From: Macrostomum lignano
Lineage: Eukaryota
Direction of reading: 5' to 3'
NCBI GenBank assembly: GCA_002269645.1
Contig: NIVC01000937.1
Location: 1-45,112, forward strand
DNA: 45,112 nt
Shown: piece by piece, positions 1 through 45,112 of the stretch
Layout: each line of letters starts with the position of its first letter
How positions within the stretch are numbered: the first letter of the stretch is position 1
Position numbers and translations under genes: made by a program
The notes under the pieces: generated by a model
Database searches by the model: none
Told to the model about the DNA's origin: nothing
Seen by the model: only the letters and a program-made list of their open reading frames with translations

Positions 1-64
1 AGAATTCTGATTGAAATCTGTTTGCCAATAAGCTCTGGTTTGCAGCCGCTAGAGATATGATCAC

Positions 65-1031
<967 letters not shown>

Positions 1032-2248
1032 TCAATATGCTAGAACGCCGCCATCACAACTGCTCAAGAAGCCACTAAAATGTGTCAGGAAACCGCCGCC
1101 ACCCAGCAGCAGGAGTCTCACAGCGCAGATTGAATCTTCTTCAATCTTTGCTCAGGCAGACGCTCAGGCCAGAGGGCTCTGCAAAGCTACGCCGGAGATG
1201 GCAGGGGGCTTATCTCTGACAGAAATCGGAGCTTCCGCGTTGTCCAAAGGGAGCGGCTCGTCTTTCCTAGCCCCGCCTGCCCTGAAAGATCGGTGGCCGG
1301 TCCTTGAGCTGTCTCACTGTTTCAATCGCATGTCAAACAAGATAGTCTACATCATTCTTCCTGGTTATAATTTTACGTAATAAAGTTTTTCCTCGTTATC
1401 CTACTGGTTATCAGTAGTATTTTGCGAGTTGTCTTTTAAATTTGAATCCATGTCGCCTAGAATTTCGATGCGTCAAAAGGTTTCTAACACGTTTTTCTTG
1501 GAGCGACCTGTCCGCGTACGCTTGTACATGTCTGATGATGAGATGTCTGCATTGTACACCCTGTATGAGTGCGTGCCTTCGTACAGTATTGGCGTGCTTG
1601 AATGTGCTCAGGACTGCTTGCTTCCTGAAAACACGTAGGTAGGCCCTTCTATCCACTACATACTCGCAGATACTTCCACACGCGCGAATTTCCCTGTTAA
1701 ATTATGTTATACTCGTATCAACGAAAAGAATGTTTAGCTACTGAAAGTAGTTAATAAGCGTAATTGTTTGCATTTCTCTAGCAATGGACGCTCTAAAAAT
1801 TTGCAATTTTTTTATTAATCTAAAATTGTTTTGCATTTTGTACTTATTCGTATATTTACTGGAGAACGAAGCTTAGGCAGACAGTAATATAAGGCTGCTC
1901 TCGAGAGCGGAGGACGGGTGCTTGGGGTTGGTAAGAAATAATTGCTGCATTAGCAAGCAAAAAATGAATTAAAAGCAGAACTGACAACCCTTCTCAACAC
2001 GTCTGGAATTCCTCTATACTACTCTGTCATTATGCAGCTCAACAGGCAATTGCTGTCGCGAGTGAGCAGGCTCGTGGGCGTGGCACACCTAGCTGCAAGT
2101 GTCTCTCTCTGCTCATGGATGAATCAAAGTGAACTCAAAAAAACAGGAACTTGAAGCGATTTGAGTAGCCGACATCAGCATGTAGAATGAATGTTTCTGT
2201 TAATTTAAAATTGCACTAACAAAACTACACTAACATAATGAATGCAGT

Positions 2249-5125
2249 TCACTCCATTGGGGTTCTCCAGAGCAGGTACACGGCCTCCTGGTACTTGAAT
2301 ATGAAACAGAAGCCGGGCTCGTGCGATACGAGGTTCCAGTACTGACCGCGGACGATCACCACGTGGAACAGTCTGCCAAACTGGTCGTCCAGCAGCTGCT
2401 TCACCATTCTGGGCAGCTGCTTCGGCTGCGGCGATTCTTCCAGACTCTCCTTGACGATGAAGAACGCTTCTGCCTGCCTGTCGGGCGGCATGTCGTTGTA
2501 AATCACCTGCACACTGCTGGGCAGGCTGCGCTTCTGGACCGCGAATACGCTCTTGGAGCGGTAAGCCCGCCTGCAGGGCAGTTTAGGGATTGCTAATCTA
2601 GCCAACACCGATGCTGGATTAGAGTGGATTGCTAATCTAGCCAACACCGATGCTGGATAAGAGTGGATTGCTAATCTAGCCAACACCGATGCTGGATAAG
2701 AGTGGATTGCTAATCTAGCCAACACCGATGCTGGATAAGAGTGGATTGCTAATCTAGCCAACACCGATGCTGGATAAGAGTGGATTGCTAATCTAGCCAA
2801 CACCGATGCTGGATAAGAGTGGATTGCTAATCTAGCCAACACCGATGCTGGATAAGAGTGGATTGCTAATCTAGCCAACACCGATGCTGGATAAGAGTGG
2901 ATTGCTAATCTAGCCAACACCGATGCTGGATAAGAGTGGATTGCTAATCTAGCCAACACCGATGCTGGATAAGAGTGGATTGCTAATCTAGCCAACACCG
3001 ATACTGGATTAGAGTGGATTGCTAATCTAGCCAACGCCGATACTGGATAAGAGTGGATTGCTAATCTAGCCAACACCGATACTGGATAAGAGTGGATTGC
3101 TAATCTAGCCAACACCGATGCTGGATAAGAGTGGGTTGCTAATCTAGCCTACATGGACATGAGGAAATAGAATGGATTGCTAATCTAGCCAACATGAATA
3201 TGGGTGAATAGAATGGATTGCTAATCTAGCCAACATGGATATGGGTGAATAGAATGGATTGCTAATCTAGCCTACATGGATATGGGTGAATAGAATGGAT
3301 TGCTAATCTAGCCTACATGGATATGGGTGAATAGAATGGATTGCTAATCTAGCCTACATGGATATGGGTGAATAGAATGGATTGCTAATCTAGCCTACAT
3401 GGATATAGGGGGAATAGAATGGATTGCTAATCTAGCCTACATGGATATAGGGGGAATAGAATGGATTGCTAATCTAGCCTACATGGATATGAGGGAATAG
3501 AATGGATTGCTAATCTAGCCTACATGGATATGAGGGAATAGAATGGATTGCTAATCTAGCCTACATGGATATGGGTGAATAGAATGGATTGCTAATCTAG
3601 CCTACATGGATATGGGTGAATAGAATGGATTGCTAATCTAGCCTACATGAATATGGGTGAATATAGAATGGGCTGCTAATCTAGCCTACATGGATATGAG
3701 TGAATAGAATGGATTGCTAATCTAGCCTACAGGGACATGAGGGAATAGAGTGGATTGCTAATCTAGCCTACAGGGACATGAGGGAATAGAGTGGATTGCT
3801 AATCTAGCCTACATGGATATGAGGGAATAGAATGGATTGCTAATCTAATTCATGCATTATGATGCAGCTCTGCCAGACCACGGCTTTAGAGTAATAAATC
3901 ATCTCGCGCTATTTCCATAGCCGTTATTGAAATTCAATTTCTTTCTCTAACTAGTCGAATCACCGAACCGCTTCAAGACTAAAGGCTCCGAGGAAAGGAG
4001 ATGGCGAAGAAATTGATAAAAAATTCCTGCACCAGCGAAGGCAATTTATAATTCAGTGAGGAAATTGGGAGAGTCGCCAGGACTCACGCTTTCTTAGTTA
4101 TCAGCCCGAGCACATCGCAGTAGTTCTCCAGAGTGATTCGGCCCAAGTGTTGCTGGTCGAAGATGGCCAGCCACTTCTGAAAATGGCGGTTTAAATAGGA
4201 CTGAGCTTGAGAAGTTTAACAGGAACTGAGGACTTGCATTCACAGATTGAGTCAGATGGTTCCTGTGTTTTATGATCCATGACCCCTGGCTTATCTGACT
4301 CTGCCTGTGTTTTATGACCCATGACTCACTGGCTTATCTGACTCTGCCTGTGTTTTATGACCCATGACCCCCTGGCTTATCTGACTCTGTCTGTGTTTTA
4401 TGACCCATGACCCCTGGCTTATCTGACTCTGCCTGTGTTTTATGACCCATGACCCCCTGGCTTAACTGACTCTGCCTGTGTTCTATGACCCATGACCCCC
4501 TGGCTTATCTGACTCTGCCTGTGTTTTATGACCCATGACCCCCTGGCTTATCTGACTCTGTCTGTGTTTTATGACCCATGACCCCTGGCTTATCTGACTC
4601 TGCCTGTGTTTTATGACCCATGACCCCCTGGCTTATCTGACTCTGTCTGTGTTTTATGACCCATGACCCCCTGGCTTATCTGACTCTGCCTGTGTTTTAT
4701 GACCCATGACCCCCTGGCTTATCTGACTCTGCCTGTGTTTTATGACCCACTGGCTTATCTGACTCTGCCTGTGTTTTATGACCCACTGGCTTATCTGACT
4801 CTGCCTGTGTTTTATGACCCACTGGCTTATCCGACTCTGCCTGTGTTTTATGACCCACTGGCTTATCTGACTCTGCCTGTGTTTTATGACCCACAGGCTG
4901 ACTCTCCGAATATCTATGTAAATATGAGCAGTTCCAATCAACCAGAATGTTTATTCAGAGTCTCCTAATCGTGCAGTGAAAAATTCGCACCTGTACAAAA
5001 GTATCTTCGAAGTTGTTCTTCTCCATGTAGGCTCTGAGCTCGTCCACGGTGATCTCCTCGCTGTTGTCCGTGTCGATGGCGAAGAATGCGTCCAGGAAGC
5101 TGTGCTGATGCTCAGACGAAGACAT
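2249..5125 (-). CDS. TAL-family (tegumental allergen-like) calcium-binding protein: two N-terminal EF-hands + C-terminal dynein light chain-like domain, 181 aa, 3 exons
   Basis: Exons 5125-4991, 4176-4088 and 2570-2249, all GT-AG and in frame (546 nt). Spliced protein MSSSEHQHSFLDAFFAIDTDNSEEITVDELRAYMEKNNFEDTFVQ/KWLAIFDQQHLGRITLENYCDVLGLITKKA/RAYRSK...DMPPDRQ...KQLLDDQFGRLFHVVIVRGQYWNLVSHEPGFCFIFKYQEAVYLLWRTPME. DTDNSEEITVDE is a canonical EF loop. The architecture matches Schistosoma Sm20.8/Sm22.6-type TALs. Confidence 0.92.
2587..3847. repeat. Intronic minisatellite: 39-bp unit grading into a 41-bp variant
   Basis: Unit GCTAATCTAGCCAACACCGATGCTGGATAAGAGTGGATT to about 3145, then GCTAATCTAGCCTACATGGATATGGGTGAATAGAATGGATT. 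Lies in TAL intron 2. Confidence 0.97.
4255..4905. repeat. Intronic minisatellite: 42/43-bp unit, then a 36-bp deletion variant
   Basis: Unit GACCCCTGGCTTATCTGACTCTGCCTGTGTTTTATGACCCAT. From about 4740 the unit shortens to 36 bp. Lies in TAL intron 1. Confidence 0.97.
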
Positions 5126-6008
5126 GATGCCTCAAACCAAGTTAGCACCCAGATGAGAGGGATAGCGAAAGTTTAGGAGTGAAGCCTGACAGACTACTCA
5201 TTCACTCTCTAGAGCTCTCTTAAAAGGTGCTTGCTAGCTTGTCAGAGCTGTCCATCTCGGACGGATTCGGTAATTACACACAGAAACTGATGAGGTAGAG
5301 CTCACTCGCCCGCTGGGTGAGAATGGCAGAACTCAGAGGCATTTCGAGTGCAAATTTTTGGCTGTGGCACTCGAAAACGCCTGGCTGGTTGGGACCCTCT
5401 GGCGCCCCGCTGACTGCAGGAATTCCAGCTGCAGCGTCCCAGCGGGGTTCCGGTTGAGTCAGTTCAGTCTGGGACCTCAGCTGGCTCAGCCTCCCAGCAG
5501 TGGAGTGCAGAGACAGACTTTGAGATGAGAAGAGAAAAAGCACAGAAAAAAGAAGATGATGTCAGCAGATGAAGAGAGGCCAGCTGAGCTGACTTTGCCG
5601 CGCGCCGCAATCCCCCCACCCGTCCCTTCAGATCAGATTAATTGCCGCCGGAGCCGCTAATTTAGGACGGCCGCCCGCCGCCGCCGCCTCCGCTAGCCAA
5701 AGGCCAGCCCAGAAAGCCGCAGAGCAGGACGAGAAAGAAGAAAGTGGAGAGTTGAAGAAAATAAGAGAGCGGCAAGGAGGGGAGAGGGAAAGAGCCAACT
5801 GCTGATTGGGATGGCAGAAGCCTCTCTCCCTTCCCATTGCTTTCCTTCCTGATCCTCCCTCAATATCCCTTTCTCTTCTTTTTCTCAATTTTCTTTCAGG
5901 CAAAAACATGCCAGCCCCAATTTCTGGGATTCCGTTCCCTGGCCGATTAAATTCCAAGAAAAGCCGGCGGATTTCGAGGCCAACTGAGGTCGCCCCAGCT
6001 GCTCAAAA

Positions 6009-7427
6009 ATGAAGCGCAGCGTCAGTTTGAGCATCAAGTCGGCGCTGTCGCACCTAGACGAGAGTCCGGACCTGCGAGAGCTGCTCCGGGCTGGCCAGCC
6101 TCGCCGGGTGGTTAATCTGGGCCTCGGCGAGTCGCCGTTCCCACCGCCGCCGGCAGCCGCCGAGCTGCTTCGCCGAAACGCCGATGCCTGTCGCTATTCG
6201 CCCAGCGACGGCTGCCTGGAGCTGCGCGCCGCCTTTGCCGACTTTCACGGCTGGCCGGGCGGTGCCGACAGCGTCGTGATCGGGCCCGGCTGCCGCGGCC
6301 TGCTCTTCGCCCTGCTGCTCGCCTTCGAGGGTCGAATTTTCATCGCCGCGCCGGCCTGGAGCGCCTGCGGTCCCCAGTGCGAGCTGCTGCGCCGGCTCCA
6401 CTCCGCCGTGTTCGTCGTGCCGACCGACTTCGACGACGCCTGGAAGATCAAGCCGTCGGCGCTGCGGCGCGCGGTGCTGTCGGCGGAGTCCGGCTGCCGG
6501 GGCTCCGAGACGGCCAGCAACAAGCTGCTGGTTCTGGCCAGCCCTGGCAACCCCAGCGGCCAGTGCTACTCGGCCGAAGAGTTCGCTAGGCTGGCCGAGA
6601 CCCTGGCAGAACTCGGCTTCACCGCGGCGGTGTCCGACGAGACCTACGCGCTGCTGCGCTACGACGGCCGGCCGCACCGATCGCTGTCCGAGTTCTACCC
6701 AGACGGAGCGGTCATTCTGACCAGCCTGTCCAAGTGGGCCGGCCTGGCCGGCTGGAGGATCGGCTGTGCACTGTTCCCCCGCCGACTGGTCGGCCTGCAA
6801 GAGTCCGTGGCCGGTGCGCTCTCCCAGATGGCGCCGTGTGCGCCGACGCCGCAGCAGCTGGCCGCCGCGGAGCTGCTTCGCGCCGCCTGCCCGGACCCCG
6901 GCGCCGCCACCGCCGCCGCCTGCCGCGTTCTGCGCCGTCTCGGCCGTTTTTGCTCCGAGCGACTGTCCGGCTGCGGCCGCGTCCGAGTCCTGGCGCCGCA
7001 GGCCGGGTTCTTCCTGCTCATCGACTTGACCGACCTCGCCGACGACTTGCGCTGCCTTGGCGCCGACACGGCTGGCCAGGTGTGCACCCGCCTTTTGCGG
7101 GACCTCGGCCTGCTGCTGCTCCCAGGCGACGCCTTCATGCTGCCACCGGAAGCGCTCGTGCTTCGCCTCTGCTTCCTCGACTTCGACGGCGGCGCCGCTG
7201 TCGAAGCGGCCAACCAAGGCGGCGATAAAGAAGTCGACGACAACGACGAGCGGTTCGTCCTGAGCCACTGCCAGCCGACGGCCGACGCCGTCCTCCGCCT
7301 GTGCGACTGGCTGCGCCGGCTGCCGGAACGCGCCGCAGCGGAGCGCGACTGGCAGGCGGAGCTGCGCCGGGTGGGACGCGAACTCGCGACCTCAGCTCTG
7401 CTGGGCGCCTTGGAACTTTGCTGCTGA
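6009..7427 (+). CDS. PLP-dependent class I/II aminotransferase (aspartate aminotransferase-like), intronless, 472 aa
   Basis: Motifs NLGLGESPF, Y-SPSDG-LELR, GNPSG (NPTG equivalent), SDETY (DExY), SLSKWAGLAGWRIG (PLP lysine), PQAGFF and the C-terminal substrate Arg in LRLCF. Confidence 0.9.
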   Translation: MKRSVSLSIKSALSHLDESPDLRELLRAGQPRRVVNLGLGESPFPPPPAAAELLRRNADACRYSPSDGCLELRAAFADFHGWPGGADSVVIGPGCRGLLFALLLAFEGRIFIAAPAWSACGPQCELLRRLHSAVFVVPTDFDDAWKIKPSALRRAVLSAESGCRGSETASNKLLVLASPGNPSGQCYSAEEFARLAETLAELGFTAAVSDETYALLRYDGRPHRSLSEFYPDGAVILTSLSKWAGLAGWRIGCALFPRRLVGLQESVAGALSQMAPCAPTPQQLAAAELLRAACPDPGAATAAACRVLRRLGRFCSERLSGCGRVRVLAPQAGFFLLIDLTDLADDLRCLGADTAGQVCTRLLRDLGLLLLPGDAFMLPPEALVLRLCFLDFDGGAAVEAANQGGDKEVDDNDERFVLSHCQPTADAVLRLCDWLRRLPERAAAERDWQAELRRVGRELATSALLGALELCC

Positions 7428-7784
7428 TTAACATTGCCTGAATGGCATGAATGCATGCATATAGACCTGAGGGTACTACTGAAAAGTAGTAGAAATTCAA
7501 TTTAGTTTGTCGAGAAGTTCCGCGCTGACAGGAGCTGAGCCCTGGTAGAAAGGGTCTGTTGACTGAGTTCAGCGGACCAAAACTGCTGGAAGTTGGCTTC
7601 CAGACTTTTACCTCTTTAGTTGGCTAATTTTCCCTGGCGCAAATAAAATAACGCCCTTGTTAACCTCGAGCTATACTATCTGTCGGTCATTTGTATACTG
7701 CAAAATATTCTGCTAGCTAAGCTGTCTTCTGCTTGCCTGTAACTCAAGGCCCAGATAAAGAATCCAGCATATGGCTGCGGGCTA

Positions 7785-8225
7785 GATGAGAGAGGAGACA
7801 AGAGGCAAGAGATAGGGTGAGAGAAGAAATAAGAGAGAAGATATGAGGAGAGAAGAGGAGAGAGAGGACAGAGAGGGGAGAGAGAAGAGGGGAGAGGAGA
7901 GAGGAAAGAGGAAAGAGGGGAGAGAGGAGAGAGGAGAGAGATGAGAGAGGGGAGAGAGGAGAGGAGAGAGGAGAGAGAGGAGAGAGAGGAGAGAGAGGAG
8001 AGAGAGGAGAGAGAGGAGAGTGGGGAGAGAAGGGAGAGAGGAGAGAGGGGAGAGATGAGAGAGGGGAGATAGGAGAGGAGAGAGGGGGAGCGGAGAGAGG
8101 GGAGAGAGGAGAGAGGGGGAGATGAGAGAGGGGAGAGAGGAGAGGAGAGAGGGTAGAGCGGAGAGAGGGGAGAGAGGAGAGAGGGGAAAGGGTGAGAGGA
8201 GAGAGGGGAGAGAGGAGAGGAGAGA
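7785..8225. repeat. Polypurine (GAG/GAGAG) low-complexity tract
   Basis: Almost pure A/G sequence. The LSPLSS ORFs are artefacts. Confidence 0.95.
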
Positions 8226-9135
8226 GCTGAGCAGAGACACAAACCCTGAGCGGGCCAGATTGCTATTATAAAGTGCTGCGGGCTGGCTTTTGCCCGAGCA
8301 GATTTAAGTTTATTTTTAACTGAAGTATGATCATAGACTATTTCATTTGCCTGTATTGAGCACAAGAGCCTAACTAAAGGCAAACCGCTTGGAAATAAGT
8401 ATAAAAATATATATATAAAGTTAAACGTGCCAAGCAGACATCGGCAAAAGAAGGCCGAAGGTACTACGGCGAATATTCAGGGCATTAAGCCCAGTGCTTC
8501 AGTACAAACTTGTACAAAAGTTTCAAAGGACCCGAGGGTCGGAATTCTCTGAAGAGCTGAAGAGCCACTCCCCATTCTATTTCGAACGCCTCCCGCATTG
8601 ATAGTCTTCACATAGTTTCAAGCGCCTACCTGCGTAAGAGTTTTGCTATCAGCTGTCGGTAACCCACCCCCCCCCCAGCTCTGCATTTCCACTTTCCTTA
8701 TCGGTCCCTGGCTGGGTCAGCGGGCCTGGCCGTGACCAGCAAACTGGGCAAATGGGCCTCAGCCAGTGTACAAAATGGCTTGCTTTATGTAGAGTATTGT
8801 GTGGAATAACAAATTGTAAACTGAACAGACGAATAGAGATTGCAATCGAATTAAAACCACCTGACTGTGAAAACTGAAGCTGAAACCTTATTTAGGACAT
8901 TGGTTCGGAAATTATAAACACCCCCTCGCCTCCTCCTTCTCTCCTGCATTTCCTGTTCGCAAACCTTATCTGTTGCACACCTTTCACAGAGAGTGGCTGG
9001 CTTATATAACAGGGCCACCAGAGACAACACAGGCTCTGATAAATATTTGGCTCAGTTGCAGCAGCAATCAATTCAACAAGGCAAAAACCAAAACACTGAT
9101 TTCTCGATTCGAAATTGTCAACACTTATCACAAAC

Positions 9136-12100
9136 ATGGCTCCAGGTCGGAACCTGGCCTCATTGGCATCTTGCCTGCTTCTGCTGGCGCTGCTGGCAGC
9201 TCCGGGTGGAACTCAAGCTCAAGCTGAACCGGCCGCTGAACCAGCATCCAAAGCGTGAGGGATTTTGCAACTTGTGGAGTTTACAGTTTAGTCTGCGGGT
9301 TTTTAGAGCCCAAATTGTTCTATCAGTTAGCGGCGACATCATCTTACACAACTACTCATGATGCTGGCTCCTGAGCACACACAAGTGCTCCAATACTGTG
9401 CGCAAGCACGCACTCGCTCACACAGGGTGTAAAGCGGCCCTGACTTCTCATCAGCCATGTACACTCTGTTCCTTGTTCCTCTGCTTATAAGATGGATGGA
9501 CGATGAGGAAATGGCCTTTGTCAGAAGCTGAAGAGGTGAAGTAGCCTAGACAGACCTTAAACTATCGGAGATCTTCATGAGACAGTCTCTAAGCGGTATT
9601 TTATCCATGTTAGTTACAGTTGTAGACAGGGGGCTGTCTGCACCCTGGCGCACTTTAAGCGACATTGTCACACAATCGGCGAGAGGCATTACTTCCAATT
9701 CCGGATGCGTATGCAGTCATACGCACAGGCACTCACACAGGAGCGTACAGCGGGCCTAACTTTATTTATCGTTAAGCATGTACACTTCACTGTGCCTTGG
9801 GGGTTGACCTTCAAGAACGTTAGTAGCACGAGCAGAGCCAAGCCGATATTCCAGTTTAGACCCAAGTTAATGTGACTGCAGTGGGAATCGAGCCTGGACC
9901 GCTGGCACAGAACGCTGTGCTAGACCACTGGGCTACGGTCCCCTTTCTATCCATTCGCACAACCGACCCATGTACAGGCGCTACACCATCGTCTGCTCCC
10001 GGATCCTGCAACCTGGTCGCGATTTTCGTGTCGGCGTAGCCCTGCTGACCAGAGCACCCGGCCGCGGAATCCAGAGAGTGTCAGTCCGCGTCGGCACCGT
10101 CTCCAAGGGAAACGATTTCGATGAGTTGTCCGCCCGGTCAGACTGGGAGAGTGACAGCACCGATAGAGCCGTCACCTCTAAGGACTTGACGATTTCAGTT
10201 CCCGGCGTAAGTTTCTGGAGTGTCTAATTATTGTACCAAACTTCTAGGAGATTCTTTTTCTTCCTACCTCCTGACTCCAAAACCAACTATAATTATCAGA
10301 GGCCGAATAAATTTGACCTGTCCGGCAACTACAAACTGTCGGTGACCATTGAAGACACGCAGGGTAACGTCTACAGCAACAGCACAGAAATATCCTTGTC
10401 GGAATCGCCGACCGTGAGCCTCATCCAGACTGACAAAGCCATCTACAAGCCCGGCCAGCTGGTCAAGTTTCGTATCGTATATCTGGACGAGACGCTAAAG
10501 CCGGTGTCAGTTTCCATGGAGGTCCTAATCAAAGTGAGTAGTTAAATACTTTTATCCAACTACTGAAAGTCACTATAGGAAAATTAGTAAATTAATTAAC
10601 GTTTCCGACAAAAAGGATGCAAAAGGCAACCTGGTGGACAAGCAGCTGCACAACCCGGATGATCTGGCGTCCCAGGAGAAGCAGCTGGTCATGACTGGGC
10701 AGTTTCGCCTCTCTGACATGCCCAACGAGGGTGACTGGTCCATCACCGCCAAGAGCGAGCTGTTCACTGAGACAAAGACCTTCACTGTTCGGCAGTACGT
10801 GCTGCCAAAGTTCACACTGGAGCTATCAGTGCCAAGTTTTGTCCACGTGAATGACAGCGAGTTCACAGTGCGGACCAAGGTCCAGTACACCTACGAAAAA
10901 GCTGTGGAGGGCGAGATCAGCGTCACCATGGGTCCGTATATGAATTGCCGCTCCTGCAAGAACAAATACGACATGCTGCAAACTTTTACCTCTGATTCTG
11001 CGCCGGATGGCGAGACAAGCTTCACGTTCAACCTCACCTCCTGGCGTGAGCACCTGCGATCCATTGGCTACACTGACCGGCCTTACAACTATATGGCCAA
11101 GGCCAGCGTCCAGTTTAAGGAAAAATTTACCGGTAAGTGCCAGCGGTGCTTTAATTTGAAAATTTACTCATTTTCCAGTTTGAAAACAACTAAAAAACCA
11201 ATTCAGGCGAGGTCAAACTGGTTGAGAAGACGTTTACCATCTACACCAAGAGCTACGAACTGAAGATAGATACGTCTCAGACTGCGTTCTTTCTGCCCGG
11301 CTTCTCAGTGCCAGTCCAGGTTAGTGTACGCAGTGATAGCATCGCTTGTAACTTTTCAGTGAGGTTGCCCAACCAAATCGAACCTCCGCCCTACCGCTCC
11401 GCAGATGACCTTGATGCGCCCCGACGACAAACCATTCACGGCTGCCGCCGCCTCCAACGCCAGCGCTACGATTGTTTACCACCGTCGCGGCAAGAAGCAG
11501 ACGATGCAGTTCTTCAACGGGCCGCTGAGCCCGTCGCCGACTGGTACTGGCGCCTCTCTGCTGGTGCGCATTCCAGTCGATGCCGACTTCTATCCCGTCA
11601 GGATTGAGGTGAGTCGTAGATAATAAACGATTCGGGAGTACAATAATCCTAAACACGTTACATTTTCTCCCAAATTCAGGTGAAAATTGACAGTGACGAT
11701 TCGTCTAAACTGCACGGCACGTCCACAATCTATCCCTACATCGGGGTCACAGACGACTACGTGAAGGTCTCAAAGAGAATCCTTCGAGACGACAGCGTTG
11801 AGGTACTATTTTTTTACGAACAGCTACACATCATTAGAATTCGGCGTCAAAAAGTCCTTATTGACCTAATTTTCCTCCTCAGGTTGACGTTGAGAAGACA
11901 TCTGGAATCAGCCTGGTTTATTACGCTGTAAGTTGCTTCACGAATAAAATCAGCCAAGGGGGTTGAGAAACCCCCACCCATGGCACAGTGTGTATCCGAC
12001 TCACAATGAGAAAGTCAGGACCGCTGTGCACCCTGTGTGAGCGTGTGCCTGCGTACGTATCCACTTGCCTACTCACTGGCTGCGGGTTGATTTGATGAGG

Positions 12101-15100
12101 TGTCCAAAGCCCCTGCAAACCAACTAATTCATAGTTCCAGACAGCCTGAAGTAACAGAGTGAGCAAGTCGACGCGGTTGACGATTGTCTCAATGTAGAAG
12201 ATCAAGCATGGCTCCTGAAACGTATCAATCCCACAGGTGCTCAGCCGTGGTCAGATTCAACGGTGGGGCCGTTTCGCAGATGGCGCCGGAGCGAAGGTGC
12301 GCTTCGCCAAGGCGGATCTCGACAGTTTCGTGTCTGACGTCACTCTGGTCGCGTTCGGGTTCGACCGTAGTGGAGAAATTGTGGCCTCGGTCGTTAAGCA
12401 CAGCACCGCCCGTCTGGGCGGACAGGTAGGCTTACTCGAGTATTTCCTAGAAGTGAAAATTTAGTAGTCATGAATTTCTTGACCAAGGCTTGCAACGTAA
12501 CGGTACTCAATTCTACTCGTAGATCGAGCTGTCGTCGAACCTAACGGACAATCGGGGCGAGCCGCAGCAGGGCGCCGTCGTGTCGGTTCGGGCCGCGCCG
12601 GACTCGTTTGTGTTCCTCACGGGTATCGATGCGTCAGTGAACCTGCTAGCCACCGGGCAGGACATCCTGCAGAGCACCCTGACTGAGCAGTACAACTCGC
12701 GAATCAGCGGCTTGCGTTATTGGCCGAGGCCACAGAAGCTCACCACGGCAAGGATTCTACAGGTGAATGCCAAGGAGAACTTGCCTGCAGTGATAGAAGT
12801 AGAGCATCAAAATTCGAGAAAGAAAGTCTTTACGTGCTCGTATGCAAAAATTCCTTTCTTTCCAGGAGAACGGCTTGATCCTACTGAGCGATGCTTTCTA
12901 TTATGCTGGTAAGTGGAATGACGAATGGTGCAATGCAGTCTGTTTGACTATTGGCTCCTTGACGACATCAACTCACAGCGGAGACAAGGCTGTACTCCAT
13001 TGGAAAGTTGTCTCAACTAGACAGCTCTCCAATCTAGACACTCCACCGATTCTTGATAAAAATAGTGTGCTATTGCTGGTAGTTAACGAGATTTTTCATA
13101 ACCCCCAGCCGATGCTTATCTTCCAATCGTAGACGACAATTCCATGGACTACATGTACGGACAGGCGCGCAACCGAAAGCTGATGGGCGCATCAGCCGAA
13201 ATGGCGCCGGCACCGCCGATGGCAATTCGAGGCCAGGACAGCAGCGGTAGCGGCAAGACCCAGGTTCGAAAATTCTTCCCGGAGACCATGATATGGACGC
13301 TAGTGCAGGCAGAGTAAGTGCTGAATCCTCAATTTCGTATTTCGTATTTTCATAAACGTACTTATATTTTAATCAGTTTCCTATTTTCTTCGTAGCTCGG
13401 AAGGCCTGGCGAGACACTCGTTCGTCCTGCCAGACACGATCACCTCCTGGGACGTGACCGGCTTCGGCGTTGCAGTGGACGGTCCGTTTCAGACCATGGA
13501 CTCCGCCTTTAAACTGACCACCTTCAAGAACTTTTTCATCCGCCCAGTGCTGCCGTACTCGCTGGTTCGCGGGGAGAAGTTTCTGCTGAAGGTGCTCGCC
13601 TTTAACTACCGCGCCATTGCTGGCAGCGTTGAAGTCGCCGTGAATGTCACCCGGCCAGCCTTGCAGCTGCCATCGCAAACCGTGTCGCTGGAGGCAAACT
13701 CAGTTGGATTGGCTGTCTTTGAGCTGACACCGAGCAGCCTACCCAGCTTGGATGTCACCATTCGTGCCACCTGGACCGGAGAATCCTCTTCGGAAACGGA
13801 CGTTGTCGTGAAGTCGATCATTGTGATACCTGAGGGCAAGACAGTGTACCGTTCCCGTTCAGTGCTGCTCACCGCGCCAGCAAACAGTTCCAGTGACAGC
13901 GCCCAGCAGGAGATCACAGTGGAGTTCCCTCCAGAAGATTCGCCGGATCTGGTCGCCGGCTCTGAAGTGTTCAGTTACAGCGTCATTGGAGACGTCACCG
14001 GCCCGGCCATGCAGAACATCGGCGGTCTACTGCGCCTGCCAAGCGGCTGTGGCGAGCAGAATATGGTGAACTTCGCTCCCGCTGTGTTCATCTGGGAGTA
14101 TCTCACTGCAACTCGTCAGGACACTGACCCGGATGTAAGCAAGAAAGCTCTGCAGGTTATGAAGGTCGGCCTGCAGCGCCAACTTACATACAAACGCCTG
14201 GATGGCTCCTACAGCGCCTTCGGCCAGCAGGACGAAGCGGGCAGTGCGTGGCTTACCGCTTTTGTTCTCAGCATCTATTCAAAAGCGGCAGCCTTCATCA
14301 CGGTGGGATCGGACTCGCTGACAGGCCAGTCTGTGAGTTTCCTCCTTTCCAGGCAGAGCGTCAACGGACAGTTCTCTGAGCTGTCGGCTGCCCGGATTCT
14401 GGACCCAGGCCTCCAGGGCAGCTCCAGGTCCGCTTCGCATGGCCTGACCGCGTTCATCTGCATGTCCCTCATGGACGTGGAGGAGGCCGCGATCCGTTGG
14501 CCGAAGCTACAGTCGACAACCTGGAAAGACACTGACACCCGCGGTGCCATCACTAAGTGTCTCTGGTTTTTGAAATCCGCTTTCGAGAGCAGCCCGGCGG
14601 AGTTCAGCTCGTATGATGCGGCTCTGTCCGCCTACCTACTGCGACGGGCCCAGGCTTCGACGAGGTACCGACAGGCTTCGTTGGAGCGCGGTCTGCAGGC
14701 GCTGACAACAGCGCTGAGCGAAAAAGCCGAGACGGACTCCAACGGTGGCAAGTATTGGAGCACCTCGAACAGATGGGGCCGGCGTCGCGGCTCCGTGGAA
14801 GCCACAGGCTGGGCGCTGATTGGCTGCTCTATGAAGTCTGACGCCACTGAAGAGTGCCTGCAGATCCTGCGCTGGCTGAGCGACCAGCAAAACAGCCTGG
14901 GTGGCTTCAGCAGCAGCCAGGCAACTGTGGTGGGCATTCGGGCGATTGCCGCTTTCGCCACCAGCTCGGGCCTGACAGGCGGAGATGCCAGCGTGGCGCT
15001 GAATTGGGGAGACATTAGCTTTCTGAACATCATTGAGGACAGCAACCGACGTGTGCTTCAGCAGGTGCGCTAGTTTTCAAAAGGGGATTTCAACTTAGTC

Positions 15101-16491
15101 AAATGGTCCGACCAGTTATGGATTCCAATCAGTTTGGTCCGAATCCTTGCTTTAGGTTCCATTCCGGAGCTTTAAGTTGACATCCCCTTACGTTTATTTA
15201 GCGGCCGGCAGCTTCAGTTATGTACCGTGCCATCCTCTATCGGAATAACCGATTTATTGATAGTAATTGAAAATTGCACCCAATTTTTCAGTCCGATCTT
15301 TTGCGCGGCACCACCGCCCGAGTCGGTGAAGTCCAGGCTCGCCACACCGGCGAGGGCGCCGGCTTTGCCCTGGCTAAGCTCAGCTGGCAGTACAACATCC
15401 TAGATAGACAGCAGCTGACCGCTTCAGACTGGAAGAGCTCCAATGGTCTCAGCATCCGCCTGGGCTTGATGCCACCTAAGCTACCGCCAAAGAGTCAGCA
15501 TAGGCTGGCTGTCTGCGCCAAGGCCAACACCACCGTCTCTGGTGAGGGCATGCTCATACTTCGCGTGACGAACCCCAGCGGATACTCAGCCGGCCGACTG
15601 CCCGAGCCATCCAGCGTTGCCGGACTGAAGCGTGTAGAAGCCGGGTCACAGGAGGTCGTCATGTACTTTGACTATGTGAGTTGACTCGCTGCTGTTCGAT
15701 AAATTAGCGGAATGGGCGCCCGCGCCTTCCCGCTGTGTCCCCTCCGGGACAGCCCTGCAGCTAAGTTCGATAAATTCTTCATACGGCTGCTGTAACTCCT
15801 TAACCAGAGACCATTATTGGTCTGACACCATGATTAATGTTCTAGTCTGACACCACGACTGATGTTCTAGTCTGACACCATGATTGAGATTAGGTTACCT
15901 GTGATATTTGAGCGCACGTGACTGCCCAAAATAAGTTAAGATTCGAACTCACGATAGGTCAGGTCAGGACAGCGGTTTCTTCACCTGGTTTCATCAGCTG
16001 GTCTTAACAGCTAAGGACATTGTTTGTGGAGACATTTTTAAAGTTCTATATAACAATCAGTGCACAACCTTTTAGCGCACGCTCCTTTTCATGTACGCAT
16101 TACGTAGCACGCGATCTCTCATATCACCATCCTGACAAACTAGGCCCTGTAACAAATGAAAATGGGTATCTATGCGATTTTTTGCCTGGAAAATCTTTCA
16201 TAAATCAGAGCAAGAATTTTAACTCTTAAACAATTCCAGCTTCCTAACGATGGAGCATGTGTATCACTCCAATGGAGCCGCGACGTTCCGGTACTGAAGC
16301 TCAGCCCGCAGCAAATCAGCCTGCAGATGTACTACAACGCTGACCGCATTGTCAGCGCGTCGTACCTATCGCCGGAGCTTCAGGAGTTGACGCGTTGCAC
16401 GGCCTGCCCGGAGTGCCCGGATTGCAGCACTTTGAGCCCCGACACCGCCGAGGAGCCCGGCCAGCCGGCTTGGCTCAATTGGCTCGTCTGA
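9136..16491 (+). CDS. Thioester-containing protein (TEP; CD109/insect-TEP/alpha-2-macroglobulin family), about 1513 aa, 15 exons
   Basis: Exons 9136-9254, 9978-10206, 10300-10533, 10616-11132, 11207-11319, 11405-11608, 11680-11802, 11883-11927, 12237-12425, 12523-12762, 12866-12908, 13133-13313, 13396-15064, 15292-15675, 16240-16491 (4542 nt, phases consistent). Signal peptide MAPGRNLASLASCLLLLALLAA; TDKAIYKPGQ; YVLPKF; RKFFPET; LPDTITSW; thioester GCGEQNM at 14045-14059; AWLTAFV; LGGFSSSQAT; C-terminal CTACPECPDC. Confidence 0.93.
9770..9936 (-). mobile_element. tRNA-derived SINE in TEP intron 1
   Basis: Minus strand begins GTAGCCCAGTGG (A box) and has GGCTCGATTCC (B box). No full cloverleaf or CCA. 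3' boundary uncertain. Confidence 0.55.
15820..15890. repeat. Short 25-bp tandem repeat (about 3 copies) in TEP intron 14
   Basis: TCTGACACCA(T/C)GA..(A/G)ATGTTCTAG repeated. Confidence 0.8.
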
Positions 16492-17237
16492 GCAAACGTG
16501 AACTGACAGACTCGATCCTCACTAACTAACCGATGTACCAAACATTTTGTCGCGTAGTTTTACAACCAGAATGTCTAGCACTAAAACGCGAGTTCGACAA
16601 TTTCGATGCATCATCCAGCTATTGATTGGATTTACCATCTGATGCAGAGCTTAAACACAGTGCCAATATGCTTGCACTAAGAGGCAATCTGCCATTAAAT
16701 CAAAGTTTTTACTGATGTTAATCAACTTTTAATTAACTAATGCTTTTTGAAAATTTAGGATAAAAAATAAACGTGATTAAATATTATTCTGAGACAACAA
16801 TAAGACTCTTGAGCACTTGATTGATAGTAAAAACGTGAACTTGATCTTCACTCCAGAACAGAAAAGGACAGAAAGACAAATCGTACTTACTAAAAAAATT
16901 GCACAAGAGAAAGACTTCCCAGAAAATTTTCGGAAGTTGATTCCTGTTGGCGTTAAAAGAAGGGACGGATTCAGCCCATATCTTTTCTGTTTCATTCTTT
17001 CTCCACTAATTTTTTTTAGCCAAACCATAAATTTCCAGTTGAAGCTGAAGCTCCCGGAAGCAGACTGAATCATGAAAAGGAAGAGCAAAATCTTAGCTGG
17101 CTCAAAGAAACTTCTCTTGAGTCTTAGTAAATTTTGTACAAAAGGTTCTGTCGTCTTTGCGTCGTGGAACAATACTAACGCATTTCAACGTGTTACTCAG
17201 AAGGCCTCACCTGCGGTAACTACGGATTGAGCAACAA

Positions 17238-17522
17238 ATGCATCTTAGACTTCTGCTCCGGTTGCTGCTGCTTGCTTCGGTTTCTTTGTCCAATTCCTAT
17301 TGCACGACTTCGGCGAAATTCCACAAAACTGTTGGATTGGATTGAGTGCGACCCGAGTTCACCAACATCGTGTCGGGTCTGTGCACTCAACTTTACTGCG
17401 GCATTGCCTGCGCTAGGAAGGACAAGTGTCAGGCCTTCTCAGTGCTGACAGCTGGAGCCTGTCAGTGCAAGCTGTTCCTGTTCGATGCGTGCAGTCACCG
17501 TGTGCAGTCTGTGTTTTATTGA
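17238..17522 (+). pseudogene. Truncated PAN/C-type-lectin paralogue (signal peptide + PAN only)
   Basis: MHLRLLLRLLLLASVSLSNSYCTTSAKFHKTVGLD*VRPEFTNIVSGLCTQLYCGIACARKDKCQAF...HRVQSVFY*. In-frame TGA at 17343-17345 replaces a Cys. About 17396-17513 is near-identical to the intact copies. Confidence 0.8.
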
Positions 17523-18501
17523 TCCCCACTTGCAAGTAAATTTCAAGGCGATTTACTGAATTTTAAAGAAACTTGAAAGCGTTTTGTTCGTTTCTACCTG
17601 ATGACATCCAACAGTTTATGAGCGTACTGTTCTCAAATCAGTCGCATACAAGTTTATCAAATCGATCACTACCATGCTAAACTAACTCTGTGTTAAATAA
17701 AGCTGAAGTCTGAATGAGTGCTAAGCTCACCAAATACTTTTGTTGCTGAAAATCTTTTTGGAGCTTTCCTGTAAAGGAGAAAAGCACCTGTTCAAGCTTG
17801 CTAGTTTCATTGCACAGGATGTAAGTTTCTAAGGTAACTAAGAGCTGTGTAAAGTTGTTCTCACGACAAAGGCGAGGGATTAAATTCAGAAAAAGGTTTT
17901 ATTGGAATAAGATGCATTTCTGTTAGCGCATATCTAAGACCTCAGGAACAGAGCAGCTCAACAGTAAACACATTTGGCTTAAGCCAACCGACCCCTGGTT
18001 CGATTCCGTGCGCAAACACTTTTATTCGGGACTTGTGTACTTAAATTGGGCCTACAGGATGTCATTCGATTCACACCCCTGAGGCCCAACCCCCAAGACA
18101 CAAGGAGTGTAACTGCCTGACAATAGGAAAATCTGCTACTGGAAGCAAATACTGATGGATTTCTGTCGAGATTTTAGTCTTGCTCAGTAGCCCAAAAGCT
18201 TTTTATTTGAACGATAGTATCTGCTATCTAAAGCAGCAAGTAGACTGAACTTGCAAACTGAACCTGTGCACACATTGATAGAATTCCGTGACGGAGAGAG
18301 CTGCAACTAGCATTAACCGTCACCCAAAAAACTGTTTGCGATGCAAAGATAAAAGCCAGTCCTGCTTGCCATGTTCATACCAAGTCGTTTTACCTAATCT
18401 GGGCGAAAAACTTGACTTCTCTACTTCGAAGGCCTTCAACATTTATAAACTACACAAGCACTTCAAAATCTTTTGCAAGTCAACTGCGGTGTACAATTCA
18501 G

Positions 18502-19317
18502 ATGAAGTTGCGCCTGTTACTAACTGTCCTGAGCAGTACAGCATCATTGCAGCTGTTTGCATGGCTTCAAATCTTTTGGGCATCGACAGTGCTATCCAAA
18601 TCCTGCAGCGAACCCAAGGTCGCATTCCACAAGACCACCGGTGTGGACTGCGTGCGACCCGAGTTTATCCACATCGTGCCGGGTCTGTGCACTGAACTCG
18701 ACTGCGGCATTGCCTGCGCTAGGAAGGACAAGTGTCAGGCCTTCTCAGTACTGACAGCTGGAGCCTGTCAGTACAAGCTGTTCCTGTTTGATGCGTGCAG
18801 TCACCGTGTGCAGTCTGTGCCGAGCTGCACTCATCAGGTGACTGTGTATGTGAGGTCTCTGCCCGGCGTACCTCCGGGTCGCCTGTGTCCGTCCGGATAC
18901 GAGCACACGAGACATGGCACCTCGTACAAGTTTGTCATGGATAAGACGGTCACCTGGAACGATGCTCTCCAAAGTTGCAGCGCCGAGGCTGGACTGTCGA
19001 AGTTCGCGGACGCAATCGACTCCGATGAATCGAGCTACCTACTGAGTCTGCAGCACATTGTCATTCCAGAAGCCTCATCACTAAATTTTTTCCTTGGTGG
19101 CAATCAGACTGCCGCGTTTACTCCGAAGTCGAACGGTTGGTTCTGGGTTGCCTGCAACAGCTCCATCAGCTCAAGCATGTGGTACACTGACCAGCCCAAC
19201 CACGGCTTTCCAATACAAGGATGCACTGGCCTTTATAAAAAGTACGCGACAGGATTGGATGACTTTTATTGCACCGAAGCAATCCAATATATTTGCGAAT
19301 GCCAGTCAGTATTCTGA
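18502..19317 (+). CDS. Secreted PAN/apple + C-type lectin domain protein (copy A), intronless, about 271 aa
   Basis: Hydrophobic N-terminus. PAN-like LDCGIACARKDKCQAFS...C. CTLD with CPSGY, TWNDALQSC, FFLGG, WFW, WYTDQPN, C...LDDFYC...YICE. Confidence 0.85.
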   Translation: MKLRLLLTVLSSTASLQLFAWLQIFWASTVLSKSCSEPKVAFHKTTGVDCVRPEFIHIVPGLCTELDCGIACARKDKCQAFSVLTAGACQYKLFLFDACSHRVQSVPSCTHQVTVYVRSLPGVPPGRLCPSGYEHTRHGTSYKFVMDKTVTWNDALQSCSAEAGLSKFADAIDSDESSYLLSLQHIVIPEASSLNFFLGGNQTAAFTPKSNGWFWVACNSSISSSMWYTDQPNHGFPIQGCTGLYKKYATGLDDFYCTEAIQYICECQSVF

Positions 19318-20084
19318 AGATCTCTGACCAATTAGTAGAATATTTGAGAGCGTAGACAAAAACCCACCGTTTGCAGACGAAATGTCGAGAATATTTTCAC
19401 ACCCACGCAAAAAAATGACAATTCCGAATTCCAAATTTTCCACCGGGGTTGAAGCGCGGGGCTTTGAAAAGTGACCAGAAAAGACTAAGTATTGATAGAC
19501 ATGTACAGGATATAAAAGAATATCAAAAATGTCTTGATATTTCGGCCTAGATTCCGTTAATGCAACACCTTTCATGTAGTCATTTTCGGCCTGTCCCGTG
19601 TGCCTTTCTGGTCGACATTCTCTTTCCCTGTCTAAGCTTTTTTCTAGCTATCTGATAGATGAATTTATTCAAGCAAAACAATACGATCTAAATATTCATG
19701 TATTTTGATGAATAATTCTAATTCTAATTCTATTCTATTTCCCGAAGTTCTTTTAGCGACTCTTAAGTGACACATAGGCAAGAAAAATATATGGCTTATA
19801 GCAACCAGATCCTGTTAACCCAGTGCAGCGCATTCTGGTAAGCCTGATGCAACCATTGTACCAGAACAAGCTGACTGTCAGAGACCGTCTCCAAGCAGGA
19901 CGAACGTCGTGTCTTGATGCTTGTTTTTTAGTGTTTTCTAGTCAGGATTTCGTTGTACTTCTTGATGTAAGTTTTCAATTTGGAACATCTACATTTCGAA
20001 GAAGCACAGAGGCTGAAGAATTTGTGAGTAGAGTAGTCGCAAGTTTTTCTACACATGTCTTAACTGTTTTACGCAAATACAGTG

Positions 20085-20365
20085 CTATCTAAGTTTGAGT
20101 AAGACATTTGATTAGGGAGACACAAACTCGGGCATGGACACATCTATATTACTAATACTAGATCGGTATTCCTCAGAAGATCAAAGTGAGTCGTCCGCTT
20201 AGAAACCAAAGATGATATAGTTTGGGAGCATCTAATCAGAGAATACACATACACATGTACGGTAAATTAGCCTGATTTCAACCTCAATTGAAAAGAATTG
20301 TCAGTGAACACAAAAATCTAATATTGAATGCCAACACGTTTCGTCTAACCGACGTCTTCAAGGTA
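20085..20365 (+). mobile_element. Degenerate Penelope-like (GIY-YIG) remnant with an adjacent hammerhead-like motif
   Basis: Frameshifted reading resembling V(Y)KFE(C)KT(C)D..I(G)ET and IVWEHL at about 20085-20250. Minus-strand TTGAAGA-C-GTC-GGTTA-GAC-GAAACGTGTT at about 20333-20362. Confidence 0.35.
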
Positions 20366-20591
20366 GGTTAAAAATTGCATTAGTTTAACATAACAAGCAA
20401 TGCTTGTAACGAAAATTCTCGATCATAACATACATTCCAAAAGGTCCAGTTGATATGTCGCGGGCAGTTCAGTAAATAAAAAACAACGTTTAACTAAGCA
20501 AGCTACAGTGTAAACGTTAGTCGTTAGTCGCTATTAGTCGAACAAGTTAGTCGTTGGTTGCACTGATTAAGTTTATCAACTGATCCTCATT

Positions 20592-22038
<1,447 letters not shown>

Positions 22039-23194
22039 TTCTTGGCTGCATTTCTGATTGAGATTTTAACAGTGCTTTATATACAATAACTTTTGCATCC
22101 AGCCCATTTAACTATTTAAGCACTGCTCAAATGTTTAACAAGGGCCAACAATCATCTACTTAACTCAAGCCGTCCATTCTTTGTGCCTGCTTGTGCCTGA
22201 ACCTGAAGATTTGTCGTGCAGCGCTCTGTGTGGCATTTTAAAAGCCATTTATCGAAAGATGATGAATGATGCTAGGAATGATTTGATTAACAAAAATGTA
22301 TGGCTGGCTAACGGAGAAAATACACTTTGGAATCTTAATTGTTTCCCAAGTTTATTCTGATAAAATTGCTTTCAAACAAAAATCACTGCAAGCGTGATTG
22401 ATGGTCTCATGGTCAGCTCGTAGCTCGAATTACTTCATCATGTCTGAAGTTTGATTCTCATAAACTGATGTGAAACTCTCTTATTCTATTTGAACGGAAA
22501 CTCAATTTTACACAAATTAATGCAGCTAATTATATTAAAACACCATTCGCAACGAAAATATATATTCTTCTGTTTGAGCATTATCAGCAAATTTCAATTT
22601 TGACGCTGAAAATATTGAGGCGCGCAAAAAAACAAAATTGCGTAATTTGATATAAAAGTATCGAAATGAGCCAATGCTGGACAAACTCCGCTTAAAAACA
22701 CTTCGAATTAAAGTCTGTAGAGTTTTTCGAGTAGTCAAATAGTGAAGAGTATAACAAAATTACCTGAAATCCACAACTTTCACTTTGTGGGCTTTGGGTA
22801 GCAAAGTGGCTATAGCTCCAGTGTTTTGCGCTTCAACATTCTGTATCCAACCAATACTGCTATTCCTGGCAGCGGTAAAAGCTCCCGCGACCTGTTTGAT
22901 GAGTATAAACCCAAACACAATATCCAGTGTTTTCCGGGTCAGATTGGAGACATCAGTATTAGCGATAGAAAATGGTTGCCATCCAAAGGTCGGCGTTTAG
23001 TTCCACCAACAATGTTTTGAGGGAAAACACCAAGAAACTGTAACATTTAAAAGTTTACATACAGTTTTTATGCAACTAATCGACGTAAATGATCAGCATC
23101 AGCAACAAAAAACAAAAAACAAAAGGTCAGGGTCTTAAGAAGTCAGGGTCACAAGGTTCGCAAAAGAAGGACGCACCGCCCACCGAATCCAGGG

Positions 23195-23594
23195 TGCCTA
23201 CAGCGTCAGCAGCAGCACCTGCACCGGCTGTGGGCAGTATGACTCGGCGCGGATTATGTAGCCTGTCAGCTGGAGTCGCCGGCGGTGTCATATGTCGATC
23301 CAGATCAACGACAAGAGCGAGTCACTATCGTACAACCCACAGGCAGGCCACGCTATCCGCATCGAGTCGTACTGCCCACAGCCGGTCCAGGAGGTGCTGC
23401 TGCTGACGCTGCAGGCATACCACGGGGCGGAGGACAGGTGCACACTCAAGGTTGGCTCGTACGTCGATTGCCAGCTGGCTCACAACTGCTGGATCCGGTC
23501 TGGGTCAGTGGTGGCGTGGCCTACGTTCGCGCCTAGATCCAGAGGCGTGTTCATGGACAACTCCTTACTACTAATTTCTAAGAGAACCGAGTGA
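23195..23594. other. Inverted pair of an unidentified coding module; the + arm continues as a roughly 100-aa ORF (23292-23594)
   Basis: Arm 23195-23254 (minus: IIRAESYCPQPVQVLLLTL*) and arm 23355-23417 (plus: AIRIESYCPQPVQEVLLLTLQ). Related copies at about 26405-26515 (-) and 32068-32135 (+). Confidence 0.7.
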
Positions 23595-24412
23595 AGCGTC
23601 CTTCCCTTGGTCCATGGGCGCGATTTATGACTTTTAAGACCTAAGTTGCATCTACGAACATAGTAGTTTTTTAAATTTTACAACTATAACAGCGATCGTA
23701 GGCCGCACCGTCTACTCATAATGGCAGTGATAGCATTTTTCATAGCGTCGTAGCTATGTCCGATTATAACTGACTAATTGCGGCTTGGTCAGGCCAGGCC
23801 CAACAATATTCAAGCTACCTACTAACATTGACGCGTGGGGTAGGGACAAAAGAATGGAAATATTATTTTAACATCTGCTTAGCTAGGTGGAGAGGCATTT
23901 GCCCCACAGATACAAAAAACGTAGCCCAAATCGATTTAGGCAGTCAACCGTGTCAGGCCCTTCGTTATCGCTTCAACTTTGTGAGCAGCCGCCTCACTCC
24001 CAGCTCCGCTCCCGCCTCCTGCCACAGACAGCAGCCTCATCCATCAAAAATGGTTAGGAAATAAGCGGCAAAGGGTCGGAATTAAGCTGGCTTTGCTATC
24101 CCCGCAATAAGGATTAATAAATAATTCATGGGATGGCGTGGGATCCAATTATCGGCGCCAATAGAAAAAAATCGATGATCCCTGGAGTGGTGGTCGGAAA
24201 ACACTCGAAACCATGCAGTTTTGTTTTTAGCCTACGTGCAGTACAATCTATTGAGTATAAAATTCTTGCAATGAAGCAGAATTTCAGCTCTAATTATAAT
24301 TTTTAGCCCAAACTCGCGGGAGTAGTTGAAACCAGGCAGCAATACTTCAATTGACTCAGTAGCAGTCTATATTACCTTTCAAATTCGAACAACTTCGCGC
24401 TATCTGCGCATC

Positions 24413-25177
24413 ATGGAATTCTATATGGTAGCTTTTGCTCTACTTCTGGAACTCTTCTCCGCTTCAGCGGTGCTCTCTGAGTCGTGCGAATCCAAGGTCG
24501 CATTCCACAAGACCACCGGCGTGGACTGCGTGCGACCCGAGTTCATCCACATCGTGCCGGGTCTGTGCACTGAACTCGACTGCGGCATTGCCTGCGCTAG
24601 GAAGGACAAGTGTCAGGCCTTCTCAGTGCTGACAGCTGGAGCCTGTCAGTGCAAGCTGTTCCTGTTCGATGCGTGCAGTCACCGTGTGCAGTCTGTGCCG
24701 AGCTGCACTCATCAGGTGACTGTGTATGTGAGGTCTCTGCCCGGCGTACCTCCGGGTCGCCTGTGTCCGTCCGGATACGAGCACACCAAATACGGCACCT
24801 CGTACAAGGGGAGCACAGAGATCGCCTTCTGGTCGACTGCCAATCAGACCTGCAGTGCGGAACCTGGTCTGTCCAAGTTCGCTGACGCAATCGACCTTGA
24901 CGAGGTGGAGTACCTCCACTCGTTGAAGCAGCAGATCGGACTTGGATTCAGTTACTTTCTCGGCGGCGCTGGGAATCCAGCAAACGTGCCCTCCAGTTGG
25001 TTTTGGACTGGCTGTAATTTGCCTATCAGCGCCTCAGTCTGGCATGCCGGTGAGCCGAACGGGCCTGCTGAGTTATTCTGCGCCAACCTCTTCAGTGGAT
25101 TTTCTTCGGGAGGCATAGACGACTTCGAATGCACTGGAATGCATCGCTACTTTTGCGAGTGCCAGTCAGTGTTTTAG
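24413..25177 (+). CDS. Secreted PAN/apple + C-type lectin domain protein (copy B), intronless, 254 aa
   Basis: Signal peptide MEFYMVAFALLLELFSASA. Same PAN as copy A. CTLD with FWSTANQTC, YFLGG, WFW, WHAGEPN, C...IDDFEC...YFCE. Confidence 0.87.
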   Translation: MEFYMVAFALLLELFSASAVLSESCESKVAFHKTTGVDCVRPEFIHIVPGLCTELDCGIACARKDKCQAFSVLTAGACQCKLFLFDACSHRVQSVPSCTHQVTVYVRSLPGVPPGRLCPSGYEHTKYGTSYKGSTEIAFWSTANQTCSAEPGLSKFADAIDLDEVEYLHSLKQQIGLGFSYFLGGAGNPANVPSSWFWTGCNLPISASVWHAGEPNGPAELFCANLFSGFSSGGIDDFECTGMHRYFCECQSVF

Positions 25178-26404
25178 TCTGCAAATAATTGAACGAATAG
25201 CCGAATATTTATGTATGAACACCAAGGCTTGGATTTGCAGGAAACTTTTTAACTCGACTTTTCTACCGCAGTCTCTAGTTATCCTAACCATTTTTTTTAT
25301 TTTCTCTCACCATCTAGTGGAAAGTAATAGTGTGCGTCTTTTGCAGGTAGATGTGCATTGGTTATTTTCGAATTTTCTTTTCTACATCTAAAAGTACATA
25401 CCAGGTATTATACATCTTTCATGAAATATGTTTAGAGATATATAACTTCCTTGAAATTGTAACAGAAGGAACAATTTTTTGTTTGCAGCAATGCGAACTT
25501 TCTAGAAATGTTATGTCACAGACACAGACAATGGAACACTTTGCTGGTTTTTTAACAACCTTTAAATATATACTTGAAAAATGGCTTCTATCTTTCGAAG
25601 CAGCCGAACGCTGTTAGCGAGACAAGTTAAAACCATAAAAGTGTACTCGTACTCATTAAATCTACATGCAGCTTGAATAACTCACCCCCCCTCCCCTTAC
25701 TCGGATATCGGACAACAAGCTATTATTAAGCTCCAACATGCGGGTGGGAAGAGCAGCAACGCCCAGTCTAGTTAAGCTAAGATTAAGATTAAGTTACTCT
25801 ATGTATGATCTATAGGGGACGATTTTATTAACAAAAATGGTATTGCTTTGTTTATCTATCAAAGTAACTATACCATTCCTTACATTAGTAATTTACATTC
25901 ACGAAGCCGTAAATAGCTTTAGTATTTCGGTAAAATGCTCAAATTCATGCCAGGATAAATATAGTGAAAAAAATCTTTTTTTCCTGCACCAGATAATGAA
26001 CGAATGTGTCGTAACAGGCCCAATGCATTTTTCACTAAGAATAGTACAGCGTTATGATGATAACTAAAAACCACCTAGGTTCGAGTGCTTAACCTAATGC
26101 ATGCTGTGTGGCATGCTCACCTCCGAGTGAGTCCTTTACTTGACACTCTGTCGCCGTGGAGGTCTAGTCTGTTCATACAAGCCAGCCTGTTGCGCCGCCA
26201 GCGACTTCAGTAGGCAGGCCACATCATACGTACGCTCGTAGATTCGGTCGGCAAGTGCATGGGACCTACAAGAGCAACAACAACAAAATCTGCTACCCCG
26301 CATGCAAAGTCACAGTTAGAGCCGGGCGCGTCAGATGGCGCGCCGCAGAGTCTGGGAGCGAACCAAGTCCGCTTCGTTGGCTGTGTCGGGCGCCCCAGCG
26401 TCGC

Positions 26405-26515
26405 ACAGCAGGCAGTCCACGTATCGACGGTTTCGGGCCTGACCCCGCCTGAACGGGCCATGCAAGGTGAGCAGCAGGACGTCCTGAACAGGTTGGGGGC
26501 TACGTTTGAGCCTAT
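26405..26515 (-). pseudogene. Third, most diverged copy of the unidentified PQPVQxVLLLT module
   Basis: Minus frame HRLKRSPQPVQDVLLLTLHGPF...RYVDCLL aligns with the 23355 copy (..CPQPVQEVLLLTLQ...SYVDCQL). Apparent frameshift just upstream. Confidence 0.55.
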
Positions 26516-27180
26516 GCTATGCACCTCAACCTGTGAAGCGTGTTATGTCACAGTTTTCTGGTAATGTCCGTTTTGACGGATTGTCGTTTTTGTTGTTGAT
26601 GTTGGGATTCTCGTTCTAATTATGATGAAAGAATGAAAGCTGTGGAAAATATGATGGCTGTAGCTAGCAATCCAGCTATAAATGCTGTATATTATTGTAC
26701 TCATTTAAATCCATCAAGCTGTCAACGCTTTTGTTAAAACTTGAAGCTCAACACTTACCCCGCATTTCGCGTTCTTATTCATTGTTTTCAACAGTTTAGA
26801 ATAACACTCTATCAATTTTAATCCAGACCATTGCTTATCCTCATAGTATTGAAAAAAATCCTGAAAGAAAACCAGCTTTTTAGCAGAAAAGTAATTTTGC
26901 TTTTTGTATCTACCCTCGCTGTTAGGTCAATAACTATCGGAACACAAGTGAACAATAAGCATCTAGGATCTCACTCAGTATCTCAGTTGTCAGAAGGCAA
27001 CTGAGTTCGAGACATGAATGTCGAAATATTCGCAGTTGGCCATAGACTAAAAGTTCAAGCCTGTAAAATCTGACAAAATTATACTCATATTGCGCCTCTG
27101 TTTGCAAAAGCAGTTAGAAATCAAGAAGACAAGAAAAAGAATACTTAACGCTCTCAGACTTGTTGCATCCAAACACAAAA

Positions 27181-28545
27181 ATGCGCGAGTGCATCTCAAT
27201 TCACGTCGGTCAGACGGGAGTGCAGATAGGCAACGCCTGTTGGGAGCTCTTCTGTCTTGAGCACAGCATCCAGCCGGACGGTCTGATGTTGCCTGGTAGA
27301 GAAAAATCCGACGATTCTCAATCGTCTTTCTTCTCAGAGACCTCGTCTGGACGATACGTGCCTCGCACAGTGTTTGTGGATTTGGAGCCAACCGTCATTG
27401 ATGAAGTCCGATGCGGCACCTACAGGCAGATGTTTCACCCGGAGCAGCTCATCTCGGGCAAAGAGGATGCGGCCAACAACTACGCCCGGGGACACTACAC
27501 AGTCGGCAAGGAGGTGATCGGACAAGTGCGAGAGGTGATCAACCGTCTAGCCGAGAACTGTTCAGGCCTGCAGGGCTTCCTTGTGTACCACTCCTTTGGC
27601 GGCGGTACCGGCTCCGGATTCACGTCGTTGCTGATGGACCGCCTGGCGTCGGAGTACGGCAAGCGAGCCAAGCTGGAAATCGCCGTCTACCCGTCGCCGC
27701 AAGTGTGCACCGCTGTGGTGGAGCCATTCAACGCGATTCTGTGCACACACGGAACACTGAGGCACTCCGACTGCGGAATGATAGTGGACAATGAAGCCAT
27801 CTACGACATTTGCCGAAGAAACTTAGACGTCGAGAGGCCAACTTATACAAACTTGAACAGGCTGATTAGCCAAGTCGTATCCTCCATAACCGCGTCGCTT
27901 CGGTTTGACGGCTCAGTAAATGTGGACATCAGCGAGTTTCAAACAAATCTGGTTCCTTATCCAAAGATTCACTTCCCTCTTGCTACTTATTCACCAATTC
28001 TTTCAGCAGAGAAGGCGCATCACGAGCAGCTCACAGTTAAAGAGATTACTAACTCGTGCTTTGAAGCTAGCAGTCAGATGGTGAAGTGCGACCCTCGGCA
28101 CGGAAAGTACATGGCCTGCTGTCTTCTGTACCGCGGCGACGTCTCCTCGAAAGACATCAACGAAGCGATTCAGAAAATCAAGACTAAGCGCGAAATACAG
28201 TTTGTCGACTGGTGCCCCACAGGCTTCAAGGTGGGCATGAACTATCAGCCGCCAACGACGGTACCTGGCGGTGATCTGGCAAAAGTTCCACGCGCAGTCT
28301 GCATGCTGAGCAACACCACCGCCATCGCGGAGGCCTGGGATCGGCTGGCGTACAAGTTCGACCTGTTGTATTCCAAGCGGGCGTTTGTACACTGGTACGT
28401 AGGGGAAGGCATGGAGGAGGGCGAGTTCGCCGAGGCCCGGGAAGATCTTGGCGCCATGCAGAAGGACTACGAAGAGGTCGGAGTAGACAGCGTCGAGGGA
28501 GAAGAGGAGGAGGTCGAGGAAATGGACAAAGTCGGCGATGACTGA
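27181..28545 (+). CDS. TUBA: Alpha-tubulin, divergent, intronless, 454 aa
   Basis: [69 protein letters not shown], acidic tail. Confidence 0.98.
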
Positions 28546-29199
28546 AGCGGTGCTTCCATCTTCGTAAATATCTCTATGCATACTTTGAACTGTATTTTCC
28601 AGCAATTATCTAATTAATTATCATGCAGACCGTTATGCTTATTTTTATTCCAAAATTTGCGTAGCGATGATGCAAGAAGCTGGCAGATCATTTGCTACGG
28701 CGAATCCGTATTTGTATTGGTTGGCCATAAATGAGGCCCACACTTGCATTCATGAATTAGTTTCGGTAAAGTTTTGTTACTGCATTTTGACAACTACAAA
28801 GGAATTTTATTTGCAAGTCAATAAACCGGTATCATATTAATTTATTCTCGCACACCTTTTTTGTCTTCGTATCTGTCATTTCGACCGGCTCTCCAAGCAC
28901 AGCGGAAGGCGAAGTTTGAACAAAATCTTGAGTGCTTATTGTAATGAAAGAAATTTTTAAAGTCACTTTCATCTGGCAGGCAGAAAACGAGACAGGTTAC
29001 GCCCAAGGACCACTATCAGTATATCCTTGGATAGCAGGGTCCTTGGTCCTTGGTTACGCCCTTGATAACTGCACGAAGTTTGATTGAAGTTTTGTTAATA
29101 TTTGTCTTGTAGCAAACAGCTGAAAATGCAGTGTGTTTTTTTCAGCGGGAAAAATACTTAAATGTACAAACGCTCGTTTGACTATAGAGTAGACCAACA

Positions 29200-29475
29200 T
29201 GGTGTCTGTGCACTCTTCGATAATGTAGCATTGTCTGCGCTAGGAAGGACAAGTGTCAGGCCTTCTCAGTGCTGACAGCTGGAGCCTGTCAGTGCAAGCT
29301 GTTCCTGTTCGATGCGTGCAGTCACCGTGTGCAGTCTGTGCCGAGCTGCACTCATCAGGTGACTGTGTATGTGAGGTCTCTGCCCGGCGTACCTCCGGCT
29401 CGCCTGTGTCCGTCCGGATGCGAGAACGCGAGATACGGCTCATTGTACGTGTATATTCAAGCTTGTCAAGGATGA
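29200..29475 (+). pseudogene. Internal fragment of the PAN/C-type-lectin cassette
   Basis: About 29237-29420 is near-identical to copies A and B. It then degenerates (GCENARYGSLYVYIQACQG*). The 5' flank is a decayed version of the 17.3 kb copy. No signal peptide. Confidence 0.8.
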
Positions 29476-29836
29476 GCTGATCGCATAGGATGTCTAATAG
29501 TATGGCTTACTTGTTGTGGCTTCAAAGTGTGCTTACAGCGTACTCATTAGTTGACTTGACTACTAAAAAGAATAAACTTAAAGCCAAGGAAAATTGTTTC
29601 AGTTCGCTAGAATAAGCCAAAGCGTGACCAACTGAATCCAGTATTGCTATAGTATTTCCGCACTCTAATTTTGCATACATGGGCTGGCTTTTCGACTCGA
29701 TGTGGCCACTCAGAAGGCTGCACCAGAGTCCATATAATTGCTTCCTGAGCTCCGAGAGCAGATAAATTCTAACTGAGATAGGTCGTTTGAAACTAAAGGG
29801 AAATTTTGCAGTCATTTTTGTTAAAATTGTCGCTGC

Positions 29837-30706
29837 ATGGCTGACACTCTGGTGAAAGTTGGTCTCGCCTGTTTACTATTTTCGTTGGTCCTCGTTGCCG
29901 TTCTTTTGCCAGCATGCTGCTTGATGCGTCGCAGGCGCCGGGCTCAGTCGCAGCAGCATTTGCAGCAGTCCGATGAGCAGCAGCGGTCGGTCTGGCCAGG
30001 CCGCGTGTCTGTGCTGGCAGCCGGGGCGCTGCTATCTGTTGGCCTGCTGGACATGTTCCCGGATGCGGCCGAAGAGCTCAAACCGATGGGCAACGCCAGC
30101 CGGACACTGGCGCACAGTCTAGCCCTGGCCGGACTGTCTCTCGTGCTGGTTGTTGATCGTCTTGCTTCGGCGCGCTTCAGCCGCTCTGCTCTGCTGGCCA
30201 CGGCGCTGTCCGTTCATTCTCTGTTCGAAGGCGTAGCGATGGGGGTCGCACCGCAGCCAACCAAACTGGCCGCCTACTTTGTAGCCATCGCGCTGCACAA
30301 ACTGGTGGTGGCCGCCAGCCTTGGCATCGAGCTGGCCACCTCCAGCGTACCCATCCGCAACCTGCTGGCCTGCGCGCTCGGCTTTGCGCTCGCCAGTCCC
30401 GTTGGCATAACTCTCGGACTGCTCCTGACGACCAGCCTCGAGTCCCGACCGCTCTCTGCCGGACTGGCTAGCGGAGTTCTTCAGTCCTTGGCTAGCGGCA
30501 CTTTTCTCTATGTGGCTCTGTTTGAAATCCTGCCGCGAGAGTTTGGCTATTGCTTTGAGTCTGCCGAGTCGGATGGACCCGATGGCACTGAGCAGGGCAG
30601 CGCCGAGCCGGAAGGCCACCGACACGGCAAACTGCTGTTCCTGGCACTCGGGTTTGTTGCCGTTTCATCCTACGAGCTGATGGAGCGGGCGATACTGACG
30701 CCGTAA
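29837..30706 (+). CDS. ZIP (SLC39, ZIP1/2/3-like) divalent metal transporter, intronless, 289 aa
   Basis: AAGALLSVGLLDMFP, TM4 ALSVHSLFEG, TM5 IALHKL, ASPVGI, ASGTFLYVALFEILP. AATAAA at 30776-30781. Confidence 0.92.
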   Translation: MADTLVKVGLACLLFSLVLVAVLLPACCLMRRRRRAQSQQHLQQSDEQQRSVWPGRVSVLAAGALLSVGLLDMFPDAAEELKPMGNASRTLAHSLALAGLSLVLVVDRLASARFSRSALLATALSVHSLFEGVAMGVAPQPTKLAAYFVAIALHKLVVAASLGIELATSSVPIRNLLACALGFALASPVGITLGLLLTTSLESRPLSAGLASGVLQSLASGTFLYVALFEILPREFGYCFESAESDGPDGTEQGSAEPEGHRHGKLLFLALGFVAVSSYELMERAILTP

Positions 30707-31125
30707 CTTCTCTAGTAGTTTACGAGATTTTTTCGAGCGTACAAAAGATTTCGATTTCATCCCAGTTTGTATTGAAATAAACTCTCAATTGAGTTGATAA
30801 TCTTTTATGCTGGTCAATACGATTAGTTACTAAGTTTTGTGGTAATTGTAACATTATTTTAACTGCCCTGCACTCTTGGGTTATGTTGTGATGTATTTGC
30901 CTCTTTTCTTTGAGAGTTATAAAATTTTTGCAAGCACTGTACTAAGTCGAATAATTTAATTTTTAATTAAACAATTTTTGAAATCGGATCAACTGAAGCA
31001 TAAAATATAAGGAAACCAATTACAGTTTTATTCTAACATAGGACAGAGCACCAGATAAACTCTTCAAATACACAAGTCCGCAAGTACACTATGCGAGAGT
31101 CCTAATGCCCGCGGCAGCTCAGCAC

Positions 31126-31638
31126 TCAGGGGAAAGCCTCGTGGTCGAACACGTACTCTCCGATTCCGGTGCCCACCCTATTGAGTTGCGTGATGAAGGC
31201 GGAGATCTTGGCAATCGCGTCAACCTGCTCGCCGAGGAACTCTCCCTCTAGGAAGTCGGTGAGATGCGCGTCATCGTGTTTCGAGGTGACCTTGTGCAGG
31301 TCCAACAGGCTCTGGTTGACGTCCCTCTCCAGCTGCAGCGCGTCCTCCATCGCCTCCAGCATGGAGCCCCAAGCGTGCTTCTTCGGCCTGTTCACGTTGT
31401 CCAACACGACGGAGCCGCCTCGCTCGTTGATCAGCTTCATCAGCTTCTCGGCGTGCTCTCGCTCATCCGAGGACTTCTTGGCGAAGTAGGCTGAGATGCC
31501 GGGCAGGGCGACATCGTCGCGACTAAAGTAAAAGCTCATGCTCTGGTAGGTATACGACGCGAACAGCTCCATGTTCACTTGCTTGTTCAGCGCCGCCTCG
31601 CTCTCCTGGTGAAAGTTCTGTCTGATTCGGCTGCTCAT
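31126..31638 (-). CDS. Cytosolic ferritin, heavy-chain type, intronless, 170 aa
   Basis: RIRQNFHQESEAALNKQVNMELFASYTY, RDDVALPG, EREHAEKLM, LERDVNQSL, DFLEGEFLGEQV. Ferroxidase ligands appear present (Asp at the H-chain E61 position). Minus-strand AATAAA at 31027-31032. Confidence 0.97.
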   Translation of the reverse strand: MSSRIRQNFHQESEAALNKQVNMELFASYTYQSMSFYFSRDDVALPGISAYFAKKSSDEREHAEKLMKLINERGGSVVLDNVNRPKKHAWGSMLEAMEDALQLERDVNQSLLDLHKVTSKHDDAHLTDFLEGEFLGEQVDAIAKISAFITQLNRVGTGIGEYVFDHEAFP

Positions 31639-32067
31639 GACTGCCGGCTCTGCCGGGCGAGACTGGGTTTTGATTGACTTTCTTGCGCTGTCTGCAAACA
31701 GCTGTCGAATTTATGCGCTCGGCTACGCAATGATCAGTCGTATTCGAGCCGAGCTGAGGCGCTTAGAATTATCATCACCAAGGCCAATGAAAAAAGTTAA
31801 TCTCAGAAAGATGCTCAAACTGATCACAACTTGAGATGGGATGTGCTGAACAATAGAAGCCCTGGGTTATTATCTGTCATTACATTCATTATCGATTAGT
31901 TCAACTAGTTCACTCATGCCTCACCGAAATAGTACATTTCCACAGCTTTCTTCGAAGATCTGATGTAGACTTGCGGTCGACATGGCCCACTGGGGACTCA
32001 GTCTAACCGCCGAGCCGGCCTAGTCCGCCCATGAGACCTCAAGCTAGCCGGCCAACTAGCCAGCCAA

Positions 32068-32135
32068 ATCATCCGCGCCGAGTCCTACTGTCCGCAGCCG
32101 GTGCAGAATGTGCTGCTGCTGACGATGCGCAGGCA
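32068..32135 (+). other. Fourth copy of the unidentified module
   Basis: Frame IIRAESYCPQPVQNVLLLTMRRHPG, bounded by stop codons. Lies upstream of and divergent from ferritin. Confidence 0.7.
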
Positions 32136-32359
32136 CCCTGGCGCAAACTCGGCGTTTCGTCGAGCTGCCTGCTGGCTGACGCGGGCGCCCGGATTCGGTC
32201 GGTGACACGGCCTGTGTTTGCGCCCTAGCCAAGAGGCGCGCTGTGACTCTGACTATGTTTTATAAGTCTAACTGACAGCTTATTTTGTTGTTATTATTGT
32301 TGTTGTTATTTGAGTGTTTTAGAGAAGCGAAAATTCAAAACAACCAGTTCGGGTGAATT

Positions 32360-32732
32360 TTAAGGTAAGGGTTGACCACTATATTAAAATGATAAAATAT
32401 GCCAAAAATGTACGGAACTCGAAGGTATTTGACAGGATTTTTCCTGGGTGGGTGCACGTGACGGACCATAATATCTTCGATGTATAGGTCTTCAATGCCT
32501 ATAGATAGGTGTGTATAGTTTCATCCGGTGTTAGGGTGACCACGGGGAGACCGTGACGCAACATATTACTTGCGTTGTACTCCCACCAGAGAACGCAGCA
32601 TAAATTAGAGCTTTAAAATCTCTGGTGCCTTGTGATCTCCTATTACTCCTAAGGACACTATGCAGAGTCAGATAAATTTTTTTTCAAAAAAAATTCAGAT
32701 GAGTTTTTAGTCACTGACCCTTCCCCTCTTAA
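32360..32732. mobile_element. Possible small non-autonomous DNA transposon bounded by TTAA (Kolobok/piggyBac-like MITE)
   Basis: TTAA-GGTAAGGGTTGACCACTA ... TAGTCACTGACCCTTCCCCTC-TTAA. The terminal inverted similarity is only partial. Confidence 0.3.
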
Positions 32733-33483
32733 CTTTCAAAGCACAGATAGATCTGTTAGGGAATTGATCACCTTTGAGAGATCTTTACAGTGTGCTATGT
32801 ACACAGCTAGTGCTCACTTGTCAAATGAGTATATATCATACAACAAACAATTCAAAACTATATAATTCGCCACTTGCTTTGCATCGTCGTTCAAAAGGCC
32901 TAATAATTATGGCAAATTTCTGTATACCTGCTCAATGGTGAGCATATCAGTTTGGCAACTTGAAGCGTCGAAGCGTTGGAGTAAAAAGCACTAATACAGC
33001 TGTCCATAATGGCTGACAGTAATGTAATATTAAAAATAAAGCAATAAATTGTAGTAAGAGAAAATCTGGCAAAAACCAGAACATATTCTTTGATTTTAAA
33101 CACCTTTTGTTATACTCTTCTTTTCCAAGAATAATTATTTATAAGAACCTATTTGACTGCACTAAATATTTAATATATAATGTTTCAGATCGATCGAGAA
33201 AATTTTTTGAAATTTTGTGAAAATAAGCCTTCACATTATTATCCACTTTATCAATTATCAATAACACTTATCAATAACTCTGATATTTTAGGCGTTATAA
33301 CAAAATTATCATTACTTTTTGACTGACCCTCGTAGACATGGCTACCTTGTCTCTAAATGTGGCATTTTGTATTATAAGTAATTCGTTTCAAATCTATTAT
33401 TGTATTAGTATTTATGAATATGATTGATTAAATATGATAATTTATATAACTATAGCTTTTATATTGCTAATTACTGGTAGAAA

Positions 33484-35280
33484 TAGAGTAGATATAATAA
33501 AGATTCAATGTTATGGCCATCTTGGTGAGTGGCCATCTTGGTCTTATACCATTATATCAATAGTAGTTTAAAGCTCTTAGGCTCTATCCTGCCTTTGATT
33601 AACAAATATTAAAGACCATTATCCTAAGTCCTAGGTTTTTTGTGCCAAATGGTTGCCATGATACCTCAAAATTTTGTTTGGCACCTTGAATTAGACCTAT
33701 ATTGCCAAAATGGCACCATAAATTTTTAGGCCTGCTGCTGCCAAGAAATTAATGTACTTTTATAATAGAGTAAAGATGACATCATTGAAGTGTAGTGTAT
33801 ATATTACTGCATAGGTAATATATTATCTCAATACTTATATAGGAAAAAGTTGAATGAGTAATAATAAGTAATATTAATGTCTAACAATATTTTACATTTT
33901 TTCTAGGAATTTTCAGGATTAATGATAAGGATTAATATAAAAAATTAGCATTGAATAATTAAGTTAAACATTTTGATGAGTACTAATTGGCACCCTGATT
34001 TCTGATTTAGCACCCTGATTTTGGATTAAAGTGCCAAATACCACTCAATTTTTACAAAAAAACTAGTCTAAGTCTAAGATGATTAAAGATTTAGTAGAGA
34101 AAAGTTAAGCCTTGTAAACTCTTTATGAAGTAATATAGTATATAGTATAAAGATAGTGATATATAATATATCACTTCTTTTTGAGCATTTTGATTTTATA
34201 AGAGTTTAGAATTTTAATATCATTAATTAATGGCAGTTGTTATTGTTACGGTGACTGTATAAACAACAAAACGGTTATTTTTATGGTTAACGCATAAGAT
34301 ACTATGTGGGCCTATGGTCTTTACTTAATGTAACCATATAAATAGCAAAACTTATTTTTATGGTCACCATAGATGGGAAGCAAAATGGCTATTTTTATGG
34401 TCATGTGGAAGAAATTTCTGTTAAATTACAAGGTAATAGTAACAATTACCTAAAGTAAGCTACCATGACAAGAACCACTAGAAGTTACCATGGTATTTAT
34501 TAATAAAACGTTTCTTTATTTTTTAAATTCAACTATCATAGTATTTGCATAGCAAGTTCATCACTTCATTTAGATGGTACTTGTTTTAAGTGTTAACCGT
34601 AAAAATAACTGTCTCGCTATTTATACGGTCACCATAACAATGACAACTGCCTAATTAATATAACTTTTACTAATGTCATTGAAACTAAAATCTAGTAATA
34701 AATATATTTAAAAAATACTTTTATCACCTATTGATTAATGATAAAATTATATAACTTATCTACAAGACCAGAAACCATAGTAAAAAGTTGTTAGTCTTTA
34801 GTTACTTGGGTCAAAATTTAAGGTAAAAAAAGTAAAAATTCCAAAAATCTATTAAACAAAATGTTAATATTTTTACTTTCATCTTTTATATTACTAAGCC
34901 TATCTGACTTATAGAAGTTGAAAAAGACTATAAACTCCATGTTTATATATTCAAATTTGATAATTGATAGAAGTCTTAAGAATCCCAAGACCTATAATTA
35001 TTGAATTATTAAAATCTTGAACTTAAGTAGTATCCAAAGTGCCAATTTGGTATCTTAGATCCAATGTTAGAATGTCAAAATTAAGGTTAATATATCATGA
35101 TGCATGTTATGATACAACAAACTTAGTCTAAGACTATGCAAAATGTCCAATTTTTCATTTTAAAGAGAGCACTTGGGCTGATGGAGAAAGGGCAGAGAGA
35201 GTAATGTAAATAGTATAAATAGTATTTACAGTGTCTTAATTCAACCAAAGATGGCTATTCTAAATTTTCAGATGTACTCT
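33484..35280. mobile_element. AT-rich, old foldback/MITE-like element with nested inverted repeats
   Basis: Abrupt shift to very AT-rich, ORF-free sequence. Degenerate terminal similarity (AGAGTAGAT..GGCCATCTTGGT vs the reverse complement of ACCAAAGATGGC..ATGTACTCT). Internal arms of about 70 bp at 34222-34291 and 34592-34659. Confidence 0.45.
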
Positions 35281-35378
35281 AGTTAACATTTGCACTTTTA
35301 TTTAAGAGCTAGAAGAGCAATAAGTTCTCCTAGGCCAACTGACATTGTGCAGTTTGCCTTTAGACAGCTGCCCACCAA

Positions 35379-38300
35379 ATGGGGGCCGCTCCATCTGCTC
35401 TGACTGACTCGAGCTCCGCTTCGTTAGGACAGTTTGGTTGCCATGGCAACAGCTCAGAAAAGAGCCAGCCGTTGTCGACTGGCTCGGCGAATTCCTTTGC
35501 GCCGTCCGGTCACAGCCGCCAATCGTCGTCTTCCTCGTCGGCGACGGCCCGTCTGCAGCAGACGCTGAAACGGCGAGTCGCCTGGCTTCGGCGACGATCT
35601 TCGCCGGATCCGGCCAAGCAATTTCGCGCCTTCATCGCCGACTGGAGCTCCGCCGATCTGCGCGTCTTGCTGGACGAATTTGAGGCGCTGCACGCGCTTA
35701 AAGATGCTCATCTGGGCGCTGCGGCAGCGAGGCCGCAGTGCAGCAGCCTGTGCCAGGACCTCGGCTGCCTGCTGCGCACCGGGCTCGGCTCCGACGCTCG
35801 CCTGATCCTGGGCGGTGTCGCCTTCCCTGTCCATCGGGCGGTGCTGGCCGCTAGGAGCAACTTCTTTGCTAGGCTGTTTGCCAACGGCGAGGACTATGAC
35901 TCGGCCGCAACTGGGGGCGCTGGTGAGCTTTTTTGTGTTCCGATGATAGGGTGACCTTTATTGACCCCGAATACAGTGACCCTAATTGACCTGATTACAG
36001 GGTGACCCTAATTGACCCCGATTACAGGGTGACCCTAATTGACCCCGATTACAGGGTGACCCTAATTGACCCCGATTACAGGGTGACCCTAATTGACCCC
36101 GATTACAGGGTGACCCTAATTGACCCCGATTACAGTGGCCCTAGGTGACCCGATTATAGGTTGACCTTAATTGACATCTATGACAGTGACTCCGATTACA
36201 GGGTGACCCTAATTGACCCCGATTACAGTGGCCCTAGGTGACCTGATTACAGGGTGACCTTAATTGACCCCGGTTACAGGGTGACCCTAATTGACCCCGC
36301 TTGCAGGATGATCCTAATTGACCCCGATTACAAGGTGACCCTGATTTTAGCTGATAACAAAGTGAATTTGATTGACCCCGCGGGACTCCAGCTGGGTGAC
36401 TTCGAGCTGTAACGAGGATTCAACTTGTACAATCGTCAAAACGCTTGTACAAGAATCTGATATAAAGGACATTAACTGTGCACTCAACGCCACCACCCCA
36501 TTCCATAGATTACCCACTGGACCTGTGCGTCCCTGGCGGCCTCGACCCCGAGCTGCTCCGGGCCCTCCTGGCCTACCTGTACTGCGGCGAGGTCAGCCTG
36601 GCCCGCCTCAGCGCACCGGCCACTGTGGCCGCCCTTTGCCACGAGCTCGGCGCCCCCGGCCGTCTGTCCGACGATTTAGCCCAACTGTTGGACACCGGCC
36701 ACCTGGCCGACTGCGTGCTAATATTTGAGGAGGCCGAACCGCGGGCGAGGCGAATCGAGCTGCCCTGCCACCGGGCCCTGCTGGCCTGTCGATCGCCGTT
36801 CTTTGCCGGCGTTGTCGAGAAACGCCTGGCCGCCGCCAGGAGGCACCGACGCCGGCGCCTTGTCCGCTGCGCGGTTCACGGCGGCGGTGACGGCGTCGGC
36901 GATGCTCAACTGGCGGAGCCGCCTTTGGCGCTGGTGCTCGACGAGGCTGTGCTGCCGCGCCGCCTGGCGCCGGCTATGCTGACCTGCCTGTACACCGACC
37001 GCCTGCCCGACTGCCTGGCACTGCGGGTGAGTCTTTGTTTTTGGCTTTTGAAGTTGTCTTTGTTTTGGCTTTTTGGGTAGTCTTTGTTTTGTCTTTTGAA
37101 GTAGTCTTGGTTTCGGCTTTTGAAGTAGCCTTGGTTTCAGTTTTTGGAGTAGTCTTTGTTTTGTCTTTTAGAGTAGTCTTTGTTTTGACTTGTGAAGTAG
37201 CCTTGGTTTCAGTTTTTGGAGTAGTCTTTGTTTTGTCTGTTGGAGTAGTCTTTGTTTTGCATTCGGGTAGATTGGGTTGCTCGTTCCGCAGTTACTTAGC
37301 CGGTAGTATCAGTGACCCTCTGTCTGCTCATGCCCAGGACCTGATGGATCTGCACGAGATTGGCCGTTTCCTTGAGCTGCCCTGTCTCACCCGGGCTAGT
37401 GAAGACCTACTGGTGGAGTCCCTGTGCCCGGACACCCTGGTGCCTGTCCTGGACTGGTCCGGCGCCGGCACCGGTTCTGCCTGGGTCCACCGACAGGCGC
37501 GCCTGTTCCTGTGCGAGGAATTCGCCGCGCTAGCCGTCCAAGCGCCGCGTGTGCTGACTCAGCTGAGCCGCCGGGAGCTGCTGGCCGCTCTGCGGTCCGA
37601 CTTTCTACAAGCGGCCGAGTCTGACGTGCTGAGCGCCCTCATCGCCTGGGGCGAGGCGCAGGTGGCCGCCAGGGCTGCGGAAATTGTCGCGGGTATGTCT
37701 ACGGGATGGACCCTGGATGCTGTGGTTTGGTGACCCTAAATGACCCTGGGATGATGTGGTTCGGTGACCCTAATTGACCCTGGGATGCTGGGTTCGGTGA
37801 CCCTAACTGACCCTGGATCTGGGGTTCGGTGACCCTAACTGACCCTGGGATGCTGTGGTTCGGTGACCCTAACTGACCCTGGGATGCTGTGGTTCGGTGA
37901 CCCTAACTGACCCTGGGATGCTGGGGTTCGATGACCCTAATTTACCCAGGGATGCTGTGGTTCGGTGACCCTAATTAACTCGAAGATTCTCGGGTTTTGA
38001 AACCCTAATGGACCCTAGGATGTCGGAGTTCGGTGACCCTAACTGACCCTTGAATGCTTAGTTTCGGTGGCTCTAATTGACCCTATGGCTCTGCGAGGTT
38101 TCTGTGACCTTAAATAACCCCAGGATTTTATGGTTCGGTCACCCTAATGACCCGAAGATTCCCGGGTTTGATGACCCTAACAGACCTTAGGATAGAATTT
38201 CAATGGTTTGTATGACCTTAACCATAGGCAGACGGATGGCCGTTTTCGTCCATTCTGTCTACCTCCAAGCTAGACGGCATAAAATCAATCTCTATGGGCC

Positions 38301-41300
38301 AAATTTGTTGGAATTTTTACCACAGCCGTTCCCGACGACTAGAGGCCGAAAACGGCCATATAAATATTATGTATAAGGACTACTGACTGCTATATATAAC
38401 CTCGGCAACACCGGTTTCCGCAACCAGAATATCTAACGCCTTGCGCAAGAAGTGGAGGAAGGACATGCTGCCGCCGTGGTAATTGTACAAGATCCAGGCG
38501 TTGCGGACAAGCAGCACAATCAGATGGAAAGCCAGCTTGTTGAACCAGCGCAGCGACTTGCGGTTTGCTATGTAGGGACTCGTGTTAGAGTCCATGCGGT
38601 CCACTCCACCCATACAACGACTGTACGTGGTGATGCTGACCGGCTTCGCCACCACTTGCTGCTGACCACCAGGGCGAACGCGGGCTACATCGTGGCACTG
38701 CGCGTTACCTGCCGTGTCCAGCAAGTACACAGTCTTCTTGCCACTGTTCTTGGAGTCTACAAACTTGCACGCCAGCACGTTGCCACACCTTGCGAATGCT
38801 GATGATGTGGGGTGCAGGTTAGTGTCTCGCAGCAGTGGCGGCGGTCCACGATCTTTGCGCACGGTGCCAGTCAGCATGGTGTCGCGGGCCAGTAGCCACG
38901 AAGCCAGTCGGTACGATGTAAACCAGCTGTCGGTGAAGATGCGATGGCCAAGATGTAGAATGTCGCGGCATAGCTCGGCTACGACTCGCTCACTAAAGGA
39001 CAGGGCCTCACAGTCCAGTCCGGCACCAAACCTGGCATTCTCCTGCTGCGTTGTGTGAACGGCAAAGTTCCACAGGTATCCGGACTTGGCCTCACACAGG
39101 CAGTATAACTTGATACCATACTTGCTCTTCTTAGAAGGAATGTACTGCCTAAACTGTACCCGTCCTTTGTACATGACCAGAGTCTCGTCAATTGATAGAT
39201 TCTGATCGGGCATGTAGTTGTTCCGACAGGCGTGCTGCACAAGAGCAAGGAATGGAGAGATTTTGTCCACAGGGCTTTGAGGAGCGGGACCAGCGCTACT
39301 GTAAAAGCGAAGGCAGGAGAGAATCTGCTTGAAACGATCGCGCGAAAGTGAATGTGGCTGAGCCAGAAACGTGCAGTGGTACACAGGATCCTTTGCCCAG
39401 TATGAGCTGATCTCCGGCTTGTCATCAATGCCCATAAGCAACACGATGCCGATCAGCTTCTTCACCTCGTCAACACTGCAATCCTTCCATGTAGACACAA
39501 CCTTTGGTAACTCATCAGCTGACCTTTCCTGAGCGAAACTCCGGGCCCGTTCGTTCGTCCACCTTGCAATGTTCTCGAACAGCTCGTCGGTTAGGTATTG
39601 ATGCAAAAACTCTGACTCACTGCCATTCGCTGATTGTGGTGGTACCCAGTCCGGCCGAAAACCTGGGGTGCCAATGAACTCTGGGACAGCCGTGGGCCTG
39701 TCGTCCGTCCCTTCGATAGCTTGGTGCCACTCGTGTTCTTCCTCCATTTCGACGTCCTCATCTGAGCTGCTGGCGCTTTCAACGTTGTCACCATCCTCAC
39801 CTGGCTCTTCATCAAAATAAAACGATCCGTCCTCGTCGTCAGTGAGAAAATTGTCCGAGTCCGACGTGTAAATGAGATCCATAACTAGTCAAAACTAAAC
39901 TAAAAGTAAAATGCTCATATAAAGCAGTCCGTATAAATGAATTAAATAAGCGAACAGACACTAAATTTAAGCGAGACTATAGGCGGGAACGGTGGTAGCA
40001 GCAACATTTATGATCGTAAATTTGAAAACTGTCTATGGCTGTTTTCGGCCTATCCGTCGGGAACGGTTATAAGCGCCTAAAACTGCAGTCAAATAGAGGT
40101 TAAATGTCCTAGGCTTCTTTGCTTTCGTGACCCTAATTGACCCTAAAATTATTTTACTTCGATGGACACGACTGACTTGATATTTTTGCGGATTCGGTGA
40201 CCTTAGCTAACTTATTTGGTAAGGCTGGAGCATCATGAGTTGACTTTAGATAAGAAGGTTTTCCAGTACGAGTTGTTTTTACTATACTCGCCCTAATAAC
40301 CGACAGCTCAGCCGCAGCTATTGCGTGGCGCATCTGAAGGCTGCGTACGGCTGTTCAGTCCAAGGACTGGGGGGTCGCCACACATCCCAGCTAATGTTGG
40401 CACCCATTTTACAGTTGGGTGAATTGACTCAATGCAGAGTTAGGTGTCTTGCTCAAGGACACAAATTGTTCCGAGTGGGCCGAGAATCGAACCCCAGACC
40501 TTCCAGTCGCGAGTCCGACGCTCTGACCACTAGGCTTAACATCTTGCCAGTTAATGATCTTCTCTTCGGCAACTGGCCGCACTTTTATACCCCAGTTTGT
40601 TTCTCTTGTACTTGGCAAAGAAGGCACTTGATGAGGTGTTCCGGGATGCTGGACTGGCCCTAACCACCTCCCTCATCAATCATGGCGTCTGCGCGTGTTA
40701 TGGAGGGGAGCCAGAGTGAGGCGAGATGTATAAAGTAAACAAGGCGATGTCAAGATTGACTACTGTTCTGGAAAATTTTCTGCTCCTACCTGCTGCTGCC
40801 TTGCTTGCCAATCGCGTCTGTAGTCTGCGGATTTTATTGCTTCAACAGAAATAGCGAATCAAATGCCGAACTGCTGCTTTCGGCCATAATTTATGGCGGG
40901 ACTGCCAATGGATTTGGGAGATTCACGTCCTACTAACGAGTTTTGCTATCTGCTACGCGCAGTTTAAGGTCACGTGGTCTGTTAGTAAAGCAATAAGCTT
41001 TGCTTTCTTTCTGTCGAATGTCTGGTAAAAGTTGCGCCAGTCGCAGTCCTAAGTCTCGTTAATTAACCACTTAGTTTTTAGTTTTCTAACCGTCGACTAG
41101 ATTTTAGCTCCACAGACTAGATTTTAGCGCCATCGACTAGATTTTAGCACTACAGATTAGATTTTAGCGCCACAGACTAGCTTTTGGTGCCACAGACTAG
41201 ATTTTAGCGCCACAGACTAGATTTTAGCGCCATCGGCTAGATTTTAGCGCCACAGACTAGATTTTTGTTCCTAAACTAGATTTTAGCGCAATCGACTAGA

Positions 41301-43541
41301 TTTTAGCGCTACAGGCTAGATTATAGCGCCATTTTAGCGCCATAGACTAGATTTTAGCACTACAGATTAGATTTTAGCGCCACAGACTAGCTTTTGGTGC
41401 CACAGACTAGATTTTAGCGCCACAGACTAGATTTTAGCGCCATCGGCTAGATTTTAGCGCCACAGACTAGATTTTGGTGCCACAGACTAGATTTTAGCGC
41501 CACAGACTAGATTTTTGTTCCTAAACTAGATTTTAGCGCAATCGACTAGATTTTAGCGCTACAGGCTAGATTATAGCGCCATTTTAGCGCCATATACTAG
41601 ATTTTAGCGCCATCGGCTAGATTTTAGCGCCACAGACACTAGATTTTAGCGCCACAGACTAGATTTTAGCGCCATAGACTAGATTTTAGCGCCACAGACT
41701 AGATTTTAGCGCCATCGACTAGATTTTTCCCCAAGAAACATGACCAAGATGATAAGCGGACAGCTGACCCCTTGAAATCCCCATGGATACCTAGAAGCAA
41801 CTCAATTTTAGTGTACGTGGATAGATGGAATTCAAATTAAAGTAAAATTTTCGCCGTGGCAAAAAACACTACCCTAATTATGCAAGGAACAGAACAGCTA
41901 GAAGCGCTAAACTACCGCTTGCACTTTCGCTAACGGAACAGTTGATGTTTAAAAGTCGTTTTTTTCTTCAAAAACAGCCAAGCCTAGAAAGGGGATCCCT
42001 CTCCTGTTATTCCTTTTGAACGGCTTCTAAGCAGCTATTGAGCTGCACTAATGCTACGCCTACCTGCACCTGGCTTAGGGTTGAAGCCTGGCGCTCTTTT
42101 AATTGCTTGAGAAGCCGGCGCGGTTTTGACACAGAGGCGCACCGCCGCTTGTTGGCGCTGCAAAATTTATAATGAATGAGATGGAGAAGCGGAATTGAGG
42201 GAGGAAGGATGGAGAGAGGGGGGGACGCTGGGGTAAGTTAGTTAACTGCCCCGCTGTGTTTACAAGTACCTGCTTGGCCGGTTAAACTGTGGGGGCGTAG
42301 ACTGCCCCCCTCCCTGCAGCCCTGAGGAGACAAGAGATGAATGGCTAAGCTTGGGGCTAATTAGCGATAGAACTGGTATCTGATTTTTTGTTGAGATAAC
42401 AAGCTAAGCTGAGGCACTTTGATTGAGAAAATCACTTCTGGGGAAGTTCGATTTAGAGCCATCAATTTCCACTAAAATTTTCCTTCATTCCAAGCAAAAA
42501 TCGCCCCAACCCCCTACCTCCTGCTTCCTGGAGGATTGCTCTACATCTCCAGCTCCATCAAGAATCGCCCTTTCAGCCTCCAGCTCCATCAAGAATCGCC
42601 CTTCAGCCTCCAGTTATATTAGGAATCGCCCTTCAGCCTCCAGCTCCATCAAGAACCCCCCTTAGCCTTCAGCTCCATTAAGAATCGACCCTCAGCCTCC
42701 AGCTTAATCTTTAATCGCCCCTCAGCCTCCAGCTTCATCAAGGATCGCTTCTCTTTCCTAGCAACCCCCATCCCCATCTCCATATCCAGAGTCGCAACAG
42801 ACGGGCGCACCTGCAGGCTTCTCGCGCAAAACTGGCGGTGGGGGCGGTTTGTCCAGCGGCAGGCAGAAGCGAGCCGCCGGTTCAGCAGCGGCAGCGGCGG
42901 CCTCAGAGGAGCTGTCCTCTGTGCTGGGCGACCTGGTGTCACAGGGACTCCGATTGGAGCACTTGCTGTGCCCTGACAGCCTGCAGGAGGCCGTCAGGCG
43001 GAAGCTGCTGCCGAAGGACGCCGGGCTGTCCCGGCCGGCCGCCTGGCTGCACGCCGGCGGCGGCGGCGGATCCGACGGTGGCTATCGGCATCCCAGGCTG
43101 TTCGCACCGCATCTTGAGGAGATTCGCTCCGTGCTCAGCGATCGAACCCGCGACCTCACTTTGGCTCAGTGCCCGCCGGAGCCGCCGCGCCGTCTACCGG
43201 CCAGTCCGCAGCCGGCCGCCGTTGCACCGCCGGACGCGGCTTCCGCCGCCGCCGCGGCTGCGGGTCTGTGGGGCGGCCACGGCGGCGGCGGCCCGGACCT
43301 CGTGGCCACCCTGCCGCCCGGCTGTTCGCCAATCGACCCGGCCACTGCGGCCAGCCTGCTCCGCCGTGTCCAGGAGCTGCTCTCCGGCAGCCTGTTCGTC
43401 CGGGCTGGCCTCCTGCCGGCCGCCGACCGGGCCGCCCTGCACAGGCAGGCGCAGCTGTGGGCCGTGCGCGAGTTCGGCCTGCCGGATTCCGCCGCCGCCC
43501 TCCTGCCGGGCCGCCTGCCCGACGTTGCCTTCCACGCTTGA
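35379..43541 (+). CDS. BTBD7: BTB/POZ domain-containing protein 7 orthologue (two BTB domains + BACK), about 722 aa, 4 exons
   Basis: Exons 35379-35922, 36509-37026, 37338-37692, 42790-43541 (2169 nt, phases 1/0/1). BTBD7-like segments: MGAAPS, TLKRR..DPAKQFRAFIADW, FPVHRAVLAARS, LDEAVLPRR, GSAWVHRQA..FLCEEF, SDFLQAAESDVL..WGE, PRLFAPHLEE, REFGLP. Confidence 0.9.
35950..36345. repeat. 27-bp minisatellite in BTBD7 intron 1
   Basis: Unit ACAGGGTGACCCTAATTGACCCCGATT. Confidence 0.95.
37030..37260. repeat. Degenerate 24-bp tandem repeat in BTBD7 intron 2
   Basis: Unit GTAGTCTTTGTTTTGTCTTTTGAA and variants. Confidence 0.9.
37728..38217. repeat. 34-bp minisatellite in BTBD7 intron 3, interrupted by the piggyBac element (remnants resume at 40104-40205)
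   Basis: Unit GGTGACCCTAACTGACCCTGGGATGCTGTGGTTC. Shares its core with the 27-bp array. Confidence 0.93.
38222..40099 (-). mobile_element. piggyBac-like DNA transposon inserted at TTAA in BTBD7 intron 3
   Basis: TTAA at 38218-38221 and 40100-40103, with the host minisatellite continuing across the joined site. Internal inverted repeat of about 35 bp, CCGTTCCCGACG..AGGCCGAAAAC(A/G)GCCATA, at about 38326-38360 and 40035-40068. Encodes a transposase. Confidence 0.85.
38380..39882 (-). CDS. piggyBac-family (PGBD4-like) DDD transposase, 500 aa, lacking the C-terminal cysteine-rich domain
   Basis: Acidic N-terminus; LSRDRFKQIL; LSIDETLV (D1); QYIPSKKSKYGIK; FTDSWFTS (D2); GTVRKDR; YSRCMGGVDRMD (D3); RWFNKLAFH. 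Confidence 0.93.
   Translation of the reverse strand: MDLIYTSDSDNFLTDDEDGSFYFDEEPGEDGDNVESASSSDEDVEMEEEHEWHQAIEGTDDRPTAVPEFIGTPGFRPDWVPPQSANGSESEFLHQYLTDELFENIARWTNERARSFAQERSADELPKVVSTWKDCSVDEVKKLIGIVLLMGIDDKPEISSYWAKDPVYHCTFLAQPHSLSRDRFKQILSCLRFYSSAGPAPQSPVDKISPFLALVQHACRNNYMPDQNLSIDETLVMYKGRVQFRQYIPSKKSKYGIKLYCLCEAKSGYLWNFAVHTTQQENARFGAGLDCEALSFSERVVAELCRDILHLGHRIFTDSWFTSYRLASWLLARDTMLTGTVRKDRGPPPLLRDTNLHPTSSAFARCGNVLACKFVDSKNSGKKTVYLLDTAGNAQCHDVARVRPGGQQQVVAKPVSITTYSRCMGGVDRMDSNTSPYIANRKSLRWFNKLAFHLIVLLVRNAWILYNYHGGSMSFLHFLRKALDILVAETGVAEVIYSSQ
40290..40536 (-). mobile_element. tRNA-headed SINE with a CORE-like central domain
   Basis: Minus strand: AGCCTAGTGG (A box), GGTTCGATTCT (B box), then TGTGTCCTTGAGCAAGACACCTAAC..CTGTAAAATGGG, resembling the CORE/MIR domain. 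Confidence 0.75.
41092..41727. repeat. 20-bp minisatellite with higher-order duplication
   Basis: Unit GACTAGATTTTAGCGCCACA. The same sequence of variant units recurs about 210-250 bp apart. Confidence 0.96.
42545..42745. repeat. 30-bp tandem repeat near the BTBD7 intron 3 acceptor
   Basis: Unit CTTCAGCCTCCAGCTCCATCAAGAATCGCC, about 6 copies. Confidence 0.9.
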
Positions 43542-43689
43542 CTGGCTGGCTGGCTGGCTGGGTGGGCGGAGCCTTGGCTTTGCTGCGCCCGAATAGTTGC
43601 GCAATTTTCAAACTGTAACATTTCACTAGCACTGCAGAGATGCTCTCAGCGGAGGACAACACGTTGCTTCCTGTCATCGATTCATCTGT

Positions 43690-44455
43690 GTTCCTCTCTC
43701 CTTTCCCTCTCCCTCCTCTCTCCTCCTTTCCCTCTCCCTCCCTCTCTCCTCCTTTCCCTCTCCCTCCCTCTCTCCTTTCCCTCTCCCTCCCTCTGTCATT
43801 TCCCTCTCCCTCCCTCTCTCCTCCTTTCCCTCTCCCTCCCTCTCTCCTCCTTTCCCTCTCCCTCCCTCTCTCCTCCTTTCCCTCTCCCTCCCTCTCTCCT
43901 CCTTTCCCTCTCCCTCCCTCTCTCCTCCTTTCCCTCTCCCTCCCTCTCTCCTCCTTTCCCTCTCCCTCCCTCTCTCCTCCTTTCCCTCCCCCTCCCTCTC
44001 TCCTCCTTTCCCTCTCCCTCCCTCTCTCCTCCTTTCCCTCCCCTCCCTCTCTCCTCCTTTCCTCTCCCTCCCTCTCCCTCCTTTCCCTCTCCCTCCCTCT
44101 CTCCTCCTTTCCCTCTCCCTCCCTCTCTCCTCCTTTCCCTCTCCCTCCCTCTCTCCTCCTTTCCCTCCCCCTCCCTCTTCCTCTCCATCTCCACCCTCTC
44201 TCCCCCTCTCACTCCCCCTCCCTCTCTCCTCTCCCTCTCTCCTTTACCCTCTCCCTTCCCCTCTCTCCCCTCTCTCCCCCTTTCTTCCTCTCCCTGTCCC
44301 CCGTCGCCCTCCCTTTCCCTGTCTCTCCTCTGCCACTCTCCCTTCCCCTCTGCCTCTCCCCTTCCCCTCTGCTCTCCCCTTCCCCTCTGCCTCTCTCCCT
44401 TCCCTCTGCCTCTCCCCTTCCCTCTGCCTCTCTCCCTTCCCCGCCTCTCTTTCCT
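43690..44455. repeat. Polypyrimidine (CT-rich) low-complexity tract
   Basis: Nearly pure C/T with an internal CCTTTCCCTCTCCCTCCCTCTCTCCT periodicity. The ORFs over it are artefacts. Confidence 0.96.
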
Positions 44456-45112
44456 GAACTTTGTGTACTTGCGAATTCTCTTTCAGACGCAGCAAAGCAG
44501 TTTTATGACTAAATGAGGAGGTGTGCCAGAAGCGCTTAAAGTAATCTGAATCTCCAGTCTTCACGGTTCACCTGTAATTTTAACACAATCCGAGACAGAG
44601 GTTGTAGCGCAAAATTACAGATCCATAAAGCGCTGACAGATATTGCCGCCTGCTCAGGCCCATACAGATTTCATTCTCGTTACCTTTGACAACTGGCTAT
44701 GGGTTTTCCTTATCTAAAGCACTTGTGTCTGCATGTAAATTGTTCTATTTAACAAACGCCTTTTTGTTGCCTTGCTATTATATTTGTCGCTGCCGCAACT
44801 ATTGAAAATTTCGGCACTAGCTGCAAATTGCTCATTCTCCTATATTACAGTCTCTGTGTAAGAAAAAGTTGCTTGGACAAGAAATGCTATTTATTTGTCG
44901 GCTGAAATATTTTTTTTCATTTGCATCAGACTGCGCTAATCCAGTGCATATGTGTGTGTTTTTTTAAATAGTTTGTTCTCCCAGTTCTTTTTTTACTTTT
45001 CCATGCTTTCCTATTCGTTGTGTCCGGACACTGATTCGTGTTTTTATTGGTTATTATAGGCATGGGAGTTTGGCATTGTGCTAAAATTGCCTTTGGAACA
45101 GCCCAACATCAA

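What the first reader, a model, noticed from the sequence alone, without database searches (positions are those of the whole stretch)
17238..29475. PAN + C-type-lectin cassette family with a homogenised 'constant' module and divergent recognition domains
Seen: copies A (18502-19317) and B (24413-25177) differ at only 5 positions over about 295 nt (18615-18908 vs 24493-24786, manual comparison, all transitions). Their signal peptides and CTLDs are highly diverged; similarity collapses right after GYEHT..GTSYK. Two broken copies (17.2 kb, 29.2 kb) keep a near-identical internal tract (about 120 and 185 nt) with sharp edges and divergent or decayed flanks. Simple duplication would give uniform divergence. 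Inference: ongoing ectopic gene conversion or cassette shuffling keeps a constant PAN scaffold while the sugar-binding domain diversifies, and the fragments could be donors or recipients. This would be a constant/variable lectin system loosely analogous to snail FREPs or urchin Sp185/333.
Basis: partly seen in the sequence, partly recalled or inferred. Interest (0 to 1): 0.78.

Follow-up and report, generated by a model that had tools for sequence, protein, structure and literature searches.

The report
Gene-converted core in flatworm lectin genes
A small family of secreted PAN + C-type-lectin genes in the flatworm Macrostomum lignano shares a 220-320-base stretch kept almost identical, most likely by copying between gene copies (gene conversion), while the sugar-binding part stays anciently different; this is a clean but ordinary case of concerted evolution, not a new kind of immune diversification system.

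Summary
A (18502-19317) and B (24413-25177) differ at 5 of 294 nt, or 10 of 323 nt over the full tract. The rest of the two ORFs is 40-70% identical. Fragments F1 and F2 carry the same tract, with diverged or unrelated flanks.

The window is the whole contig NIVC01000937.1 of Macrostomum lignano. I recovered two more loci from the same assembly:
- A 98%-identical second copy of this locus, carrying A', B' and F2'.
- An unrelated locus with an inverted gene pair, C and D.

In all copies a core (A 18712-18930) differs at 3-7 of about 219 sites (dS 0.02-0.10). In the main part of the CTLD, dS is saturated. Informative sites support AB|CD in the 5' half (37:0:0) and AD|BC in the CTLD. The dead fragments contain 119- and 190-nt blocks 100% identical to B. 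Three variants are swapped between A and B in the two locus copies.

Best explanation: recurrent ectopic gene conversion bounded by heterology (about 0.8). PAN and CTLD identities are supported by profile and fold searches. The sugar motifs differ (QPN, EPN, QPD). The proposed analogy to FREPs or Sp185/333 has no support. Verdict: new member of a known kind, moderate interest.

The parts
17239..17513 (+). F1: dead 5' fragment. It has its own leader (MHLRLLL...) and the N-terminal part of PAN, then is cut off. TGC>TGA at the first PAN cysteine makes an in-frame stop. No homology continues after 17513.
   Evidence: tblastn; in-register alignments; counts.
17395..17513 (+). Block of F1 that is 119/119 identical to B 24579-24697. 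Upstream homologous sequence is only 86%, then 47% identical.
   Evidence: site table.
18502..19317 (+). Gene A: intronless ORF of 271 aa. It encodes a signal peptide, a PAN/apple-like domain (about aa 35-118), a linker and a CTLD (about aa 129-268) with a QPN motif. The window copy has Tyr91 where every other copy has Cys.
   Evidence: ORF; AlphaFold model, pLDDT 87.3; Foldseek CTLD hits; profile searches.
18608..18930 (+). A-side of the A/B homogenised tract: 323 nt with 10 differences from B. Its 3' part, 18712-18930, is the core shared at 97-99% with C and D at another locus.
24413..25177 (+). Gene B: intronless ORF of 254 aa with the same architecture, an unrelated leader, and a CTLD with an EPN motif.
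24486..24808 (+). B-side of the A/B tract. 24590-24808 is the family-wide core.
29204..29458 (+). F2: dead internal fragment with no start codon, an in-frame TAA and no CTLD body. 29235-29424 is 188/190 identical to B; its counterpart F2' on the second locus copy is 190/190. Flanks are 50-70% identical, then unrelated.
18976..19020 (+). Secondary conserved island in the CTLD (GLSKFADAID). It is 84% identical to B 24851-24895. The longer C/D tract ends inside this island.
   Evidence: the repeat finder D18.
19292..19310 (+). Conserved 3' end (CECQSVF-stop), 18/19 identical to B 25152-25170.

Best explanation
A, B, F1 and F2 are old paralogues of a Macrostomum lignano family of small secreted PAN/apple + C-type-lectin proteins. 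So are C and D at a second locus, and at least one further gene known only as a protein (P0002).

An internal stretch of these genes is repeatedly overwritten from one copy to another by non-allelic (ectopic) gene conversion, that is, homologous-recombination repair that uses a paralogue as template. Conversion needs sequence identity at its ends. So tracts stop where the copies are already too different, and they end in conserved islands such as the start of the mature peptide, the core, the GLSKFADAID patch and CECQSVF. This confines homogenisation to a core of about 220 nt in all copies, with longer local tracts within each neighbouring pair: 323 nt for A/B and 553 nt for C/D.

The C-terminal two-thirds of the CTLD carries the EPN, QPN or QPD sugar-binding motif. 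It lies outside the tracts and keeps ancient, saturated divergence.

What is shown and what is inferred:
- Shown: the mosaic, the dS contrast, the incongruent phylogenetic signal, the perfect blocks inside dead fragments, and the variants swapped between paralogues in two copies of the locus.
- Inferred: the molecular mechanism, the self-limiting role of heterology, and that the proteins are functional secreted lectins with different sugar preferences.
For: 1. Source. The window is contig NIVC01000937.1 of M. lignano GCA_002269645.1.

2. dS by segment for A, B, C and D. In the core every pair gives 0.02-0.10. In the main body of the CTLD every pair gives 1.4 to saturated. In the N-terminal half of PAN, A-B gives 0.10 and C-D 0.00, but between loci it is about 0.4. 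In the leader, C-D gives 0.05 and A-B is saturated.

3. Best low-divergence blocks, inside versus outside:
- A/B: 9/315 vs 204/423.
- C/D: 8/462 vs 130/276.
- All four inter-locus pairs: 3-7 of about 219 vs about 200 of about 520.
- The longest-concordant-run permutation gives p <= 1e-4 for A/B and for C/D.

4. Quartet-informative sites. Codon columns 0-159 give AB|CD 37, AC|BD 0, AD|BC 0. Columns 160-239 give AD|BC 18, AC|BD 6, AB|CD 5. dN in the CTLD body is lowest for A-D (0.44) and B-C (0.36), against 0.52-0.58 for the other pairs.

5. Dead fragments. F1 has a block 119/119 identical to B, and F2' a block 190/190 identical to B. Their flanks are 47-86% identical. Selection on a protein cannot explain this.

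6. Second copy of the locus (L002). It is 97.9% identical over 16.7 kb and has the same mosaic, with intact A' and B'. At three sites within 54 nt (18613, 18642, 18666) A = B' and A' = B.

7. The C/D inverted pair shows the same phenomenon with different tract ends: 553 nt at 97.6% identity.

8. P0002 has the 60-aa core identical to B but a third CTLD type with QPD. P0103 shares that CTLD type but has its own PAN.
Against: - No conversion event was observed directly.
- The swap of three variants between A and B is reciprocal. That needs two conversions or an unusual resolution, and it could in principle be a consensus or polishing error in a repeat-rich neopolyploid assembly.
- The 5' edges of the perfect blocks cluster within about 13 nt in F1, F2 and the C/D-versus-A/B comparison (B 24579-24592). 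The 3' edge at GTSYK is shared by five gene pairs. Random tract ends would not do that unless heterology fixes them, and that role of heterology is an inference.
- GC and GC3 are not clearly raised in the core, so there is no signature of GC-biased conversion.
- Only four intact genes and three fragments could be studied at the DNA level.
Confidence: 0.8

Rival explanations
1. Module shuffling rather than patch conversion. Under this reading the genes are chimeras made by unequal crossing-over or non-allelic homologous recombination inside the conserved core, which acts as a recombination handle. Leaders/PAN halves and CTLD bodies would be re-assorted, and F1 and F2 would be leftovers of such breaks.
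For: - Every gene has a different combination of leader type, PAN-N type and CTLD type around the same core.
- C and D share everything 5' of GLSKFADA, including 83 nt upstream of the ATG, but have different CTLD bodies.
- F1 ends and F2 begins inside the tract, and they overlap by about 115 nt.
- Block edges are shared among copies.
Against: - A and B differ on both sides of the tract: leader 35% identical, CTLD 40-70%. So at least this pair needs an internal patch, which a single crossover cannot give.
- The fragments have diverged homologous sequence on both sides of their perfect block. That is the footprint of a patch written into an old copy.
- Crossing-over between direct repeats would delete or duplicate the 5.9-kb interval, yet the two locus copies are collinear.
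Confidence: 0.12
2. Nucleotide-level functional constraint. Under this reading the core is conserved because the DNA or RNA itself is functional, for example as an RNA structure, a small-RNA target, an overlapping reading frame or an internal regulatory element.
For: - The same roughly 200 nt are near-identical in every copy seen, including at synonymous sites and across loci.
- Alternative-frame and antisense ORFs of 75-98 aa are open across the core in B and F2.
Against: - The predicted RNA structure of the core is not better than shuffles (z = -1.3).
- There is no Rfam match.
- The alternative ORFs lack ATG starts and are expected in a 60% GC stretch.
- Constraint does not explain the longer pair-specific tracts. 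A/B extend 5' and C/D extend both ways, including 5' UTR, each at 97-98% identity while 71% identical to the other pair.
- Constraint does not explain the swapped variants either.
Confidence: 0.05
3. Assembly artefact. Under this reading the near-identical tracts are products of collapsed or chimeric assembly, or of polishing, in a genome with three subgenome copies.
For: - Mlig_3_7 is fragmented and contains mis-represented paralogous blocks (PMC10733133, read).
- The second locus copy has a 457-N gap exactly where F1 would be.
- The reciprocal three-site swap is the kind of pattern variant mis-assignment could produce.
Against: - The mosaic occurs on three separate contigs, with intact ORFs and copy-specific private SNPs.
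- The tracts are only about 0.3 kb, far shorter than the PacBio reads used, so unique flanks anchor them.
- UniRef models from the independent ML2 assembly (P0002, P0103) carry the same core.
Confidence: 0.03

Closest known systems
Partial (mosaic) ectopic gene conversion, i.e. concerted evolution, in clustered gene families. Examples from my own knowledge, not checked here: human gamma-globin genes, RHD/RHCE, CYP21A2/CYP21A1P, SIGLEC11/SIGLEC16.
   Same: - An internal tract, synonymous sites included, is homogenised between old paralogues with sharp edges.
- Pseudogene copies take part.
- Tract ends sit where homology runs out.
- Different gene segments give incongruent trees.
   Different: - The same core is shared by copies at two unlinked contigs as well as by neighbours.
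- The host is a neopolyploid flatworm with about three subgenome copies of most loci, so inter-homeologue templates are also available.
- The gene family is unannotated in the NCBI annotation of the assembly.
Invertebrate C-type lectin expansions whose paralogues differ in EPN/QPD-type carbohydrate motifs (general CTLD literature; my own knowledge).
   Same: - Small secreted proteins with one CTLD.
- Paralogues differ at the Ca2+/sugar motif: QPN in A, EPN in B and C, QPD in D, P0002 and P0103.
- The genes are clustered, next to other recognition-type genes (a TEP and a fibrinogen-related gene).
   Different: - An N-terminal PAN/apple module is fused to the CTLD.
- The WND motif is replaced by L/I-D-D.
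- No binding or expression data exist.
Biomphalaria FREPs and sea-urchin Sp185/333
   Same: - A multigene family of secreted putative recognition proteins.
- Recombination or conversion among copies produces mosaics.
- A fibrinogen-related gene sits inside the cluster.
   Different: - FREPs are IgSF + fibrinogen proteins with reported somatic diversification.
- Sp185/333 genes are element mosaics without known domains.
- Here the architecture is PAN + CTLD and the conserved part is homogenised.
- The divergent part consists of old germline lineages, and there is no evidence of somatic or hypervariable change.

Membership tests
C-type lectin-like domain (CTLD) proteins | Sequence match to the CTLD family model | tested here: inconclusive
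   Pfam Lectin_C does not hit A or B on their own, even at E <= 10. It does hit 10 of 19 aligned family members (best E 3e-15). A profile of the family hits solved CTLDs, including mannose receptor 2, CLEC4D/E and selectins, at E 3e-17 to 1e-7.
C-type lectin-like domain (CTLD) proteins | CTLD fold | tested here: met
   The AlphaFold2 model of A built with the family alignment has pLDDT 87.3 and pTM 0.80. Foldseek top hits are langerin, mincle, CEL-I and lithostathine CRDs, with target TM 0.72-0.81 and probability 1.00.
C-type lectin-like domain (CTLD) proteins | Ca2+-dependent sugar-binding motifs (EPN or QPD, plus WND) | tested here: inconclusive
   The family motif aligns to the DQPDN/EPNN motifs of mannose receptor 2 in the profile alignment. 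In the family alignments B and C have EPN there, D, P0002 and P0103 have QPD, and A has QPN. The WND position reads LDD or IDD. Binding was not tested.
PAN/apple domain | Sequence and cysteine pattern of the PAN module | tested here: met
   A profile of the N-terminal domain (A3) finds only PAN/apple proteins at the top: Eimeria MIC5 at E 2.6e-4, HGF N domain at 0.004, then plasminogen, TgMIC4 and factor XI. Pfam PAN_1 hits 5 of 19 relatives (best E 3.1e-6). UniRef calls P0001 an Apple domain-containing protein. The support is modest; A and B alone give no Pfam hit.
PAN/apple domain | Fold: a helix packed on a five-stranded sheet | tested here: inconclusive
   Model residues 42-118 show five strands and one helix at pLDDT about 90-96.
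Ectopic gene conversion / concerted evolution | Mosaic identity that includes synonymous sites | tested here: met
   dS is 0.02-0.10 in the core and 1.4 to saturated in the CTLD body. Block chi-square values are 98-234.
Ectopic gene conversion / concerted evolution | Phylogenetic incongruence between segments | tested here: met
   Quartet-informative sites give 37:0:0 for AB|CD in the 5' part. In the CTLD body AD|BC has 18 sites against 6 and 5 for the alternatives.
Ectopic gene conversion / concerted evolution | Tract also present in non-functional copies with diverged flanks | tested here: met
   F1 has a block 119/119 and F2' a block 190/190 identical to B. Flanks are 47-86% identical, and both fragments carry stop codons.
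Ectopic gene conversion / concerted evolution | Variants shared or exchanged between paralogues across haplotypes or homeologues | tested here: met
   At three sites (18613, 18642, 18666) A = B' and A' = B. This depends on the accuracy of the assembly.
Ectopic gene conversion / concerted evolution | Direct observation of conversion events | not testable with these tools
   This needs pedigrees, single-molecule reads or population samples.
FREP- or Sp185/333-type diversified immune effectors | Family architecture (IgSF + FBG; or Sp185/333 element pattern) | tested here: not met
   The architecture here is signal peptide + PAN + CTLD.
FREP- or Sp185/333-type diversified immune effectors | Somatic or exceptional allelic diversification of the variable part | not testable with these tools
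   The only relevant datum is that outside the tract, A/A' differ at 8 of 493 nt and B/B' at 2 of 442 nt. That is no more than the genome-wide 1.1-2.2% between subgenome copies (PMC10733133).

The most novel reading that the evidence does not exclude
The roughly 220-nt core could be more than a passive island of conversion. It could be a recombination handle that the M. lignano germ line (or soma) uses to re-assort leader/PAN modules with CTLD bodies of different sugar specificity, with truncated copies such as F1 and F2 serving as donor cassettes. That would make it a lectin counterpart of cassette-based variation systems.

The evidence does not exclude this:
- Every gene seen has a different module combination around the same core.
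- Block edges recur among copies.
- The fragments break inside the core.
Probability: 0.06. Interest if true: 0.7.

Novelty: new member of a known kind. Interest (0 to 1): 0.36.

Why it matters
- It documents a previously unannotated PAN + CTLD lectin family in a regeneration and neopolyploidy model flatworm. The NCBI annotation of the contigs read here calls only a partial CTLD for C (P0010) and nothing for the five other intact genes A, B, A', B' and D.
- It gives a compact, well-resolved example of heterology-bounded concerted evolution that also acts on pseudogene fragments and across loci.
- Practically, the near-identical core will confound short-read mapping, RNAi or in situ probe design, and gene models for these genes.
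- The swapped variants between the two locus copies suggest that exchange has continued since the recent genome duplication. That bears on how paralogues and homeologues interact in a young polyploid.
- It does not open a new class of immune diversification.

Tried and rejected
- The search for homologous proteins gave nothing for A. It also gave nothing for C, although C contains the database protein P0010 exactly. A third query failed. That tool was therefore uninformative here. The exhaustive HMMER search found the family.
- Exact-protein look-ups of A, B, ferritin, ZIP and P0002 found nothing. No transcript evidence for expression was obtained.
- The first structure prediction, with only A and B in the alignment, was useless (pLDDT 29.6).
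- 'The core is an ancestral exon' was rejected. The only intron found in the family (P0012, after aa 149, which corresponds to about aa 157 of A) lies 14 codons 3' of the A/B tract edge and 5' of the C/D edge.
- 'The core is an RNA element' was rejected: fold z = -1.3 and no Rfam or tRNA hits in the window.
- 'L001 is a duplicate of the window locus' was rejected: none of the four window proteins queried (both TEP ORFs, the fibrinogen-related ORF and its PAN-like ORF) has a tblastn match in L001.
- A GC-biased-conversion signature was looked for and is not evident.
- The run-length (GENECONV-like) test is not significant for inter-locus pairs. The core is invariant in all four genes, so it contributes few polymorphic sites. 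The block chi-square test was used for those pairs instead.

Full report
**1. What is in the sequence**

The window contains four direct copies of one tract (repeat finder family D11; pairwise blastn).

Two copies lie inside intact intronless ORFs: A (18502-19317, 271 aa) and B (24413-25177, 254 aa). A and B are 96.9% identical over 323 nt (18608-18930 vs 24486-24808). There are 5 differences, all transitions, in the inner 294 nt. Codon-aligned windows show 96-100% identity inside the tract and 39-71% in the leader and the rest of the coding sequence. The drop comes immediately after ...GYEHTxxGTSYK. Outside the ORFs the two gene regions share nothing detectable.

The other two copies are dead fragments.
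- F1 (17239-17513) has its own leader (MHLRLLL...), a TGC>TGA stop at the first PAN cysteine, and ends abruptly.
- F2 (29204-29458) has no start codon, an in-frame TAA and no CTLD body.
- Each fragment has a perfect or near-perfect block: F1 17395-17513 is 119/119 identical to B, and F2 29235-29424 is 188/190.
- In each, the block is embedded in homologous sequence that is much more diverged. For F1 this is 8/57 then 18/34 differences upstream. For F2 it is 10/31 and 15/34 on the two sides. Beyond that the sequence is unrelated.

**2. What the genes are**

Pfam finds nothing in A or B themselves, and the word-index homology search found nothing. An exhaustive HMMER search with the A+B alignment found 101 relatives. 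The close ones are all from Macrostomum lignano.

A 19-sequence family alignment (A2) gave the following.
- Its profile hits solved CTLDs at E 3e-17 to 1e-7.
- Pfam Lectin_C hits 10 of 19 members and PAN_1 hits 5 of 19.
- The AlphaFold2 model of A has pLDDT 87.3 and pTM 0.80. Its best structural matches are langerin, mincle, CEL-I and lithostathine CRDs.

A profile of the N-terminal domain alone (A3) hits only PAN/apple proteins at the top: Eimeria MIC5 at E 2.6e-4, HGF N domain, plasminogen, TgMIC4 and factor XI.

The label 'signal peptide + PAN + CTLD' is therefore justified. The CTLD part is strongly supported and the PAN part modestly.

At the position aligned to the EPN/QPD sugar motif:
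- A has QPN.
- B and C have EPN.
- D, P0002 and P0103 have QPD.

The WND position reads L/I-D-D.

**3. Where the window comes from, and two more loci**

The tubulin gene at 27181-28545 gave exact hits on two contigs of GCA_002269645.1 (Mlig_3_7). One is NIVC01000937.1, which is 45,112 bp long and is the window itself (L003 is 100% identical to 17181-38545). The other is NIVC01001639.1 (L002).

L002 is collinear with window 17589-34231 at 97.9% identity. That is the divergence reported between the roughly three subgenome copies of this inbred neopolyploid: 2.2% genome-wide and 1.1% in coding sequence (PMC10733133). L002 carries intact A' and B' and F2'. Its first 457 bases are N, exactly where F1 would be.

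A look-up of P0010 (PAA72784.1) gave L001 on NIVC01001061.1. L001 holds two more full-length genes in divergent orientation: C (+, 9554-10312, 252 aa) and D (-, 1823-2587, 254 aa). They form a 553-nt inverted repeat at 97.6% identity. The repeat runs from 83 nt upstream of the ATG to codon ~157.

**4.

A codon alignment of A, B, C and D was analysed by segment.

| Segment | dS by pair |
|---|---|
| Leader | C-D 0.05; A-B and all inter-locus pairs 1.4 to saturated |
| PAN N-half | A-B 0.10; C-D 0.00; between loci about 0.4 |
| Core (columns 67-136) | every pair 0.02-0.10 |
| CTLD start | C-D 0.00; all others 0.6-1.4 |
| CTLD body | every pair 1.4 to saturated |

The best low-divergence blocks, given as differences inside versus outside, are:
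- A/B, codon columns 38-143: 9/315 vs 204/423.
- C/D, columns 4-170: 8/462 vs 130/276.
- All four inter-locus pairs, columns 70/71-143: 3-7 of about 219 vs about 200 of about 520.

Quartet-informative sites give the following.
- Columns 0-159: AB|CD 37, the two alternatives 0.
- Columns 160-239: AD|BC 18, against 6 and 5 for the alternatives.
- dN in the CTLD body is lowest for A-D (0.44) and B-C (0.36). The other pairs give 0.52-0.58.

So each locus holds one 'A/D-type' and one 'B/C-type' CTLD. These lineages are older than the separation of the two loci. The 5' parts, in contrast, group by locus, and the core groups everything together.

At the protein level the picture is the same. P0002 has 60 residues identical to B's core, joined to a third CTLD type. 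P0103 has that third CTLD type with its own PAN, and only GACQCKLFLFDACSHRVQSVP is shared.

**5. Evidence that the exchange is recent**

The site table for nine copies shows only seven variable sites across B 24592-24781 (190 nt). Each is private to one copy or to the C/D pair.

Between the two copies of the locus, A and A' differ at 15 of 816 nt and B and B' at 7 of 765 nt. At three of these sites, all within 54 nt (18613, 18642, 18666), A = B' and A' = B. This cannot arise by point mutation without three recurrences. It implies transfer between A and B after the two locus copies separated, or else a consensus error in the assembly.

The homogenised blocks differ by 1-3%. That is the same order as the subgenome divergence, so the last homogenisation is about as young as the polyploidisation.

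**6. Mechanism**

The most economical reading is recurrent non-allelic gene conversion.

Perfect blocks inside stop-containing fragments rule out protein-level selection as the cause of the identity. The diverged homologous sequence on both sides of those blocks rules out fresh partial duplication.

A and B differ on both sides of the tract, so at least that pair needs an internal patch rather than a single crossover.

Tract ends fall in islands conserved in all copies. The C/D tract ends inside the GLSKFADAID island. That island is 84% identical between A and B (D18). The other islands are the start of the mature peptide and the 3' CECQSVF-stop, which is 18/19 identical. This is what homology-dependent resolution would give. 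I infer, but did not show, that heterology in the CTLD body and in the leader now confines conversion to the core, and that this makes the edges self-sustaining.

Whether selection for distinct sugar specificities also keeps the CTLD bodies apart cannot be decided, because dS there is saturated.

**7. Rivals**

- Crossover-based module shuffling through the core is partly compatible, and I give it about 0.12. It is the basis of the 'most novel reading'.
- A nucleotide-level functional element is unlikely. The fold z-score is -1.3, there is no Rfam hit, and it cannot explain the pair-specific extensions.
- Assembly artefact is unlikely for the mosaic itself. It appears on three contigs with private SNPs and intact ORFs, and the same core appears in models from the independent ML2 assembly. 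It remains a caveat for the three-site swap and for F1, because of the N-gap in L002.

**8. Comparison with known systems and verdict**

This works like the classic cases of partial gene conversion in clustered families, and it meets every criterion of that class that sequence data can test.

It is not a member of, and shows no tested resemblance to, FREP or Sp185/333 diversification. The architecture differs. The 'variable' part consists of old germline lineages. Outside the tract, divergence between the two locus copies is ordinary: 8 of 493 nt for A/A' and 2 of 442 nt for B/B'.

The context is suggestive of recognition functions but proves nothing. A TEP/A2M gene lies at 13454-15684, and a PAN-like + fibrinogen-related gene lies on the minus strand between A and B.

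Verdict:
- Gene conversion is supported.
- The constant/variable immune-system analogy is not supported.
- Novelty: a new member of a known kind, in a gene family that NCBI's annotation of this assembly leaves largely uncalled.

Noticed in passing
window 20592-22038 (minus strand) and 13454-15684 (plus strand): A PAN-like ORF and a Fibrinogen_C ORF (E 2.3e-16) lie on the minus strand between A and B, and the PAN-like ORF reads through a (CTGT)n microsatellite. Upstream of F1 are ORFs with the A2M and TED_complement domains (a thioester protein). Together with the lectins this looks like a cluster of recognition-type genes.
   Followed up: partly
window 18773: The window copy of A has TAC (Tyr91) where A', B, B', C, D, F1, F2 and F2' all have TGC (Cys), a cysteine nearly invariant across the family alignment. 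Two silent changes private to A lie within 40 nt of it (18750, 18789). This copy may be functionally impaired.
   Followed up: partly
L002 1-457 (NIVC01001639.1): The second copy of the locus has a run of 457 N exactly where F1 would lie, so the presence and state of F1' are unknown. The gap may itself be caused by the repeated tract.
   Followed up: no
window 27181-28545: An intronless, rather divergent alpha-tubulin gene sits between B and F2. The identical 454-aa protein is encoded on two contigs of the assembly. NCBI's annotation calls this gene and a BTB gene but none of the lectin genes.
   Followed up: partly
window 23207-23273, 23336-23412 and 32052-32128: A repeat of about 70 nt occurs as a local inverted pair (83% complementary, 78 nt apart), with a third copy 8.7 kb away (77-78%). 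Its nature is unknown.
   Followed up: no
window 1-1100, 2470-3910, 4283-4935, 41050-41770, 43685-44450; 33000-35000: There are long tandem arrays with units of 8, 39, 41, 43/36, 20 and 26 nt near both contig ends, and a very AT-rich stretch (GC 0.27) at 33-35 kb.
   Followed up: no
L004 6001-7386 (NIVC01001858.1): The distant family member P0012 has one intron of about 600 nt after aa 149, inside the CTLD just before the conserved Cys. Genes A to D have no intron. The position matches neither tract edge.
   Followed up: yes
L001 1823-2587 and 9554-10312: Genes C and D are full-length ORFs, but the NCBI annotation calls only a 103-aa partial CTLD for C (PAA72784.1) and nothing for D. UniRef models of relatives from the older assembly are fused to neighbouring genes: P0002 to a Cys-loop-receptor-like sequence, and P0003 and P0103 to a CUB domain-containing protein.
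   Followed up: partly

Follow-up and report, generated by a model that had tools for sequence, protein, structure and literature searches.

The motif IRxESYCPQPVQxVLLLT...YVDC, which recurs in intergenic DNA of the flatworm Macrostomum lignano, is almost certainly the tail end of a transposon. Our reading is that it belongs to the final ~55–95 codons of the APE+RT open reading frame (ORF) of an RTE-clade LINE, followed by the element's 3'UTR and a (TTG)n tail, and that the copies are 5'-truncated and dead. The sequence examined, 'the window' in what follows, is a stretch of 45,112 nt of contig NIVC01000937.1 from assembly Mlig_3_7; copies were counted within these 45 kb and in a duplicate locus that is ~98% identical. 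The initial annotation suggested an undescribed small-protein family, a captured exon spread by a transposon, or decaying paralogues, and would be refuted by a match to an already described family of proteins or to the ORF of a TE. A TE match of this sort has now been found, and none of the three suggestions holds as worded.

Identity of the module

The family's affiliation is not apparent from its shortest members. Pfam returned no meaningful match to the 100-aa ORF of the window alone, or to P0001 alone, the LINE tail that is the sole database relative of this ORF (63% identical, with 46% of the query aligned), and the RT link came only via longer relatives. The contig of P0001 reads LGYADDLALLSS, the YADD box of RT, upstream of the motif, and in L003, P0007, P0017 and P0020, too, LGYADDLALLSS lies upstream of it; RVT_1 scores 37.4 bits in P0017 (cut-off 29.6) and 28.6 bits in P0007. 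Full-length relatives, 938–1042 aa in length, combine an APE endonuclease with RVT_1 (94.6–119.5 bits) and end ...GHxIRAE(S/A)YCPQPVQEVLLLTLQAPYRRGQARTRRYVDCLL...RAL*, with the motif ~50–70 residues before the C-terminus. Thus P0026 scores 35.9 bits for Exo_endo_phos and 94.6 bits for RVT_1. Exo_endo_phos or Exo_endo_phos_2 exceeds the Pfam cut-off in P0026, P0160, P0162 and P0124, and most of P0167–P0189 have a precomputed PF03372 record. The closest solved structures are those of human LINE-1 ORF2p (E 9e-23) and R2, with E-values from 9e-23 to 2e-16. Two family members, P0170 and P0187, are UniRef proteins from M. lignano itself, as is P0018. Judged by its sequence, the motif is the conserved C-terminal segment of the LINE ORF.

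The full element is ~3.3 kb long and comprises a short 5'UTR, one ORF of ~940–1040 aa (APE + RT), a 3'UTR of 30–75 nt and a (TTG)n tail. The contig L008 (3280 bp) shows this organization end to end: a leader of 78 nt precedes the ORF (79–3207), and the remaining 73 nt on the 3' side run out into (TTG)7. Four more family contigs terminate in the same way, with TGA, then CGCTGCC.., then (TTG)4–6, and the distance from stop codon to (TTG)4–7 is 30–75 nt in L003, L004, L005, L007 and L008, and in two copies of the window, C and D. In L009, the ORF (509–3325) is preceded only by a called 115-aa ORF.

Place within the RTE clade

RTE elements have one APE+RT ORF, a length of ~3.2–3.9 kb, and a very short 3'UTR with simple repeats (PMC2887409, PMC1291365). 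The family resembles them in each respect: L008 has a single long APE+RT ORF without a separate gag-like ORF1, its 3280 bp (~3.3 kb) fall inside this range, and the family's very short 3'UTR ends in a simple-sequence repeat, with no poly(A). When six full-length members were compared by blastp with 36 reference RT segments of seven groups (RTE, CRE, R2, R4, L1, CR1 and Jockey; PMC2887409, Additional file 7)—partial, OCR-derived and noisy segments, from which I, LOA, R1, Tad, L2, Proto2 and others are left out—the top six to seven of the 36 were all RTE, at 65–91 bits, and the best non-RTE score was ≤67 bits. A profile of the family's C-terminus (alignment A2) matched nine of nine RTE/Rex3 C-termini from the literature, with E from 1e-17 to 6e-5, whereas 45 shuffles gave no match; its alignment to McRTE covers the module. 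Because its RT domain matches RTE references best, and because of its size, its one ORF and a short 3'UTR with a microsatellite at the end, the family can be placed in the RTE clade, by best-hit scores rather than by a tree. Literature searches found no named RTE family for Macrostomum.

The comparison set for the clade consists of RTE-1 of Caenorhabditis elegans, BovB/BDDF, SR2/SR3/Perere-3 of Schistosoma, and BmRTE/HmRTE of Lepidoptera. In addition to RT-domain scores and an alignable C-terminal segment, the family has in common with RTE elements a genomic presence mainly as 5'-truncated copies, composed of the end of the RT ORF and the 3'UTR (PMC1291365, PMC2887409). It differs in its terminal repeat, which is (TTG)n where CTT/GAA repeats or A-rich units of four or five nt are described for other RTEs, and in two family-specific cysteines of the C-terminal segment (YCPQP and VDC) that are not conserved in the RTEs compared. 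Rex3, an RTE-related element of fish, was compared through its C-terminus only, not its RT domain; the profile matches it (E 4e-7) with a score below those of most RTE references. Human LINE-1 ORF2p and R2 have a homologous RT core and share the logic of target-primed reverse transcription (TPRT), but belong to different clades: L1 has an ORF1, ends in poly(A) and carries a cysteine-rich domain at the C-terminus of its protein, and R2 has a restriction-like endonuclease and is site-specific.

Anatomy of the copies in the window

The initial annotation placed the motif at four sites, correctly. The degenerate pattern GARTCNTAYTGYCCNCARCCNGT has three strict matches in the window, at 23223–23245 (-), 23364–23386 (+) and 32080–32102 (+), where 0.02 are expected by chance and none of 100 shuffles gave three or more; the diverged fourth is recovered by tblastn at 26498–26334 (-), with 71% identity to residues 95–149 of P0001 (E 2.6e-22). 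Every site sits in a larger repeat, 100–310 nt long, of which the motif is the best-preserved part. These repeats extend over 23100–23296 (-) for copy A, 23337–23575 (+) for B, 26271–26500 (-) for C, and 31999–32308 (+) for D. Beyond them lies a fifth fragment, E1, at 26120–26230 (+), and E2, at 26509–26604 (+), is probably a sixth LINE piece, to judge from its alignment. A DNA profile built from outside sequences only found five of these with nhmmer (D, C, B, A and E1; E 4e-48 to 4e-6); E2 was not among its matches. A further candidate at 6339–6494 (-) was not significant in a six-frame hmmsearch (i-E 0.37) and was not found by nhmmer. Other parts of the LINE ORF were searched for across the window, and none were found.

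Copy C is the best preserved. Its 57 unbroken codons, SPQPVQDVLLLTLHGPFRRGQARNRRYVDCLLCDAGAPDTANEADLVRSQTLRRAI, end at TGA, the stop of the family, after which come a 3'UTR of ~45 nt and (TTG)4 at 26275–26286; nhmmer aligns it to model positions 250–478 (E 6e-35), and six-frame hmmsearch finds it at i-E 7e-24. Copy D is the longest, ~310 nt, and reads RRAGLVRP*DLKLAGQLASQIIRAESYCPQPVQNVLLLTM.., with at least two frameshifts and in-frame stops. Its homologous TGA, at 32244–32246, precedes the 3'UTR, with a (TTG)n/(TTA)n tail after that at 32283–32308; it matches model positions 160–479 (E 4e-48) and is 73% identical over 326 nt to positions 602–916 of L003 by blastn. E1, an older and more decayed piece, reads SLLRRQRLQ*AGHIIRT, the codons immediately upstream of the motif, and stops where copy C starts (model positions 130–235, E 4e-6; six-frame i-E 0.006; 66% identity to L003 575–683 by blastn). 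The tentative E2 represents the extreme 3' end of the LINE, in which the last part of the ORF and the 3'UTR lead up to a TTG-rich tail (26587–26604); its local alignment to L003 829–930 scores 24.4, against 11.3 ± 2.1 (maximum 19.9) for 200 shuffles. Possibly C landed in a single older copy, of which E1 and E2 would be the two pieces.

Copy A, a 5'-truncated LINE 3' end that reads RRRLQLTGYIIRAESYCPQPVQ-VLLLTL*, is 89% identical to L003 over 94 nt. Its lesions are a one-codon deletion, an in-frame TAG and an internal deletion of ~80 nt. Tblastn matches it at 23296–23171 and nhmmer at 23290–23188 (E 9e-24, model positions 195–300); in its 3' part are a 3'UTR remnant and a degenerate T/G-rich tail at 23100–23126, a remnant that nhmmer sees only weakly (model 405–475, E 0.6). 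Copy B, likewise 5'-truncated, reads AGHAIRIESYCPQPVQEVLLLTLQAYHG...SYVDCQL, after which the frame shifts (..GVAYVRA*IQRR); it is matched by tblastn at 23343–23537 and by nhmmer at model positions 213–437 (E 7e-29), where it ends without a recognizable (TTG)n tail. YVDC was said to be common to two copies, and so it is: B has SYVDCQL and C has RYVDCLL. The ATG-initiated 100-aa ORF at 23292–23594 (+), named in the initial annotation, is a frame open by accident: it starts with ~17 codons of non-LINE spacer, passes through remnant B and finishes out of frame with the LINE ORF, the family frame switching inside it.

The 3' part of the element is common to the copies: C, D and E2 extend to the 3'UTR and tail, and it is only at the ends of these three that (TTG)n occurs in the window. 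Four of the five copies found by the profile have frameshifts or stops, the exception being C; stops interrupt the frame in A, D and E1, and frameshifts or deletions occur in A, B and D. Reading the frames bears out the earlier observation that the 23.2-kb (-), 26.5-kb and 32.1-kb copies (A, C and D) lie in short or stop-bounded frames without a start. No target-site duplications were found around A to D, and the sole candidate around E is a weak 11-nt match, with one mismatch, away from the boundaries. That no copy has convincing duplications is what one would expect of old copies, but it leaves the individual insertion events putative. In the duplicate locus, L001, which is ~98% identical over 16.7 kb, all copies are in the same places; being so similar to the window, it says nothing about constraint.

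Alternative explanations

Could the copies be a non-autonomous, SINE-like element with a borrowed LINE 3' end, rather than truncations of an autonomous LINE? RTE-derived SINEs are mentioned for flatworms (PMC1291365), the five or six copies are all short (95–310 nt), and their 5' ends lie within ~120 nt of one another in element coordinates. Within that interval, however, the ends vary (nhmmer model start positions 130 for E1, 160 for D, 195 for A, 213 for B and 250 for C), the sequences upstream are unrelated, with no common non-LINE head, and the copies are collinear with the LINE ORF right up to every 5' end. A SINE has a pol III-type head (tRNA, 5S or 7SL) and a fixed 5' end; here the 5' ends are variable, and scans of the whole window found no tRNA-like sequence and no Rfam family at gathering thresholds. 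We consider this explanation very improbable; truncated RTEs are easily taken for SINEs, as PMC2887409 warns. That the 100-aa ORF and its paralogues express a family of small host proteins, or a LINE C-terminal domain that became domesticated, has almost no chance of being correct. The ORF does start with ATG, and copy C does keep its 57 codons intact, but the other copies have the stops, frameshifts and deletions listed above, and the ORF is without relatives at its N-terminus and outside the family frame at its C-terminus. The copies carry a LINE 3'UTR and tail, which would be unexpected for a host gene, and every relative in the databases is either a LINE ORF or a chimeric model. Nor are the copies a set of decaying host paralogues.

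The arrangement of the copies invites comment of its own. Two tight head-to-head pairs occur in 45 kb: A and B, 40 nt apart, and C and E2, which abut. We infer that each copy originated in a separate insertion. It is unlikely, if conceivable, that the pairs are instead local inverted duplications of single insertions: A and B do form an inverted repeat, 83% complementary with arms 78 nt apart, and their flanks beyond the LINE parts show weak collinear similarity, but this similarity is not significant (16, against 11.4 ± 1.8 and a maximum of 19 for shuffles), in quartet counts the partners of A are L003 and D, not B (by 5 vs 2 sites and 7 vs 1), and C and E2 are strongly diverged from one another. 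Such duplications would alter the number of events only, not the identity of the sequence. In twin priming, the inverted arm consists of sequence upstream of the breakpoint and has no tail. This was considered for both pairs and ruled out: here the two arms coincide in the 3' region that they span, and an outward-pointing tail or tail remnant is present on A, C and E2, three of the four arms. A distinctly improbable thought is that the fragments are placed non-randomly, by self-targeting of RTEs to, or near, earlier copies, or by 'double TPRT'; less likely still, a neighboring gene might have adopted one remnant as its promoter or as a small ORF. Double TPRT, if true, would have both ends of one staggered break prime reverse transcription from RNA 3' tails, a process distinct from classical twin priming.

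Selection, decay and mechanism

The initial annotation saw an imprint of protein-level selection in the module, and rightly: dN/dS is 0.13–0.29 among intact family ORFs. Its description of the differences between copies as mostly synonymous applies in part. At codon positions 1/2/3, the core differs by 7/5/11 between D and B and by 6/3/9 between D and A, as described, but by 6/4/3 between B and A; downstream of the core, D and B differ by 10/14/8, with indels that break the frame. The third-position excess is weaker among the window copies, with their frameshifts and stops. The differences came down from source elements in which selection acted on the ORF, and this explains their synonymous look.

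TPRT is the established mechanism of LINEs, and we infer that it operated here. The LINE endonuclease would nick genomic DNA, and RT would copy the element RNA, beginning at the 3' tail and mostly halting early, so that most insertions would consist only of the last ORF codons, the 3'UTR and the tail. The copies would derive from different sub-lineages of the element, diverged under purifying selection on the ORF, and many between-copy differences would therefore look synonymous. Once inserted, the copies decay neutrally, and the frameshifts, stops and deletions are accounted for in this way. Of the suggestion that a transposon had spread a captured exon, the spread by a transposon stands; the exon was not the host's, being the transposon's own coding sequence.

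Implications for annotation

The result is mainly a clean negative: what appeared to be an unknown, selected protein family in intergenic DNA is the trace that 5'-truncated copies of a LINE are expected to leave, and ordinary genomic debris. The copies are intergenic, as had been said, but no evidence links them to the FReD/lectin, tubulin and ferritin genes upstream of which they were placed. The ferritin product, looked up by exact match, gave no hit. In annotating M. lignano, these stretches, including the 100-aa ORF at 23292–23594, should be masked as LINE/RTE remnants rather than called as genes. Chimeric M. lignano gene models in UniRef join such fragments to host genes (P0018, P0020-like models, P0170 and P0187). 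The (TTG)n tail accounts, moreover, for part of the TTG microsatellites of M. lignano.

Relationship to a LINE open reading frame

The repeated motif in this window, which the initial annotation did not recognize as any known domain, finds its relatives among the APE endonuclease plus reverse transcriptase (RT) ORFs of LINEs: a match to a transposable-element ORF, the outcome which that annotation had itself named as contrary. The feature is real but ordinary, and consists of decayed, 5′-truncated 3′ ends of an RTE-clade LINE. The 100-aa ORF at 23292–23594 (+), an ATG frame overlapping one copy of the repeat (copy B), has only one relative among 5.8 billion proteins, P0001, a 149-aa ORF on the 963-bp metagenome contig L003. 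The C-terminus of P0001 reads ...LQLAGHIIRAESYCPQPVQEVLLLTLQAPYRRGQAQTRRFVDCLLADAGAPD..AFVRAQALKRAL*, and the L003 DNA upstream encodes LGYADDLALLSS, the catalytic YADD box of reverse transcriptase. With P0001 as query, 17 additional proteins were found. P0017 (LQGDTLAPFLF...LGYADDLALLSS...) matches Pfam RVT_1 at 37.4 bits (cut-off 29.6), P0007 scores 28.6 bits on the same domain, and P0004 matches DUF6451 weakly. A profile of the family C-termini retrieves 8,900 representatives among 1.84 billion at E ≤1e-3; the long matches carry Exo_endo_phos (APE endonuclease) and RVT_1, with the module ~50–70 residues from the C-terminus. One of the database proteins, P0026 (938 aa; Exo_endo_phos 35.9 bits, RVT_1 94.6 bits), ends ...RLRLAGHIIRSEEYCPQPVQRVL...NREI* and has about two dozen close relatives, mostly full-length, at 47–79% identity. 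Among solved structures, the best matches are human LINE-1 ORF2p and R2 proteins.

The relatives of P0026 include P0170 and P0187, UniRef proteins of Macrostomum lignano that are both chimeric gene models. Together with P0018, likewise a UniRef entry for M. lignano, and P0020, these public models join LINE fragments to host-like sequence (Rab3GAP-named, coiled-coil, 7tm_1 and HSP70 domains), and are likely annotation chimeras. Close LINE relatives, up to 89% identical in nucleotides to copy A, also occur in several environmental assemblies (L003–L009; ENA/JGI metagenome and Logan contigs), which hints at DNA of Macrostomum-like animals in the sampled material.

Assignment to the RTE clade

RTE elements have a single APE+RT ORF, a length of 3.2–3.9 kb, and a very short 3′UTR ending in simple repeats (PMC1291365, PMC2887409), and the family displays all three: the one ORF, the size and the 3′UTR with simple repeats. 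Six full-length members were compared by blastp with three alignment blocks of 36 RT domains from the RTE, CRE, R2, R4, L1, CR1 and Jockey groups, typed from PMC2887409 Additional file 7. The top six or seven matches were all RTE (65–91 bits; BmRTE-d05/13/14/15/17, BovB/BDDF and HmRTE-e01), whereas the best non-RTE match scored no more than 67. The C-terminal profile matched 9/9 published RTE/Rex3 C-termini (PMC2887409 Additional file 2; E 1e-17 to 6e-5) and 0/45 shuffled sequences. In McRTE-a01 this alignment passes through the module itself, RLRWYGHVVRSDE--NSVVRTALRL...RPKRRWMDRI against RLQLAGHVIRAEAYCPQPVQEVLLLTLQ...RTRRYVDCLL. Membership of the RTE clade is well supported rather than formally proven, by these structural features, the C-terminal profile and best-match scores against seven clade groups.

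Copies in the window

The claim of four dispersed motif copies holds. The degenerate pattern GARTCNTAYTGYCCNCARCCNGT matches at 23223–23245 (−), 23364–23386 (+) and 32080–32102 (+), with 0.02 matches expected by chance, and a more diverged fourth copy lies at ~26.4–26.5 kb (−; tblastn E 2.6e-22). The repeat extends past the 60-nt motif: B aligns with D for ~215 nt and D with C for ~160 nt, the indel lengths not being divisible by three. Outside the core the likeness is at the DNA level and the frames are broken; the copies are not intact examples of the codon-conserved module proposed earlier.

A DNA profile of the last ~470 nt of five sequences, all from outside the window, locates copy D at 32006–32301 (+; E 4e-48, model 160–479), C at 26500–26271 (−; E 6e-35, model 250–478), B at 23337–23575 (+; E 7e-29, model 213–437) and A at 23290–23188 (−; E 9e-24, model 195–300, plus a weak tail remnant), and a new fragment, E1, at 26120–26230 (+; E 4e-6, model 130–235). 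A further, tentative fragment, E2, at 26509–26604 (+) matches the extreme 3′ end and tail of the element (local score 24.4 versus 11.3 ± 2.1 for shuffles). Within the window, (TTG)n is confined to the 3′ termini of C, D and E2, and full-length family proteins find matches only with their last ~85 residues. A common 3′ end combined with differing 5′ ends is the signature of 5′-truncated LINE insertions; a search for target-site duplications around the window copies gave none convincing. Copy A has lost one codon and a further ~80 nt and contains an in-frame TAG; in B the frame shifts ahead of the end; D has at least two frameshifts, plus stops; and E1 contains a TAG. Only in copy C does the frame stay open, for 57 codons, as far as the stop codon of the family. 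Elsewhere, 71% GC sequence at 6339–6494 (−) bears a weak, non-significant likeness to the LINE C-terminus (tblastn E 0.002–0.003, profile i-E 0.37); it is a very ancient remnant, or else a coincidence.

Proposed origin

In L008 (3,280 bp, Logan assembly) the element is complete: a 78-nt leader precedes a single ORF of 1,042 aa (79–3207), and a 73-nt 3′ region closes with (TTG)7. The same kind of ending is seen in four further family contigs, in which TGA is followed by CGCTGCC..., a 30–70 nt 3′UTR, (TTG)4–6 and unrelated flank. Target-primed reverse transcription is the established model for APE-type LINEs. By this model, the element's endonuclease would nick target DNA, and the RT would prime on the nick and start copying the RNA at the (UUG)n tail, moving in the direction of its 5′ end. 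Early termination would leave only the end of the ORF, the 3′UTR and the tail, and such copies would be non-functional from birth.

The remnants form two tight clusters of opposed orientation, 23100–23575 and 26120–26604. A(−) and B(+) lie head-to-head with 40 nt between them; C(−) and E2(+) abut head-to-head, (TTG)n tails outward. E1(+) and E2(+) flank copy C and could derive from a single older copy. The head-to-head pairs do not have the geometry of classical twin priming, since the two arms of each pair cover one and the same 3′ stretch and a tail or tail remnant persists in A, C and E2. Within these 45 kb the clustering is mildly odd, and may have come about by nesting, by local rearrangement or by double priming.

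Alternative readings and selection

Truncated RTE copies can be mistaken for SINEs (PMC2887409). A SINE-like derivative is unlikely here, instead of a truncated LINE, since the 5′ ends vary, the copies lack a pol III-type head, and the window has no tRNA or Rfam matches. Three findings exclude the undescribed family of small host proteins suggested by the initial annotation: the copies contain stops and frameshifts, they bear the 3′UTR and tail of the LINE, and a search found no non-LINE relatives. Nor do we favour an inverted duplication as the source of the A/B pair: the similarity of their flanks is not significant, and by quartet counts A goes with L003 and D, not with its neighbour B.

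The window copies, then, are truncated LINEs, and they descend from different sub-lineages of the element. Much of the difference between them thus dates from master elements under selection and was locked in when the copies inserted, neutral changes being added afterwards. Four intact family ORFs (L003, L004, L005 and L007) give pairwise dN/dS of 0.13–0.29, and their core differences by codon position 1/2/3 are, for example, 1/1/7 and 2/0/8; judged from these sequences, the C-terminal segment is under purifying selection in active elements. Among the window copies the third-position excess is weaker (D–B 7/5/11, D–A 6/3/9) or absent (B–A 6/4/3; D–B downstream 10/14/8). Selected masters followed by neutral change account both for the earlier impression of mostly synonymous differences, partly borne out in the D–B and D–A cores, and for its limits.

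Genomic setting

The remnants sit in spacers between genes for a fibrinogen-domain protein (fibrinogen-C-domain exon, 20595–21053, −), alpha-tubulin (27181–28545, +), a ZIP transporter (29837–30706, +) and ferritin (31126–31638, −), all identified by Pfam, the last three as single uninterrupted ORFs. The copies had been placed upstream of the FReD/lectin, tubulin and ferritin genes; the spacer location stands, and nothing links them functionally to those genes. By eye, the alpha-tubulin is somewhat divergent from the canonical protein. Two paralogous cysteine-rich ORFs of ~290 aa (18412–19317 and 24326–25177), lectin-like by eye, have no Pfam match at E ≤1e-3. A 300-nt segment occurs four times at 69–98% identity (17302–17601, 18608–18907, 24486–24785 and 29129–29428), in these two ORFs and in two fragments. 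Long artificial ORFs (CLSVCLSV.../DRQTDRQT...) result from a (GTCT/GACA)-type microsatellite at 21765–21900, inside the region of putative upstream exons of the fibrinogen-domain gene.

The alpha-tubulin product has an exact database match, by which the window is the entire contig NIVC01000937.1 (45,112 bp; GCA_002269645.1). Accession NIVC00000000 belongs to Mlig_3_7, an assembly of the free-living flatworm M. lignano (PMC5730564), with a LINE share of 1.66% (Supplementary Table 4) and non-repetitive blocks adding up to 180 Mb that are duplicated at ≥95% identity. Consistent with those blocks, a second contig, L001 (NIVC01001639.1, record 69573–90937), is ~98% identical to window positions 17589–34231, a length of 16.7 kb, and has the same genes, with every LINE copy at the equivalent position. 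It is an allelic or homeologous duplicate, too similar to be informative on constraint, and is in keeping with the redundancy and neopolyploidy known for the assembly of the DV1 line. The window also holds many tandem arrays (1–1000, 2470–4935, 7780–8235, 35912–36380, 37011–38190, 41050–41770, 42508–42772 and 43685–44450), with periods of 8, 39, 41, 43/36, 9–16, 27, 24, 34, 20, 30 and 26 nt, which fit the 13% tandem-repeat content reported for the genome; a purine-rich (GAGAGG-like) block at 7.8–8.2 kb has its complement at 43.7–44.3 kb.
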